Shown: one piece after another, positions 1 to 64,000 of the stretch
How positions within the stretch are numbered: position 1 is the stretch's first letter
Layout: each line of letters begins with the position of its first letter
NCBI GenBank assembly: GCA_963798085.1
Contig: CAWCRS010000005.1
Coordinates: 544,001 to 608,000, forward strand
Length of the DNA: 64,000 nt
Origin: an uncultured Gemmatimonadales bacterium
GTDB taxonomy: Bacteria > Gemmatimonadota > Gemmatimonadetes > Longimicrobiales > RSA9
Direction of reading: 5' to 3'
The notes under the pieces: model-generated
The model's database searches: none
What the model saw: only the letters and a program-made list of their open reading frames with translations
Told to the model about the DNA's origin: nothing
Program-made: the position numbers and the translations under genes

Positions 1-536
1 ACGCGGAGATCGACAAAGCGCTGGAGCTGGATCCGCTCTCACCCGCGGCCATGTCCGTGCACGCGTATCTGCTTTCCGTCGAGGGCAAGGGCACTGCCGC
101 GCTCGAAGCCTACCGCAATGTCACCCGCCTCTATCCCGAGTTCGTGCTGGGTCAGCTCAACCGCATTCTGCTGGCCGCGTACCTGCACCAGCCGCAGGAA
201 CTGAGCGGGGCCGCGATTCTGGCCGGCGGCGACAGCGCCCTGGCAACGGCCATGCGCACCATCGTGCGGGCGGCCGGCGACCCCGTACAGCGCAGCGCTG
301 CCCAGGCCGCGGCGCGCACACTCAATGCCGCCAACCCGCCCGCCATCGCCGCGCTCTGGTTCGCGGCCGCCGGCGACAGTGACGCCGCGCTGCAGAGACT
401 GGAGCAGGCCGTGGCCGGGCGCGCCGACCCCAACGTGCCCTTCATCCTGCTGCACCCGCTATTCCAGCCGCTGCGCGCCAACCCGCGTTTCGCAAAACTG
501 CTGGACGAAGTCGGTGTGGTTCTGCCCGCAGGCTGA
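1..536 (+). CDS. 3' part of a TPR-repeat protein (TolB-like/TPR or Ser/Thr kinase-TPR C-terminus), truncated by the window edge
   Basis: Frame is open from the window start (..IDKALELDPLS..) and ends in ILLHPLFQPLRANPRFAKLL, the same C-terminal pattern as the 12843-14550 protein. Confidence 0.7.
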   Translation, partial: AEIDKALELDPLSPAAMSVHAYLLSVEGKGTAALEAYRNVTRLYPEFVLGQLNRILLAAYLHQPQELSGAAILAGGDSALATAMRTIVRAAGDPVQRSAAQAAARTLNAANPPAIAALWFAAAGDSDAALQRLEQAVAGRADPNVPFILLHPLFQPLRANPRFAKLLDEVGVVLPAG

Positions 537-588
537 TCTTAACAGTCCGTTAGAAACGAGACCGCCAACCCCCGCCTGGCCGCGCCCT

Positions 589-637
589 GATCCGTCAGCC
601 CAGCCCCGGTCCGAGCCCCAGCCCGCGCCCGAGCAAC
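589..637 (-). repeat. G-rich dispersed repeat, copy 1
   Basis: Minus strand GTTGCTCGGGCGCGGGCTGGGGCTCGGACCGGGGCTGGGCTGACGGATC directly after the aminotransferase stop; similar to 31972-32014 and 52082-52132. Confidence 0.6.
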
Positions 638-1720
638 TCAGTTATCCGTCACGGGAAGCACGCGGGCCAGTCGCTCCAGGCCGGCGCGCAGCGTCTCCGT
701 GCGGCAGCCGAACGCGATGCGGAAATGGGCCGGCGCTTCGAAGAAGCTGCCCGGCACGATCGCCGTGTCGAACTCCTGCTGCAGGCGATCCGCGAGCGGC
801 GTCGTGTCCGTTACGCCCGCAACCCGCGGGAACGCGACGTTGCCGCCCCGCGGCTGCACCCATGCGAGACTGCCGTGGGCGTCGACGAATGCGCTGAGCA
901 GGCGCAGGTTCGGCTCCAGGATGGACCTGGCCCTGGCTTCCAGGCGAGCCAGCTGCGCGAACGCCAGCACGGCCAGCCGGTCCGATGGGAACGAGCCGGA
1001 GCCTTCCATTACATCGCGCGCGCGGCGCACAGCCTCCGCTACCGCGGGCTCGGCAATGATCCAGCCGCAGCGCAGGCCGGACAGGCCGTACCCCTTGGTC
1101 AGGCTGTTCGCGGAGAGGAACACCGGGTCCAGCGTAACGGCGGGCGAGGGCCTCGCCGCGTACACGGCGTCGAGGTACGCCTCATCCACCAGGACGCGGG
1201 CGCCCACGCGGGCCGCGTGTTCGCCCACTGCGCGCAGCGCTGCGACATCGGCCAGAGCGCCGCTCGGGTTGTGCGGGCTCGTGATAACAATGAGTTTCGT
1301 GCGCGGCGTCAGCGCCGCGCGCACGCGCTCCGGGTCCAGCGCCCAGCCTTCCTCGAAAACGCGATCGAAGCGCCGCAGGTTCGCGCCCAGCAGCCGGGCC
1401 GCACCGAGGAAAGGATCGTACGCCGGCCGCTCGATCAGAACGTCGTCGCCTGCCCGAAGCAGCGCGGCCATGGCCAGGAAGTTGGCGCCGCCCGCACCGG
1501 TGGCCGAGGCCACGTGCGGCGGCGTCACGCCGTAATGCTGTGCTATGGACTCGACCAGCGGCGGCCAGCCTTCCGAATTGCTGCCGTTCAGCTCCAGCAC
1601 CTCGCGACTGCCCGGCAATTCCTCCACCGTGCAGCCCAGCAGGTTGCTGCCCGCCAGATCGTACGTCACGTCGGGCCGCTTCTTGGCCCACTCCATGTAC
1701 GGCGCCCAGTGCAGCTCCAT
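638..1720 (-). CDS. PLP-dependent aminotransferase class I/II
   Basis: Motifs SPHNPSG, VDEAY, NSLTKGYGLSGLRCGW (PLP lysine), FRIAFG. Confidence 0.9.
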   Translation of the reverse strand: MELHWAPYMEWAKKRPDVTYDLAGSNLLGCTVEELPGSREVLELNGSNSEGWPPLVESIAQHYGVTPPHVASATGAGGANFLAMAALLRAGDDVLIERPAYDPFLGAARLLGANLRRFDRVFEEGWALDPERVRAALTPRTKLIVITSPHNPSGALADVAALRAVGEHAARVGARVLVDEAYLDAVYAARPSPAVTLDPVFLSANSLTKGYGLSGLRCGWIIAEPAVAEAVRRARDVMEGSGSFPSDRLAVLAFAQLARLEARARSILEPNLRLLSAFVDAHGSLAWVQPRGGNVAFPRVAGVTDTTPLADRLQQEFDTAIVPGSFFEAPAHFRIAFGCRTETLRAGLERLARVLPVTDN

Positions 1721-3072
1721 CAGTCCGCTTCCCCGGAAGAATCCTCGAAAGTTGCCTCATCCCGGCGCGGCGGCACGCGCCGGCTCCAGTACCACCAGGC
1801 GGGAACGCCCGTCGCCAGCAACGCGATGCCCATGCCGGAACGCACGGGATTCGATAACAGCACGCTAGCAACCACCAGCACCGCCGAAGCCACGAACAGC
1901 GCGGGCAGCAGCGGATAGCCGGGCGCGACGAAGGTGCCCGCCGGGCGCGTCGCCAGCGGCATGCGCCGCCGGAACACGAACAGCGCCACCACCGTCGAGC
2001 CGAAGAAGATCCAGTCGGGAAACACCACCGTGTCCACCAGCTGCGCATAGGTTCCCGTCAGCGCCAGCAGAATGGCCCACGAGGCCTGCATCACGATGGC
2101 GCGCGTGGGTGTGCCGAATCGCGGATGCAGCCTCGCCACCGAAGTGAAGAACACGCCGTCGTTGGCCATCGCCCAGTACACACGCGTGGGCGCCAGCAGA
2201 CACAGATCGAGAAAGCCGAACGTCGAGATGGCGATGGCACTGGCGATCAGGCGGTCGCCGTAGCGGCCGAACGCCAGCGCCGCCGTGTCCGCCGCCGGCG
2301 TGCGCGTCGCCGCCAGCCCGCCGTGCCCGAGCGCACGCAGGTAGATGGCGTTGACCGCCACATACACGAGCACCACCGCTGCCGTCCCCGCGATCAGCGC
2401 CAGCGGCAGATTGCGGCGCGGCTCGCGGATCTCCTCCGCCACCTGGTTCGCCGTCTGCCAGCCGCCGTACGAGAACATGATGGGAATCAGCGCCGCGCCG
2501 AATGCCAGCGGCAGGAAGCCCATCGTGCTCAGCGCGGGTGGCGGCGAAACCGGTGCGGCCGGAACGAAGATGCCGGCCACGATCAGCGCCGCGAGTGCGA
2601 CCACCTTGAGCACGACGAACACATTCAGCAGGCGGCTGCCCGGCTTTACACCCACATAGTTCACTGCGGCCACCGCGATGATGGAGAGGATCGCGAGCGG
2701 CGTCGAGCTGCCGCTGCGCCCCACCAGCCGCAGCGCATACTCCGCGAAGGTGATCGCCACCGCGGCAATGCCGCCGCCGAAGATGAGCAGCAGCAGCGCC
2801 CAGCCATAGAGGAACGCCAGCAGCGGATGGAAAGCGCGGCGCAGGTACACGTACTGGCCGCCCGCCTGCGGAAAGAGCGAACCCAGCTCGGCGAAGCTGA
2901 GCGCGCCCGCGCCCGCAATCGCGCCGCCCGCCACCCACGCCGCCAGCACCAGGCCCGCCGAGTCCAGACGCTGCGCCACGATGTAGGGATTGATGAAAAT
3001 GCCGGCGCCGATGATGCCGCCGATCACGACCATGGCGGCATTGAACACGCCCAGCTCGCGGCGGAACGTCAT
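1720..3072 (-). CDS. APC-family amino acid permease (LAT/SteT-like)
   Basis: Start MTFRRELG; GGIIGAGIF, AELGS..PQAGGQYVY, FSYGGW, EEIREP motifs; multiple hydrophobic segments; start overlaps the upstream stop (ATGA). Confidence 0.9.
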   Translation of the reverse strand: MTFRRELGVFNAAMVVIGGIIGAGIFINPYIVAQRLDSAGLVLAAWVAGGAIAGAGALSFAELGSLFPQAGGQYVYLRRAFHPLLAFLYGWALLLLIFGGGIAAVAITFAEYALRLVGRSGSSTPLAILSIIAVAAVNYVGVKPGSRLLNVFVVLKVVALAALIVAGIFVPAAPVSPPPALSTMGFLPLAFGAALIPIMFSYGGWQTANQVAEEIREPRRNLPLALIAGTAAVVLVYVAVNAIYLRALGHGGLAATRTPAADTAALAFGRYGDRLIASAIAISTFGFLDLCLLAPTRVYWAMANDGVFFTSVARLHPRFGTPTRAIVMQASWAILLALTGTYAQLVDTVVFPDWIFFGSTVVALFVFRRRMPLATRPAGTFVAPGYPLLPALFVASAVLVVASVLLSNPVRSGMGIALLATGVPAWWYWSRRVPPRRDEATFEDSSGEAD

Positions 3073-3494
3073 GCGGACCCGCTGCCGTTGCCGTCGGGGA
3101 ATTCGGTCGGGACCCGCGTGGCGGCGGCCAGCAGCACCTTCGCGGCGCGTGCGTACGGCACCAGTCCGAACACGTGCCCGCGCTCCAGCGCGAGCTTGCC
3201 CGACAGCACGCCCAGGATCGGGTCGATACGCCCATCCAGCACCTGCCGCCACGTGTCCGCCGGCGCAGCAATGATCCAGGGCGACGACGCCACGTCGGCC
3301 GCCGTCGCGACCCGCGCTGTGCGGCATTCGCCGCCGTCCAGGTCCACGAAGACGCAGCGCTCCGTGGTACCGGCCGCCGGCTTCATGCGCAGCACGACCC
3401 CGCCCTGCCACGAGCGGCCTGCCTCGCGGTACGCCGGATCCGCGTTGATCGCCGCCTGCCAGGCAACCGCCCACTCGGCACCGAAGATCTCCAT
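3069..3494 (-). CDS. SCP2 sterol/lipid-binding domain protein
   Basis: FGAEW..AW..AIN.D..Y..AG..W, DLDGGEC, W..VL.G..DP..GVLSGKL pattern typical of bacterial SCP2-like proteins. Confidence 0.7.
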   Translation of the reverse strand: MEIFGAEWAVAWQAAINADPAYREAGRSWQGGVVLRMKPAAGTTERCVFVDLDGGECRTARVATAADVASSPWIIAAPADTWRQVLDGRIDPILGVLSGKLALERGHVFGLVPYARAAKVLLAAATRVPTEFPDGNGSGSA

Positions 3495-4028
3495 GCTCTA
3501 ACCCGATGTTACAGGGAGCGACGCGAGACCCGCAGCCGCGTCCGGTCCGCACCGCCACCCCGCTCCCGCGATGGGATCTGCACACTGCCCCCCGCCTGCG
3601 CAGCCTGTCGCATTCGACCGGCGGCGCCGTTTGCCGGCAGCCTCGCGTCGCAGGTGGCAACGTCTCAACCGCCCGCGTTGCGCGCCGGGCGCCGCAATGT
3701 AAGCGGCCGGCCGGCCCGCTCCCAACGGCACGGCCACGACGAACCGCCCGCCGCCACCGAAAACTCGCGTCCGACGGTTGGCGAGGAGTTGCCACGATTT
3801 GATCGATTCTGCATGGCTGATTTGACCAGAAACATGCACATCGCGAGGGGTGAACGACCCTTGCGGCCCTCGCGCCGTACCGCTAAGTTGTTGCCGCTGC
3901 GACTGTTGCCACTTCTTCCCGGGGGCAGCCGCCTCGCTGGCACGGTGCTCGCCACAGGAAGTCCATGCGCGAACACGCACGGCGTGGCGCGTTGATGGTT
4001 GCGGGGCGGGCCGGCAGGAGCCGGCGGA

Positions 4029-4270
4029 ATGGAAGTCGACGAATGGGAGGCGCGACGTCGCGTCCGGCAAACATGATTCTGGCTGAGAAGTACCTGCAGC
4101 GATACGGCAACAGCTTCGACGCATACATGGCCCTGCAACGGGCCCTGATGCAGCGATACCTGCTGCGCGGTGGGACCAAGGAAGGCTGGTGCGAGCGTAT
4201 CGCCCCGGTATTCCGCCGCCGCTACGACCCCATCTTCCAGCAGCTGCGCAGCGTGCCACCCCGCCCCTAG
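4029..4270 (+). CDS. Small hypothetical protein (~80 aa), probable frameshift near 4070
   Basis: GCAGGAG RBS before ATG 4029 (MEVDEWEARRRVRQ); continues in another frame as MILAEKYLQRYGNSFDAYMALQRALMQRYLLRGG..; protein-like composition. Confidence 0.5.
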
Positions 4271-4716
4271 ACGCTCGCTCAGCCGCCCGCCGAACAGCAC
4301 CGATCCGCTGCGTGGCTCGGGCTGGTCGCAGGGGCCGGTTGCCCGGGAACGCAGCGCATCGCGGATCCGGGCTCTGCCCTGGCTCCAGTGTTCTACGCGA
4401 CCGCCTGCCTGCCGCAGTGCGCAGCGTCGCCACCTCGCGCACCGATCGCGCCCAGCGGATACGGCGGGAAAGACGATCGAAGTGTTCCCCTCGAGCGTGA
4501 TCGTTCTCTGCCTGCACAACGCGGCCGCCAGATTCTCTTCTCGCAGCATCCATCCCCAGTCGCGGTGGAATCCGTCCCGCCCAATCAGCCCCGGCAACCA
4601 GCCCGCGCACAACACACCCGAGTTCAGGCACTTGAATCGCAAAATCCGGCTTTCCATTCTGCCGAAAGGTGATGGCTTCCAGGCGCCCCGGCGTCGTCGT
4701 CGACCCCGCCGGCCGG

Positions 4717-4742
4717 GGAATGGTGCTCCGCCAGACTCCGTT
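4717..4742 (+). promoter_or_regulatory. Candidate SigR/SigH-type ECF promoter GGAAT-N18-GTT
   Basis: GGAAT 4717-4721, GTT 4740-4742, about 30 nt upstream of the sulfurtransferase start. Confidence 0.45.
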
Positions 4743-4771
4743 CGACTTCCAGCCAGCTGGAGGGATACAGC

Positions 4772-5626
4772 ATGAGTGGCAACGGTCAGACCGGTTATGC
4801 GCATCCGGAGGTGCTGGTCAGCACGGACTGGGTGGCACAGCACGCGAAGGACCCCGACGTGCGCGCTGTCGAAGTGGACGTAGATACATTGGCGTGGGAT
4901 CAGGGACATGTTCCCGGCGCGATCGGCTGGAACTGGGGGACGGACCTGTGCGACACGGTGATGCGCGATATCGTGCCGCGCGAGAAGCTGGAAGCGCTGC
5001 TCGGGAAGTCGGGCATCGGCAATGACACGACCATCGTGCTGTACGGCGACAATAACAACTGGTTTGCGGCGTGGGCCTTCTGGCAGCTGAAGATCTACGG
5101 ACACCGCAACGTGCGCATCATGAACGGGGGCCGCAGGAAGTGGCTGGAAGAGGGACGTGAGGTCAGCACCGAGAAGCCGTCCCCGGAAACGCGCAACTAC
5201 CGGGCGCAGCCACCGGATCTCTCCATCCGCGCGTTCCTGCCCGATGTGCGTTCCATCCTGGGCAGCGACGCCGTGCTCATCGACGTGCGCAGTCCGGCGG
5301 AGTTCACGGGCGAGATCCTGTCGCCGCCCGGGCTGCCCGAAACGTGTCAGCGCGGCGGCCACATACCGGGGGCGAAGAACGTGCCGTGGGGCAAGGCGTG
5401 CAATGAAGACGGCACGTTCAAGACGGCGGCCGAATTGAATGCGCTGTACGGCTCGGCCGGCGTGTCCCCGGAACGACCTGTTATCGCGTACTGCCGCATT
5501 GGCGAGCGCTCCAGCCACACCTGGTTCGTGCTCAAGTATCTGATGGGCCATGACAATGTGCGCAACTACGACGGCTCCTGGACCGAATGGGGCAATCTGG
5601 TGGGTGCGCCGGTCGAGAGGCAGTGA
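4772..5626 (+). CDS. Thiosulfate/3-mercaptopyruvate sulfurtransferase (tandem rhodanese, CysA/SseA-like)
   Basis: LVSTDWV, GHVPGA, IDVRSPAEFTG, active loop YCRIGERSS, C-terminal YDGSWTEWG. Confidence 0.92.
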   Translation: MSGNGQTGYAHPEVLVSTDWVAQHAKDPDVRAVEVDVDTLAWDQGHVPGAIGWNWGTDLCDTVMRDIVPREKLEALLGKSGIGNDTTIVLYGDNNNWFAAWAFWQLKIYGHRNVRIMNGGRRKWLEEGREVSTEKPSPETRNYRAQPPDLSIRAFLPDVRSILGSDAVLIDVRSPAEFTGEILSPPGLPETCQRGGHIPGAKNVPWGKACNEDGTFKTAAELNALYGSAGVSPERPVIAYCRIGERSSHTWFVLKYLMGHDNVRNYDGSWTEWGNLVGAPVERQ

Positions 5627-5635
5627 GGTGAGCCA

Positions 5636-5851
5636 TTGAATGCGGAAGAGTATCTGATACGCAGGGACACGCTGGGCGGCTGGCCCGTGCGCGTCATTTC
5701 GTATCGCCTGGGCGGGCGTTACCTCGCCAGTGTCGAAAACCAGGACCCGGGCGCGCGCGTGTCGCGCGGCGAGGGCGCAACGCGCGAGGAAGCGGAGCGG
5801 CTGGCGGTGGACAAAGCCGCCGAGCGCCTGTCCAAGACGCGCCGGCGTTGA
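5636..5851 (+). CDS. Small hypothetical protein (71 aa)
   Basis: GAGG RBS, TTG start, fills the gap between rhodanese and glycosyltransferase; its stop overlaps the next start. Confidence 0.6.
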   Translation: MNAEEYLIRRDTLGGWPVRVISYRLGGRYLASVENQDPGARVSRGEGATREEAERLAVDKAAERLSKTRRR

Positions 5852-7014
5852 ACGGGCCCCGCCTGCTTCTTCTAACCTACGAGTTCGCACCTTTCCGCGG
5901 TGGCATTGCCGCGGAAGTCGAGGGGCTGGCGGCGGGCGCCGCCAGCCTCGGTCACGATGTGCACGTGCTGGCACCCGACTATCACAGGGATCTGCGCGCG
6001 CTGGACACGATGCGACCGTACACCGTGCATCGCTTCACCGGCGACTTCTGCAGTCTGCTCTCCATCGACAAGCTCACGCGTTTCGCCCGGCTGTGCCGCG
6101 GCGCAACCGTGCGTCTGCAGCCACGCGTGCTGCACGCCACGGACCCGCAGGCCCAGATGGCGCTCACGGCACTGGCGCGCTTCGGCCTTGCACGCGGATA
6201 CTGCTTCACGGTGCACGGCACGGAACTGCTGCGTTATCAGCGAGAAATGCTGCCGCGTCTCTGGATGCGCGGCGCCATGCGTCGGCCTCTCGCCATTGCC
6301 TGCGTCAGTCACGCCGTGCGGGAACGACTGTTGCACGACACGAATGCGCCCGCAGCCCGCGCGTTCGTCTCGCACCCGGGCATCGCGCCCCGCTGGTTTC
6401 AAACACCCGCCGATCGCGTTGCGGCTCGAGAGGTGTGGGGTGCAGGCGACGATGGGTTCGTCATCATCACGGTCGCCCGCCGGGTGCCGGACAAGGGCCA
6501 CCGCCTGGTGATCGCGGCACTGTCGCGACTGCCGGATGCGCTGCGCGCTCGCACACGGTACGTCGTGGTGGGCACCGGTCCCGCAGACTACGCGGCCGCG
6601 CTCGCAGCGGAAGCGAGCCGCGCGGATGTGCGACTGCAGCTCGCAGGTGAACTGGACGACGACGCGCTCGTGCAGTCGCTCGATGCCGCGGACCTGTTCG
6701 TGATGACCAGTCAGCGAACCGGACGCCGGCTCGAAGGCTTCGGCCTCGCCTACATCGAAGCCGCAGCGCGTGGACTGCCCGCCATTGCCCTCGATACCGG
6801 CGGAGCCGCCGAAGCCGTACAGGATGCGGTCACGGGCCTGGTGCTGCCCGAGCAGGGCAGCGCCGAGACCCTGGCGCACGCCATTGAGCGAATGCTGGTT
6901 GACGACGAAGCGCGCGCACGCATGGGTGCAGCCGCGCGTGTGCGTGCGCGATCCCTCACCTGGCAGGCGCACGCCGGTGACGTGTACACCCGCTTTCTCG
7001 CGGCAACCGCCTGA
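5848..7014 (+). CDS. Glycosyltransferase family 4 (GT-B)
   Basis: F.P..GGIA, TVHGTE, VAR...KGH, EGFGLAYIEAAARGLP, GGAAEAV. Confidence 0.9.
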   Translation: MNGPRLLLLTYEFAPFRGGIAAEVEGLAAGAASLGHDVHVLAPDYHRDLRALDTMRPYTVHRFTGDFCSLLSIDKLTRFARLCRGATVRLQPRVLHATDPQAQMALTALARFGLARGYCFTVHGTELLRYQREMLPRLWMRGAMRRPLAIACVSHAVRERLLHDTNAPAARAFVSHPGIAPRWFQTPADRVAAREVWGAGDDGFVIITVARRVPDKGHRLVIAALSRLPDALRARTRYVVVGTGPADYAAALAAEASRADVRLQLAGELDDDALVQSLDAADLFVMTSQRTGRRLEGFGLAYIEAAARGLPAIALDTGGAAEAVQDAVTGLVLPEQGSAETLAHAIERMLVDDEARARMGAAARVRARSLTWQAHAGDVYTRFLAATA

Positions 7015-7214
7015 GACTGGACGAGGCCGCGCAATTCCCTCGATTGATCGCGCCGCGTCGCTTGCCGCACGCAGGCAGGGCGCGGCTCAGCCGCCGACAG
7101 GCTTGCTGGTGCGGTTCTCGCATGGCGAATCTGCGAATGTGCTGCCGCGGCGGCTTGTGGAAGCGGCGCTGACGCGGAATACTGACAGTGCGCACGACAA
7201 CGGGGGGAAACGTC

Positions 7215-8672
7215 ATGATGACATCACGACGGCGAGCGATGTGGGGGCGCCTGAGTGCAGGACTGCTGCTGACGGCGGTCGGTTGCGCGACTAACCCGGC
7301 CACAGGAAAAAGGCAGCTCTCGCTCGTCAGCGAGAGCCAGGAAATCCAGATCGGCAAGGATTCGGATCCGGCCATCACTGCGCAGATGGGCGGACTCTAT
7401 TCCGATTCCTCGCTGCAGCGTTATGTCCGCGAAGTGGGCATGAAGCTGGCCGCATTATCGGAGCGGCCTTCCCTGCCCTGGTCCTACAAGCTGCTTGATG
7501 ACGACATCATCAACGCTTTCGCCATACCCGGCGGCTTCGTCTACATCACACGCGGCATTCTCGGCTACATGAACTCCGAGGCGGAGCTGGCCGCTGTGCT
7601 GGGCCATGAAACCGGCCACGTGACTGCCCGCCATTCCGCGCAGCAGATCACGCGCTCGGAGCTGGCGCAGCTGGGCCTGGGCATCGGCTCGGTGCTCTCG
7701 CCCGCGATCGCGCAATATGGCCAGGTGGCCGCCACCGGCCTGCAGCTGCTGTTCCTCAAGTACAGCCGCGAGAACGAGGCGCAGGCCGACGAGCTGGGAT
7801 TCCGCTACATGACGCGCGTGCACTACGATCCGCACGGCATGAGCGACGTGATGCGCATGCTGCAGTCAACGGAGCCGGCCGGCGGCAGCACGCCGGACTG
7901 GCTGCAGACACACCCGGACCCCGGCAACCGCGTGCAGGCCAACGAACAGCGCATCACGGAAGCGAAGACGGACTTCAGCAGCTACGCCACCAACCACGAC
8001 GCCTTCCTGCAGAAGCTTGATAACATCGTGTTTGGCAGCGACCCGCGGCAGGGCTACTTTCTGGGCGGGCGTTTCATCCAGCCCACGCTGAAGCTCGAGA
8101 TCACGTTCCCCGCCGGCTGGCAGACGGCCAACACCTCACAGGCGGTACAGGCGCAGAGCCAGCAGGGCGATGCCGCCATGCAGCTGACCTTCGCCAACGC
8201 CTCCAGTCCTGCGGATGCCGTGCAGAAGCTGCAGGCCACGCAGGGGCTGAGCGTGACGCGCACGTACCAGGACCGGGTCAACGGCATGGATGCGCAGTTC
8301 GTCGACTTCGATCTGCAGAGCCAGAACGGAAATCTGCGGGGCAGCGCGATGTACGTGCAGATCGGCAGCTCGGTCTACGAAATCGTCGGCTATGCCTCGC
8401 CCGCAAACTGGAGCGGCTACAGCGGTACCGTCAGCAGCGCGCTGCACAGCTTTGCGCAGGTGAGCGACGCGCACCTGCTGGACGTGGCGCCCGATCGCGT
8501 GCAGATCGTACGCCTGCCGCACGCCATGACGTTCACGGAATTCACGCAGCAGTACCCGTCCAGTGTTCCCGTGGACCAGGTGCGGCTGGCGAATCAGGTG
8601 ACGCAGAATGAACAGCTTGCCGCCGGCCGGCTGATGAAGCGCATCACCGGCGGGCGGGTGCCCACGCGCTGA
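7215..8672 (+). CDS. M48-family zinc metalloprotease lipoprotein
   Basis: Lipobox-like AVGC-ATNPATG; NAFAIPGG, HETGH, YSRENEAQAD, THP. Confidence 0.9.
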   Translation: MMTSRRRAMWGRLSAGLLLTAVGCATNPATGKRQLSLVSESQEIQIGKDSDPAITAQMGGLYSDSSLQRYVREVGMKLAALSERPSLPWSYKLLDDDIINAFAIPGGFVYITRGILGYMNSEAELAAVLGHETGHVTARHSAQQITRSELAQLGLGIGSVLSPAIAQYGQVAATGLQLLFLKYSRENEAQADELGFRYMTRVHYDPHGMSDVMRMLQSTEPAGGSTPDWLQTHPDPGNRVQANEQRITEAKTDFSSYATNHDAFLQKLDNIVFGSDPRQGYFLGGRFIQPTLKLEITFPAGWQTANTSQAVQAQSQQGDAAMQLTFANASSPADAVQKLQATQGLSVTRTYQDRVNGMDAQFVDFDLQSQNGNLRGSAMYVQIGSSVYEIVGYASPANWSGYSGTVSSALHSFAQVSDAHLLDVAPDRVQIVRLPHAMTFTEFTQQYPSSVPVDQVRLANQVTQNEQLAAGRLMKRITGGRVPTR

Positions 8673-8682
8673 GAGGTGATCG

Positions 8683-9462
8683 ATGTCGAGCGGACGATGT
8701 GTGCGTCGTGCGACAGGAATATCGCTGCTGCTCTTTGGCACACTGTCAGGAGGCGGCAGCTCGCGCGTCGCGGCGCAGCAGTGGAAGCAGCACGACCCGG
8801 CTCGGCCGCACCCGCCTGCGGTGCAGCCGGCGCCGGCCGGCCCCGCCGTGCTCCCGCCCGCGGACGCCATCGTGCTCTTCGACGGCCACGGGCTGGGCGC
8901 CTGGCAGAGCGCCAAGGACGGGCCGGCCGCATGGAAGCTCGCGGGCGATTACATGGAGGTCAGCCCCGGCCAGGGCGCCATCCACACGCGCGACGGCTTC
9001 GGTGATGTGCAGCTGCATGTGGAGTGGGCCACGCCGCCGACTACCGAAGGCAGTGACCAGGAGCCGGGCAACAGCGGCGTGTTCCTCATGGGCATGTACG
9101 AGGTGCAGGTGCTCGATTCCTGGCACAATGTTACCTATGCCGACGGCCAGGCCGGAGCCATCTACGGCGAGTTCCCGCCCATGGTGAACGCCAGCCGGCC
9201 TCCCGGTCAGTGGCAGACCTATGACATCGTATTCACACGCCCGCGCTTCGCCGCCGACGGTGCCGTGCAGAGTCCGGCGTACCTGACTGTGCTGCACAAT
9301 GGCGTACTCATCCACGACCACGTCGCACTCGTCGGTCCCACGGCGAATCAGGCAAGGCCGCCGTACAAGGCGCACCCTGACCGGCTGCCGCTGCAGCTGC
9401 AGGATCACGGCCAGCCCGTGCGCTACCGCGAGATCTGGATCCGCGACCTCGAGAAGCACTGA
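8683..9462 (+). CDS. DUF1080 / 3-keto-disaccharide hydrolase family protein, secreted
   Basis: PPADAIVLFDG, FGDVQLHVEW, GNSGVF, YEVQVLDS, WQTYDI, LQDHG..VRYREIW. Confidence 0.88.
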   Translation: MSSGRCVRRATGISLLLFGTLSGGGSSRVAAQQWKQHDPARPHPPAVQPAPAGPAVLPPADAIVLFDGHGLGAWQSAKDGPAAWKLAGDYMEVSPGQGAIHTRDGFGDVQLHVEWATPPTTEGSDQEPGNSGVFLMGMYEVQVLDSWHNVTYADGQAGAIYGEFPPMVNASRPPGQWQTYDIVFTRPRFAADGAVQSPAYLTVLHNGVLIHDHVALVGPTANQARPPYKAHPDRLPLQLQDHGQPVRYREIWIRDLEKH

Positions 9463-10983
9463 TGCGCGGGCCGCTCCGCGCCGGCCTGCTGCTCCTCATC
9501 CTCGCGCTCGCGGCCTGCACGCCACGCGCCCGCACACCCGCATCGCCGCAGATCGCCGCGCACGCCGATGAGGACGTCTGGATCACGATCCTGCACTTCA
9601 ATGACGTCTATGAGATCACACCCGTCGGCGGCGGCCGCTGGGGTGGGCCCGCGCGGGTCGCCACCCTGCGCCGGCAGCTGCTGGCGAGGAATCCCCGCAC
9701 GCTGACCGTGCTCGCAGGCGATCTGCTGAGTCCGTCCGCCCTGGGCACCGCGAGTGTCGCGGGCCGGCGCGTGGACGGGCAACAGATGGTTGCCACGCTC
9801 AATGCGCTGGGCCTGGACTACGCCACGTTTGGTAACCACGAGTTCGATCTGCCCGAAGCGGCGTTCCGCCAGCGGCTGCGCGAGTCGCGCTTCCAGTGGC
9901 TCTCCGTCAACGTGAGCGCAGCCGGTGACTCCGCTCTGCCGAACGTCGTGCACCATGTGATCCGCAGATTCGCCATCGGCCCGCGCGACACGCTGCGCGT
10001 CGCGCTGTTCGGCGTCACCATGGATCGCGATCAGGCCGCGTACGCACCCATCGCCTACCCGCTGCCGCCGGCGGAACGTGAGGCGCAGCTGCTGCGCGAC
10101 AGCGCCGACATCGTGATTGCGGTCACGCACCTGCCGCTGGCGCAGGACATCGCGCTGGCCGACGCCTCGCCCGGGATCGATCTGATCCTGGGCGGACACG
10201 AGCATGAGAATCTCGAAGTGCGCCGAGGCGCGCGCTTCATTCCCATTGCCAAGGCGGACGCGAATGTCCGCACCGTCTTCGTGCACGAGCTGCACTACGG
10301 CCTGCGCAGTCACAAGCTGGACATCGCGTCGCATCTCGTGTCGATCAGCGATTCCATCCCCGACGATCCGGCCACCCTTGCCGTAGTACAGGACTGGGTG
10401 GAGCGCGCATATGATGGGTTCCGCCAGCTCGGATTCAAGCCGGAAGTCGTGGTGGCACGCTCACCCGTCGCGCTCGATGGCCTGCGCGCCAGTGTGCGCG
10501 TCGATACCACCGTGCTGACCGCCGAGATCGCGCGCGCCATGCAGCACGAAGCGACCGGCGCCGAAGCGGCGCTCTACAATGCCGGCTCCATCCGTGTCGA
10601 CGATGTCCTGCCCGCCGGACCGGTGACACAGTACGACGTGATCCGCGTGCTGCCATTCGGCGGCCTCGTAGTGCTGACCGAAATGCGCGGCTCGCTGCTG
10701 CGCCGCGTACTCGAGCAGGGCCTGCGCAACCGCGGCGGCGGCGGATTCCTGCAGTACACGGGCATTGCGCATGGCGCTGCGGACGGCTGGAGTATCAACG
10801 ACCAGCCGCTGGATGATGCGCGCATATATCGGGTGGCGCTCACGCGATTATCTGCTCACCGGGCGTGAGCAGGGACTGGACTGGCTGAACCGCGATAACC
10901 CGGATGTTCGCGTGGTGCGGCAGTTGCGCGATGTGCGCATGGCTCTGATCGATGAACTGGGCCGGCGCTTTCCTGCTCGCTGA
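9462..10983 (+). CDS. Bifunctional metallophosphatase/5'-nucleotidase lipoprotein (frameshift ~10845)
   Basis: LHFNDVY, AGD, GNHEFD, THL, GGHEH, NAGSIR, LPFG; C-terminus (DYLLTG..) continues in the 10765-10983 frame. Confidence 0.88.
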
Positions 10984-11016
10984 GCGATCCCGGCTCCTCT
11001 CCTGACGGAAGACACA

Positions 11017-12778
11017 ATGTTCCGCATTCGTCGCATACATGATGATGTTCTGCCGATCAACCGCCAGTCGATTGCGCAGGTGCAGGCGCTGCTGACCGAG
11101 GCGTTCGCCGAGGTGGCTGCGCGCGAGGGTGAGGCACTGGCGGAGAAGCTCAGAAATCCCTTCAAGCAGCAGTTCCGCTCCATTCTGCTGGTGGCGGAGA
11201 ACGGACGCGGGCGCGTGCTGGGATTCGCACTGCTGATGGTCGAGCCCCGGCTGAAATTCTGCTATCTCGACTTCATTGCTACGGCGCAGCGCTCGCGCAG
11301 TGGCGGCATTGGCGCTTCACTGTACGAGCAGGTGCGCGGTGAAGCGCTCGCGCTGGGGGCGAGCGCGCTGTTCTTCGAGTGTCTGCCCGATGACCTGGAA
11401 GGTTGCCCCGAACCCGCGCTGATCGATGGCAACCGAGCACGCCTGCGCTTCTACGAACGCTACAACGCGCGACCCATCATTGGCACGGCGTACGAAACGC
11501 CAGTCCGTCCTGCGGACACCTGCCTGCCGCATCTCGATGTTCGATGATCTCGATCGCGGCGAGGCTCTGCGTGCGCCCTTCGCGCGTGCCGCGGTGCGCG
11601 CCATCCTCGAGCGCAAATACGCGAGCCTGTGCCCGCCCGCGTACGTGGACCAGGTGGTCGGCTCGTTCGTCGATGATCCGGTGCGCCTGCGGCCACCTCG
11701 CTACGCCAGACCGCGCACGGCGCAGCGCGCGCCGCCTGCAGTACAGCGCGAACGCATGGCCGTCATCATCAACGACCGGCACGAGATCCATCACGTTCGC
11801 GAACGCGGCTACGTGGAAGCGCCCGTCCGCATCCGCGCCATTCGCACCGAGCTGGAAAACGCAGGACTGATCGACATCCGGCCGGTGCGGCGCTACGCGG
11901 AGTCGCATATCCGCGCCGTACACGAGCCCGCGCTCGTCGACTACCTGCGGCGGGCCTGCGCGGCTACGCCCGAGCGGCGCTCCGTGTATCCGTACGTGTT
12001 TCCCATCCGCAACGCCGCGCGCCCGCCGCGCGAACTGTCGCTGCGCGCCGGCTACTTCTGCATCGACACCTTCACGCCCATCAATCGCAACGCCTTTCCC
12101 GCGGCGCGCCGCGGCGTCGAGTGTGCGCTGACGGCGGCCGATGAGATCCTGAACGGGCGCCGCGTCGCCTACGCACTGGTGCGACCGCCAGGGCATCACG
12201 CCGAACGGCGTGTGTTCGGCGGCTTCTGCTACTTCAACAATGCGGCGATTGCGGCACAGCACCTGGGAGGCGCGGGTCGCGTCGCCATCCTCGACATTGA
12301 CTACCATCACGGCAACGGCCAGCAGGACATCTTCTACCACCGCAACGATGTGCTGACCGTGTCCATTCACGGCCATCCTTCGTTCGCATACCCGTACTTC
12401 TCCGGCTTCGCCGATGAACGCGGCGAAGGCAGGGGCAAAGGCTGCAATCTCAACATGCCGTTACCGGAAGACGTGGACGGCGCCGCGTATCGCAAGGCAC
12501 TGCGCAAGGCGATGGACTTCATCGTCGCATGGAAGCCGACCTTCCTCATCATCGCGCTCGGGCTGGACCCGGCGAAGGGCGATCCCACCGGATCATGGAG
12601 CCTCGTGGCGAAGGACTTCGAGGAGAATGGCGCCATGCTGGGTGAGATCGACCTGCCCACGCTGGTAGTGCAGGAAGGCGGCTACCGCACGCGCACGCTG
12701 GGCGTGAACGCGCGCCACTTCTTCCAGGGTCTCATGGCGTCGGCCCTGGGCTGGCCCCGGCCGGGCTCGCGGCCTTGA
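11017..12778 (+). CDS. GNAT acetyltransferase fused to histone-deacetylase/acetylpolyamine amidohydrolase domain (frameshift ~11536)
   Basis: N-part YLDFIA..RSGGIG..LY, RLRFYER; C-part RPPGHHA, GGFCYFNN, LDIDYHHGNG, GLD...GDP, QEGGY; join reads PHL-MFDDL with one extra base. Confidence 0.82.
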
Positions 12779-12842
12779 TCCAGCCTCCTCCAACAGGCAA
12801 TTTCAGCGGCGCCGTTCCCAGCCAACCTTCTGATGCGCGCTG

Positions 12843-14550
12843 ATGGCCACCACCCCGCAGGAAACCCGGCCGGGCTTCTTCTCCGAGCTGCGACGACGCA
12901 AGGTGATCCGCGTTGCCATCGCCTACGGCGTCGTCGGCTACAGCGTCACGGAAGTCGTGAACAACGTGATAGGCCCGCTCGGCCTTCCGCCCATCACGAG
13001 CAAGCTGATCATTCTGCTGCTGCTGCTCGGCTTTCCCGTCGCCGTAGTGCTCGCGTGGGCCTTCGACATCACGCCGCGCGGCATTCGAGCGCACGGCCGA
13101 CATCGCGCCGGCGCCCGTCGATCACGCACACGAGCGGTTGGCGTCCGGGACCGCCGCTGGCGCGGTTGCGCAACGGCCGCCCGACAGCATTGCCGCGCTG
13201 CCTTTCGCCAATCTGAGCGGCGATCCGGCCCAGGAATATCTCGCGGATGGGCTGACTGAAGAACTGCTCAACGCGCTGTCCCGCGTGCCCGGCCTGCGCG
13301 TGGCCGCACGCACATCGTGCTTCGCGTTCAAGCACACCACGCAGGACGTGCGTCAGGTGGGCGAGCGACTGGGCGTGCGCCACGTGGTCGAAGGCGGTGT
13401 GCGGCTGGCGGGCAAACGACTGCGGCTCTCGGTGCAGCTGGTGGATGCCGCGAGTGGCTTCGTGCTGTGGTCCGACACGTACGAGCGTGACCTCGACGAC
13501 ATCTTCCTCATGCAGCGCGAGATGGCGACGACCATCGTCGCACACGTGGTCAACCGGCCGGGCGCGGTGGAACCACCGCCACCGGCGACGCTCAACGTGG
13601 AAGCCTTCACGCTCTACCTGCACGGCCGCTACCACTGGAATCGCCGCACTGAAGCAGACCTGCGGCGGGCCATCGGTTACTTCGAGCAGGCGGCACGTCT
13701 CGATCCACCCTACGCGCCCGCGTGGGCCGGACTCGCCGATGCATACACGCTGTTACTCGACTATGGCGGCATGTCCCCCGCCGAAGCGCTGCCGCCGGCG
13801 AGGGATGCAGTCGAGCGTGCACTGCAGCTCGATCCTTCCATGGCCGAAGCCTACACATTGCTGGCCCTGGTGCGGCAGTTCGAGATGCGGTGGGCCGATG
13901 CCGACGCGGCGTTCCGCCGTTCCCTCGCACTGCGACCGGACTACGTCGTCGCCCATCAGCGCTTTGCGCTGCACCTGGCCTGGCAGGGACACACGGACGA
14001 GGCCGTCGCGGAGGCCAGGCGGGCGGAGGCGCTGGATCCGCTGGCCGTCGCGGTCTGCGCCAGCTCGGCGTTCGTGCTCTACTACGCACGCCGCTTCCAG
14101 GACGCCACGAAGCAGGCGGAACGCGCGCTCGAGATGGATCCGCAGTTCGTCGCCGCCCGCTCGGCGCTGGGGCTGGCGCTGCTGCAGATCGCGCCGCCCG
14201 CCGATGCCGTGGAGCAGTTCCGGCAGGCGGTCACACTCTCCGGTCGCGCCGCATCCACGGTGGCGCTGCTCGCGACAGCGCTGGCGAAAGCGGGTCAGAA
14301 GCAGGAAGGCTGGAAGCTGCTCGATGAGCTGGATGCGCGCGCGCAGACGGGCTGGGTGTCCAGCTACTACCGCGCCGTACCGCTGCTGGCGCTCGGCAAT
14401 AACGAGCAGGCGCTGGACCGCCTCGAGGCAGCCTGCGAAGAGCGCGCCCCGCAGATGGCCTATGTGCGCGCCGAGCCGCTCTTCGATCCTGTGCGCCAGT
14501 CGCCGCGCTTCCACGCCGTCCTGCAACGCATTGGACTGCGCGCTCCCTGA
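12843..14550 (+). CDS. Membrane-anchored TolB-like/TPR protein (frameshift ~13086)
   Basis: N-terminal ELRRRKVIRVAIAY..W.FDITP.G membrane domain; SIAALPFANLS, YLADGLTEELLNAL, LRVAARTS; several TPRs. Confidence 0.85.
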
Positions 14551-14560
14551 CACGCTGTTG

Positions 14561-15939
14561 TCAGAGCGTCACGATCTCGAGAGGCTTGTTCGTGCGCCAG
14601 CGGCCGCGCGTGAAATCCGGGAACTCGACCGGCTCGCCCCCGCCCGCCACGGAACGCTGTGACAACTCGACCACCGCGCTGATGGCGGCCGCGTCGTAGA
14701 CGTTCATGTCGGTGGGCTGCCCATTGCGCAGGCACTTGATCAGCCGGTAGTCCTCGAGATAATCCATGCCGCCATGGCCGGCAAACTCATCCTGCCGCTC
14801 ACGAATGCCGCGCCACAGCGGATGGTCGTACTCCGCGTACCACTTCTCGGCATCATCCCACTGGTCGGGCCTGGCGCTGCGGCCCTCGATATACACGCGA
14901 TGCGGCCAGCCCTGTACCAGGCCGCGCGTGCCCTGCACCATGTGCACCCTGCTGTACGGGCGAGGCAGGTTGGTGCAATGGCTGACGAAAGCGTCCGGCC
15001 ATTGGCCGTCCGGATGACACTGCTGTTCACATCGCCCAGCCGGAACGTCTCGCTGCGTTTCGGATCGCTGGCCGGATAGTGCTCCGCCGCGTACAGCTGC
15101 AGACCCCGCGAGGCACTGCTCAATGACACCAGCGACTCGAAACGGTCGCCGCGGTTGATGTCCATGCAGTTGGCTACCGGACCCAGCCCGTGCGTGGGAT
15201 AGAGGTTGCCGTTATGCGTCTTCGACCACTCACGGCGCCACAGGCCCTCGCCTTCATCCGCGAACTTGATGGCGCGCAGGTCGTGCAGGTAGCCGCACTC
15301 GCCGTGCAGGACTTCCCCTAACAGACCCTTGCGCACGAGGTGGAAGCTCAGCATCTCCAGTCGGTCGTAATTGCAGTTCTCCATCATCACGCAGTGCTTC
15401 TTTTCCTTCTCCGCCGTCTCCACCAGCGCCCAGCAGTCATCCAGCGTCATGGCGAAGGGCACCTCGCTGGCCGCGTGCTTGCCGTGTTTCATGGCGGCCA
15501 GCGCAATGGGCACGTGCCACTGCCAGGGCGTGGCGTTGAAGACGATGTCCAGTTCCTCCTCCGCACACAGCCGCTCGAAGTCCCGCTCGCCGCGTGTGTA
15601 GAGACGCGGCTCGACGAATCCCTTGTCGGTCACGATCTTGCGCGCGCGCTCCGCATGCGCGGGCCGGATGTCGCAGATGGCTGTGATCTGGGCGCCCGGC
15701 ACGGCCACCAGATTCTCCACGTGCGATGTGCCCTGGCCACCCACCCCCACGAAGCCGATGCGGATGGTCGGCGCCGCACCCGCGACTGCGGCCATGCGCG
15801 CCGCCGTCGCACGCGGCATCTCTGCCGACAGCGCCTGGGCATCGACCCCCGCCAGCGCCAGTGTCGCGCCCACCGCACTGCTGCGCAGAAAATCGCGGCG
15901 GCTCAGTCCGGCGTCCGCGACGCGCTCGTCTTCGTGCAT
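14561..15939 (-). CDS. Tat-exported Gfo/Idh/MocA oxidoreductase, GH109 alpha-N-acetylgalactosaminidase-like (frameshift ~14990)
   Basis: SRRDFL Tat motif; IGFVGVGGQG; ATPWQWH; EVP; MENCNY; YLHDLR; NGNLYPTHG; GHGGMD; FPDFTRG. Confidence 0.88.
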
Positions 15940-16100
15940 GACAACCTCCCCTGAGCGATGTGCCGGTCGCGTGCGTCCGCCCGCACGCCAAGGCATTCCA
16001 TACTGCGCCCTCGCCCGCGCCCGGGGCAAGCGACCGACGGGCTGTGGCCTGCGCTGCAGCGGGCCGTGAGGTGTTGAGTCGGCGTGTGTTGCCGTCCGGA

Positions 16101-16147
16101 TTGACAGGTTCGGGTGTGGGACTATATTCAACCGCATGGTTGAATAT
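16101..16147 (+). promoter_or_regulatory. sigma70 promoter with overlapping ArsR operator palindrome
   Basis: TTGACA 16101-16106, TATATT 16123-16128; perfect inverted repeat ATATTCAACC-gcat-GGTTGAATAT 16124-16147 covering the start codon. Confidence 0.75.
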
Positions 16148-16486
16148 TCGCTGGACGCCCTCCATATTGCGCTCGCGCACCCCGCCCGCCGCGAGATCGT
16201 CGGACGACTGGCCCGCCGCGGCGCGGCCAGGGTCGGTGACATCGCGGCCGCCTTCAATGTTTCTCTCAATGCCGTATCGAAGCACCTCAAGGTGCTGGAG
16301 CGGGCCGGTCTGGTGGAGCGAGAAGTGATTGGACGCGAGCACTGGCTTCGCCTGGACGCGCGACCACTCGTGGCGGCGGAGCAATGGATGGCGCGGCAGC
16401 GCCAGTTCTGGGAGGAGTCGCTCGGGCGACTGGAGGACTACGTCGTGCGCAAGCGAACACGAAACATACGGAAAGGGGAACCATGA
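16136..16486 (+). CDS. ArsR/SmtB-family transcriptional regulator
   Basis: ALAHPARREI, VSKHLKVLERAGLV, GREH. Confidence 0.9.
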   Translation: MVEYSLDALHIALAHPARREIVGRLARRGAARVGDIAAAFNVSLNAVSKHLKVLERAGLVEREVIGREHWLRLDARPLVAAEQWMARQRQFWEESLGRLEDYVVRKRTRNIRKGEP

Positions 16487-16938
16487 GCGCAGAAGCGAAG
16501 GGCACGGCACAGCGCGTGGAGACCGCGCCTGCAGTGGTTGTGCGACGCACGATACCGGCGTCGCCGGAGGAGCTGTTCGACGCATGGACCGACGCCGAGG
16601 GCATGCGCCAGTGGCTGCTGCCCGCCACATCAAAGGATGTGAAAGCCGTGCTCGACGTGCGCGTGGGCGGCCGCTTCACGATCGACATGATCGATGGCCT
16701 GAAGGTGTTCGCGCATCACGGCGAATACCGCATCGTGGATCGCCCGCACAAGCTGGTGTTCACGTGGAACGCCGAGTGGATTCCGGGCGGCTCACTCGTG
16801 ACCATCGAGTTCCTTGCCCGCGGCGAGAGCACCGAGATCGTGCTCACCCATGAGCGCCTGCCTGACGCCCAGCTCCGCGCCAACCACAGCGAAGGCTGGG
16901 GCAGCATCCTCGACCGCCTGGCCCAGCGCTTCTCCTGA
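16483..16938 (+). CDS. SRPBCC/AHSA1-domain protein
   Basis: ASPEELFDAWTD, DVRVGG, P.KLVFTW, GWGSILDRL; ATGA overlap with the ArsR gene. Confidence 0.88.
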   Translation: MSAEAKGTAQRVETAPAVVVRRTIPASPEELFDAWTDAEGMRQWLLPATSKDVKAVLDVRVGGRFTIDMIDGLKVFAHHGEYRIVDRPHKLVFTWNAEWIPGGSLVTIEFLARGESTEIVLTHERLPDAQLRANHSEGWGSILDRLAQRFS

Positions 16939-16944
16939 TCGAGC

Positions 16945-16995
16945 GGGCCGAGCGGGCCCCGGCAGGTTGCCACACCCTTCCGGGGCCCGCGGCCC
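16945..16995. terminator. GC-rich hairpin between convergent genes
   Basis: Stem GCGGGCCCCGG (16952-16962) / CCGGGGCCCGC (16980-16990); no U-tract. Confidence 0.45.
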
Positions 16996-17032
16996 AACAT
17001 GCTGTTATGGAGCAGCGCGCTCCCCCTGACGC

Positions 17033-19760
17033 TCAATCCGCGCGCAGCGCGGTCAGCGGATCCACGCGCACGGCGCGGCGCACGGGAATCAGGCTGGCCA
17101 GCACACCGGCCAGCATGAGCACCAGGATCGCGCTGCCCAAGATGAGCGGGTTCCACGGCTTCACGCCATAGAGAACGGTGCTGAGTCCGCGCGTGGCGAA
17201 CAGCGCCAGCGGCAGCCCCGCGGCCAGGCCAGCCGCCAGCACGAGCATCGATTGCCGCAGAACGAGACGCAGCACATTGCCGGCGCCGGCACCCAGCGCC
17301 ATGCGCGTGCCGATCTCGCGTGTACGGCCCGCGACGTAGTACGCCATGATGCCGTACAGTCCCACCGCGGCGATGAGCAGGGCGAAGCAGCCGAACGCGC
17401 CGGCCAGCAGGGCGGCGAGGCGCTCGCGCGCGAGTGCTTCATCGATGGCCTGCTCCATGCCTTCCATGCGCCGGATCCAGAGACCGGGCGCGCCCGCATC
17501 GATCGCCCGCCGCACCTGCTCGGCGCGCGCCACCGGATCGCCTTCCATGCGCGCGACCAGGATGAGGAACGGCGCGCCGCCATACTGCTGGAGCGGCAGG
17601 TAGTACATCGGCTGGGCGGGTGAGCGCAGATCGTCGTAGCGGGCGTCCGCGACGACGCCCACGATGCGCACCGGCGCGTTGTCGAAGCCCTCGTGGAACT
17701 CCGCGCCCACGGGCGCGCGACCACTCAGGTAGCGACGCGCGAACGCTTCGTTCACCAATGCGACGCGCTCGCCGGTCTCGTCCGCATCCGTGAAGTCGCG
17801 ACCGGCACGCAGCGGGATGCCGGCCGCCGCCAGATAACCCGGTGTTATGGCGTTCATGGCCACACCCATGCGCTCGTCGGGCGCGGGCTGGTAGCCGGGC
17901 ACGTCGATGATGGAGAAGGTCGAGCGGCCGCCGGAGACGGGCGAGGTGGTGCCGAAAGCCGCGGTGCGCAGGCCGGGTACCGCGCGCAGGCCGTTCAGCA
18001 GTTCCGGCACCAGCGGCATGGCACCGCTCTGCTCGTAGCGCGTGCCGCGCGTGTCCAGCTGCGCCACCAGCAAGTGCGTGTGATCGAAGCCGAAATCCAC
18101 GCTCCGGAGATTGCGCAGCGTCTGCACCAGCAGCCCCGCGCCGCTCACCAGCAGCAGCGCGAGCGCCACCTGCACCGCGACGATCAGACGCTCCGCGGAC
18201 AGGGAACGGCGCGCACCGCGCTGCCCGCCTTCGCGTAGCGGCGACGTGAGATCGACGCGCGTTGCCCGCCACGCCGGCAGCACGCCGAACAGCAGACTGC
18301 AACCGAGTGCGAGCAGCATCGTGAACAGCAGGATCGTGCGGTCCGGCCGGAAGCGGATCGTGTCTGCCATCATTGCTACCTGCAACGGCAGCCGATGGGC
18401 CAGCAGCGTCGTGCCCCACCAGGCGAGCGGCAGCGCGAGCAGCGCGCCCAGCAGCCCCAGCTCGAGGCTCTCCGTCAGCAGCTGGCGCACCAGACGGCCG
18501 CGCTGCGCGCCCAGCGATACCCGCACCGCCAGCTCATTCTGCCGCGAGCGCGCCCGTGCTAACAGCAGTGTACCCACGTTGGCGCAGGCAATGAGAAGCA
18601 GCACGGCCACGCCGCCCATGAGCGCGTAGAGAATCGTCGCATACTGCGAGCGCAGATCGAACTTCGGGTTGGTGATGCCGCGGCTGATGTCGCTGAGCGT
18701 GAAACGCGGCGCGTCATTGCCGCCGCCACCCCCCTTGGGCAGGATCTTCGGCGCATGCTCGGCGCAGCAGTGCGCGTAGGCCGCCGCCCAGGCCGTCTCC
18801 ACCTGCGCGCGGCGCGCGCCCGCAGACAGCCGGCCGATCACGGACACGAACGGCCCGCGCGGCTGGCGCAGATCCGGCGCGCCCACCAGCGCCGCCGTCG
18901 ACGCCGGGATCGCCATGTCGAACGAGCCCGGGAACATCAGCCCGCGATACGCGCGCGGCAGCACACCCACCACGGTGAATGGCACGCCATTCACGCGGAC
19001 CGGCTCGCGCAGTGCCGGATCGCTATTCAGCCTGCGCTCCCAGAAGTCCTGTGACACCACCATGACCGGCGACGCGCTCGCTTCATCCTGCGGGCCCAGC
19101 ACACGGCCGACCAGCGGACGGATGCCGAGCACGGAGAAGAAGTCGCCATCGACCAGGTCGACCGATCCATAATCGTGCTGTTCGCCCACGTCGCGGTTGA
19201 ATGACAGGATGGTGAACGCGGCGGCGCGCATCCCGGGCGTCTCGCGCAACGTCTGGAAATCCGGCCAGGAGACGCCCAGGTCAAAGCGCGCGACCGCCAC
19301 CCGTACGCCCACCAGCTGCTCCGGGGAAGGCACGGGCAGGCAATGCAGCAGCACCGTCCGGATCAGGCTGAAAATCGCGGTGTTCGCGCCGATCCCCAGC
19401 GCCAGCGATAACACCGCTGTCAGCGTGAACACGGGCGAGCGGCGCAGCGCGCGCCAACCGAACCGGATGTCCTGTTGCAGAATGCGCCAGCGCTTCGCCC
19501 GCTCGCATGCGTCGCTCCCTCTGTTCTGTCAGTCGACGACACTCCGCCTCGATCTCCGCCGCGTCACCGAACCGCCGTCTCGCCGCCGCCCTCGCCGCCT
19601 CCTGCGTCATCCCCGCCGCTTCGTACTCCGCCGCCCGCGACTCCAGGTGGAAGCGCAGCTCCGCGTCCAGGTCCGCATCGCGCTCGCGTTCAGGAGGCAG
19701 TCGCTCCGCACCGCTGCGCGGCCGTCTGGGCCTCCTGCCCTGCTCGCTGTCTTCTGACAT
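17033..19760 (-). CDS. ADOP-type duplicated MacB/FtsX ABC permease (frameshift ~19502)
   Basis: DLDAELRFHLE..EAARAAARRRFG permease prefix, QDIRFGWR.LRRSP, LALGIGANTAIFS, LLIACANV, RTREIGTRMALGA, VDPLTALRAD. Confidence 0.9.
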
Positions 19761-19837
19761 GCTGTTATCGGTTCCCTTTTCCCCCGCGGCCGCGAACAAC
19801 CGTTCCGGCGCGCGCCAGCCGAGCCCGCCGCGAAGCG

Positions 19838-20173
19838 CTACGGCCGGGCTTCCAGCACTTTGCCCACCACCTTGACCAGCCGGCTCCACGCGGCGGTGCC
19901 TGTCGCGAGCTGACGCCGGCCCGCGGGCGTCAGCTGATAGTACTTGGCCCGCCGGTTGTTCTCCGTCCGCTTCCACTGCGCTTTCACCCAGCCCCGATTC
20001 TCCAGCCGATAGAGCGCGGGATAGAGCGTGCCCTCTTCCAGCTGCAGCGCGTCGTCCGTCACCTGCTGGATCCAGCGCGCTATGCCGTAGCCGTGCATGG
20101 CACCCCAGGAAAGGGTCTGAAGCACCAGCACATCGAGGGTACCCTGCAGCAGTTCCACGGTCGACCTGGCCAT
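19838..20173 (-). CDS. PadR-family transcriptional regulator (acidobacterial type)
   Basis: LLQGTLDVLVL, HGYGI, EEGTLYPALYRLE, ENNRRAKYY. Confidence 0.92.
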   Translation of the reverse strand: MARSTVELLQGTLDVLVLQTLSWGAMHGYGIARWIQQVTDDALQLEEGTLYPALYRLENRGWVKAQWKRTENNRRAKYYQLTPAGRRQLATGTAAWSRLVKVVGKVLEARP

Positions 20174-20179
20174 GCCTTC

Positions 20180-20234
20180 CTTCCTCAGTCGTGCTAGGGA
20201 AGCAAAACTACTCCGCCTGGAAGCATCAAGTCAA
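20180..20234 (-). promoter_or_regulatory. sigma70-like promoter and candidate PadR operator
   Basis: Minus strand TTGACT (20234-20229), N18, TAGTTT (20210-20205); imperfect palindrome CTTCCCTAG-N5-CTGAGGAAG at 20180-20202. Confidence 0.5.
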
Positions 20235-20575
20235 CAGAATCGGGGCCACATGCGACCGCCAGTGCTGCGCGGCCAGGCGGGAATGATGACGAGAATCGGG
20301 ACCGATCACGGCGCGGGGTCTGGCGCCGCGGCCTCCAATACCGCAGTATGATGGCCGGCCCGGCGCCGGCTGGACCGACTGACATCTTCAGCATTCTGCT
20401 CCGCAGATTTCGGCGCCGGCCGGCGGCGCTCTTCCCGTGGCGCTCGAGCAGTTCCCGTCGAAGGTTTTTCCGAAGCGGCAAGCGGGTTCGTACCTGAGAA
20501 TGGTTCGTACGGTCGTGATGCGACTGTTTCACGACTCGCGGCAGGCGGACACGCGTAAGGCGAGGAGCGTCAGGG

Positions 20576-22177
20576 ATGGGCAAGAAGAAGCTGCGGATCG
20601 GGATCCTGGACCTGGTGACCCGGGCGCCATCGCCGGGCCTGTACGGCCGTGTGATGAACCCCAACCTGGCGAGCATCATGCCGCAGGCCGTGGGTGTATG
20701 GTGCCAGGAGCTTGGGCACGATGTCACCTTCGTCTGCTACACGGGCTCGGAGGACCTGCTGCGGGAGCTGCCCGAGGCCATGGACGTGCTGTTCGTGGGC
20801 GCGTTCACACAGGCCGCGCAGCTCTCGTATGCGATCAGCAACCTGTTCCGGCAGCGCGGCGCCGTGACGGTGCTGGGTGGTCCGCACGCCCGCTGCTACC
20901 CCGACGATGCGCGGCAGTACTTCGACTACGTCCTTGGCTTCACGGATCGCCCGCTGATCGAGGACATCCTGAAGGATTGTGCGCCGCACCGGCCGGTGGG
21001 CGTGCTCGCGCGCGCGAGCCGTCAGCCGCTGGAGTTGCCGGGTGTGCGGGAGCGCTGGCGCTTCATCGAGCCGACGCTCGCCAAGTGCCCGACGAGTCTC
21101 AAGCTCGTGCCGATGATCGGCAGCCTGGGCTGTCCCTACACGTGCGCGTTCTGCATTGACTCGGTGGTCGACTATCAGCCCATGAGCTACGACCAGATCC
21201 GCGAGGATCTGCGTTTCCTGGTGAAGACGATGAAGCGGCCGTACGTCGGCTGGCACGATCCGAATTTCGGCGTGCGTTTCGACGACTTCCTGGGAGCCAT
21301 CGAGGACGCGGTGCCGGCCGGCAGCGTGTCGTTTGCTGCGGAGAGCAGTCTTTCGCTGCTGTCCGAGGCCAATCTGAAGCGCATGCAGAAGGCCGGCTTC
21401 AAGGCCATGCTCCCGGGCATTGAATCGTGGTTCTCGCTGGGCAACAAGGCGAAGACGGGGCGCAAGCAGGGCATGGCGAAGGTGGAGCAGGTCTCCGACC
21501 ATGTGAACATGATCCTGCGTTATATCCCGTACGTTCAGACCAACTTCGTGTTGGGCATGGACGACGATGTGGGTGATGAGCCCTTCGAGTTGACCAAGCG
21601 GTTCCTGGACAAGACGCCCGGTACGTTCCCGGGCTATTCGCTGCTCACCGCGTTCGGCGAAGCGGCGCCGCTGAACCTGGAGCTGCAGCGTGCGGGCCGC
21701 CTGCTGCCGTTCCCGTTCCATTTCCTGAACAACAACCAGGCGATGAACGTCCGGCCCAAGAACTACCAGTGGCCGGATTTCTACGACCGGATGATCGACC
21801 TGACCGAGTACTCGTTCTCGTGGAAGACGATCATGCGCCGGGCGCGGGGCACGCCTCTTGGATTCCCCACGTGGGTCAACTTCGTGCGCGGCGTTTCCTC
21901 GGAGGGCTTCGGCCGGATCAAGTACCACCGCAACATCCGGCGCATGCTGGACACGGACCGATCGGTTCGCGCCTTCTTCGAGGGTGCGAGCGACACGTTG
22001 CCGGATTTCTACGTGCAGCGAATCCGGCGCGAGCTGGGTCCATTGTGGGAACAGCTGCCCCCGAACGCCCTGATGCACGATCCGCTGGCGTACATGCGCA
22101 AGTCGACGGCGGAGTCACTGGTCACGCTGACAGCGGCGGCCTCGCCGGCGCCGGACATCACGCTGTCGCCCAACTGA
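20576..22177 (+). CDS. B12-binding-domain radical SAM protein
   Basis: N-terminal B12-binding-like region (VLGGPHA), CPYTCAFC cluster motif, GIES, FVLGMD. Confidence 0.85.
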   Translation: MGKKKLRIGILDLVTRAPSPGLYGRVMNPNLASIMPQAVGVWCQELGHDVTFVCYTGSEDLLRELPEAMDVLFVGAFTQAAQLSYAISNLFRQRGAVTVLGGPHARCYPDDARQYFDYVLGFTDRPLIEDILKDCAPHRPVGVLARASRQPLELPGVRERWRFIEPTLAKCPTSLKLVPMIGSLGCPYTCAFCIDSVVDYQPMSYDQIREDLRFLVKTMKRPYVGWHDPNFGVRFDDFLGAIEDAVPAGSVSFAAESSLSLLSEANLKRMQKAGFKAMLPGIESWFSLGNKAKTGRKQGMAKVEQVSDHVNMILRYIPYVQTNFVLGMDDDVGDEPFELTKRFLDKTPGTFPGYSLLTAFGEAAPLNLELQRAGRLLPFPFHFLNNNQAMNVRPKNYQWPDFYDRMIDLTEYSFSWKTIMRRARGTPLGFPTWVNFVRGVSSEGFGRIKYHRNIRRMLDTDRSVRAFFEGASDTLPDFYVQRIRRELGPLWEQLPPNALMHDPLAYMRKSTAESLVTLTAAASPAPDITLSPN

Positions 22178-22270
22178 TCGGTTGTGCCGATCCCGGCGAC
22201 GCCAGTCGCCGGGATCGGCGGCTGATCGCGGGCAGTTCGCCGCGTTGTCCCGACCATCGTCCGCTGAAAC

Positions 22271-23671
22271 GTGCGATCGCTGACCCTGCGCCGTTCCCTC
22301 ATCCTTCCCATCGCGCTCGCGTGCGGGTCCGGGCCGGCATCCGTACGCGCGCAGGTCGCTGACAGCGCAGGGGCACGCGGGTGCGGACCGTTGCGCGCCT
22401 CACTCGCCGTCGAGGAAGTGCTCGCCATCAATCTCGCCGTCAACCGGTTCGATGCGGTGGTTCTGAAGGACGAGTGGGCGCGCTCGAACTTCGAGAGCTG
22501 GAGTCGCAACTTCCGACTGGGCTGGGAATGGGATGAGAACGCGTTCCCGACGAACATGTTCGCGCACCCGTTCCACGGCTCGCAGTACTTCAGCTCCGGG
22601 CGTGCGAACTGTCTGAACTACTGGGAGTCGGCGCCGCTGGCCTTCCTCGGCTCCTGGGTCTGGGAGTTCTTCGGCGAGACGTTCCGCCCTTCGTTCAACG
22701 ACTTCCTCATGACGAGCTTCGGCGGCGTCGCGGTGGGTGAGATGACGCACCGTGTGGCGGCGACACTGCGCGACACGGAAACGCGCGGCGCGGGGCGCGT
22801 GACACGCGAAGCTGCGGCACTGCTGATCAACCCCATTGAGGGAATCAACCGCTTGTTTCGCGGGCAATGGACGGCAGTGGCGCCGAATCCGCCGGAACAT
22901 GATGCGGGCGCTTTCGCCTTCCGCTTCGGCGCCGGTGTGCGCAAGGTCCACGACGATTCGTCGGGCGTCAGCAATTTTGCGCCGACCATTCTCGTCGACA
23001 TTGATTATGGCGATCCGCTCGATCACGCGTATCGCGAGCCCTTCGACGCCTTCTCCGTGCACGTGCAGGTCAGCCCGGGCGGCGGCGGCCTGAATGCGCT
23101 GCAGACGGAGGGTCGCATCTTTCAGCTGGCGCTGCCGTGGTGGGGGACGAGGGTGAGGCATGCGCTCATGCTCTCGCATCGCTACGACTACATTAACAAT
23201 CCCGTCTACAGCTTCGGCGCGCAGAGCATTGAGACCGGACTGATTTCGCGTTTCCCGCTGCCGGGACAGTTCGTGCTGCACGCAAAGGCGGCCGCCGATG
23301 TCGTCGTGCTGGGCGCCATCAACGCGCCATTCAGCGGCTTCGGCGAGCGCACGTACGATTTCGGTCCTGGCGCCGGTAGCCGGCTGCAGTTCGCGCTGGT
23401 GCGCAACGGCAACACGTATCTCTCGTGGTACAATCGCGGCGAGTACGTGCACTCGGTGAGCGGCGCTCCGGCGGATCACGTCATCCTGTTTTCCGGGCTC
23501 GAAGGCAACTTCCCGCTCGCCCACGGGATTGGCCTGGGCTTTTACGTGAGCGGCGACCGCCGGCAGAGCCGCTACATGAATGGGCCGCAGAACACGCGAG
23601 ACTTCCTCGAGTCGCGCGTTTTCCTGTCCTGGGCGGGAGCGCGGCGCTCGGCCGGCGGCGAAGTGCGATGA
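22271..23671 (+). CDS. DUF3943-like secreted/outer-membrane protein
   Basis: Signal peptide; WEWDENAF.TN.FAHPFHG..Y...R, GS..WE..GE..RPS.ND, GG..VGE; beta-rich C-terminus. Confidence 0.7.
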   Translation: MRSLTLRRSLILPIALACGSGPASVRAQVADSAGARGCGPLRASLAVEEVLAINLAVNRFDAVVLKDEWARSNFESWSRNFRLGWEWDENAFPTNMFAHPFHGSQYFSSGRANCLNYWESAPLAFLGSWVWEFFGETFRPSFNDFLMTSFGGVAVGEMTHRVAATLRDTETRGAGRVTREAAALLINPIEGINRLFRGQWTAVAPNPPEHDAGAFAFRFGAGVRKVHDDSSGVSNFAPTILVDIDYGDPLDHAYREPFDAFSVHVQVSPGGGGLNALQTEGRIFQLALPWWGTRVRHALMLSHRYDYINNPVYSFGAQSIETGLISRFPLPGQFVLHAKAAADVVVLGAINAPFSGFGERTYDFGPGAGSRLQFALVRNGNTYLSWYNRGEYVHSVSGAPADHVILFSGLEGNFPLAHGIGLGFYVSGDRRQSRYMNGPQNTRDFLESRVFLSWAGARRSAGGEVR

Positions 23672-24282
23672 AACACTCGATTGCGACTTGCCTCTTCGCC
23701 CTGCTGGCGGCAATGCCCGCGCATGATATCACGGCGCAGCGGCCGTATCGCAGCGGTTTCTGGCTGGAGAACGGCGTGGGCACGGGCACCATTCGCATCG
23801 GTTGCACGAGTTGCGCGGAGCCCACGGTCGTGTATGGGCAGAGCAGCTACCTGCGCGGCGGCGGCTCGCTCTCCTCGCGTGTGCTGCTGGGCTTCGAGGT
23901 CTTCGCGCTGCTCGATGACCACTTCGGCATCGCGCAGGGTGACAGCTCCCTTACGGTCGAAAACGTGAGCCTGGGCCCGGTGGTGCTGTGGTATCCGTGG
24001 CGCAGCGGCCTCTTCTTCAAGGGCGGCTTCGGCCTTGCCCACGCGGAAGTCACTCTTGGCGCCACCGACCCGAAGACGCAACCGGTCTCGCTCGCCAGCG
24101 GTACCGGCTCGGGCGTGACGTTCGGCGTCGGCTTCGACGTGCCTGTCTTCAAGTGGCTCGCGATCACTGCCAATCTGGGCATCTACTACACGGCGCTCGG
24201 CGACGTCACCGTGCGGGGTTCGCTCGTGGACGACGTCATCACATCCATGTACAACGCCAACTTCGCGATCACCATCCGCTAG
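23668..24282 (+). CDS. Small outer-membrane beta-barrel protein
   Basis: Signal peptide, alternating amphipathic strands, C-terminal aromatic strand; ATGA overlap with the previous gene. Confidence 0.65.
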   Translation: MKHSIATCLFALLAAMPAHDITAQRPYRSGFWLENGVGTGTIRIGCTSCAEPTVVYGQSSYLRGGGSLSSRVLLGFEVFALLDDHFGIAQGDSSLTVENVSLGPVVLWYPWRSGLFFKGGFGLAHAEVTLGATDPKTQPVSLASGTGSGVTFGVGFDVPVFKWLAITANLGIYYTALGDVTVRGSLVDDVITSMYNANFAITIR

Positions 24283-24304
24283 CTCGTCAATAGCGGGTTG
24301 TGCG

Positions 24305-25675
24305 CTACAGCGCGTAGCGATCGAGGCGCATGACCAGCGACTGCAGGCCCTCCGCGAGCGTGGGATGAACCGCTTCCGCGTCCACAATGGCGCGGGCGGT
24401 GGCGCCGGCCTGCATCAGGGCGACGAATACGTGGATCAGCTCGCCCGCCTCGAAACCCACAATGGCCGCGCCCAGGATGCGCTCGGTGTCCGGGTCGATG
24501 AGCACCTTGAGTGTGCCGGCCGTCTCATCCAGCTCGATGGCGCGCGAGATGTTGCCGAACGGCATGGACGCCATCGCGTAGCGGATTTCCTGTCGTTTCG
24601 CGTCGCGTTCGGACAGGCCCACGCGCGCCACCTGCGGATCCGTGAACACGGCGTACGGCACCAGCCGGTCCCTGCGCGTACGTCCGGCACCGTGGCGCAG
24701 CAGGTCGTACAGAATGCGATGGTCATCCCACGACGTGTGCGTGAACTGCGGGCCGCCCGTCACATTGCCGATGGCGAACACGCCGTCGGTGCTGGTGCGA
24801 TAGTGATCGTCGACCTGGATGAAACCGCGTTGGTCGAGACGGATGCCGCCCGCCTCACAGCCCAGCAGTTCGGTGTTGGCGGATCGGCCCACGGCGACGA
24901 GCAGGTGGCTGCCCGTCACGGCGCTGCCGTCATCGAGGTGCACGCTCACGTCGTTGCCGGTTTGTGCGACGGCCGAAACCTGCCGGCCCAGGCGAAGCTC
25001 GATGCCTTCGTTGCGGAAGACCCCCTCGAGCGATTGCGAAATGTCCTCATCCTCGCGGTCGACGAGGTGTGAGCCGCGATTGATGATCGTGACCCTGCTG
25101 CCGAAGCGCCGGAACATCTGGCCGAACTCGCAGCCGATGTAGCCACCGCCCAGCACAACCAGGTGGGCGGGCGTCTCGCGCAGCTCCATGATGCCCGTGC
25201 TGTCCACCCAGGCCACCTGGTCCAGACCGGGCAATGGCGGAATCGCCGGCCGGCACCCCGCATTGATGACAATGACGTCGGCACTGCAGCGCTCGTCGTT
25301 GACCTCGATAACACGCGGTTCGACGAAGCGGGCCGTGCCCGCGAGCGAAGTGAGGCACGAGCCCGCTCTCTGCAGTCGTCGCCCGATGCCATCGCGCCAG
25401 TGCCGCACAATGCCGTTCTTGCGGTCGACGACGGCGCTCAGATCGACGTGCACATCGGGCACGCGCACGCCCAGGCGAGCCGCGTTGCGCGCGACGTGCG
25501 CGGCGCGTGCGCTCGCCACCATGGTCTTGGTCGGCGTACAGCCGCGGTTCACGCAGGTGCCGCCCAGCTCCGCGCGTTCGACCAGGAGCGTGCGCCTGCC
25601 GGCCGCGGCCGAACGCACGGCGAAAGGAACGCCACCCTGCCCGCTGCCGATCACGATTACATCGAAGCGCTTCAC
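24305..25675 (-). CDS. Class I pyridine nucleotide-disulfide oxidoreductase (mercuric-reductase-like/RclA-like)
   Basis: GTG start VKRFDVIVIGSGQGG; GGTCVNRGCTPTK redox disulfide; GGGYIG; HPT; no C-terminal Cys pair. Confidence 0.88.
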   Translation of the reverse strand: MKRFDVIVIGSGQGGVPFAVRSAAAGRRTLLVERAELGGTCVNRGCTPTKTMVASARAAHVARNAARLGVRVPDVHVDLSAVVDRKNGIVRHWRDGIGRRLQRAGSCLTSLAGTARFVEPRVIEVNDERCSADVIVINAGCRPAIPPLPGLDQVAWVDSTGIMELRETPAHLVVLGGGYIGCEFGQMFRRFGSRVTIINRGSHLVDREDEDISQSLEGVFRNEGIELRLGRQVSAVAQTGNDVSVHLDDGSAVTGSHLLVAVGRSANTELLGCEAGGIRLDQRGFIQVDDHYRTSTDGVFAIGNVTGGPQFTHTSWDDHRILYDLLRHGAGRTRRDRLVPYAVFTDPQVARVGLSERDAKRQEIRYAMASMPFGNISRAIELDETAGTLKVLIDPDTERILGAAIVGFEAGELIHVFVALMQAGATARAIVDAEAVHPTLAEGLQSLVMRLDRYAL

Positions 25676-26239
25676 CGGCCCCCCTTGTTGTTCACGTGCG
25701 GTGCGTGGCGCGGCGTGCCGCGATGCGACCTGCATGGCGTATCCGTGCGGACCGCGTCCGTGGCCTGGATGACATTGGACGAAAGGAACGCGCAGCCCTG
25801 CTCGTGCAACACTCGCGCCGCACTGAAGATCGCACTGCGGGTCGTTTGGGTGATGGCCATTGCCGGCGAGTGGAAACGCGCTGGCTGCGAAGAAGTTCCT
25901 GACGAACAGCCCTGCTGCCAGCCCTGCGTGTGCGGGAGCGCGATGCCCGGGCCGAGTCGCCACTCGGGCTGACCCGGTCGTGGAGACCGGGTCCCTCGGC
26001 CTGCGCATAAGACACACCCCGACAGCGTGGGTCGGGTACGGGTTCGCCGGTGGACAGCCTGAGCGCGCGCACAATCGTGCCCGGTGCAACCGTGGACTTC
26101 ACCGGGCTCGTGTCCGACGCGGCCGGGCGCCGGCCCGGCGGGCGCCACCCGGCACGGGCAGCGCCGCCATCGGAGTGAAGGCCAGCAGGCTGATCATGGG
26201 GTATTCCCTCCCGTGTCTCGAAACCTGCGTTCGTCCCGG

Positions 26240-26734
26240 TTACAGCAATGGCGCGGTGCCGAAGTTCACGCTGAAGCGGCGGCACCAGATGGTCACGGCG
26301 CGGTATTTCGACAGGTCCGTATCCGCGGGCAGCGCGTAGTTCTGATCGCCCATGTTGCCCTTCATGGCGCCCAGTTCCAGGAAACCGGCTTTGGTAACAG
26401 TCTCGTTATCAGTCACATCACCGGCGGCAACCAGGTACACGTGCACATCCGGTCCGTTGGAGGTTGCGAACTCCGTGAGGCGCAGTGTCAGCCTGCCGTC
26501 AGGAAGCCGGTAGATGGTTGCCTTGCCGCGCGTCTCGTGCGCGTTGCTGTGGAAGCTGCCATTGACGACCTGCACGGGCTGCGCTTCCATGCCCGCCTGC
26601 ATGGTGGCGGCCGAAGCCTGCGGGAACGATTCATCCACTGTTCTGTTGACGAACAGGCGCTCGGGCCGGAACGCATACCACAGTCCGGCCAGCACGACCA
26701 GACCGAGGGCAATGATGAAAGGACGCTTCTGCAT
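26240..26734 (-). CDS. DM13-domain protein
   Basis: N-terminal TM; H.T.G.A, NGPDVHVYL, LG.MKGN.GDQNY, IWCRRFSVNFGTA. Confidence 0.88.
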   Translation of the reverse strand: MQKRPFIIALGLVVLAGLWYAFRPERLFVNRTVDESFPQASAATMQAGMEAQPVQVVNGSFHSNAHETRGKATIYRLPDGRLTLRLTEFATSNGPDVHVYLVAAGDVTDNETVTKAGFLELGAMKGNMGDQNYALPADTDLSKYRAVTIWCRRFSVNFGTAPLL

Positions 26735-26815
26735 GGTACTGCCTCCTGTTTCTCCTGGGGATCACGCGCGCCGCAGAAGCGCGACGCGCGTAGTTCGCTC
26801 GTTCAGTGCGGGCTA

Positions 26816-26844
26816 TAACGTCGCGGGTCGCGGAAACGGTTCCA
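26816..26844 (-). promoter_or_regulatory. Candidate ECF promoter TGGAACC-N17-CGTTA
   Basis: About 80 nt upstream of the DM13 start; resembles the motifs at 33066 and 42510. Confidence 0.45.
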
Positions 26845-27025
26845 TGCGGTGCAGGATGTCGCGATCGGGTTGCGGGGCACGCCTCGAGAGACATGCGCAG
26901 CGTTTCGTGAAACGGCGTGCGCACGCTGCATTCGGGGACGCAACCAGCGCGCGACGGGTGCCGATAGTGCAGCAGCCGGCGGCTGCCGTCGGCGAGGCGA
27001 CAATCCCGTACCGGAGCATGACATC

Positions 27026-29791
27026 ATGAGCCACATTGGATCGGTGGCGAGCCGTCTCAGGGAAACAGCCGAGCGCACGCAGAACTGGACGCGCTGGGGT
27101 CCGTACCTCTCGGAGCGCCAGTGGGGCACGGTGCGCGAGGATTACTCGGAGTACGGCGACTGCTGGGAATATTTTCCGCACGACCATGCGCGCAGTCGTG
27201 CGTATCGCTGGGGCGAGGATGGCCTGCTCGGCATCACCGACCGCGAGGGCCGCCTCTGCTTCGGGCTGGCCCTGTGGAACGGGCAGGATCCGATCCTCAA
27301 GGAGCGCCTGTTCGGTCTGACCGGACCGGAGGGCAATCACGGCGAGGACGTGAAGGAGCTGTACTACTTCCTCGACTCCACACCCACGCACTGCTACATG
27401 AAGGCGCTCTACAAGTATCCGCAGCGCGCGTTCCCCTACGAAGAGCTGCTGCGCGAGAACCGGCTGCGCGGCGCGCACGATCCCGAGTACGAGCTGCTGG
27501 ACACGGGCGTGTTCGCGGAAGACCGCTACTTCGATGTGTTTGCCGAGTACGCGAAGCACGCGCCCGACGACATCCTCGTGCGCGTGACCCTCGTGAATCG
27601 CGGACCCGAGGCTGCGCCGCTGCACGTGCTGCCCACACTCTGGTACCGCAACACGTGGTCCTGGGGCCGCACCGGCGAAGGCTACTGGCCGAAGCCACGC
27701 ATGGCGGGCACGGACAGCGCCAGTGCGCGACTGGAGCACGCATCGCTCGGGCGGTTCGTCTTTCATGCGGATGCGACGGACGCGGGCGAGTTGCCCGACC
27801 TCCTGTTCACCCACAACGAAACGAACGCCGAGCGCCTGTTCGGCTCAGGCAATAACAGTCCGTTCGTGAAGGATGCGTTCCACGAATACGTGATTCACGG
27901 GCGCCGCGACGCGGTGAATCCCGCAGGCGAGGGCACGAAGCTGGCCGCGCACTATCGCATGGTCATCCCCGCAGGCGGGCAGGTGGTGCTGCGCCTGCGC
28001 CTCTCCGCCGAGAGCCAGGCGCCGGCGAAGCCTTTCGCTGCGGCGTTCGACACCACGTTCGCGCACCGGCTGCGGGAAGCCGATGAATTCTACGCCACGC
28101 GCATTCCGTCCTCGGCCGGCGAAGACGAGCGTCGCGTCATCCGCCAGGGCTACGCGGGACTGCTGTGGTCCAAACAGTTCTTCCACTACATCGTGCGCCA
28201 CTGGCTGGAGGGTGATCCCGCGCAGCCGCGGCCGCCGCGGGCGAGGCTCGAGGGCCGCAACCACGACTGGCCGCACCTGTACAACCGCGACGTCATCTCC
28301 ATGCCCGACACGTGGGAGTATCCCTGGTACGCGGCCTGGGACCTGGCCTTCCACATGATCCCGTTCGCGCACGTCGACGGCGACTTCGCCAAACAGCAGC
28401 TGGTGCTGTTCCTGCGCGAATGGTACATGCATCCCAACGGTCAGATACCGGCATACGAGTTCGCCTTCGGCGACGTGAATCCGCCGGTGCACGCCTGGGC
28501 CTGCTGGCGCGTCTACAAGATGACGGGCAGGCGGGGTCAACGCGACCGTGCCTTCCTCGAGCGCGTCTTCCACAAGCTCCTCCTCAACTTCACGTGGTGG
28601 GTCAACCGCAAGGACTTCGACGGTAACAACCTGTTCGAGGGCGGCTTCCTCGGCCTGGACAACATTGGCGTCTTCGACCGCTCTCAGCCACTGCCCACGG
28701 GCGGCCACCTGGAGCAGGCGGACGGCACCGCCTGGATGGCGTTCTTCTGCGCCACCATGCTCTCCATGGCGCTGGAGCTGGCGGCGGAGGACCCCGTGTA
28801 CGAAGACGTCGCGTCGAAGTTCTTCGAGCACTTCGTCGCCATCACCGATGCCATGAACTCACTGGGTGGCACCGGCCTCTGGGATGACCTGGATGGCTTC
28901 TACTATGACCAGCTGCACGTCGATGACCACGTAATGCCACTGCGACTGCGGTCCGCGGTGGGCCTGATTCCGCTGTTCGCCTGTGAAATCCTGGACAACC
29001 GCCGCATACGCAAGCTGAGCAACTTCACGAAGCGCATGAACTGGTTCCTCGAGAACCGGCCCGAGCTGCGCCAGCAGATTTCCTACATGCAGCGCGATGG
29101 TGCCGGCGAGGAAGATGACATGCGCCTCCTCGCCATACCCTCGCGCGAGCGCCTGGAGCGTGTGCTGCGCTACATGCTGGACGAGAACGAATTCCTATCG
29201 CCATACGGCCTCCGCTCCATCTCGAAGGTGCACGAGCAGCATCCGTACACGCTCGACGCCGACGGTACGCGCTACGTGGTGGAATACGATCCGGGCGAGT
29301 CGACGACGCGTCTGTTCGGCGGCAACTCGAACTGGCGCGGACCCATCTGGTTCCCGCTCAACTTCCTGCTCGTGGAAGCGCTCGAGCGCTATCACCACTT
29401 CTACGGGGATTCGCTGCTCGTCGAATTCCCCACAGGCTCCGGTCAGCGCGTGAATCTGCGTACGGTGGCGCGCGAGCTGGCGTCGCGGCTGGCGAAGCTG
29501 TTCCTGGCGGATGCGCAGGGACGCCGTCCCTGTCATGGCGATGAGCGCCGCTACGCCGAGGATCCGCACTGGCGCGACCTCGTGCTCTTCAACGAGTACT
29601 TCCACGGCGACAACGGGCGCGGCCTGGGCGCTTCGCACCAGACCGGCTGGACTGCGCTGGCCGTGCGCTTCCTCGAGGACATGGTGAAGGCCAGAACGGA
29701 AGAGAGCGCGACGCATGACGACACCGGAACCGACGCTGCTGCAGCAGCCGTCTCTGCGGGCGTGGCGGCCGGGTCCAGCCGAGGCGGGTGA
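27026..29791 (+). CDS. MGH1-like/GH63-related glycoside hydrolase
   Basis: WGPYLSERQWGTVREDYS, SMPD.WEYPWYAAWDLAFH, GGFLGLDNI, GGNSNWRGPIW, GLGASHQTGWT. Confidence 0.9.
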   Translation: MSHIGSVASRLRETAERTQNWTRWGPYLSERQWGTVREDYSEYGDCWEYFPHDHARSRAYRWGEDGLLGITDREGRLCFGLALWNGQDPILKERLFGLTGPEGNHGEDVKELYYFLDSTPTHCYMKALYKYPQRAFPYEELLRENRLRGAHDPEYELLDTGVFAEDRYFDVFAEYAKHAPDDILVRVTLVNRGPEAAPLHVLPTLWYRNTWSWGRTGEGYWPKPRMAGTDSASARLEHASLGRFVFHADATDAGELPDLLFTHNETNAERLFGSGNNSPFVKDAFHEYVIHGRRDAVNPAGEGTKLAAHYRMVIPAGGQVVLRLRLSAESQAPAKPFAAAFDTTFAHRLREADEFYATRIPSSAGEDERRVIRQGYAGLLWSKQFFHYIVRHWLEGDPAQPRPPRARLEGRNHDWPHLYNRDVISMPDTWEYPWYAAWDLAFHMIPFAHVDGDFAKQQLVLFLREWYMHPNGQIPAYEFAFGDVNPPVHAWACWRVYKMTGRRGQRDRAFLERVFHKLLLNFTWWVNRKDFDGNNLFEGGFLGLDNIGVFDRSQPLPTGGHLEQADGTAWMAFFCATMLSMALELAAEDPVYEDVASKFFEHFVAITDAMNSLGGTGLWDDLDGFYYDQLHVDDHVMPLRLRSAVGLIPLFACEILDNRRIRKLSNFTKRMNWFLENRPELRQQISYMQRDGAGEEDDMRLLAIPSRERLERVLRYMLDENEFLSPYGLRSISKVHEQHPYTLDADGTRYVVEYDPGESTTRLFGGNSNWRGPIWFPLNFLLVEALERYHHFYGDSLLVEFPTGSGQRVNLRTVARELASRLAKLFLADAQGRRPCHGDERRYAEDPHWRDLVLFNEYFHGDNGRGLGASHQTGWTALAVRFLEDMVKARTEESATHDDTGTDAAAAAVSAGVAAGSSRGG

Positions 29792-29923
29792 GTGAACGGC
29801 GTTGCCGGGGCTGGGTGCTCAGGCGGGTTGCGCGAGAACGGATTCCTCGACAACCGGTTTGTTCGTGTCGCGTTTGCTGGTTTGAAGAGCTTTCCTGCAG
29901 TACGCTGAACGCAAGGGAGTGCG

Positions 29924-31954
29924 GTGATGAGCAGCATACACATTGATGAGCGCAACGAGTGGCTGGAGGCGGATGGACTGGGCGGGTTCGCGTCGGGCAC
30001 GCTGACCGGCGTGCGAACACGGCGTTATCACGCGCTGCTGCTGCCCGCCACGACGCCGCCCACCGGTCGCTACGTGCTGGTCAACGGCTTCGATGCCTGG
30101 GTGGATACGGCGGCCGGTCGGCACGCGCTCAGTACGCAGCGCTACGGACCCGATGTCCTGTTCCCCGATGGGGCGCACCGCATTGCGGAGTTCCGGGACT
30201 CGCCCTGGCCCACCTGGATCTACCACCTCGAGGATGGCACCGAGATCGTGCACGAGGTGTTCGCGCGACGGGACAGCGGCATGATTGCGCTTTCCTGGCG
30301 CCTGCTGGCGCCGCAGCCTGGCGTCACACTGGTGCTGCGGCCGTTCCTGTCGGGGCGCGATCTGCACGCGACACACCACGAGAACGGCGCATTCCGTTTC
30401 GAGGCGCAGCAAGCGCGCGGTCAGGTGTCGTGGCAACCGTACGAAGGGCTGCCCCGCATCGTCGCCTGGCACAATGGCGACTACACGCACGAACCGCTGT
30501 GGTACCGCAATTTCCTCTATGCGGAGGAACGTGCGCGCGGCCTCGATGACACGGAGGACCTGGCTTCGCCCGGCACGCTGCGCTGGGAGCTGGGGGCAGG
30601 CGAAGCAGTCTGGGTGCTGGGCACGAGCGGTGCTGCGCCGCAGGGCAATGACATGGAGGCGACGCAGTGGCTCAAACAGGCGAGAGCGGCGGAACGGCGT
30701 CGTCGCCAGCGCCAGCATTCCCGTCTCGAGTGCGCCGCCGATGCCTACATCGTGCGCCGCGGCACGGGTCGCACGATCATCGCCGGGTATCCCTGGTTCG
30801 GAGACTGGGGCCGCGACACGTTCATTGCACTGCGCGGTCTCTGCATCGCGACGGGCAGAATTGCGGAGGCGAAGGACATCCTGATCGAATGGGCCGGCCA
30901 GGTGTCGGAAGGCATGCTGCCCAACCGCTTCGCCGAGCAAGGTGATCAGCCGGAATTCAATTCCGTGGACGCGGCGCTCTGGTTCGTGATCGCCGTACAC
31001 GACCTGCTGGAGGTCGTGGGCGCCAACCGGCGCAAGCTGCTGGCGCGCGAGCGCACCACGCTGCGGCAGGCCGTGCAGCGCATCCTCGAGGGTAACGCAG
31101 CGGGCACGCGTCATGGCATCCGCATGGATGCGGATGGCCTGCTCGCCGCGGGCGCGCCCGGACAGCAGCTTACCTGGATGGATGCGCGTGCCGGCGATCG
31201 CGAGGTGACGCCGCGCATTGGCAAGCCGGTCGAGGTGCAGGCGCTCTGGCTGAATGCACTGGCCATCGGCACCCGGCTGGATGCGCGCTGGGAGCCCGTC
31301 TTCGAGCGCGGTCGCTGCGCCTTCACGGAGCGCTTCTGGGACGGCGAACGCGGCTGCCTGCACGATATCGTCGATGCGGGACACCGCGCCGGCGCGGTGG
31401 ATCCCACGTTCCGGCCTAACCAGATCTTTGCAGTGGGCGGCCTGCCGCTCGTGCTGCTCGATGGCGCGCGCGCTGCCCGTGTCGTGGATCAGGTCGAGCG
31501 CCGCCTGCTTACACCCATGGGCCTGCGCAGCCTGGCGGCCGATGAGCCCGGCTACGTCGCGCACTACGAGGGCGGCGTCGCGCAGCGCGATGCGGCCTAC
31601 CATCAGGGAACCGTGTGGCCCTGGCTCATGGGCGCCTTCGTCGACGCCTGGGTGCGCGTCCGCAGTGCCGGCCTGGACGGGGGCGATGCGGCAGCGGATA
31701 CGGCGCAGGCGACGAATGCCGCCTCAGCCACGACGCTGACACCGCAACGCGCCCGCGCGGCGCGACGCGCCGTCCTCAAGGAAGCGAAGCAGCGGTTCCT
31801 CGAGCCGTTGCTCGCCCATCTCGATGAAGCCGGCATCGGTCACCTCTCGGAAATCGCCGACGCCGAGCCACCCTTCACACCGCGCGGCGCGCCATTTCAG
31901 GCGTGGTCGCTGGGTGAGACCATCCGGATCAGCCACAGGCTTGGTAACATCTGA
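29924..31954 (+). CDS. Amylo-alpha-1,6-glucosidase (archaeal-type glycogen debranching enzyme)
   Basis: EWLEADGLGGFASGT, TRRYH, IIAGYPWFGDWGRDT, LTWMDA, RPNQ, YHQGTVWPW, FQAWS. Confidence 0.9.
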   Translation: MMSSIHIDERNEWLEADGLGGFASGTLTGVRTRRYHALLLPATTPPTGRYVLVNGFDAWVDTAAGRHALSTQRYGPDVLFPDGAHRIAEFRDSPWPTWIYHLEDGTEIVHEVFARRDSGMIALSWRLLAPQPGVTLVLRPFLSGRDLHATHHENGAFRFEAQQARGQVSWQPYEGLPRIVAWHNGDYTHEPLWYRNFLYAEERARGLDDTEDLASPGTLRWELGAGEAVWVLGTSGAAPQGNDMEATQWLKQARAAERRRRQRQHSRLECAADAYIVRRGTGRTIIAGYPWFGDWGRDTFIALRGLCIATGRIAEAKDILIEWAGQVSEGMLPNRFAEQGDQPEFNSVDAALWFVIAVHDLLEVVGANRRKLLARERTTLRQAVQRILEGNAAGTRHGIRMDADGLLAAGAPGQQLTWMDARAGDREVTPRIGKPVEVQALWLNALAIGTRLDARWEPVFERGRCAFTERFWDGERGCLHDIVDAGHRAGAVDPTFRPNQIFAVGGLPLVLLDGARAARVVDQVERRLLTPMGLRSLAADEPGYVAHYEGGVAQRDAAYHQGTVWPWLMGAFVDAWVRVRSAGLDGGDAAADTAQATNAASATTLTPQRARAARRAVLKEAKQRFLEPLLAHLDEAGIGHLSEIADAEPPFTPRGAPFQAWSLGETIRISHRLGNI

Positions 31955-31971
31955 GACAGAACGGCGACAGC

Positions 31972-32014
31972 GTTCCTCGGGCCGGGGCTGGGGCTGGGGC
32001 TGGGAAACGGATTC
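31972..32014 (+). repeat. G-rich dispersed repeat, copy 2 (five G-tracts)
   Basis: GTTCCTCGGGCCGGGGCTGGGGCTGGGGCTGGGAAACGGATTC, 17 nt after the debranching-enzyme stop. Confidence 0.65.
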
Positions 32015-32163
32015 GTCACCTTCGCGAAGCGCATCGGTCGTCGACGCCGGCTGGTTCTCCAGGTCCTCGCCATGCGTGAACCTGAGCGGAAATCTCAGGC
32101 GAGCTATGCCAATGGACTGCGGCTCGTGTGTCGCGCCTGCGGGCAGTGCGTCCCGCTGTTCGC

Positions 32164-32409
32164 TCAACCATTGCCCTCGAGGCGGGTCACAATGCGCTCC
32201 AGCAGATCGACGGGCGCCATGATGCGACGCAGCTTGCCGCGCACTTCCTCGACGAACGTGGTCTCGAAGCGGTACTCACGCGCGCACACTGCGCACTCGA
32301 GCAGGTGTGCTTCCACGCGTTCGCGTTCTTCCGGTGACAACGTACGATCCACGTAATCATCCAGTCGTCGGAATGCGTCTTCGCAGGTGTACTTCTCCAC
32401 CGGGCTCAT
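32164..32409 (-). CDS. Zinc-binding anti-sigma factor (zf-HC2, RsrA/RshA-like)
   Basis: C...L..YVD..LS......HLLECAVC (HxxxCxxC); soluble; ATGA overlap with the sigma gene. Confidence 0.9.
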
Positions 32410-33002
32410 ACGGGCACCTCATCCTTCAGGCCGGAAATGATGCCGTCCTCCTGTGCAATCGTCCACAGCGCTTTCTGCAGCATGCGGCGACCGCGGTGCA
32501 AACGCGATCTTACAGTGCCCACGGGACAGCCCAGCACGTCTGCGATCTCCTGGTAGCTGGCGTCCTCCAGGAAATAGAGTGAAGCCGCCGCCTGGTATTC
32601 CTCGGGCAGCGCGGCGATGGCTTCGGCCACGCGCTCCACGTTGATCTTCTCCAGCAGCAGCTTCGCCGGATCATTGCTCTTCTCGTGCAGCCCCGCTTCC
32701 CGCGTCTGCCGGTAGAGGTACAGCTCGTTCGCATCATCCAGGTCCACGGTCTCGGGTCGCCGTTTCCGCGTGCGGTTCTTCGCGTACACGCAGTTCGTCA
32801 GGATGCGGTAGAACCACGCCTTGAAGTTCGTGCCCTGCTCGAAGGTGTCGAACGCGCGGAACGCGCGCAGCGCCGCCTCCTGCACCAGGTCTTCGGCGTC
32901 GGCCGCATTGCGCGTCATCGAGTACGCGAGGCCGTACGCCTTGTCGAGCAGCGGCCGGAGCAGCTGCTCGAACGCCTGTGTGTTCGCCCTCTCCTGCTCC
33001 AT
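32406..33002 (-). CDS. ECF sigma factor, SigH/SigR-like
   Basis: [53 protein letters not shown]. Confidence 0.92.
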
Positions 33003-33065
33003 GTGCACCGAGCCAGGTTCCCCACCCCGTTGCGCGGCGGCCGCCACGCAACCCACAGAGTGTCG

Positions 33066-33093
33066 TAATGCCGCTGTAATGAGAAGGGTTCCA
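33066..33093 (-). promoter_or_regulatory. Candidate autoregulatory ECF promoter TGGAACC-N15-GCATTA
   Basis: Identical -35/-10 boxes and spacing upstream of msrA (42510-42537). Confidence 0.6.
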
Positions 33094-33322
33094 CTGTTCA
33101 ATGGAAAGGGTTGCAGGCGACGATACCCGTTCATCGGTGCTGGCCGGTCCGCCTGCCTTTTCACGCCTTCCAAGGCTGGGAGGAAGCGGCGCGCGCCGGA
33201 CGCAGCGGATTGTTTCCCGGCCGTTACCCGGCTGCATTGCGTCAGCGGCAGGGATTGTGCATTGCAGACGAGCTTTCGATGAGAGAACTCGCGATCGGTG
33301 GGACCTGAACGCGAAAGGAACC

Positions 33323-33541
33323 ATGCAGGAGAATGGCATTGCAGGCAGGCGGCTGGGTATCGCCGGCGACACGCGGAACACACGCGTCCTGACGCAGGAG
33401 AACAGGACCGTTGGCGGCGTGCGCTGGCTGGGAATGAGCGAATCGTCGGCCGATCGCGGCCGCACGGAGCGCCCTGCCGGTACGCTCATCATTGGCGATG
33501 CCCACGGCCCACGTCTGCTCGAGTTGTTGCGCGCCAGCTGA
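33323..33541 (+). CDS. Possible small hypothetical protein (72 aa)
   Basis: AAAGGA RBS before ATG in an otherwise empty ~780-bp intergenic region; no recognisable motif. Confidence 0.3.
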
Positions 33542-33780
33542 CTCTCACCCGAACGCAGGCCCGGTTTCAGCAGTGCGGGCATTTCGCCTGCACGGGCTGC
33601 CGGGCCTGCCCGCAATCGGATCGACTCTGGCATCCTCCGGGATGTAACAGATAATTTGGCGACGGCGGTCCCCCGGGATCGGCCGCGCGTCCGGGACGGG
33701 CGCCTCCTGCGAGGCGCCCGTGTGTTTTTCCGGCGCCGCACAGCGCGGTGTCGCAGCGTACACCGAGTAGGGAGGCTCGA

Positions 33781-34488
33781 ATGCGCAACACGGTGATAGC
33801 GGGGACGGTCGCCCTGATCACGGGCGTGGTCCTCACGTCAGCGACGCCAGGTCAGGCGGCCGGCCAGACGTTTGCCTACGCGTCACTGGGCAATTCCGCG
33901 TACGGCGAGAGCGGCGACTTCTGCCTCGATCCGGGCGCCTTCTTCACCAGTCTCGAACTTGGTGTTTCCGGTGGCCTGCTGGGCGGCTCGGCGCAGTACA
34001 TCAACGGCGACTGGCCGTGGCCGAACAGGCCGCCGCCGGGTTCCGGTGCGCTGGTTCGCGGCGTGCGCTTTTCCGGTGCGGGCGGGGTGCAGGAATCCGT
34101 GCTGCTCAGGCACGGCAGAGCGTTCCAGTTCATGGCACAGTTCAATCCCGCACGGGTCGTGAGCGAGGGCGTCAATCGCTTCGTCCGACCGTTCGTCGGC
34201 GTGGGCGTTCACATCTCGACGGATGGCGATCCGGCGGCTGCGGCCAATGGCCAGCCGGTCGTCTACGGCATCAAGGGACAGACGCGGCCCTTTGTCGCGT
34301 ATGGCGTCAACGGCCTGCTTCCGCTGGGCGCGCGTGTCGGCCTGACAGCGGGTTATCGGGGGACGAGTGTGTTCTTCGGCGATTTCCAGTACGTCACGCC
34401 ACAGGGAACCGCAGTGGAGCCTTCGCCGGGCCAGACTCTCACCTCGGGAATCTGGACGGTCGGTGCCACCATTCGCGTGGGAAGCTGA
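33781..34488 (+). CDS. Secreted, probable outer-membrane beta-barrel protein
   Basis: GGAGG RBS; signal peptide; RPFVGVG / RPFVAYG strands; terminal W.VGATIRV. Confidence 0.65.
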   Translation: MRNTVIAGTVALITGVVLTSATPGQAAGQTFAYASLGNSAYGESGDFCLDPGAFFTSLELGVSGGLLGGSAQYINGDWPWPNRPPPGSGALVRGVRFSGAGGVQESVLLRHGRAFQFMAQFNPARVVSEGVNRFVRPFVGVGVHISTDGDPAAAANGQPVVYGIKGQTRPFVAYGVNGLLPLGARVGLTAGYRGTSVFFGDFQYVTPQGTAVEPSPGQTLTSGIWTVGATIRVGS

Positions 34489-37110
34489 CTACCTGACTGC
34501 CTGCGCGCGGTAGAATTCGGCGGAATCGCGGCGACCGAGCTTGTCATAGACGCTGGCAAGTCTGGTCGCCGCTTCGCTGCGCCGGGCGCTGTCCGACGCC
34601 GCGAAGAGATCAATGGCGGCGCGAAAATGGCCGACGGCGTTCCGTGTCTGTTCGCGTTGCAGCAGCGCCTCGGCCAGCAGCACTTCTGTGTATCCGGCGT
34701 CGTGGTTGCGCTCCGGCTTGCCGCTCTGCTGCTCACCCACGCGATACGTGTCCAGCGCCAGGCGCAGGGCCTGCTCCGCGCCTCTGGAATTGTGCTGCCG
34801 CAGGCGCAGGTCACCCACCTGCGTCCAGGCCCACGCAGTGAAACTGTGTCCCGGGTCATTCACGCGACCCGATGTCTCCGCCGCTTTCACGAACTCGGAC
34901 TCCGCTTCCCGCAACCTGCCCTGGTCGGTCAGCACCTGGCCCAGAAAGGAGTAGGCAATCGCCACATTGCGATGTTCCGTGCCGTAGGCGCGCTGCAGAA
35001 TCGCGAGCGCTGTTCGCGCTTCCGTTTCTGCTTCTGCCGGACGCCGCAGTCTCAGGAGGGCGGTTGCGCGGCCCCAGCGTGTGCGCGCCACTGCCGGCGC
35101 ATCCGGGCCCTGGGCGCGGATACGCAGTTCGATCACCGCCTGGTAAAGCGAATCGGCCTGCTCGTCTCTGCCGTCGAGGCGCAGATCCGCGAGACCCTCG
35201 AGCGCTCCAGCCTTCAGGTCGATCGGCAGATTGGGTTGTCGCAGCATCTCCTGATAAAGTCGCTCCGCCACCGAATCGACGCCCCGCTTGCCCGCGGTGG
35301 ACAGGTTGTACAGCACGAACGCGAGCGAGCGCTTGCTCTCCGCTGTGAGCCGGTCACCCGGTTCGAGGAGATGGCTGCGAATGTCGAGTGCGCGCCGAAA
35401 CCAGTCAGCCGCCTCTTCGAACTTCTCATCGCGCTGCGCCACCTGACCGATTCCCATCATGCTCACGGCCATGTCGAGACTTTCGCTCAGTGGCAGCAGG
35501 ATCGCGTAGGCCTGACGGAACAGTGAATCGGCGACCGTGCGCTTGCCCAGGTTGAACGCCACCTGTCCGAGTGTGTTCATTGCCGCTGCTTCGAGCCGCG
35601 GCTGATCCTGCAGAGGCCGCAGGTTTTCGCGGCCTCGATTCACCACGGAATCTGCGTTGAAGCTGCGGGCCGCCGGGTTCACGTCGGGATCGAAGCCGCC
35701 CAGCGTGCTGACCATGAAGTCGCGCGCCGCCGCGGCCCGCGTGGCCTCCGCCTGGCGCTCGCGGCTCTGACTCCTCGCGACCGAAGCCAGATACGACGTG
35801 ACCGCGGTCGAGCTCACGAGCACGAGGCCCAGCACGGTCGCCAGCACCACCATGGCGCGGTTGCGCCGGACGAACTTGCGTACCTTATAACCGCGTGATA
35901 GCGGATGGGCGCGAACCGGACGGCCGTCGAGATGGCGCTCGATGTCCTCCGCCAGCGCGATGGCGGAGACGTAGCGGTCTTCCGGATTCTTACTCAGTGC
36001 GCGATGGCAGATGGCGTCGAGATCGCCGCGCAGCGCCTGCACCAGTGATTCCTGGCGCACCAGCCCGCGACTGCGCGCGATCGCTTCCGTGCGCTCGTCG
36101 CGCGTTCTCGCCACCGCCGCGCTGGGCGGGACGGGCTCCTCGTTGCAGATCACCTGCTCCATCTCCAGCAATGTGCGACCCGTCAGGTCGTAGGGCAGGC
36201 GGCCGCACAGCATCTCGTAGAGCACGATCCCCAGCGCATACACATCCGTGGCCGTCGTCGTGACCTGTGCCCGGATCTGTTCCGGCGCGGCGTACTGCGG
36301 CGTGAGCCTGGCTTCGTGCACCTGCGTGATGGCGGCCGGCGCGTCCTCCGTACCCAGCACCTTCGCTATGCCGAAGTCCAGCAGCTTCACCTCGCCGTTT
36401 GCTACCACGATGTTACCAGGCTTGAGATCGCGGTGGATGACGAGGTTGCTGTGCGCGTACTGCACGGCCTGACAGACGGTCTGGAAGAAGCGCAGGCGCT
36501 CGCGAATGGTGAGCGTGTGCTCGTCGCACCACTGGTCGATGGGCTCGCCTTCGGCCAGCTCCATGACGATGAAGGGCAGGCCGTCGCGTGTGACGCCGCC
36601 ATTGAGCAGACCGGCAATGTGCGGATGTTCGAGGCGAGCCAGGATGTGCCGCTCGTGCTGGAACCGGCGCAGAATCTCGTCCGTGTCCATGCCGCGCTTC
36701 ACGATCTTGAGCGCGACATTCTTCTGGAACGCGCCGTCGGCGCGACTGGCCTGATAGACGGCCCCCATGCCGCCGCGACCGAGCAGCCGCTCGATGCGCC
36801 ACGCGCCTACGATGTCGCCGGGTGTTACACGGTCGCGGTCGAGATCACCGCCGTGCTCGATCGCATCCCTCGCCACCAGCAGAGGCGGCACATCGAAGCG
36901 CGCGCCCGCCGCTTCGCTGGCGGCCAGCAGTGCTTCCACCTCGCGACGCAGAGCCGGATCACCCGTCGTCGCCTCATCCAGGATCTGCACGCGCTCCGCC
37001 TCGTCCGCGTCCAGCACGCGGTCCACGACTTCTTCAATGCGGCGCCAGTGTTCGGCGTCAGGCGAGTTCACGGCGAACGCGGAATGGGGAGCAAATGAAT
37101 CTCTGGACAT
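34489..37110 (-). CDS. Hanks-type Ser/Thr protein kinase with TM segment and TPRs
   Basis: LGRGGMGAVY, VALK, HRDLKPGN, DFG, TPQYAAPEQ, DVYALG; TM; TPRs. Confidence 0.93.
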   Translation of the reverse strand: MSRDSFAPHSAFAVNSPDAEHWRRIEEVVDRVLDADEAERVQILDEATTGDPALRREVEALLAASEAAGARFDVPPLLVARDAIEHGGDLDRDRVTPGDIVGAWRIERLLGRGGMGAVYQASRADGAFQKNVALKIVKRGMDTDEILRRFQHERHILARLEHPHIAGLLNGGVTRDGLPFIVMELAEGEPIDQWCDEHTLTIRERLRFFQTVCQAVQYAHSNLVIHRDLKPGNIVVANGEVKLLDFGIAKVLGTEDAPAAITQVHEARLTPQYAAPEQIRAQVTTTATDVYALGIVLYEMLCGRLPYDLTGRTLLEMEQVICNEEPVPPSAAVARTRDERTEAIARSRGLVRQESLVQALRGDLDAICHRALSKNPEDRYVSAIALAEDIERHLDGRPVRAHPLSRGYKVRKFVRRNRAMVVLATVLGLVLVSSTAVTSYLASVARSQSRERQAEATRAAAARDFMVSTLGGFDPDVNPAARSFNADSVVNRGRENLRPLQDQPRLEAAAMNTLGQVAFNLGKRTVADSLFRQAYAILLPLSESLDMAVSMMGIGQVAQRDEKFEEAADWFRRALDIRSHLLEPGDRLTAESKRSLAFVLYNLSTAGKRGVDSVAERLYQEMLRQPNLPIDLKAGALEGLADLRLDGRDEQADSLYQAVIELRIRAQGPDAPAVARTRWGRATALLRLRRPAEAETEARTALAILQRAYGTEHRNVAIAYSFLGQVLTDQGRLREAESEFVKAAETSGRVNDPGHSFTAWAWTQVGDLRLRQHNSRGAEQALRLALDTYRVGEQQSGKPERNHDAGYTEVLLAEALLQREQTRNAVGHFRAAIDLFAASDSARRSEAATRLASVYDKLGRRDSAEFYRAQAVR

Positions 37111-37146
37111 CCGGGGTGGGAACGTGTCGCGGCACGTCCGCGCGCA

Positions 37147-37752
37147 TCAGTTCGCTTCGGCGTCGTCCGGCTCGGGCAGCGGCGGCACCTCGCCGTACAG
37201 CTGCATGTACAGCCAGCCTCTCGCCTTGACCCAGTCGCGGCGCACGGTGCGCACGGAGATGCCGATCACTTCTGCCGTCTGCTCTTCGGAGAGACCGCCG
37301 AAGTAGCGGCACTCCACCAGCCTTGCCAGCCGCTCGTTCAGCGCCGCCAGCCGGTCGAGTGCTTCGTTCAGCGCCAGGATTTCGTCCGACTGGCTTTCCA
37401 GCGCGATCAGGCCCGAGTCGAGCGTGATGCGCGCTTGCACACCGCCGCGCTTCTGTGCGTGGCGCCGGCGCGCGTGGTCCACGAGGATGCGGCGAAACAC
37501 GCGCGAGGCGACGCCGAAGAAGTGGGCGCGGTCCTGCCAGTCGATGTCCTGCTGGCCGACGAGGCGCAGGTACGCTTCATTGACGAGTGCGGTGGCCGAG
37601 AGAGTATGGTCCGGCCGTTCGGAAAGCAGGCTTCGCTGCGCGATGCGACGAAGCTCGTCATAGGTGAGCTGCCAGAGACGATCGGCGGCTTCCTTGTCTC
37701 CGGCAGCGGCGCCGACCAGGGCCTGGGTTACCGCGTGATCTCTATGCTCCAT
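37147..37752 (-). CDS. ECF sigma factor of the STK-associated type
   Basis: YDELRRIA, HTLSATALVNEAYLRL, RRILVDHAR....KRGG, RTVRRDW.KAR. Confidence 0.9.
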   Translation of the reverse strand: MEHRDHAVTQALVGAAAGDKEAADRLWQLTYDELRRIAQRSLLSERPDHTLSATALVNEAYLRLVGQQDIDWQDRAHFFGVASRVFRRILVDHARRRHAQKRGGVQARITLDSGLIALESQSDEILALNEALDRLAALNERLARLVECRYFGGLSEEQTAEVIGISVRTVRRDWVKARGWLYMQLYGEVPPLPEPDDAEAN

Positions 37753-38065
37753 CGCGCAAACTCCGACCACACAAGGGCTTTCGGACCCCTGTCGGCCGGT
37801 CTGAGTATGTCGCTTGGGAACCTAATCTCGGACGCCACCCGCCGCGGCGCAATGGTGGCCCCGGCTCTCGTGTGGTGCTGCGCCCCGTCCACCTGCGGGG
37901 TCCGGCCCAGAACCAGGCGCCATCCCCTCCTCATGGATTCGACGGGCAGCAGCGCAGCGATTCGCTGACCGGCTGGCACCCTGGCACGACGTGACCGAGG
38001 CCTGTTAGCCAGGCGCGTGACTGCTGCGAGCGCTCCGAGGGCAGGAATGCGGGGCTCGCGCTCCG

Positions 38066-39361
38066 CTAGATGGCCGGGTCCGAGGTGTTGCCGCTGCGCG
38101 ATTGCGCCGCCGCTTCCAGCCGGCGCAGCACTTCCGGATAACGCGCCACCACATTTTCGAAGGCGGTGCGCGAGAGGGAATAGACGTCCGCGTACTGCAC
38201 GGCGCGCACGGTGGCGCTGCGCGGTGCCTGCCGCAGCAGTGCGATCTCGCCGAAGAAGTCGCCCGGCTCCATCAGCGCGAGGCGGCGTCCATCGCGCGAC
38301 ACCACTTCCAGCTGGCCGCGCGCGATGAAGTACATGTCGCGTCCTTCATCGCCTTCCTCGAACACGACATCGCCGGGCGTCAGCACCAGCGGTCGCAGGT
38401 GCAGCGCGATTTCCTTGACGAAGTCCGGGTCCGCGCCCCGGAACAGGTCGCCTTCCGCCAGCAGGTCGCGCTTCAGGTGCAGCGATACTTCGGCGCGCAG
38501 GTTCTTGGGCAGCGCGCTGAGGAAGTCGAACTCGTCGTAGCCGAGGCGCTGTTTCCAGACGTGGTAATGGTAGTCGTAGATGCGGCGCTGCAGGGAGCGT
38601 GGCAGGCGCGCGTACTTGGTCGCCGTCGCCAGCTTCTCGATATTCTCCTGGAAGCGCAGCCGTGCCGGATCCCGCCGTGTCCAGAGCCCGGCGACGAAGC
38701 CTACCACGTAGCCGAAGAAGCCCACGCCCAGCGCCATCGTGCCGATGGCGTAGAGCTTCTGCGTGATGTTGGCGGGCACCACATCGCCATAACCGACTGT
38801 TGTGATGGTCGACATGGTCCAGTAGAGCGCGTCCACGTACGCGGCAGGCGAGTGCACGCCGGGCGCAATGCCGCGCAGCGCGATCCAGCCGCACGTGATC
38901 CAGTGCGTCGCCAGCGAAATCCAGAACACCGTGTAGACCAGCAGCAGCGCGTCCGCCCAGCGCAACTCGCGCACCCGCCACTCGGCCAGTACGGCGCGCA
39001 CGCGCTCCAGCTTGACGAGGCGCAGCAGATCGGACGCCGGCATGCCCGTCAGCACCGACCACGGCACCGCGGCGATCACGTCGAGCGGCACCCGGAGCAT
39101 GTCGCGCGAGCGGAAGCGCCACGCGGTGACCGGCCCGCGGCGGGCACTGCCCGCGAGCCGCACGCGCAGTGGAATGTCGAGCAGGAAGATCAGCGTGAAG
39201 AGGGCGCGCAGCCAGCGCACGGTGGTCGTCTGACTGACGCCCAGCACGAGATCGAGCGGGACGAGAACGGCAAGCGTCGCCGTGCTCAGTACAACAATGG
39301 CGTTCCAGAGATCGAGCCCGCGCGTGCTGACTTCGCCGGGCGCCGGCGCAACGGCGGTCAC
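38066..39361 (-). CDS. Cyclic-nucleotide-gated K+ channel (SthK-like); start approximate
   Basis: S4-like LLRLVKLER, filter TITTVGYGD, C-linker, canonical CNBD FFGEIAL....RSATVRA. Confidence 0.88.
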   Translation of the reverse strand: MTAVAPAPGEVSTRGLDLWNAIVVLSTATLAVLVPLDLVLGVSQTTTVRWLRALFTLIFLLDIPLRVRLAGSARRGPVTAWRFRSRDMLRVPLDVIAAVPWSVLTGMPASDLLRLVKLERVRAVLAEWRVRELRWADALLLVYTVFWISLATHWITCGWIALRGIAPGVHSPAAYVDALYWTMSTITTVGYGDVVPANITQKLYAIGTMALGVGFFGYVVGFVAGLWTRRDPARLRFQENIEKLATATKYARLPRSLQRRIYDYHYHVWKQRLGYDEFDFLSALPKNLRAEVSLHLKRDLLAEGDLFRGADPDFVKEIALHLRPLVLTPGDVVFEEGDEGRDMYFIARGQLEVVSRDGRRLALMEPGDFFGEIALLRQAPRSATVRAVQYADVYSLSRTAFENVVARYPEVLRRLEAAAQSRSGNTSDPAI

Positions 39362-39398
39362 GGCGTCCGAGCGGGCGACGTCGCGGGGACCGCGCGAA

Positions 39399-39635
39399 TC
39401 AGTTGCGGATGGCGTGGGCGCAGCCGCAGGCGGCTCCCGTCGAGGGGCATGTGCCCAGGTCACCGGATGCAGGCGACGACTCGCCTCCGCCGACCAGCGC
39501 GGGCGCCGACATGCGCAGCACCGCACCCTTCTGTCCGCAGGAGGGGCACACCTGCGCGGCCAGCCGTTCGTCCATCTTGAGGCGTCGCTCGAAGGCCGTG
39601 CCGCAGTGGCGGCACGCGTACTCGTAGATCGGCAT
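39399..39635 (-). CDS. FmdB-family zinc ribbon protein
   Basis: MPIYEYACRHCG..FE.....CPSCG. Confidence 0.88.
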   Translation of the reverse strand: MPIYEYACRHCGTAFERRLKMDERLAAQVCPSCGQKGAVLRMSAPALVGGGESSPASGDLGTCPSTGAACGCAHAIRN

Positions 39636-39672
39636 ATCCGTCTCTCAGTCGCGATGTAGGTGTGTCAGGCGC

Positions 39673-41055
39673 TCATCCCCAGGGCGCATCCGGCAGCGTC
39701 ACCGCCGCTGGCTTGCCCCTCGCCTGCGCATCCAGGTGCAGGAACAGCGTGCCCACACCCGCGGCGCCCTGCATGCGACCGGTCTGTGCGTACACGATCT
39801 CCGGTCGCACGCGGGTCTCGGCCTGGATCCACTTGAGCCCGCCGTTTTCCTCGGTCGCCTTGGCCAGAATATCGTCCGCTCCCCGTCGCGCTACAGCAAG
39901 ATAGCCCTTGTCGGGCCACAGCCGGTGCAACGACAGGAAGAACTCGGAGACGCCGGCATTGCCGCAGCACTGGCTGATGTTGTTCCAGTATCCGGGCGAG
40001 CGCTCGACGGGTGCGCCCATCGCGGTGATGCCGCGCGCGTAGCAGTCGATGCGGTCCAGCCATTTCCTGTCGCCCGTCACATCACTCAGCCGGTAGAAGA
40101 GTCTCAATGTGCCCGCGCCGCCATGACACCAGCTCAGGTAGAACAGCTCCTTACCATCGGGCTCGTGATGGAAGACCTTGCACGCACCGTTGGCATGATC
40201 GGCCACCGCCTCCAGGTACGCCGTACCCGCGAGCGCCGCATCGAGCAGCGGCTTCTCGTGCGTGACGCCGTACAGCGTGGCGAGCGTGTAGGACGCGCCC
40301 GCCGTGCCGTGCGAGAAGTTCGGATAGAGATTCTTCACACTGGGTGAGATCGCCCACTTGAGGCCGCCCTGCTCGGGCTGGCCCAGCTCGGCGAGCCTGC
40401 GGCCGGCGCTCGCGGCCAGCTCGATTGCACGGTCATCGCCCAGCATCCTCGCCGCGTACAGCAGGAACAGCGCAATGCCTGCGGTGCCGCTGATGATGTC
40501 GGCGGAATCGCTCCACTCGACGCCGGCTCCGGTCTTCTTCGCGTTCTCGTGCAGCAGTGCGACGCCGCGCAGTGCGGCCTCGCGATAACGCTTGTCGCCC
40601 GATGCCCGCCATGTCTCGGCCAGCACGAACGCGCGGCCCGCCACACCCGTGTACAGTCCGCCATCGAACGCATCGCCCTTGCTGAGATTGGCGACCAGGT
40701 CGTCCGCGCCGGCTTTCGCCTCGTCCAGGTGTGCGCGCTCGCCCGTCGTCTTGTACAACTCGAGCAGAAACAGCACCACGCCCGGTGTGCCATTGTAGAA
40801 GTCCAGCTCGACAGACTTGGGATCGCGCGGATCCGCCGGCCAGCTAACACCGCTGGCCGTGGTCTGGCGTGAGGCGTGAATCCAGTGCGCGGCGCGCGCC
40901 GCGACATCGGCGTCGGAGCCCCAGCGCCCGCGCAGCGCGGCCACGCGCTCCATCAAGGCTTCGCCGCGCAGTTCGCGCGGGATTGCGAACAGACCTGCTG
41001 CGCCAAGCGCGCCGCGCAGCATGTCGCGGCGGCTGAACGGACGGGAATCGCTCAT
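39673..41055 (-). CDS. Stand-alone LanC-like (lanthionine synthetase C family) protein with Tat signal
   Basis: SRRDML Tat motif; repeated Y.G..G helices; NFSHGTAG, WCHG, CCG motifs. Confidence 0.85.
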   Translation of the reverse strand: MSDSRPFSRRDMLRGALGAAGLFAIPRELRGEALMERVAALRGRWGSDADVAARAAHWIHASRQTTASGVSWPADPRDPKSVELDFYNGTPGVVLFLLELYKTTGERAHLDEAKAGADDLVANLSKGDAFDGGLYTGVAGRAFVLAETWRASGDKRYREAALRGVALLHENAKKTGAGVEWSDSADIISGTAGIALFLLYAARMLGDDRAIELAASAGRRLAELGQPEQGGLKWAISPSVKNLYPNFSHGTAGASYTLATLYGVTHEKPLLDAALAGTAYLEAVADHANGACKVFHHEPDGKELFYLSWCHGGAGTLRLFYRLSDVTGDRKWLDRIDCYARGITAMGAPVERSPGYWNNISQCCGNAGVSEFFLSLHRLWPDKGYLAVARRGADDILAKATEENGGLKWIQAETRVRPEIVYAQTGRMQGAAGVGTLFLHLDAQARGKPAAVTLPDAPWG

Positions 41056-41140
41056 CTCATCCTCACGGACAGGGGACCGTGGTCCGTCTGCAAGGTCGCC
41101 GGCCGGGGAGCGGCGGGTCAAGTCGCATTGAATTCGGCCA

Positions 41141-41734
41141 TCAGCCGGGCGCTGTGCGTATCGCGGACGGCTGCGGAAAGCCGGGCTCACCCATGACACG
41201 CTCGATCTGGCGCAGATGGCGCTGCGCGTGCACCACGATGATGATGAACGCATCACCCAGATTGAGCCCGCGCACGAAGAAAACCACTGGCGAGTTGAGG
41301 CGGAGTCGTCGCATGTCCAGACCATCCGCCCGGCGCAGCAACGCGGCCGTCTCGAGCATCGAGCCGAGGAACGCGTCCAGCACATCGACACGTGCCTCGG
41401 GACCGGGCCTGAGTCTGCTGAATGTCCTGACCGTGCGTTCGTTCGCCGGCGAGAGCGTCGAGATCAGCATGCGGCCCCAGAGCGAGGGCTTCCAGGGCGC
41501 CGGCGACGCCGGCTTCACCGCCTTCGCAATGACTCGCTCGATGACCGGGAAATAGATGCGACCGCTGACCAGCAAATGTTCGAGCACCTGACCCACGGAC
41601 CAGCCGCCACCCGGCGGACGCCAAAGCAGCGCATCCTGTGTCAGCTCGCCAGCCAGCTCGCGTGCGCGGATCGCAACCTGCTCGATCTGCGGCAGCAGGC
41701 AGGCTTGGGTCGGTTCCTGTCCGAGGTACCGCAT
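41141..41734 (-). CDS. DinB-family protein
   Basis: WRPPGGGWSVGQVLEHL ... HAQRHLRQI. Confidence 0.82.
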   Translation of the reverse strand: MRYLGQEPTQACLLPQIEQVAIRARELAGELTQDALLWRPPGGGWSVGQVLEHLLVSGRIYFPVIERVIAKAVKPASPAPWKPSLWGRMLISTLSPANERTVRTFSRLRPGPEARVDVLDAFLGSMLETAALLRRADGLDMRRLRLNSPVVFFVRGLNLGDAFIIIVVHAQRHLRQIERVMGEPGFPQPSAIRTAPG

Positions 41735-41909
41735 TCCGCCACTCCGCCTGGCACGTGGGGGTGCCCTCGAAGATGCCCTGCCTCGCCGGGCCGCGCCAGC
41801 GGATTTGCGCTGTCGCGGCCGCACTCACCCGCACGGACATGTTGCCCAGGATGAGAGGCGGAAAAGGCGACCGGCGTCGTCGCCTTTCCCGCACTCCGTC
41901 AGCCGCCCG

Positions 41910-42458
41910 TCACGCCTTCAGCTGCTCGACGAACTGCTTCCGGAATTTCGCGACCTTGGGCGCGATAACGATCTGGCAGTACGGCTGGTAGTCGTTCCGC
42001 TCGAAGTACTCCTGATGATAGTCCTCCGCTCGGTAGAACTCGTCCGCGGGCACCAGCTGCGTGACGATGGGCGCGTCCCAGAGATGCTCCGCCTCCACCT
42101 CGGCAATGACCTGCTTCGCCGTCTGTTCCTGCTCCGGCGAGTGGTAGAAGATCACCGACCGGTACTGCGGCCCCACGTCCGCACCCTGCCGGTCCGGCGT
42201 CGTGGGATCGTGGATCGTGAAGAAGACACGCAACAGGTCGCGATAAGAAACCGCCTCCGGGTCGAACGTGAGCTGCACCACCTCCGCATGCCCCGTCGTG
42301 CCCGCGCACACCTGCCGGTAGGAGGGGTTCCGGACCTGCCCGCCCGCGTACCCCGACTCGACCGCCGTCACACCACGCAGCTGGTCGAAGACAGCCTCCA
42401 GACACCAGAAACAGCCACCCCCCAGCGTCGCCACTTCCTGCTTCGATCTATCCATCAT
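41910..42458 (-). CDS. msrA: Peptide-methionine (S)-S-oxide reductase
   Basis: GGGCFWC, SGYAGG, TGHAE, HDPT, DVGPQYRS, AEDYHQ.Y, YC. Confidence 0.96.
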   Translation of the reverse strand: MMDRSKQEVATLGGGCFWCLEAVFDQLRGVTAVESGYAGGQVRNPSYRQVCAGTTGHAEVVQLTFDPEAVSYRDLLRVFFTIHDPTTPDRQGADVGPQYRSVIFYHSPEQEQTAKQVIAEVEAEHLWDAPIVTQLVPADEFYRAEDYHQEYFERNDYQPYCQIVIAPKVAKFRKQFVEQLKA

Positions 42459-42509
42459 GGTTGCACCTCACTCATTGGATGCGGCCCACTTCCCGTCAGA
42501 CCGCAGACA

Positions 42510-42537
42510 TAATGCTTCCCCGGGGCGCCCGGTTCCA
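42510..42537 (-). promoter_or_regulatory. Candidate ECF promoter TGGAACC-N15-GCATTA for msrA
   Basis: Same boxes and spacing as at 33066-33093. Confidence 0.6.
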
Positions 42538-42664
42538 TTTTCTCGAGGCGGCCGCGAGGGCGAGGGGGGCCGGGGGTCGACGGGCGCCGCGGGGCGAGGG
42601 CCGGGCGCGACGCGTGTGGAGGAATCCTGAGGATACGGGAGGACGCCGGTACGGAAAACAGCAA

Positions 42665-42945
42665 TTTCACACAGTGGTTGACGGAGTCAACGGGGGCATC
42701 AGAGGACGGAGCGGCTTCTTGGGGAGCTCAACGTGGTGGGCCGGAGAAGGATACAGGGGTCGACGGGGTCCAGGCGAAGGAACGGGCAGGACACGCAGGC
42801 GCCAGCAGCGCAACCCCTAATCCGTTGTTAGTGATGTCAATGCGGTTGTTGTGCCTCCAATCCGTTGATCCGTCCACCGTGTCCACCGTTCCTCCGCAAG
42901 CCATGCTGCGTCAGACTGCGCAACCGCGGAAACCTCTGTGTGAAA
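42665..42945. repeat. 281-bp intergenic element bounded by 15-bp inverted repeats
   Basis: TTTCACACAGTGGTT (42665-42679) vs reverse complement of 42931-42945 TTTCACACAGAGGTT (14/15); internal tandem GTCCACCGT x2 at 42872-42889. Confidence 0.5.
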
Positions 42946-43003
42946 GGTCGTACGCCGATCCCTCGCGGCCTCCGTCGCCGCGGGGACCTGCCTGTCAGGC
43001 GCC

Positions 43004-44038
43004 TCACCGGCCTCGCGTAACACCCGCCTCAGCGCCCACGCGCGCCCGCATGAACGCCAGGGCGTATTCGAGCACGACATCGCGCCCCTGCCGAAAGTCC
43101 GCGTCGGAGGTGGGCACGACGATGTCGGGTGCGATGCCCTGCCATTCGACGATCTGCCTGTCGGCCGTGTACGCGAACCAGCGCGGCACGGAGTACTTCC
43201 AGCCGCCGCCCAGCGAGACATCCTTCGGGTTGCCCGAGCCGCCGCCGGTGGTATCACCGATGACGGTGACGTTGGGAAATTCGCGCATGGCGGAGACGAA
43301 GCTCTCGTTGCTGCTGAAGACGCCGCGGCCCACCAGCAGTACGACCGGCCTGGTGAACTGCCAGGCGCCGCGCGGATCCACGTACCTCGCCTCGGGCTCG
43401 CCCAGGTCGCTGTGGCCGGGACCATCGCGGAAGGCGACGTAATCGGCGAGACGGCGGGCGCTCGTGAACCGGCCGGCCACCTGGAATGCGAGTGCATCGC
43501 TGCCGCCGCCATTCATGCGCACGTCGATGATCATGCCGGGGCTGTTGCGGAACGGCTCGAGCGCCGCGTCCACCGCTTCGATGTGGATCTGCGCGGTGTT
43601 CCAGGCGCCAAACGCGATGTAAGGAATGCCGCCCATCAGGGCGTGACCCCAGTTGGTCTGCTCGAACACGTAATGGCTGGCGGTCACGTACTGCAGCCAC
43701 ACGTCGCGGTCCCAGTTGCGGAAGCTGGTCGCCTGATAGCTGCTCTGCAGCTGGCCGGCGGGTGTGGTGAACCAGATGTGCACGTCACGGAGTGGCGCCA
43801 CCGCGTCGCGCAATACATCGACCAGTCCGGCTTCATCCACGGCCGCCGCCGCACGCGGCCGGAACTGCTCGCGCGTCGCGGTCCAGTCGACCTGCTTCAG
43901 GGCGAAGTACGGGTAGGTGACATCGTAGGTGTGCCAGAAGGCATCGAACTGCGCACCCGGATCGAAAGCTACGCCGTTCGGGTCGCTGCACGCGACCAGC
44001 AGTGCGGACGACAGCACCAGCAGCAGCAGCTTCCGCAT
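43004..44038 (-). CDS. S41-family peptidase lipoprotein
   Basis: Lipobox LVAC; IIDVRMNGGG, FSSNE, IGDTTGGGSG, GIAPD. Confidence 0.9.
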   Translation of the reverse strand: MRKLLLLVLSSALLVACSDPNGVAFDPGAQFDAFWHTYDVTYPYFALKQVDWTATREQFRPRAAAAVDEAGLVDVLRDAVAPLRDVHIWFTTPAGQLQSSYQATSFRNWDRDVWLQYVTASHYVFEQTNWGHALMGGIPYIAFGAWNTAQIHIEAVDAALEPFRNSPGMIIDVRMNGGGSDALAFQVAGRFTSARRLADYVAFRDGPGHSDLGEPEARYVDPRGAWQFTRPVVLLVGRGVFSSNESFVSAMREFPNVTVIGDTTGGGSGNPKDVSLGGGWKYSVPRWFAYTADRQIVEWQGIAPDIVVPTSDADFRQGRDVVLEYALAFMRARVGAEAGVTRGR

Positions 44039-44408
44039 TCACCTGCTCCAGACTTCACGGTCTGACAACACCGTACGCGCCCATCCCGGAAAAGCAACGC
44101 GCAGCCGCCGCGTCTCACCCCATCGACAGCCGGCCGGCCGAAATCCCCCACAGCGCGCCGGGGCCATGGTCGACGCCTCCTCGAGAACCTGGAACGGTGC
44201 TCGCGGAGTCCTCAACAAGTAAGCACGGCGGCAAGCCGCCACCAGTGATCCCCGCGGTCCGCGGTCACGCCGTGACCCCCGTTGGACACACAAGGGCAGC
44301 CTTTCGCAGGCGCCTGCGGCCAATGCCATTCTCGATCTTCCTGTGCACGTCGCCTATCTTGGCCGGCACGGACTTCAGGCGACGATGCACCCTCAGCCCC
44401 GCGTGACC

Positions 44409-45407
44409 ATGGCGAACTCCGAGGCAGCTTCCCGTTCACGGCGCGATTTCCTGCGTGCTTCCGCCGCCTGCGGCGCGCACCTGCTGCTGCTCGCCAGCGC
44501 GGCGCCACTGCGTGCCGAGCGCATCTTCGCAATGCGCAGCCGGCCCGTACGCGCACGCGAGCCGTGGGGCCGTATCGAGGAAGTCGCCGACGGCATATGG
44601 GCCATGATCTCGACGCCGCTCGATGATCGCACCACCATCTGCAATGGCGGCATCATCCGCGGCCGCTCGGGCGTGCTCGTCATCGAGACATTCGCGCAGC
44701 CGCAGGGATCGAGCTGGCTGGCCGGCAAGGCGAAGGAGCTGGCGGGGCGCTGGCCCGATGAGGTGATCCTCACGCATTTCCACAGCGACCATTCCGGCGG
44801 CATCGCCGGATATGTGCGTCCTGATGGCGCGCCCCGCCTGCATGCCACGCACACGACGCGCGACCTCGTGCGCCAGCAGGACGCCGGGCGCGGCGAGGAT
44901 CCGAACTCGGTGCGCTCGGGCCAGCTCGGCGGCGCCCTCGCGATCGATGAGACGCACGAGAGCAGCATCGATCTCGGCAACCGGCGCGTCCGCCTCATTC
45001 CCCGCCGCGGCCACACGCAGAGCGATGTGTCGGTCGAAATCGACGACCCGTCCATTGTGTTCTGCGGCGACCTGCTCTGGAACCGGATGTTCCCCAACTA
45101 CGTGAATGCCATCCCATCGTTCCTGTCGCACGATGTGCGCGCGCTGCTGCGCACGCGCACCACGACCTATGTGCCCGGTCACGGGCCTGTCGCCAATGCC
45201 GAGGACATGCAGAAGTACCTCGCGCTGATCGACAGTGTGGAGCGCGCCGGTCGTGCCGCTTTCGACAAGGGGCAGACGGCGGCGGAAGCGGCGAAGGCGT
45301 ATCGCGTGCCGGACGGCATCGGCGAGTGGATGCTGTTCAGCCCGCGCTACCCGGAGACCGCGATTGGCGCGTGGCTCAAGGAGCTGAGCGGGGGTGCTGC
45401 GGGCTGA
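44409..45407 (+). CDS. Tat-exported MBL-fold metallo-hydrolase
   Basis: SRRDFL; THFHSDHSGG, GHT, GDL, VPGHG. Confidence 0.88.
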   Translation: MANSEAASRSRRDFLRASAACGAHLLLLASAAPLRAERIFAMRSRPVRAREPWGRIEEVADGIWAMISTPLDDRTTICNGGIIRGRSGVLVIETFAQPQGSSWLAGKAKELAGRWPDEVILTHFHSDHSGGIAGYVRPDGAPRLHATHTTRDLVRQQDAGRGEDPNSVRSGQLGGALAIDETHESSIDLGNRRVRLIPRRGHTQSDVSVEIDDPSIVFCGDLLWNRMFPNYVNAIPSFLSHDVRALLRTRTTTYVPGHGPVANAEDMQKYLALIDSVERAGRAAFDKGQTAAEAAKAYRVPDGIGEWMLFSPRYPETAIGAWLKELSGGAAG

Positions 45408-46084
45408 TGGACGAACGCACGCCCGGCGACAGCCTGTCAATCGCGATAACAGAAGATTTCGCGGTTCCCGCGGACGCACATCCGCTCCTTCGCTTCACGT
45501 CGTTCCGTACGGAGTTCGCCGTGCCGCTCGACACGCTGGCTTCGCCGGGCTGGCTGGTCGATCTGCTGCGCGCCGACGCGGCCGCACCCTTCACGCGCAG
45601 TGAGGGGGTGCGCAGCGCCGTCCGCGACCTGCTGCGCCACGGCGGCTACAAGCCCACAGGCCGCGGCAAGCCGGCTTCCGAGTACCTCGTGCGCGCCGCC
45701 GAGGAAGGGACCCTCGCCTCGATCAACGCCGCGGTCGACGTCTGCAACGCCGTCTCCCTGCACAGCGGCCTGCCCATCAGTGTGGTCGACCTCGATCGCG
45801 CGCACCCGCCCTTCCGCATCGGCCTCGGCCCGGCAGGCTCCAGCTACATCTTCAACGCCGCCGGCCAGGAGATCGACGTCACCGGGCTGCTCTGCCTGTT
45901 CGATGCCGACGGGCCCTGCGCCAATGCCGTGAAGGACGCGCAGCGTACCAAGACCACGCCGGGCACGCGCCGCACGCTCTCCATCGTCTGGGCCGACACC
46001 GCGCACTCCGAGCTGCTCACCGCCGCAACCATCTGGTACCGCTCCCTGCTCTCCCGTCTGTCCGCAGCGGTGGCGCACGGTTAG
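45407..46084 (+). CDS. Stand-alone B3/B4 (PheRS beta-like) domain protein
   Basis: GYKPTGRGKPASEYL, INAAVDVCNAVSL.SGLPISVVD; TGATG overlap with the MBL gene. Confidence 0.82.
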   Translation: MDERTPGDSLSIAITEDFAVPADAHPLLRFTSFRTEFAVPLDTLASPGWLVDLLRADAAAPFTRSEGVRSAVRDLLRHGGYKPTGRGKPASEYLVRAAEEGTLASINAAVDVCNAVSLHSGLPISVVDLDRAHPPFRIGLGPAGSSYIFNAAGQEIDVTGLLCLFDADGPCANAVKDAQRTKTTPGTRRTLSIVWADTAHSELLTAATIWYRSLLSRLSAAVAHG

Positions 46085-46228
46085 TACGAGCTCATGCAAT
46101 GGCAGGGGCCCTGAGAAACGGCGGCCCATCCCGGCAGGACAGCGCCGGTTGGCATTCACCGGAATTCATCGCCGTCGAGGTGGTGAAGCGCCCGCGTCGG
46201 CATTGTTCAGCCGATACGGCGCGCTCAT

Positions 46229-49200
46229 CTACCTCTGCGCACCGCCCGCTCTGCCCACTGCGTGCTGCAACGAATCGAGCGAGCGGTCCTCGGCCACCCA
46301 GTAGGGTGTCGGGAAACGGTGCGGCGCAGGCCAGACTTCGTTGAGCGTGTCGCCTTCGTAGACCACGCCGTTCTTGATCACGTACCGGATCTGGTTGGTG
46401 TTGCGGATATTCTCGAGCGGATTCGCGTTGAGTACGACAAGGTCGGCCAGCTTGCCGGGCTCGATGGCTGCCCAGGTCGCGGTCGAAGCCGATGCTCTCC
46501 GCGCCGATGATCGTGGCGCAGCGCAGGACTTCCATGGGCGTCATGCCGCCGGATGCTCAGATTCCACAGCTCCCAGTGCGCGCCCAGGCCCTGCTGGTTG
46601 CCGTGCGACCCGAACCCGACGTGCCCGCCCGCGCGCAGCACGTCACGCGCGCCCGCCGCGATCGTCGGGAAGATGTAGTCCTCCTCGACGATAAGCGGGC
46701 GGCCGGCGCGCGTACGAGTCCAGCTCCACGTGCGGTGTGAAGTAGCGCGGCTTGGCATCGCCGTGCATGTCCCAGCGGCCCGCCAGTAGTCCTGCGACTC
46801 CGGCCCGCCGTAGGACGCGATCATGGCGGCGTGTACGTGATGCCGGTCTGCGCGATCAGCTGGATCAGGTCCTTGTAGATCGGCACAACAGGGAGTGTGT
46901 GCTCGAACGCGGTGAAGCCGTCCAGCGCCATGGTCACGTCCGCCTTGAGGTCGCCGGCGCCCTCGTTCGTGATATTCATGCCTTCCGCGCGCGCCGCCTG
47001 GATGAACCACTGCCGTTGGATCCGGCGAGGCTGCAGGTACTGCTTCAATGAGTTCGCACCCTGCGCCTTGTAGCGGAGCACGGCGTTGTAGCGCGTCCTC
47101 GTAGCTGCGCACGGGCACGTTCGTGGAAGTGAGCGGCGGGCCGGTCGCGTAGATGCGCGAGCCGATCATGCCGCCCGCGTCCATCAGCTCGCCCCAGGGG
47201 AACGATCCACGCAGGCCGCTGGGGTTGCGCGTGGTGGTGACGCCGTAGGCGAGGTTCGATGGCGATGCTCCATTCCTGGTCCGGGCGCGATCTCTCTGCC
47301 CGTGCGCGGGTGCGCGTGCACATCGACAAACCCGGGAATGATCGTAGCGCCATTCACGTCGATGACGCGCGCGCCCGCCGGCACCGTGGCGCGACCCACG
47401 GCGCGGATGCGGTTGTTCTCGATCAGGATGTCGCCGCGCGCGATCACCTCATCGCCACGCATCGTGATGAGCCGCGCGCCGCGCAGTACCAGCGCACCCT
47501 GCGGCGAGGCGCGCGGCACGCGCAGCGTCACGGCAGCCGAGTCGATGCCCCATTCGTCGCGGCGGTCACTTGCCATCACGCGCTCCAGCGCAGCGCGGTA
47601 GAAGCTGTTGGCAAAGCTCCAGGCAATGGTGCGCCCGCCGTCCCTCCAGGCGACGTAGTTCGCGCCCTGCGTGGTAATGCGCCGCAGCGGCACGGATGGC
47701 GACGCGAGATTCGATGGCAATGCCGTCTGCGCCCGCCGCGGTCATGGCCATCACGTACGATCGTCGCGGTCCTGGACCAGCAGGTAGCGACCGTCGGGCG
47801 AGGGGATCGCCGTCATGTTGCCGCCCGCGCCGGGCGACGTGAAGCGCGCGTGCAGTCGCCTGGCCTGACCATCCATGCGGAGCGACGCGAGCACCGCCGT
47901 CGGCGTGCCGGCGCCACCGCCTGATCCCTCGGTGAAGAAGACACGCGCCGTGTCGCCTCCCGCTGTACCGTCATGGGCGACGGCTGCCCGCAGTGATGGC
48001 GGTGCGCCTCGCCGCCGTTGGCGCTGACCCAGCGCAGCTCGCCCAGACCGGCCTCGGGCGCACCCTGGCCGGCGCGCACCGAAGCGGCGGCGTAGACCAC
48101 GCGGTCGCCTTCCGGAGACCAGACTGGCGACTGGTAGTAGCCGGCGTTCTGCGTCAGCCGCACAGGCGAGCCGCCGCTGCCGCGAACTTTCCACACGTGG
48201 CCGCCCGCGGAGTCGGACCAGCTCACGTACGCGATCCACTGGCCATCCGGCGAGAAGGCTGGCTCGTACTCGCGCCCCGGCGAGTCTGTCGCCCGGCGGG
48301 GTGTGCCCCGCAGCTCGCTGACCCAGACTTTCCCCACCGCGCTGAACGCAATGGAGCGGCCATCGGGCGACGGCTGCACACCCAGGAAGTTGCGCACCGG
48401 CATGTCGCCATCCTCGATGCGCAGGGCCGCACGGTGCCGTGTGGCCACACCCTGTTCGACGTGCGCATGGAAGGGAATCGTGCGGATCTGCCGCGTCGCC
48501 AGCTCCACGCGCTGAATGTGGCCGCCCGCCGTGAACACCACCGCCCTGCTGTCCGGCGTGAAGGCGTAGCCGGGCAGAATATCGTTGGGCGCGTACCCTT
48601 CCTGGTCGTCGCGCTGCATCTCGGCGACCAGCCAGTGATCCTCCTGCGTCTGCAGATCGCGGATGCGCAGCGCCGTCTGCGTCCACGCGCGTGGCGTATA
48701 CCAGCCAGCGCCCGTCCGGCGAGGCGATGGGGCGCAGGCCGCCGCCATAACCTGATGTCAGTGTCTGCCGTTCACCGGTCGCGCGATCGAAGCGCACCAC
48801 CTGGTACGAGTTCACGTTGGCGCTCGCGTACCCGCCGCTGTGGCTCGCGAAGTACATGTGCGCCCATCCGGCGAGAACGACGCGCCCGTGTTGGTCGTCG
48901 TGCCGGTGCCGCCTGCTCCCGGAAACAGCTCCGTTCCGTTGCCGCCGTTCCTGTGGTACAGCCACAGCGGCACGTTGCGCAGGTAGTCGACCGGGCCCGG
49001 ATACGGGCCGAACTTGCGCGCCACGAGATAGTCTCCGTCCGGCGTCCATTCCGGTGAGCTGAGCGCGAAGTCGACTTCCTTCGTCACCTGTTTGCGCCCG
49101 CTGCCGTCGAGGTTCACCAGCCACAGGTTGTCGCTGCCGCTGCGATCGCTGATGAACGCGATCGTTTTTCCGTCCGGTGAAAACCGCGGCATGCAGTCCC

Positions 49201-49583
49201 ACGGCATCCCGCTCGTGATACGCCTCGCCGCGCCACCATCAATCGGCAGCGGTATAGAGGTCGCCCATGAGGTCGAAGACGAGCGTGCGCCCATCGGGAG
49301 AGACGTCGAGCGAGATCCATGTGCCTTCATCCGTGTCGAAGGCGATCGTACGGTCCGGTCTTATCGGCAGCGCCACCGCCGTATCGCCAGGAGCGCCCTG
49401 CTGCGCTGTTGCGCGACGGGCTGGCAGCAGCAGCGCGAGCACCAGCGCTGGCCCCACGATCGCGCAGTTCGCGACGGTGTGCCCCGGTTGCCGGCGCGGG
49501 ATTGCCGGCGCCGCGGCATCGTTGCGAGTGTCCCGGGATGGCGCGTACGCAGCGCGCGCTGTGTGGTTCCTGGTTGTGCGCAT
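46229..49583 (-). CDS. Secreted PD40/TolB-repeat amidohydrolase with at least a dozen frameshifts (sequencing error or pseudogene)
   Basis: Fragments in order: EGTWISLDVSPDG, FSPDG repeats, IIPGFVDVHAH, AYGVTT, GSHG.QQGLGAHWELW, IEPGKLADLVVL..NPL. Confidence 0.8.
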
Positions 49584-49814
49584 GGCTCGCTCGCTGGGGT
49601 GGGTGCAGTCGGGGGGTATGCAAGATGCCGCCCCGCAGCAGCCGCGCAAGGCGAAGCTCGCACGCCCTGCCCGCACACGCGCGAGGCATGCGCACGTCAA
49701 TGCCGCACGCTTGTAGACTTGTGCGGGCCCCTCGCGAATGAGGATGCGACTGCCGGGCGACGTCGACTTCACTAGATTGCGCTGCGATTGGTGCGGACCG
49801 TTTCCGGAGGGACC

Positions 49815-50894
49815 ATGCACATCGCACAACACCGCTGCGTCGTAATCGGAACCATGGTGATCGCGCTGGCGGCGCTCCGTTCGGGCGGCGCCGCGCAGCA
49901 GACCGCGCTGCCCTGCTCCGAGCTGGCCCAGATTCTCGGCGGCTCGCCGGCAACGTCCGGCAATGTGTGCAAGGTCAACCTGCCACGCGTGGATCTGCAG
50001 GTTACACTGCTGGGTGCCACACTGCCGCCGGGCGCGGGCCTCACTTCATGGGCAGCGTTTCTACCCGCCGCGGACGGCGCCCTCGTCATGGGCGACCTGG
50101 CTCTCACGACAACCGAGCTGTCCAGCGTGCTGCGCGGACTGCGCGACGGCGGCTTCAATGTCACCGCCGTGCACCGCCACATGCTGGATGAGACGCCACC
50201 CATGAGCTTCGCCCACTACATGGGTCATGGTGACGCGCGCGACCTCGCGCACAAGCTGCGCCTCGCGCTCGGTGCGCCCACCCCGCCCTCGCCGTTTCCC
50301 GGCAGCATTGGGGAGCGCGGCGTGGTCAGCGGTGTGCCGTGCGGCGCGATTCAGAAGCTGCTCGGTGCCGGTGACAGTGGCACGGACGCGGGCGCCGGCT
50401 TCTGCAAGATCACGCTTCCGCGCAGCGACCTTGCCGTGACCCTGAACGGAACGGCGCTGCCGCCGGCCATGGGTGTTGCCAGCTGGTTCGCGTTTCAGGA
50501 GGTGCCCGATCGCAGCGCCGTGGTGCTCACCGGTGACATGGCGCTCACGGAAGCGCAGGTCAGCAATGCACTGGGCGCAATGGTGCAGGCGGGCGTCGAC
50601 GTCGTGGCGCTGCACAATCACATGACTGGCGAACAGCCGCGCATCGTGTTCTTCCACTTCCAGGCGAGAGGCAACGCCGCCACCCTGGCGCAGGCTGTGC
50701 ACGATGCGCTGCAGGCGTCGCGCCAGGAGCGCCCGCCCGGGAAGGCACCGGCTGCGCGCTTGCTTCAGTTGAGGCGTTCGGGGAATCCCGATTCCCGGAT
50801 GCGGAACCGGTTCCAGGCCTTGCCGTTGCGCACCAGCAGCAGGGCTTCCTGCACGAAGGGGAACGTATTGACGTCGATCAGGGCGCCGTTGTAA
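49815..50894 (+). CDS. Secreted DUF1259 (LppY/LpqO-like) tandem-domain protein; 3' end uncertain
   Basis: GGAGG RBS; two repeats of PR.DL.VT..G..LP...G..SW.AF, GD.AL, A.H.HM..E.P...F.H. Confidence 0.8.
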   Translation: MHIAQHRCVVIGTMVIALAALRSGGAAQQTALPCSELAQILGGSPATSGNVCKVNLPRVDLQVTLLGATLPPGAGLTSWAAFLPAADGALVMGDLALTTTELSSVLRGLRDGGFNVTAVHRHMLDETPPMSFAHYMGHGDARDLAHKLRLALGAPTPPSPFPGSIGERGVVSGVPCGAIQKLLGAGDSGTDAGAGFCKITLPRSDLAVTLNGTALPPAMGVASWFAFQEVPDRSAVVLTGDMALTEAQVSNALGAMVQAGVDVVALHNHMTGEQPRIVFFHFQARGNAATLAQAVHDALQASRQERPPGKAPAARLLQLRRSGNPDSRMRNRFQALPLRTSSRASCTKGNVLTSIRAPL

Positions 50895-51973
50895 CGCGGC
50901 GTTATGGTGCTGAGCGGCGTGTGGCCAATGACGAGCAGGCGGGCATCGAAGCGCTGGAGGACCGCGCTCAGTGCATCCCTGAGCGAATCACCCTGCGCGT
51001 AGTCGCGGTACCAGAAGACGCTGCGCGGACCCCAGAAGAAGTCGTTGCGACGCTCGACCGCGGCGGAGTCCAGCGGCACGGCGTAGGTCGAGTCCGTCCA
51101 GCGGTAGAACAGGTCTTCGCGGGTGTACGCGGCAAGCGTGTCCTCGTACGAATCCAGCGTCCATGCCGCGTAGTCCGTCGATACACCGCCGTGCGCGAAC
51201 AGCACGTCGCCAATGCGCAGCAGCGCGGGCCGCGTGATCAGCCAGCGCCCGAGCACGGAAAGGCGGGGATCGTACAACCGGTCGTAGCCAATGTGGTGGC
51301 GGCGCGCGATCTCTTTCTCCTTGGGCGATACATAGCGCAGGTCGCCCAGCATGATCATGATCTCGTGGTTGCCGAGCACCATGTGCAACCGCCCGCCCGC
51401 GCTCTCCGCCTGCGCCTCGAGCTGGTAGAGCAGCCAGAGCGCGCGCGTCGCGTCGGCGCCCCGATCGAACACGTCGCCCACCACCACCAGCTGCCGCCGG
51501 CCGCCCGTCCATTCCAGGCTGTCACCCACCAGGCCTGCATTGCGCAGCACGCGCACGAGCCGGTCGAACTCGCCATGGATGTCGCTGACGACGTAGATCG
51601 AATCCGCCGCGGGCCATGACACGCGGGGCTTCCCCGCGTCCTGGCGGATGGTCGTCCACCAGCCTCCCGCCGAATCCGGTGCCTCGCCGTAATGCAGTGT
51701 CAGCGGTCGCGCACCGGGATCCCGGAAGACCACCGTGTGCTCGCTGTCCGGCGCCGTCGTCGTGTGCAGGCGGACCCGCCCACCCGTGCTCACATCCAGA
51801 AACCCCGCGACCGGCCGGTTCGTGATCCAGCTCACTGCCAGCGAGTCACCCTGGCGCCGCACCCACAGCCCGTACTCCCCATCAAGCCGGCCCACTGCGT
51901 CCTGTTCCGCCGCCGGCCCTCCTGCCGCCAGACAGAGCGCAACCGCTGCCACATAACCCGCGATTATCTTCAC
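50765..51973 (-). CDS. Secreted Shewanella-like (Shelph) PPP-family metallophosphoesterase
   Basis: Signal peptide MKIIAGYVAAVALCLAAGGPAA; SDIHG, GDVFDRG, GNHE, HGG, GHT, IDV. Confidence 0.88.
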   Translation of the reverse strand: MKIIAGYVAAVALCLAAGGPAAEQDAVGRLDGEYGLWVRRQGDSLAVSWITNRPVAGFLDVSTGGRVRLHTTTAPDSEHTVVFRDPGARPLTLHYGEAPDSAGGWWTTIRQDAGKPRVSWPAADSIYVVSDIHGEFDRLVRVLRNAGLVGDSLEWTGGRRQLVVVGDVFDRGADATRALWLLYQLEAQAESAGGRLHMVLGNHEIMIMLGDLRYVSPKEKEIARRHHIGYDRLYDPRLSVLGRWLITRPALLRIGDVLFAHGGVSTDYAAWTLDSYEDTLAAYTREDLFYRWTDSTYAVPLDSAAVERRNDFFWGPRSVFWYRDYAQGDSLRDALSAVLQRFDARLLVIGHTPLSTITPRYNGALIDVNTFPFVQEALLLVRNGKAWNRFRIRESGFPERLN

Positions 51974-52081
51974 CCGTCAGTCCTCTGCACCACGTCCTCG
52001 AGCATGGTCCACATCTCATACACCACCCCGACAACCATCCGTCATCGGTTCCCGAGCAACGAACTCGCCAACAACGCCGTT

Positions 52082-52132
52082 GAATCCGTTTCCGTAATCC
52101 CCGGCCCGAGCCCCAGCCCCAGCTCCAGCAAC
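52082..52132 (-). repeat. G-rich dispersed repeat, copy 3
   Basis: Minus strand GTTGCTGGAGCTGGGGCTGGGGCTCGGGCCGGGGATTACGGAAACGGATTC, 3 nt after the kinase-like gene stop. Confidence 0.65.
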
Positions 52133-52135
52133 CTT

Positions 52136-53083
52136 CTAGAAAACAGCGATCTTGCCCTTGTCGATATCTGCCAGCAGGCTCTGCAGCCTCGATTCGACGC
52201 CCCGGATTTCGCGGGTCGTGAGGCCGAACTGCACCACCTTTCCCGAACGTCGTACTCCGCGGCCTTCGCCCAGGTTCGCGCCGCGCGCCACGGGCGCCAG
52301 CTGATCGCCCTGAATCTCGAACTGCACGAGGACGCCCAGCCCGTCACGCAGCTGCTCCGGCGTGATGGCGCGCAGTCGCGCCACCGTGGCGCGTGGCAGG
52401 CGGGGCACGCGAATGTTGCGCCATTCGTAGCCCCGGTCGCTGGCCTGGCTCTCGAATGCCAGACCGTTGTCCACGGAGAAGACACGCGGCAGTGTCGCAC
52501 TCTGGGAGAGGAGGAAATTGCCGACATTCGAGTCGTTGTGGTGAATCAGGTAGGTAAGGATGTTGAAATCGCCGAGGTGACGCGCGTAGACCGTATCGCG
52601 TTGGGCCCGGTTCCTGTCGTAGAAGTTGTCCGGCGAAACCTGCAGCAACCAGTACTGCAGCACCACCACAACGGACTGCGCGCCGTCGAACGTGGCTTCG
52701 GCGGCAGCATCGTATTGTTGCAGCCACGTCAGGGGCACTGCGCGCACGACCGTCGGCGGAACGGCGTAGTCCCCGGGATCCAGGAACAGGCGCTGTATCT
52801 CGTACGCGGCCAGCTCGTAGCGCGGCTCGTTGTTGAACGCGGTCCCGCCCACCGGCGCGCGCGCCAGCTTCGCCACCAAAACGCTGCTGTCGGCGAACTG
52901 CAGCGTGATGCGCTGCGTGCGATCGCCCTGGGCCCGTGAGCCGCGCACATCCAGAATGTTCAACGGAGCCGAACGCAGGCGTGCCTCGATGCTGTCGACT
53001 GCGATCAGGTAGTTGGCATCCTGTGCCCGGCCGTTGGCGGGCAGCACCGACAACAGAGCCGCGGCCAGCAGTGTGCGCTTCAT
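52136..53083 (-). CDS. Secreted atypical kinase-fold protein (PI4KII/Fam20/HipA-like)
   Basis: Signal peptide MKRTLLAAALLSVLPANGRA-Q; LVAK, YELAAY, VPPTVVR, LQYW, YLIHHNDSNVGNFLL, VDNGLAF. Confidence 0.72.
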   Translation of the reverse strand: MKRTLLAAALLSVLPANGRAQDANYLIAVDSIEARLRSAPLNILDVRGSRAQGDRTQRITLQFADSSVLVAKLARAPVGGTAFNNEPRYELAAYEIQRLFLDPGDYAVPPTVVRAVPLTWLQQYDAAAEATFDGAQSVVVVLQYWLLQVSPDNFYDRNRAQRDTVYARHLGDFNILTYLIHHNDSNVGNFLLSQSATLPRVFSVDNGLAFESQASDRGYEWRNIRVPRLPRATVARLRAITPEQLRDGLGVLVQFEIQGDQLAPVARGANLGEGRGVRRSGKVVQFGLTTREIRGVESRLQSLLADIDKGKIAVF

Positions 53084-53875
53084 GATGCGCCTCCGGTTTC
53101 CAGTTTGAGCGGCAGGAACACCGTGAACGTCGATCCCTGTCCCTGCACGCTGCGTACGCTGATGCGCCCGCAATGCCGGTCGATCACCTGGCGCACGATC
53201 AGCAGCCCCAGACCCATGCCCACGCGTTCGCCCTTGGTGGAGAACCCCGGCTCGAAGATGCTGGCCAGGTCCTTGTCCGCGATGCCGTTGCCCGAGTCTT
53301 CGATCTCGACCTGCACCCCGCCGGGCGCCGCCTGCGTGCGCACGGTGATGCGTCCCCTGCCCTGGATGGCCTGCGCCGCGTTCACCAGCAGGTTCATGAA
53401 AACCTGCCCGACCTGCTGCGGATAACACGCGATCAGCGGCACATCGCCGTACTCACGCACGACCTCGACGCGGTCGCGCAGTTCGTGATTCAGGATGGTG
53501 AGCGCACCATCGATGGAAGCGCGCACATCAATGTGATCCAGTTGCGCTCGATCCGGCCGGCCGAACGTGCGCAGACTCGTCACCAGCTGCACCATGCGCT
53601 CGACCGCCAGGTGATTCACCTTCATGATGCCATTGAGCGCGGACACAATACGGCGCACTTCGTCCAGCTCGGATGGCTCCACTACATCATCGGCGAGAAT
53701 CGCGTGCAGGCGGGAGAGCGCGCGGCGCAGCACGTCATCGATTGCTGTGCAGCGCGCCCAGCGGCGTGTTCAGCTCGTGCGCGATGCCGGCAACGAGCGC
53801 GCCCAGCGTGGCCGTCTTGGCCGCATTGACCTGTTCGGCCAGGGCGTCGGCGTTCTCCTCGCCCGGCGCGGGCAT
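53080..53875 (-). CDS. Sensorless NtrB-like histidine kinase (frameshift ~53738)
   Basis: H-box LGALVAGIAHELNTPLG; QVFMNLLVNAAQA, DSGNGI, FEPGFSTK, GMGLGL; no sensor or TM domain. Confidence 0.82.
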
Positions 53876-54354
53876 CAGAGAAAGGCCCGGATCAGACGGC
53901 GGCGCATCTCCAGCAGTTCGACATTGGCGGACTCGAGCGCGCTGAGACGGGCATCCAGCTCGTTCACGAGAGAGGACCGCTCCACGCCATTGCGGATGAC
54001 CAGGCTGAGCCGGTCGTTGTCCCACGGCTTCTCGAGGTAGTAGTAGAGGCCCACCTCGTTGATGGCGCGGATCGCGTTCTCCACGTCCGCATAGCCGGTC
54101 AGCAGCACGCGCGAGGTGTGGGGCCGTATCTCCCTCGCCTTGCGCAGGAATTCGATGCCGTCCATCTCCGGCATCATGAAGTCGGAGACGATGACGTCGA
54201 TGCGTTCGCTGCCCAGCTGTTCGAGCGCCTTGTGCGGCGAATTGCAGGAAATGACGCGGTACGCTGTCTCCAGCTCGAGAAAGCTGCGCAGCGCCGTGAG
54301 CACCATTTCCTCGTCGTCGACGAGGAGAATCACGGGCGTGTGTGCATCAGCCAT
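53875..54354 (-). CDS. Receiver-domain response regulator with short coiled coil
   Basis: LLVDDE, SDFMMPEMDG, LLTGY, EKPW. Confidence 0.9.
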   Translation of the reverse strand: MADAHTPVILLVDDEEMVLTALRSFLELETAYRVISCNSPHKALEQLGSERIDVIVSDFMMPEMDGIEFLRKAREIRPHTSRVLLTGYADVENAIRAINEVGLYYYLEKPWDNDRLSLVIRNGVERSSLVNELDARLSALESANVELLEMRRRLIRAFL

Positions 54355-54371
54355 GGTGCTGCCGTCCGTGT

Positions 54372-57300
54372 TCAGGCGACCAGCGACCGGATGCGCCGCG
54401 CCAGCCCCTGCAGCAGCCCGAGCGCAAGTTCCGGGTGATCGGATACCAGGTCATTGAACTCCTCGCGCCGGATGCGCAGCACATGGGTGTTCTCGGTGGC
54501 GCGCGCTTCCACGAGGCTGGGCGATTCATCGATCAGCGCCCAGGTGCCGAACGCGCCGCCCTCATTCACCACCATCTCTCCACCCACTCCGCGCAATTCC
54601 ACGGCGCCGCGGGTCACGACGTACAATGCCTCCGTCGGCTCGCCCTCGCGGATCAGCACGGTGCCGCGCTCCACAGCCAGGTCTTCCGCAATGCTGGCGA
54701 GCAGGGCGAGATGGGCGCTGCGCGCGTCCTTCAGCAGATCGACACGCTGGAAGAGGAAGACGGTTTCGATGAGATCCATGCGCTGCGCTTGTGTGCCCTG
54801 ACGTTCGGGGACCCGCTCGAGCTTGCGCCGCGCCGCGGCGGCACAGGCCGCGACCCACGGATCGCTGTCGCTCTCGAGACGGCGCAGCGCCTCGGCCGCA
54901 TGGCCGCGGGACGGGCCACCGGCCTCGGGCTGCAGAATAGGCTGCAGTTCCCGGAAAAGCGAGTAACCGACGGTCTGCTCCAGCCACTCGATTGCGTTTG
55001 CGCGGGCAATCGTGCTCCCGCTCAGCGCGAGATAACAGCGGTATATGTCATCCGGCGGAAAGATCAGACCCAGGCAGCGAAAACCGCCTTCACACCGCTC
55101 GCGCCAGGCATCGGCCAGCGCGCCGCGCGTCAGACTCACGATGCCGCCATCTTCGCCCACGCTTTGCAGGCTGGCGCGCGCCGTGGCGTAGCGATCCGCC
55201 ACCGCCACTTCCCGCCGCACCACTTCCAGCGCCAGCTGCGTGTCGAACACGAGATCGCTGTGCTGCGCGCGCAGCTTGCTCAATGCCTTGATGATTCTGT
55301 AGTCGAGCAGCTGTTCGGTTTCGGGCGCGAGCACCGCGCGCAACAGAGTGTTTACAGTCTCCGCACAGGGGATCCTGGCGAGCACGGAGGGCAGTGCCCG
55401 GCGCACCAGTGGATGGGCGCGCGTGTCCAGCAGCTGCGCCGCGAGCGGCGCGATGGCCGAGGGTCCCAGCGCGGCCAGCGCGGTGCGCGCCGCGGCGCGC
55501 GTGTCCGGTCGCGCCAGCGCCGCGATGAGGCGGGGCTGCGAGCGCTGCAGCCCCATCCGGCCCGCGGCCAGCAGCGCGGTCGATGCGACGGCGGGTTCCG
55601 GATCATCCAGCAGCTGCTCGACCGCGCGCTCGGCCTCGGCATCACCGGGCAGCGCGCTCGCCGCCAGTGCCAGCTCGGCGCGCTCCGCCGCGTCAGCCGG
55701 GCGCGCCGTTGCCAGGCGCAACGGATAGCGCCGGCGGATCGCGTCCCTGTCGTACCCGGGCACATCGCCCCGCGCAATGCACGACAGCACCGCCGTGCGC
55801 ACAGCGGCCTGCTCCGAGCTCAGCAGCTCCTCGAGCGCCTTGCCGTTGTCCGATGCCGCGAGAAACGCACGCACCGCCGCTTCCCGCACGGCGGGCGATA
55901 CATCGAGCAGGCGGGCGCGAATGCGCGCGCTCTCCACCGCGTGCGGAAAGCGCTCCAGCAGCACCAGTGCGCGCGCGCGAATCTCAGCGGACGGATGCTG
56001 CAGCAGCCGGTTCAGCTCCAGCGCCAGTCCCTCCTCATCACGCAGCGGTGATTCACTGATGAGGTCGAGTGCGAAGGCAACCTGCAGCGGGTCGTCTGAA
56101 CCGAGCGCCCGCCGCACCAGCGGCCACGTAGTGCCGTCCGCCAGCGAGCCGTACAGACCGCGCACGCTCGCGAAGCGGCCCTCGATCGAGCGCGCCAGCA
56201 CGCGCACGTACTGGCGGCGTACGCGCATGCCCAGCGCCAGCCACACCAGCGACAGCAGCATGCCCACGAGCGCGATGCGCCGCTCGCCCATTACCTGCAG
56301 CAGCAGGAAGATGAAACCGGCGGCCGCGGCCTTGCCCAGACCTTCCTCGAGCGCGACGTCGATCCATGTCTTCGCCCTCAGCTTCAATTCCTCCGGCACC
56401 GGCAGGTACAGGATCTCGCGACCGGCGCGCTCCACGGAATAACGCAGTGTTGTCTCGGTGCCCTTGGCGAATACGCCGGCCGCCAGCGTACCGGAGAACG
56501 CGAGCGCGCCGTTGGCCACGAACATGAACGCGGGCAGCATCAGCACGGCGATGCCCACGCCGTAACGGCGCAGCAGCGGCTGCAGCACGGCGAGCATCAG
56601 CAGGGGCAGCCACTGTGTCGCGAAGTTGAACTTGCCCTGGAACGCGCTCACTGCGTCGCGCGTAACGAACGTTTCCTTGGTGAGTGCGTTGAACTGGTAG
56701 TCGACGATCTGCTTCACCAGGATCGTGACCAGCACCATCAGTGCGACGAGCCGGATGTGCGGATCACGCGCCACCTCGCGCAGGCCGCCCGCGGACAGAG
56801 CGCCCTTCGACCTGCGCCGCACAGGCCTCTGCTCCGGGCCGGCGGTGAGCGGCAGCGCCAGGCCGAACAGCACGATGAAGCCGGCCGCGACCAGCAGCAG
56901 GTTGGGCGTGCCCAGTGCGGGCGCGAGAAAGCCGGTCACAGCGCCGCCCGCCGCCGCACCGATGCTGCCGCCGGCAATGAGCATCGGGTACGCACGCTTC
57001 GCGCTGCGCGCGTCCACCATGTACTGCGCGGCCAGAAAGAACTGCGAGACGACAGCCGCCGTGAAGAGATCGTTCCAGCCGTAGAAGATCAGCCCGAACG
57101 CCTTGCTTCCCGGATGGTAGAGTGCGCGGAAGAGCAGCAGGTTGAGCGCGAAGAAGAGCGCCATGCCCGTCACCAGACGGCGCCACGGCACACGCTCGAT
57201 CATGCGCGTGTACGGTGCGACGAACAGTGCCACCGCCGCGCTCACCAGATAGACGCGGTAGAAGTTGGCGCCGCCCAGGCCATCCAGTGCAATGGCGTTC

Positions 57301-57491
57301 TTGATGGGGCGCAGCACACCCACCGCGCACTGCACGAGGAAGAACAACGCCGCCATGGCCAGGAAGCGGCTCGTGGCTGTGCGCCCGGACTGCAGGCGGC
57401 GGGCGTCTCGCGTGTCGCTCAACGTTGCGTGAGAGGGTCGGGTCGGGATTGGTGTGGCCGGAAGTGTGACGCCAATCGCGGGCGGGGTCAA
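54372..57491 (-). CDS. NTT/TLC (Npt1/Npt2)-type nucleotide transporter fused to HEAT repeats and a cNMP-binding-like domain
   Basis: MFS-like TM region with LRPIKNA, SQFF......AKRAYP.L.AGGSIG, VDYQF, LRYSV....REILYLPVP..LK..AK..ID; Ala/Leu/Arg-rich HEAT repeats; C-terminal IREGEP..ALYVV..GAVE..FG.WAL. Confidence 0.82.
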   Translation of the reverse strand: MTPPAIGVTLPATPIPTRPSHATLSDTRDARRLQSGRTATSRFLAMAALFFLVQCAVGVLRPIKNAIALDGLGGANFYRVYLVSAAVALFVAPYTRMIERVPWRRLVTGMALFFALNLLLFRALYHPGSKAFGLIFYGWNDLFTAAVVSQFFLAAQYMVDARSAKRAYPMLIAGGSIGAAAGGAVTGFLAPALGTPNLLLVAAGFIVLFGLALPLTAGPEQRPVRRRSKGALSAGGLREVARDPHIRLVALMVLVTILVKQIVDYQFNALTKETFVTRDAVSAFQGKFNFATQWLPLLMLAVLQPLLRRYGVGIAVLMLPAFMFVANGALAFSGTLAAGVFAKGTETTLRYSVERAGREILYLPVPEELKLRAKTWIDVALEEGLGKAAAAGFIFLLLQVMGERRIALVGMLLSLVWLALGMRVRRQYVRVLARSIEGRFASVRGLYGSLADGTTWPLVRRALGSDDPLQVAFALDLISESPLRDEEGLALELNRLLQHPSAEIRARALVLLERFPHAVESARIRARLLDVSPAVREAAVRAFLAASDNGKALEELLSSEQAAVRTAVLSCIARGDVPGYDRDAIRRRYPLRLATARPADAAERAELALAASALPGDAEAERAVEQLLDDPEPAVASTALLAAGRMGLQRSQPRLIAALARPDTRAAARTALAALGPSAIAPLAAQLLDTRAHPLVRRALPSVLARIPCAETVNTLLRAVLAPETEQLLDYRIIKALSKLRAQHSDLVFDTQLALEVVRREVAVADRYATARASLQSVGEDGGIVSLTRGALADAWRERCEGGFRCLGLIFPPDDIYRCYLALSGSTIARANAIEWLEQTVGYSLFRELQPILQPEAGGPSRGHAAEALRRLESDSDPWVAACAAAARRKLERVPERQGTQAQRMDLIETVFLFQRVDLLKDARSAHLALLASIAEDLAVERGTVLIREGEPTEALYVVTRGAVELRGVGGEMVVNEGGAFGTWALIDESPSLVEARATENTHVLRIRREEFNDLVSDHPELALGLLQGLARRIRSLVA

Positions 57492-57500
57492 TACCCCGGC

Positions 57501-58181
57501 TCATGCCTGAAAGCGGTACCCCACTTTCCAGACGGTGAGAAAATGCTCGGGGTGCGCGGGGTCGCGCTCCAGTTTCTTGCGCAGCTCCTTGATGTGCGAG
57601 TCGACGGTGCGCGTCATCACCAGGCCGCGATGCCCCCAGACATCGCGCAGCAATGTCGCGCGTGACGTTACCGCCCCTTCCTTGCGGATCAGCGCCAGCA
57701 TGAGGTCGTAGGCGCGGGGTGTCAGCGATACGCTCGAGCCTCGCACGCGCACGGCGCGCGACCCGGTTTCCACCTCGACATCGCCGAAGCGGATCACCTC
57801 GCGCGAGCTGCCCGGCGTGGTGCGCCGCCGCAGCAGCGACTTCACCCGTTCCAGCAGCTCCAGCAGGTGGAACGGCTTGGTCACGTACTGGTCCGCGTCC
57901 AGACGGAAGCCGCGCACCTTGTCCTGTTCCTCGCCCAGCGCCGTGAGCATCAGAACGGGCACGACAACGCCTTCCGCCCGCACCTGACGCAGCACCTGAA
58001 AGCCGTCCATGCGCGGCAGCATCGCATCCAGAACAATCAGGTCAGGCGACGCCGCGCGCGCCATTTCCAGTCCCGCGACGCCGTCCTCGGCGTGCAGCAC
58101 TTCGTAGCCTTCCAGCTCGAAATTGTAGCGCAGCCCGGCGGCGAGGTCGGCGTTGTCCTCCACCAGCAGGATGCGCGTCAT
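57501..58181 (-). CDS. OmpR/PhoB-family response regulator
   Basis: ILLVED, LD.MLP.MDG, MLTA, YVTKPF, TRTVDSHI..LRKKLE, TVWKVGYRF. Confidence 0.93.
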   Translation of the reverse strand: MTRILLVEDNADLAAGLRYNFELEGYEVLHAEDGVAGLEMARAASPDLIVLDAMLPRMDGFQVLRQVRAEGVVVPVLMLTALGEEQDKVRGFRLDADQYVTKPFHLLELLERVKSLLRRRTTPGSSREVIRFGDVEVETGSRAVRVRGSSVSLTPRAYDLMLALIRKEGAVTSRATLLRDVWGHRGLVMTRTVDSHIKELRKKLERDPAHPEHFLTVWKVGYRFQA

Positions 58182-59929
58182 GCCTGCGCATCCGGCGCGT
58201 GTGACGCCGCGCGCTCCCGACCCGCGCCCGGGAAGCGCAGCACAAAGCGCGCGCCGTGCGTGCTGGTCGCGAGGCTCGCCGAGCCGCCGTGTCTCGCCAT
58301 GATGTCGCTCACGATGGAGAGGCCAATGCCGCTGCCCCCCACGCTGCGCGCCGCGTCGCTCGAGCCGCGCTCGAACGGCTTCCAGATGACATCGCGATCC
58401 GCAGCGGCAATGCCCGGACCCTCATCCGCGACGCTCAGCTGCAGCACGTCGCCATCCAGCACCCCCTCGACGCGCACAGTCTGCCCGCTGGGCCCGTACT
58501 TCACCGCGTTGTCGAGCAGATTCAGCAGTGCCACGCGGAACGCATCGGTCATCAGCGGCACACGGATCGACGCATCGATGTCCATGACCACCGAAGCGCG
58601 CCGCGAGCGCGCCAGCGGCTCGAACGCCGCCAGCGTCTGACGCACCTCCTCCGCCACCGCTGTGGTGCGCAGCGGCGCCACACGCTCCTGCCCGACCGAT
58701 GCGAAGCGCAGCACATTCTCCACGAGATGGTTGAGACGGGTGGCCTCGCGGTCCAGATGATCGAGCGACCAGGCACGCTCCTTGTCGGTGGACAGGCGGC
58801 CCAGACGCAGCGTGTCCAGATACAGGCGGATCTGCGAAAGCGGCGTGCGCAGCTCGTGCGACACCGCAGCCACGAAATCGGCACGTGTGCGCGTCAGCGC
58901 GGCCGCCCGCCGCAGCTGCTGCACCGCCACCACCGAGAGCGTCGCCGCCACCAGCAGCAGGCCGATCAGCAGCGGCAGCCGTGAGCGCGGCAGTCCGCCA
59001 ATCACCAGCATGTTCGCAACACGCGGTTTGATGGCGGCGCGCACCGTGAAGCCGCCCCAGGCATCGGGTACGTGGTCGTCACGATACGCCTCGATCCGAT
59101 CGGCGTCCGGATCGGAGCGGTACACCAGCTGGCCACGACGGTCCAGCACGCGCACGGCAATGAGATCGCGATTCAGATGATTGCGCGTGAGCGCGGGCGG
59201 CAGCAGGTCTTCCTGATCGATGATGCTGCCGAACAGCTCCATGACCGTGCGCGGCGCCAGCTCCACCGCGTACACGATCGTGTCGCCTGCGCTCCTCGCC
59301 ATGGGGCGGTACGCGAAGACACGCGGTCGACCCTGGAACTCGCCCACCACGATGCCGTACTGCCAGTCGACCGCGAACTGATGGCGCACCGCAGCGCTCA
59401 GCGTGTCGATCACCCAGCGGCGCTCCGCCGCGCTGTAGGGCGCTACATCGGGTATCTCTTCGCTCTGCCAGTGCCGGATCACCGCGGCCGTGTCCACGAT
59501 AACACCGTGCTCGCCGCGGTAGAGGTTGGGTACTACCGCGATCGTGTCCGCGCCCAGCGTGTAGCCAAGGAAATACCTGGCGGGATACTCCATGCGGTGG
59601 CAGAAACAACCGGCGGAATCCCAGGGCAGCATGTGCGCCAGCACGATCGCAGGAGGCACGTCGCTGCCTTCGTGCAGGCCGCGGCCGTGATTCACCGGGC
59701 CGAGCACACTGGCCGCCGTCGCAAACAGCGCGTCTTTCAGGTGCTGGCGAAAACTCCACGCCGCAAACGACGTGTAGTCGCGCAGCGTTTCCTCGGCCTG
59801 CCGGTGATTCTGGCGCACCGCCTCCTGCGCCTGGAACGCCGCGACCAGCACGATCCCGATACTGGCCAGCAGCAGCACCAGCGGCAGGGTCAGCCGGAAA
59901 CGCTCCGCCCCCTTCGGCTTCAGCTTCAT
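58178..59929 (-). CDS. Membrane sensor histidine kinase with large periplasmic domain
   Basis: Two TMs; VSHELRTPL, NLLDNAVKY, DEGPGI, GSGIGL; ATGA overlap with the regulator gene. Confidence 0.92.
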   Translation of the reverse strand: MKLKPKGAERFRLTLPLVLLLASIGIVLVAAFQAQEAVRQNHRQAEETLRDYTSFAAWSFRQHLKDALFATAASVLGPVNHGRGLHEGSDVPPAIVLAHMLPWDSAGCFCHRMEYPARYFLGYTLGADTIAVVPNLYRGEHGVIVDTAAVIRHWQSEEIPDVAPYSAAERRWVIDTLSAAVRHQFAVDWQYGIVVGEFQGRPRVFAYRPMARSAGDTIVYAVELAPRTVMELFGSIIDQEDLLPPALTRNHLNRDLIAVRVLDRRGQLVYRSDPDADRIEAYRDDHVPDAWGGFTVRAAIKPRVANMLVIGGLPRSRLPLLIGLLLVAATLSVVAVQQLRRAAALTRTRADFVAAVSHELRTPLSQIRLYLDTLRLGRLSTDKERAWSLDHLDREATRLNHLVENVLRFASVGQERVAPLRTTAVAEEVRQTLAAFEPLARSRRASVVMDIDASIRVPLMTDAFRVALLNLLDNAVKYGPSGQTVRVEGVLDGDVLQLSVADEGPGIAAADRDVIWKPFERGSSDAARSVGGSGIGLSIVSDIMARHGGSASLATSTHGARFVLRFPGAGRERAASHAPDAQA

Positions 59930-59936
59930 GTCAGGC

Positions 59937-60555
59937 TCAACAACCCCTGCGTTGCGCTCCCTCCACACGGGCACGGGCCGCGGCTTCGTCCACGGATTTC
60001 ATGGCAGGCGACGATGTTCGCCCCGTGTTGCCTTCCGCTGACGCCGTGCGTGGCATGCCGCCGAACCAGCGGCTGAGCGCCGCAATTTCGCGAAATGCCG
60101 CACTGTCCGCCGCACTCGCGCGACTCGGCAATACCGGCTCCATGATGACATTCGATCCAACCGGCCAGGCCACCGCGCAGCAGCAGCGTGTTTCGTATAC
60201 CGCGGGCCAGCAGCATCGCCTGCACGCTCGCGGCTTCTGCTTCACCATCGGAATACACCACAATGCGCTGCTGCTCTCCGAACCGGGCGTCGGGCAGGCG
60301 GTCCGGCGGCACGTTCTCCGCCATGGCGATGTGGTACTTCGAGAAGGACACGGAGTCGCGCACATCGATCAGACGCAGGCTCTCCCGGCCCGCCCGCAGC
60401 CAGCGCGCCAGCTCGATCGCAGCCACCGTCGCGCCAGGCGCTCCAGCCCGTGCTCCTGTGCCGATCGTGTCTGCCAGCAACGCACCCGTCGCCAGCAGCG
60501 CCGCAAGTACCGCCAGCACCTGCACAGCGCGGATGCGGCGCGGGCCTGCACTCAT
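59937..60555 (-). CDS. Membrane-anchored rhodanese-like protein with C-terminal RRGC tail (frameshift ~60151)
   Basis: N-terminal TM; LIDVR....F..YHI..A; VVYSDG (Ser at the catalytic Cys position); LRGG..GW; SRWFGG.P..RRGC. Confidence 0.75.
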
Positions 60556-61142
60556 GGCCGCAAGCCTCGACGTTCCAGCCACGCCACGCCGCCGAACATG
60601 AGCAGCGCCATGGCTGTCACGCCGAACACCACGACGCCCTGCGGCACGTGCCACAGCTGCGGCAGCGTGATGCCGCCCAGCGCCGTGCGCTCGTAGAAGG
60701 ACTGCAGTCGCGCGAACAGCTCAGCAAACAGCAGCACACCCGCCGCCATGCCCAGCATCACGGCGAGGCCGTCCCTGCGCCCGGTTGCGGCCGCCACGCA
60801 GGATGTGCCCGGGCAGAGACCCGCGACCAGGAAGCCCGCGCCGAACACCGCACCGCCCACGGCCTGCGGCAGCACCCAGGTGGGCGGCACGTAGATCCGC
60901 GCCACGTCGAGCACTCCCAGCCGGTCCAGCCAGAAAAGGCCCAGCATGGCGGTGACAATCGCCGTGAACATCACCTTCAGCACCGTGAAGTCACGCAGAT
61001 AGAACTGGCCCGCCAGCTTGCGCGCGCTGCCCAGGCCGCCCCGCTCCAGGAACCAGCCGAACGCCACGCCCACCAGCAGCGCCACCGCCAGCGATGCGGT
61101 GTCTCCAAACAGACTGTTACCCCACAGCGGCATCATGTCCAT
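60552..61142 (-). CDS. YeeE/YedE sulfur-transport family protein, half 2
   Basis: GVAFGWFLERGG, QFYLRD..VLKVMFTAI, GG.VFG.G...AGLCPGT. Confidence 0.88.
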   Translation of the reverse strand: MDMMPLWGNSLFGDTASLAVALLVGVAFGWFLERGGLGSARKLAGQFYLRDFTVLKVMFTAIVTAMLGLFWLDRLGVLDVARIYVPPTWVLPQAVGGAVFGAGFLVAGLCPGTSCVAAATGRRDGLAVMLGMAAGVLLFAELFARLQSFYERTALGGITLPQLWHVPQGVVVFGVTAMALLMFGGVAWLERRGLRP

Positions 61143-61711
61143 TGCCTCCGCACCAGCGGCGCCAGCGCGAAGCCGGCCGCGAACGCGGTCGCCATGAAGA
61201 TCCAGCTGCCCGGTGTGAGCAGCGCGCCCCCGGTCAGCGCCAGACCGCTGGTGCAGCCGCGCGCCAGTTTTGCGCCGAAGCCCATCAGCGTACCACCGGC
61301 AAAGCCCAGCAGGAGGCGGGACCGCTGACCGATGCGCGGGCCGCGCTCGGTGGCCAGCCGCACGCGCCCGGCCAGCCAGCCGGAGAGCAGCGCGCCCGCC
61401 AGTACGCCCACGATCTCGAACACCAGCCAGTCCGCCAGCGGACTGCGCGTGCTGTCGCCCAGATACGCCGCGTACGCGGGATTTGCCGCCGCATGCGCCG
61501 GCGCTGCCTCCTGCATGGCGGCGCTCACCGCCGCGGAGAACGCGCCCGACGCACCCAGCCCGCGGCCCATGATGAGGAACGCTGCCAGCAGCACGAGTCC
61601 CAGGCCGAAGCCCGCGAGGTACGGATTCAGATAGGGCCTCGCCATGCGCGTTGTCATCGCCGGGGGCGCCGGCTGCGCACGCGGCCGCGACCGCAGCGCC
61701 TGCGTGCTCAT
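61133..61711 (-). CDS. YeeE/YedE sulfur-transport family protein, half 1
   Basis: YLNPYLAG..LG, GRGLGASG, GG.LMGFGAKLARGCTSG. Confidence 0.88.
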   Translation of the reverse strand: MSTQALRSRPRAQPAPPAMTTRMARPYLNPYLAGFGLGLVLLAAFLIMGRGLGASGAFSAAVSAAMQEAAPAHAAANPAYAAYLGDSTRSPLADWLVFEIVGVLAGALLSGWLAGRVRLATERGPRIGQRSRLLLGFAGGTLMGFGAKLARGCTSGLALTGGALLTPGSWIFMATAFAAGFALAPLVRRQWT

Positions 61712-61733
61712 TGGCTGGCCTCCCCACCCCGCA

Positions 61734-62672
61734 TCACGAGCCCGAACCCTTCTCCACGGGGAGGTCCTTGCGTCGCACCCATTCCGTGAATGACCCGTCG
61801 TAGAGCAGTACCGGCTGCCCGATCATGCGCGCCGCGAACACCACCGCTGTCGCCTGCTGACCGACGTGGCAGTAGGCCACGACGGTGTCACCCGGTGCAA
61901 TGCCCTGCTGGTTGAACAGCGCGCGCAACTGGCTGTTATCCAGCATGCGCAGCGATTCGTCATTCATGGTGTTGAAGGGCATGCTCTTCGCGCCCGGTAT
62001 GTGCCCGTCCTTGCCGTTGTAGAAGTTCGGCGTGCGGGCGTCGACGATCGCGTAACCCTTCTGCCCCAGTCTCGCCTTCACCCAGTCGACCGTGACGACC
62101 ACGCGCTTCGTGGGCCGAGCCGTGGAATGACCGGGTTTCGGCTGCGTCTTCTCCGTCGTGACCGGATGGCCGGCGGCCTGCCACGCACCCATGCCGCCGT
62201 CGAGCAGTGCCACGTGGTCGCCGAGTCCCGCGTAATCGAGTGTCAGGATGACGCGCGTGCTCGGTGACACCCAGTCCTTGCCCCAGTACACGACGATGCG
62301 CGAGTCATCCGAGATGCCCAGCTTCTCGAGCGACTGGCGCAGCGTGCTGATCTCGGGCAGCTCGAGGATCAGGCCTTCGTCCATGTTCGCCGGGCGAGGC
62401 GCCGATATGTCCTCCAGCGTCACGAACTGCGCCCCCGCAATGTGTCCGGCGTCGAACTCGGCCGGGTCTCCGACATGCAGCAGCACCAGATGTGGATCGT
62501 TCTGCAGCCCGGCCAGCTGGTCGACTGTGATGAGCATACGCTCGCGCGCGCTCTGGCCGTGTGCGGTACCGGGAATGATGGCGCACCAGACAGCCAGTGC
62601 GGCCAGCCCCGCATTTCCTGCGATTCTCACGAACACGCCTGCCTCCCTGCCCGGGACATCGCCATCCGCCAT
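61734..62672 (-). CDS. Periplasmic tandem-rhodanese sulfurtransferase (start may lie slightly downstream)
   Basis: Signal-peptide-like LAALAVW..PGTAHG-Q; GHIAGA, LDGG..AW, GHIPGA, YCHVGQQA, YDGSFTEW. Confidence 0.88.
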   Translation of the reverse strand: MADGDVPGREAGVFVRIAGNAGLAALAVWCAIIPGTAHGQSARERMLITVDQLAGLQNDPHLVLLHVGDPAEFDAGHIAGAQFVTLEDISAPRPANMDEGLILELPEISTLRQSLEKLGISDDSRIVVYWGKDWVSPSTRVILTLDYAGLGDHVALLDGGMGAWQAAGHPVTTEKTQPKPGHSTARPTKRVVVTVDWVKARLGQKGYAIVDARTPNFYNGKDGHIPGAKSMPFNTMNDESLRMLDNSQLRALFNQQGIAPGDTVVAYCHVGQQATAVVFAARMIGQPVLLYDGSFTEWVRRKDLPVEKGSGS

Positions 62673-62825
62673 TCGACGGAGGCTGCTCGCTGAAAGGTAT
62701 GCCGCCGGCCTGCTCAGCGGTGGCGTGGTGTTGCCAGTGTTGTGAGGGATGTGTGAAGGCAGAAAACAGTCGAGGCCCGCCCTTCCGGGCGAGCCTCGTC
62801 CATTGCACGAGCGGGGTCGCGTGCG

Positions 62826-63215
62826 TCAGCTGATGGTCCAGGAACTCAGGTTCAGATCGTTCTCCACCGTGAGCGAGACAGTCCCGCCCGGCGACACCAT
62901 CAGGTTGCCGGTCGCGAACGTGAAGCGCGAGCCGATGGGATCGATCACGATCTTGAAATCACCCGACGTGGGGTCCACACCCGCCGGCGTCGTCAGCGAC
63001 TGCGTACGGCCGGTGTTCACTTCGCCCAGGCGCTGCGACACGCCGTGCGCGATCGCGTATACCACGACCGTGTTCCAGTTGTTGTTCTGCACCTCGACCG
63101 TGACCGGTGTGGTCATCGGCACGGGCGCTTCCGGCTGGCGATTGCGGGCGCAACCCGCGAAAACCATCGCGGCGAGGGCCAGCACACCGCTGGTACTCAG
63201 CATCCTGTTTCTCAT
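62826..63215 (-). CDS. Hypothetical lipoprotein
   Basis: GGAGGA RBS, lipobox FAGC, beta-rich V.V.NNNW..V.VY....RLG.V. Confidence 0.7.
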   Translation of the reverse strand: MRNRMLSTSGVLALAAMVFAGCARNRQPEAPVPMTTPVTVEVQNNNWNTVVVYAIAHGVSQRLGEVNTGRTQSLTTPAGVDPTSGDFKIVIDPIGSRFTFATGNLMVSPGGTVSLTVENDLNLSSWTIS

Positions 63216-63484
63216 CTATTCCTCCTCCACCCTGCGCGCTCCGGTCCACCTTCCTGGCGGATTTCCCGCGCGCTACCGTGTGCACGGGTCTCAGGTGCAA
63301 GCACCAGGCCGCGCGCAGGAACGGATGGAGGGAGGCGAGCATACGGTCCAACGCATTGTCGCACAATAATATGGCGGAAGCATGTGCGGCCGCCGGGCAC
63401 GGCTGGCGGGCGACGGTGTCCGCTATAGTGAGCGCGAGCCGTACCCTGCGGATCACACTCGGTTTGCGGAGCACACCCTCGGCG

Positions 63485-63925
63485 TCAGCCGCAGAGCACC
63501 GTTTGTTTGCGCCACGGAGCGTGGAAGGACCCGGTGATGCGGCCGGCCAGGAACTGCAGGTCGATGCGCCCCTCGACCAGCGCATTCTGATCGTAGCGAT
63601 CGATGCGCACGAAACCCGCAGTCGCGCTATCGCAGTCGCCGTTCTCGCTGCAGCGTATGGCACTGCCCCAGGACTGGGCCTGCGAAACCGTGAAGCGTGC
63701 ACCGGCCAGCGGGTCCAGCTGGCGCCAGATGCTCACGACGAGCGTGGGCTGCCGCGCGGCATTGTCGGCCGATGCGCTCATGCGCACCTCAATGGCGGCG
63801 CCATCCCATGGCGCGCAACTCGCGACGGAATACGCAATCGGGAATCCATCGGGTGGTGCGACATCCGATTCCGTGCAGGCCAGGGCCAGCATGGCCGCGG
63901 CGCCGATTCGAAAAAGACGGGTCAA
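63485..63925 (-). CDS. Hypothetical lipoprotein
   Basis: GGAGG RBS, TTG start, lipobox LAC; SCAPWDG, terminal LCG. Confidence 0.6.
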   Translation of the reverse strand: MTRLFRIGAAAMLALACTESDVAPPDGFPIAYSVASCAPWDGAAIEVRMSASADNAARQPTLVVSIWRQLDPLAGARFTVSQAQSWGSAIRCSENGDCDSATAGFVRIDRYDQNALVEGRIDLQFLAGRITGSFHAPWRKQTVLCG

Positions 63926-64000
63926 CCAGGCCTCCCGGTATGCTCGCGTCGGTGACTCCTCCCTGATGACGCGCCAGACGGGGCTTTCTGCACAGGCGAG

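Follow-up and report, generated by a model that had tools for sequence, protein, structure and literature searches.

Neighborhood of an NTT/TLC-family transporter and a putatively exported pair of kinase-fold protein and phosphatase in a soil bacterium: a possible module for periplasmic phosphorylation

How could a kinase working outside the cytoplasm of a bacterium obtain its phosphate donor? A kinase that leaves by Sec takes up its fold only after export and so needs a donor outside the cytoplasm, and the periplasm is generally treated as being without ATP. The question is raised by a run of genes (50765–57491) on the minus strand of the 64,000-nt stretch of soil bacterium DNA analyzed here, called the window. 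It encodes, in order, a transporter, a receiver, a histidine kinase (HK), a probably exported protein that we label KIN, and a phosphatase (Table 1). This gene neighborhood suggests, without proving so, that ATP is shipped out of the cytoplasm for periplasmic phosphorylation. We give a probability of about 0.45 to the reading that the genes form a regulated extracytoplasmic phosphorylation module to which the transporter feeds ATP.

Table 1. Coordinates, in the window, of the genes and domains of the run and of its upstream neighbors.
Feature	Position	Strand	Evidence
NTT/TLC-HEAT-cNMP transporter, 1039 aa	54372..57491	-	Pfam, PDB sequence match, AF2/Foldseek
Transporter, TLC membrane domain	about 56170-57374	-	
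Transporter, HEAT-repeat region	about 54792-56084	-	
Transporter, cNMP-binding-like domain	about 54375-54746	-	
Stand-alone receiver (response regulator), C-terminal helix, 159 aa	53875..54354	-	Response_reg 91.6 bits
Sensorless HK (DHp + CA only)	53080..53875	-	HisKA 21.4, HATPase_c 87.9 bits
KIN, putatively exported atypical kinase-fold protein, unnamed family, 315 aa	52136..53083	-	
KIN signal peptide, about aa 1-20	53024-53083	-	N-terminus read by eye
Putatively exported Shelph-type PPP-family metallophosphatase, 402 aa	50765..51973	-	Metallophos 57.5 bits, PDB matches, motifs
OmpR-type response regulator	57501-58181	-	Pfam Response_reg, Trans_reg_C
Membrane histidine kinase (second HK)	58178-59974	-	Pfam HisKA, HATPase_c

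Layout of the run and its two-component genes

On re-examination, the open reading frames and their junctions agree with the tight packing described in the initial annotation. A gap of 17 nt separates the transporter gene, whose TTG start is uncertain, from the receiver gene; the receiver and HK genes overlap at TGATG; KIN starts within the stop of the HK gene, in the ATGA at 53080–53083; and 162 nt lie between KIN and the phosphatase gene. The OmpR/HK pair that the same annotation placed directly upstream of the transporter is also there. Since no such pair was found adjoining the module in the 47 related KIN loci described below, it is probably an unrelated neighbor lying outside the module. 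A scan for promoters and terminators returned sites no more numerous than in shuffled sequences. None of the window ORFs that were scanned for an Omp85 barrel encodes one.

The HK of the run had been annotated as sensorless, and its domain content bears this out, with the H-box AHELNTPL on a 46-aa piece matched by HisKA and a second piece matched by HATPase_c. The single open frame, however, does not stand: the H-box piece (53738–53875) ends at a stop, and the HATPase piece (53080–53733) is in another frame. DNA alignment with two related loci, L019 and L004, places one extra base near 53740, and a 262-nt Logan contig from soil-metagenome run X1 is without that base, as read from a single contig with a depth of about 2. 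Only this one DNA run contained part of the stretch, with patchy contig cover, and no RNA run was listed for it. The 1-base insertion is probably an assembly error. The run has two-component parts, a receiver domain and an HK with H-box and HATPase_c, the HK frame being broken in the assembly. The receiver gene adjoins the transporter gene in 16 of 18 Gemmatimonadota-type loci.

Folds, residues and export signals

KIN has a kinase fold, as had been proposed for 52136–53083. Structurally it comes closest to the Fam20 secretory-pathway kinases, from which the initial annotation drew its analogy, and equally to PI4K type II. Identity with Fam20 in the structural alignments is about 15%. In Pfam, KIN reaches only a sub-threshold match to PI3_PI4_kinase (PF00454; 19.1 bits, cut-off 27.1); neither KIN nor seven scanned relatives match Fam20C (PF06702) at E ≤ 0.01; and a PDB sequence search gave only a chance-level match (E 0.58). 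The Atlas puts a bacterial PF06702 cluster near KIN at 0.94, which we treat as a lead only. The family comprises 503 representatives and is without a Pfam or NCBIfam model. Residues of putative catalytic type are kept in nearly all of the 68 sequences compared: K72 in 67, E90 in 65, D184 in 67, N189 in 65 and D205 in 67. KIN would be expected to have kinase activity.

Signal peptides were judged by reading N-termini and by a hydropathy heuristic. By eye, the N-termini of KIN (MKRTLLAAALLSVLPANGRA/QD) and of the phosphatase (MKIIAGYVAAVALCLAAGGPAAEQD) read as signals. By the heuristic, 58 of 68 KIN family members begin with a hydrophobic segment, and several more resemble lipoprotein signals; in the gammaproteobacterial phosphatases, too, the N-termini resemble signals. 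A cysteine pair in the KIN family co-varies, with both residues present in 39 of the 68 sequences, one in 9 and neither in 20. The putative signals across the family and this pair, together with fusions that place both enzymes behind a single signal peptide, agree with the export of KIN and phosphatase first claimed from the window.

The phosphatase exceeds the Metallophos cut-off of 21.5 bits, and its translation shows SDIHGE, GDVFDRG and GNHE, in line with the PPP-family motifs GDxHG, GDxxDRG and GNHE. Its closest relatives in the PDB are the Shewanella protein-tyrosine-phosphatase structures 2z72, 1v73 and 2zbm (E 7e-39 to 2e-38), and the Shelph-type assignment holds. The match to 2z72/1v73 (E 7e-39) covers residues 125–383; at the N-terminus are a hydrophobic signal and an extra domain of about 100 aa. 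Weak similarity to the ApaH family of bis(5'-nucleosyl)-tetraphosphatases is also seen (NCBIfam cut-off 176, score 39.8 bits; PDB 2dfj, E 1.6e-3). These matches would suit the scavenging of nucleotides or organophosphates, a role in which nucleotides or dinucleoside polyphosphates from outside the cell would be broken down by the phosphatase, perhaps with KIN taking part, and what results would be taken up by the NTT. In passages of Major, Embley and Williams (2017; PMC5381601) the characterized NTTs are indeed importers, in parasites and plastids. We consider such a role clearly improbable, given that the strong phosphatase match is to the tyrosine phosphatase and not to ApaH, that a Fam20/PI4KII-fold kinase with intact catalytic-type residues would have no obvious part in it, and that the KIN–phosphatase fusions look like opposing bifunctional enzymes acting on a single target.

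The transporter carries TLC, HEAT and cNMP-binding regions in a single open reading frame. It scores above the Pfam cut-offs for TLC (PF03219; 52.4 bits, gathering cut-off 21), HEAT_2 (37.3 against 27.7, aa 597–673) and cNMP_binding (PF00027; 53.4 against 27.5, aa 940–1018), and has no MFS_1 match at E ≤ 0.01 in the Pfam scan. Its kinship with the NTT/TLC family (TC 2.A.12) was part of the initial annotation and is borne out by Pfam, by sequence and by fold. AtNTT1 (9j3j) is the sole PDB sequence match (E 1.1e-10). For an AF2 model of aa 1–470 (pLDDT 81.4), the top Foldseek matches are AtNTT1 9j3m and 9j3l and C. pneumoniae NTT1 9j3n, at E of about 3e-10 to 7e-10 and TMq 0.68–0.74; the next MFS member in the ranking is VMAT2 (E 1.8e-7). 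ATP-bound and ADP/Pi-bound AtNTT1 structures are among the best fold matches. The transporter lies far below the equivalog level for NTP/NDP exchangers (TIGR00769, 45.7 bits against 387.2). NTTs are reversible exchangers, and this relative may move nucleotides, and do so in the outward direction. In none of 18 loci does the cNMP-like domain have, at the expected positions, the Glu or the Arg of the canonical phosphate-binding cassette, a motif of CAP/PKA; 16 of the 18 share the form FGTWALID-x-x-PS. A complex prediction for the TLC domain (aa 36–450) with mature KIN (aa 21–315) scored 0.00, which carries no weight either way. The paralogous TLC-like genes of the same genome, on contigs C7 and C3, have uninformative neighbors.

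Linkage and fusions in other genomes

The three genes are linked elsewhere, in two phyla and in differing orders, as the initial annotation would lead one to expect. We compared 47 KIN loci, belonging to Gemmatimonadota and Gammaproteobacteria, with flanks of up to 10 kb. A TLC-like gene is present in 37 of them, a Metallophos gene in 32 and both in 30; restricting the set to the 32 loci flanked by 5 kb or more in each direction gives 26, 23 and 22. The arrangement of KIN, transporter and phosphatase is far beyond chance. KIN lies downstream, upstream (L026) or convergent (L021, L023, L046), and is convergent in every gammaproteobacterial locus that has a TLC-like gene. In the gammaproteobacterial loci the transporter gene is on the opposite strand, and its product, only 25–30% identical, has no HEAT or cNMP regions. 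Such variation in gene order points to selection for proximity. A TLC-like gene is missing from the flanks in 10 of the 47 loci, two of these on short contigs, and all five tested genomes whose KIN locus has no nearby transporter encode TLC-like genes elsewhere. The phosphatase is missing within the flanks of L005, L017 and L045, and L001 and L003 have a second KIN, without phosphatase.

Three kinds of fusion were seen. KIN is joined to the phosphatase in six proteins of the form SP-KIN-Metallophos (P0001, P0011, P0151–P0154) and to a beta-lactamase in two (SP-beta-lactamase-KIN; P0074, P0155). In one further protein, P0024, a TLC domain is followed by one extra hydrophobic helix and KIN, a topology that, given a cytoplasmic C-terminus of the TLC domain, would place KIN outside. 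Relatives of its TLC half have KIN nearby in none of 31 metagenome loci, so this fusion remains a single, unconfirmed record.

Nearly all the related sequences come from MAGs, and genomes that share ancestry do not count as independent cases. This would fit adjacency as an inherited gene order without functional tie, with KIN an inactive kinase-fold binding protein. We regard this as very improbable: the linkage holds across two phyla at such low transporter identity and with order and strand changed, fused proteins exist, and the catalytic-type residues are retained in 65–67 of 68 sequences.

In a sample of 401 genomes of the phylum, 31 have KIN, with an orthologous transporter within about 6 kb of it in 27 and no such adjacency in 4. 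Some TLC-like gene is present in all 31, against 197 of the 401 overall; TLC-like genes are therefore far commoner than KIN (197 against 31 genomes), and other clades of NTT-HEAT-cNMP size occur in genomes without it. A quick ML tree sets the Gemmatimonadota-linked and gammaproteobacterial-linked transporter clades apart (SH-aLRT 99). The gammaproteobacterial partners are borderline TLC members (18.5–33.8 bits) and group in the quick tree with short Gemmatimonadota paralogues that score at least as well as generic MFS_1. In an AU test, a single clade of KIN-linked transporters was not rejected (p 0.123), and independent recruitment is thus not established.

It may be that the genes are coupled but that the transporter moves a small-molecule substrate or product of the kinase, or is itself a regulated target or sensor (a transceptor), with KIN taking its phosphate donor from elsewhere, be it environmental ATP or another donor. 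The distance from the equivalog level, the borderline TLC scores of the gammaproteobacterial partners, their place near generic MFS_1-like paralogues and the wide occurrence of TLC-like genes without KIN all fit this reading, and a signaling role would suit the receiver/HK pair and the sizable HEAT and cNMP-like domains in the cytoplasm. However, the membrane domain matches only NTTs in the PDB by sequence, and these best by fold, and any exported active kinase would still require a nucleotide outside. Moreover, two TLC-like clades that are apart in the best tree are both linked to KIN, which fits a need for an activity common to the family, with the AU value for a single origin as given above. 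On this evidence, such coupling without delivery of ATP seems to us rather unlikely.

The proposed module and known systems

We propose that KIN, presumably exported by Sec and with its Fam20/PI4K-type-II fold, and the likewise exported Shelph-type phosphatase would act on a common envelope target, which may be protein, glycan or lipid, and would together set its phosphorylation state. The NTT/TLC-family MFS transporter would most likely supply the nucleotide co-substrate, with ATP going out and ADP coming in, and might also retrieve Pi; ADP and Pi are the products of kinase and phosphatase. In the Gemmatimonadota form, the HEAT repeats, the cNMP-binding-like domain, the receiver and the sensorless HK may gate the ATP supply from the cytoplasm, so that the cell could control periplasmic phosphorylation from inside. 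The initial annotation had put forward an ATP-fueled periplasmic kinase/phosphatase system; linkage, kinase fold, export signals and NTT kinship argue for it, and its core, the fueling by ATP, is the part that we infer. A counterpoint is that ATP released into a porin-open periplasm would be costly. The most complete version, in which free-living Gram-negatives run a reversible periplasmic phosphorylation cycle, with an NTT exporting ATP and retrieving ADP and Pi as a gated ATP valve, and so control their envelope from the inside out, is tentative. If true, it would amount to a new level of envelope control, a bacterial counterpart of lumenal phosphorylation in the Golgi and ER; KIN would be a new kinase family, and the widespread NTT-HEAT transporters of free-living bacteria, whose function was left open by Major et al. 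(2017), would acquire one.

In passages of that paper (PMC5381601), the NTT-HEAT(-cNBD) clade is monophyletic and functionally uncharacterized, has two listed Gemmatimonadetes sequences, and is suggested to carry out cAMP-tuned ATP uptake; the words "export" and "periplasm" do not occur in those passages, which mention no linked exported kinase or phosphatase. The transporter of the window has the same TLC, HEAT and cNMP-binding architecture, also in a free-living bacterium. In contrast to the proposed tuning by cAMP, its cNMP-like domain is without the canonical cassette residues, and in contrast to the proposed uptake, its gene context points outward. Known periplasmic phosphotransfer uses other donors, as in the case of LpxT with undecaprenyl pyrophosphate (PMC2229476). 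In the open-access literature searched, we found no description of a TLC/NTT transporter with a linkage to exported kinases.

Among known enzymes, the cold-active Shelph protein-tyrosine-phosphatase of Shewanella sp. (1v73, 2z72) has PPP motifs and a sequence match in common with the phosphatase of the window, which differs in its added N-terminal domain and in being genetically tied to KIN, to the point of fusion in some organisms. The secreted Helicobacter pylori kinase CtkA (PDB 3akk) is clearly more distant from KIN than Fam20 and PI4KII are, and acts on host cells rather than in the periplasm of its producer. PI4KIIalpha/beta are lipid kinases of the cytosol that associate with membranes, whereas KIN carries putative export signals and falls below the Pfam cut-off of their family. 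The Fam20 kinases offer the nearest parallel: Fam20C, Fam20B and Fam20A receive lumenal ATP from the ER/Golgi ATP/ADP exchanger AXER/SLC35B1. Their atypical kinase fold is common to KIN, despite the low identity and the lack of a Pfam Fam20C match. In the system described here, however, the transporter is of the TLC/MFS type and not SLC35, and the bacterial setting includes two-component parts and a phosphatase of its own.

The gene run in the window

At a G+C content of about 68%, the window carries seven closely packed minus-strand genes between bp 50765 and 59974, among them that of KIN, a predicted exported kinase-fold protein. The layout and junctions of this run are as the initial annotation described them, but the short histidine kinase (HK) gene, which it took as whole, has a broken frame. 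The H-box piece, AHELNTPLGALHSN, is cut off by a stop at 53738; the HATPase portion resumes in a different frame. Alignment with the two closest KIN loci of other genomes, L019 and L004, shows that one extra base at bp 53738–53742 splits this sensorless HK; the base is absent from one short contig of soil-metagenome run X1 (depth about 2). It is likely that the break is an assembly error or a strain variant and not the mark of a decayed gene.

Several flanking genes were also recorded. A DUF1259 (PF07485) gene with two repeats is convergent with the phosphatase gene, and its ORF as listed overlaps the 3′ end of the latter by about 130 nt, so that the true end of either gene may differ. A LanC-like protein is encoded farther downstream, and a rhodanese/sulphur-transport/rhodanese trio lies immediately upstream of the two-component pair.

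Features of the window and of KIN loci in other genomes
Feature	Sequence	Coordinates	Strand	Basis or remark
Membrane histidine kinase	window	58178-59974	-	ORF + Pfam
OmpR-type regulator	window	57501-58181	-	ORF + Pfam
TLC + HEAT_2 + cNMP_binding protein, 1039 aa	window	54372-57491	-	Pfam TLC 52.4 bits, cut-off 21
cNMP-like domain of the same	window	54375-54746
Receiver, 159 aa	window	53875-54354	-	17-nt gap after transporter gene
Short histidine kinase	window	start 53875	-	TGATG overlap at start
KIN, 315 aa	window	52136-53083	-	ATGA overlap at start
Metallophos protein, 402 aa	window	50765-51973	-	Pfam; 162 nt after KIN
DUF1259 gene	window	49788-50894	+
Several ORFs	window	44436-49202		no Pfam family
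LanC-like protein	window	39673-41391	-
Rhodanese/sulphur-transport/rhodanese trio	window	59926-62672	-
Tandem KIN duplicate	L001	10001-11960
Tandem KIN duplicate	L003	8484-10404
Tandem KIN duplicate	G306:C17	50219-52181		genome of the phylum sample
Transporter with He_PIG domain	L033	10833-12461
Transporter with He_PIG domain	L016	5488-7176
Genes between phosphatase and KIN	L033	3597-9713		Steroidobacteraceae
Ectothiorhodospiraceae-type KIN locus	L018	11811-13976
Ectothiorhodospiraceae-type KIN locus	L028	11640-13733

A putative atypical kinase family and its phosphatase, both predicted to be exported

KIN has no match in NCBIfam, its sole Pfam match, PI3_PI4_kinase, is below threshold (19.1 vs. 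27.1 bits), and a sequence search of the PDB gave no meaningful match. Of 1.84 billion representatives, all searched with HMMER, 503 are related to KIN at E ≤ 1e-3, and the nearest protein-atlas clusters are named “hypothetical protein”. The AlphaFold2 model, made with a 68-sequence alignment as input, has a pLDDT of 94.1 and a pTM of 0.91; its top PDB matches in Foldseek are Fam20C and Fam20A (E 5e-7), with PI4KIIα next. Among the 68 family members, the kinase-type residues K72, D184, and D205 are each kept in 67, and E90 and N189 in 65. By sequence KIN falls outside Pfam Fam20C and PI3_PI4_kinase, and we treat it as a new family among the Fam20/PI4KII-like atypical kinases. The modelled fold ties it alike to protein kinases, Fam20B-like glycan kinases, and PI4KII lipid kinases; its target may be protein, glycan, or lipid.

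The KIN translation begins with MKRTLLAAALLSVLPANGRA/QD and that of the phosphatase with MKIIAGYVAAVALCLAAGGPAAEQD. By a hydropathy heuristic, 58/68 members of the KIN family start with a hydrophobic stretch at the N-terminus, and several of the remaining 10 seem to have lipoprotein-like signals or truncated N-termini. Both cysteines of a co-varying pair are present in 39/68, one in 9, and neither in 20, including the window KIN; such a pattern is typical of disulfide-bonded exported proteins. The closest solved relatives of the phosphatase are the cold-active protein-tyrosine-phosphatases of Shewanella (E 7e-39), and PPP motifs are found in its translation, which bears out its labelling as Shelph-type, that is, a Shewanella-like PPP phosphatase. 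The gammaproteobacterial phosphatases, of about 600 aa, also start with a signal-like segment immediately ahead of the catalytic domain.

Fusions join these parts in single chains. In P0001 and P0011, whose sequences we read, a single signal peptide is followed by KIN and then by a phosphatase domain, and precomputed Pfam assignments give KIN + Metallophos fusions for P0151–P0154. P0074 and P0155 begin with a signal peptide, followed by a class A beta-lactamase-like domain (PF13354) and then by KIN; this hints that the cell wall or envelope is acted on, or sensed, by part of the family. The sole TLC–KIN fusion, P0024, has a signal-peptide-like helix between the basic C-terminal tail of the transporter and KIN, a position that places KIN outside in the predicted topology; relatives of its TLC half were found at 31 metagenome loci, none of which has KIN nearby.

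Fam20A is a pseudokinase partner of Fam20C. Tandem KIN duplicates occur in three places (Table), and in L001 and L003 the two copies come with no phosphatase within the flanks. By analogy, the second copy in these two loci, standing in the phosphatase's place, is possibly a candidate pseudokinase partner.

Linkage across genomes

The initial annotation had staked its proposal on linkage of the three genes elsewhere. When each species was represented by one genome, 47 KIN loci were found, and their neighbours were identified by tblastn within the flanks. The loci belong to Gemmatimonadota, to Gammaproteobacteria (Steroidobacteraceae and Ectothiorhodospiraceae among them), and to single MAGs of KSB1, Caldithrix, and others. 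A TLC-like gene lies within the flanks in 37, a Metallophos gene in 32, and both in 30; the linkage is conserved. Where each flank reaches 5 kb or more (32 loci), the figures are 26, 23, and 22. The full NTT-HEAT-cNMP form is found in 18 loci, 16 of which also have the receiver/HK pair. Lineages differ in the gene order of the module. In an even phylum sample, KIN is present in 31/401 genomes (12/148 genera), and coordinate cross-matching puts a high-scoring orthologue of the window transporter within about 6 kb of it in 27 of the 31. That this linkage is without meaning we regard as very improbable. On the other side of the ledger, 10/47 loci have no transporter gene near KIN, an orthologous transporter is absent from the KIN genomes G258, G369, and G336, and in G306 it is on a different contig. 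All five searched genomes whose KIN locus has no nearby transporter have TLC-like genes elsewhere.

The transporters themselves are more widely distributed: TLC-like genes are present in 197/401 genomes of the sample, and further clades of NTT-HEAT-cNMP size are found where KIN is lacking. A quick ML tree shows each of the two KIN-linked transporter groups as monophyletic (SH-aLRT 100) and the two as separated (99); a single clade of KIN-linked transporters was not rejected by the AU test (p 0.123). The gammaproteobacterial transporter is 25–30% identical, is convergent to KIN, and has no HEAT/cNMP part, which is replaced by a C-terminal He_PIG Ig-like domain.

The Steroidobacteraceae loci (L032–L044) have, between phosphatase and KIN, a conserved nSTAND1-TPR NTPase (1125 aa), a 568-aa protein without known identity, and a PEP-CTERM protein, with TrkH/TrkA after the transporter. 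The Ectothiorhodospiraceae-type loci L018 and L028, with no transporter nearby, share a TPR-sulfotransferase gene (by Pfam in L018 only and by ORF clustering in L028), and a methyltransferase gene adjoins KIN in L018.

The transporter and a possible source of phosphate donor

What the comparison shows is three partners whose genes are conserved together and in some cases fused: a predicted exported kinase-fold protein whose catalytic-type residues are intact, a protein phosphatase likewise predicted to be exported, and a membrane transporter of the NTT family. What, then, is the transporter's role? A Sec-exported kinase requires a phosphate donor outside the cytoplasm, and the only gene steadily kept beside KIN, besides its antagonist phosphatase, is that of an NTT-family transporter. 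To our knowledge, no transporter family other than the NTTs is known for counter-exchange of nucleotides. NTTs swap ATP for ADP + Pi, in agreement with the title of PDB entry 9j3m (“ADP/Pi bound”), and a cycle of kinase and phosphatase yields just ADP + Pi. For these reasons we favor, at a probability of roughly 0.45, a phospho-switch in the periplasm that draws its ATP from regulated export. The transporter would export ATP to fuel the KIN/phosphatase switch in the periplasm, and the HEAT and cNMP-like domains, with the receiver/kinase pair, might gate that export from the cytoplasm. That the genes form a nucleotide-scavenging system instead, we hold to be quite unlikely.

The assignment to the NTTs comes from both sequence and fold. 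For residues 1–470, the sole PDB sequence match is Arabidopsis NTT1 (E 1.1e-10). By fold, the AlphaFold2 model (pLDDT 81.4) is closest to AtNTT1, in both its ATP-bound and its ADP/Pi-bound structure, and to NTT1 of Chlamydia pneumoniae (E 3e-10 to 7e-10, TMq 0.68–0.74); other MFS transporters trail by about three orders of magnitude. At the same time, the protein is far from the characterised exchangers (TIGR00769, 45.7 vs. a cut-off of 387.2 bits), and it is conceivable, if somewhat unlikely, that it moves another substrate or is itself a sensor. In the KIN-linked clade, the cNMP-like domain has FGTWALID-x-x-PS at the site of the canonical cassette, which we take to be marked by one Glu and one Arg; both are lost, and thus the ligand may be other than cAMP or cGMP. 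The window's genome has two further TLC-like genes with uninformative neighbours.

We found no account in the open-access literature of a module of NTT transporter, exported kinase, and phosphatase. A Fam20 review (PMC7948968) has no text on bacterial homologues, and “bacteria” appears there once, in the reference list. The window's transporter shares its NTT-HEAT-cNBD fusion architecture with a clade that Major et al. (2017; PMC5381601) describe as monophyletic, widespread, and uncharacterised.
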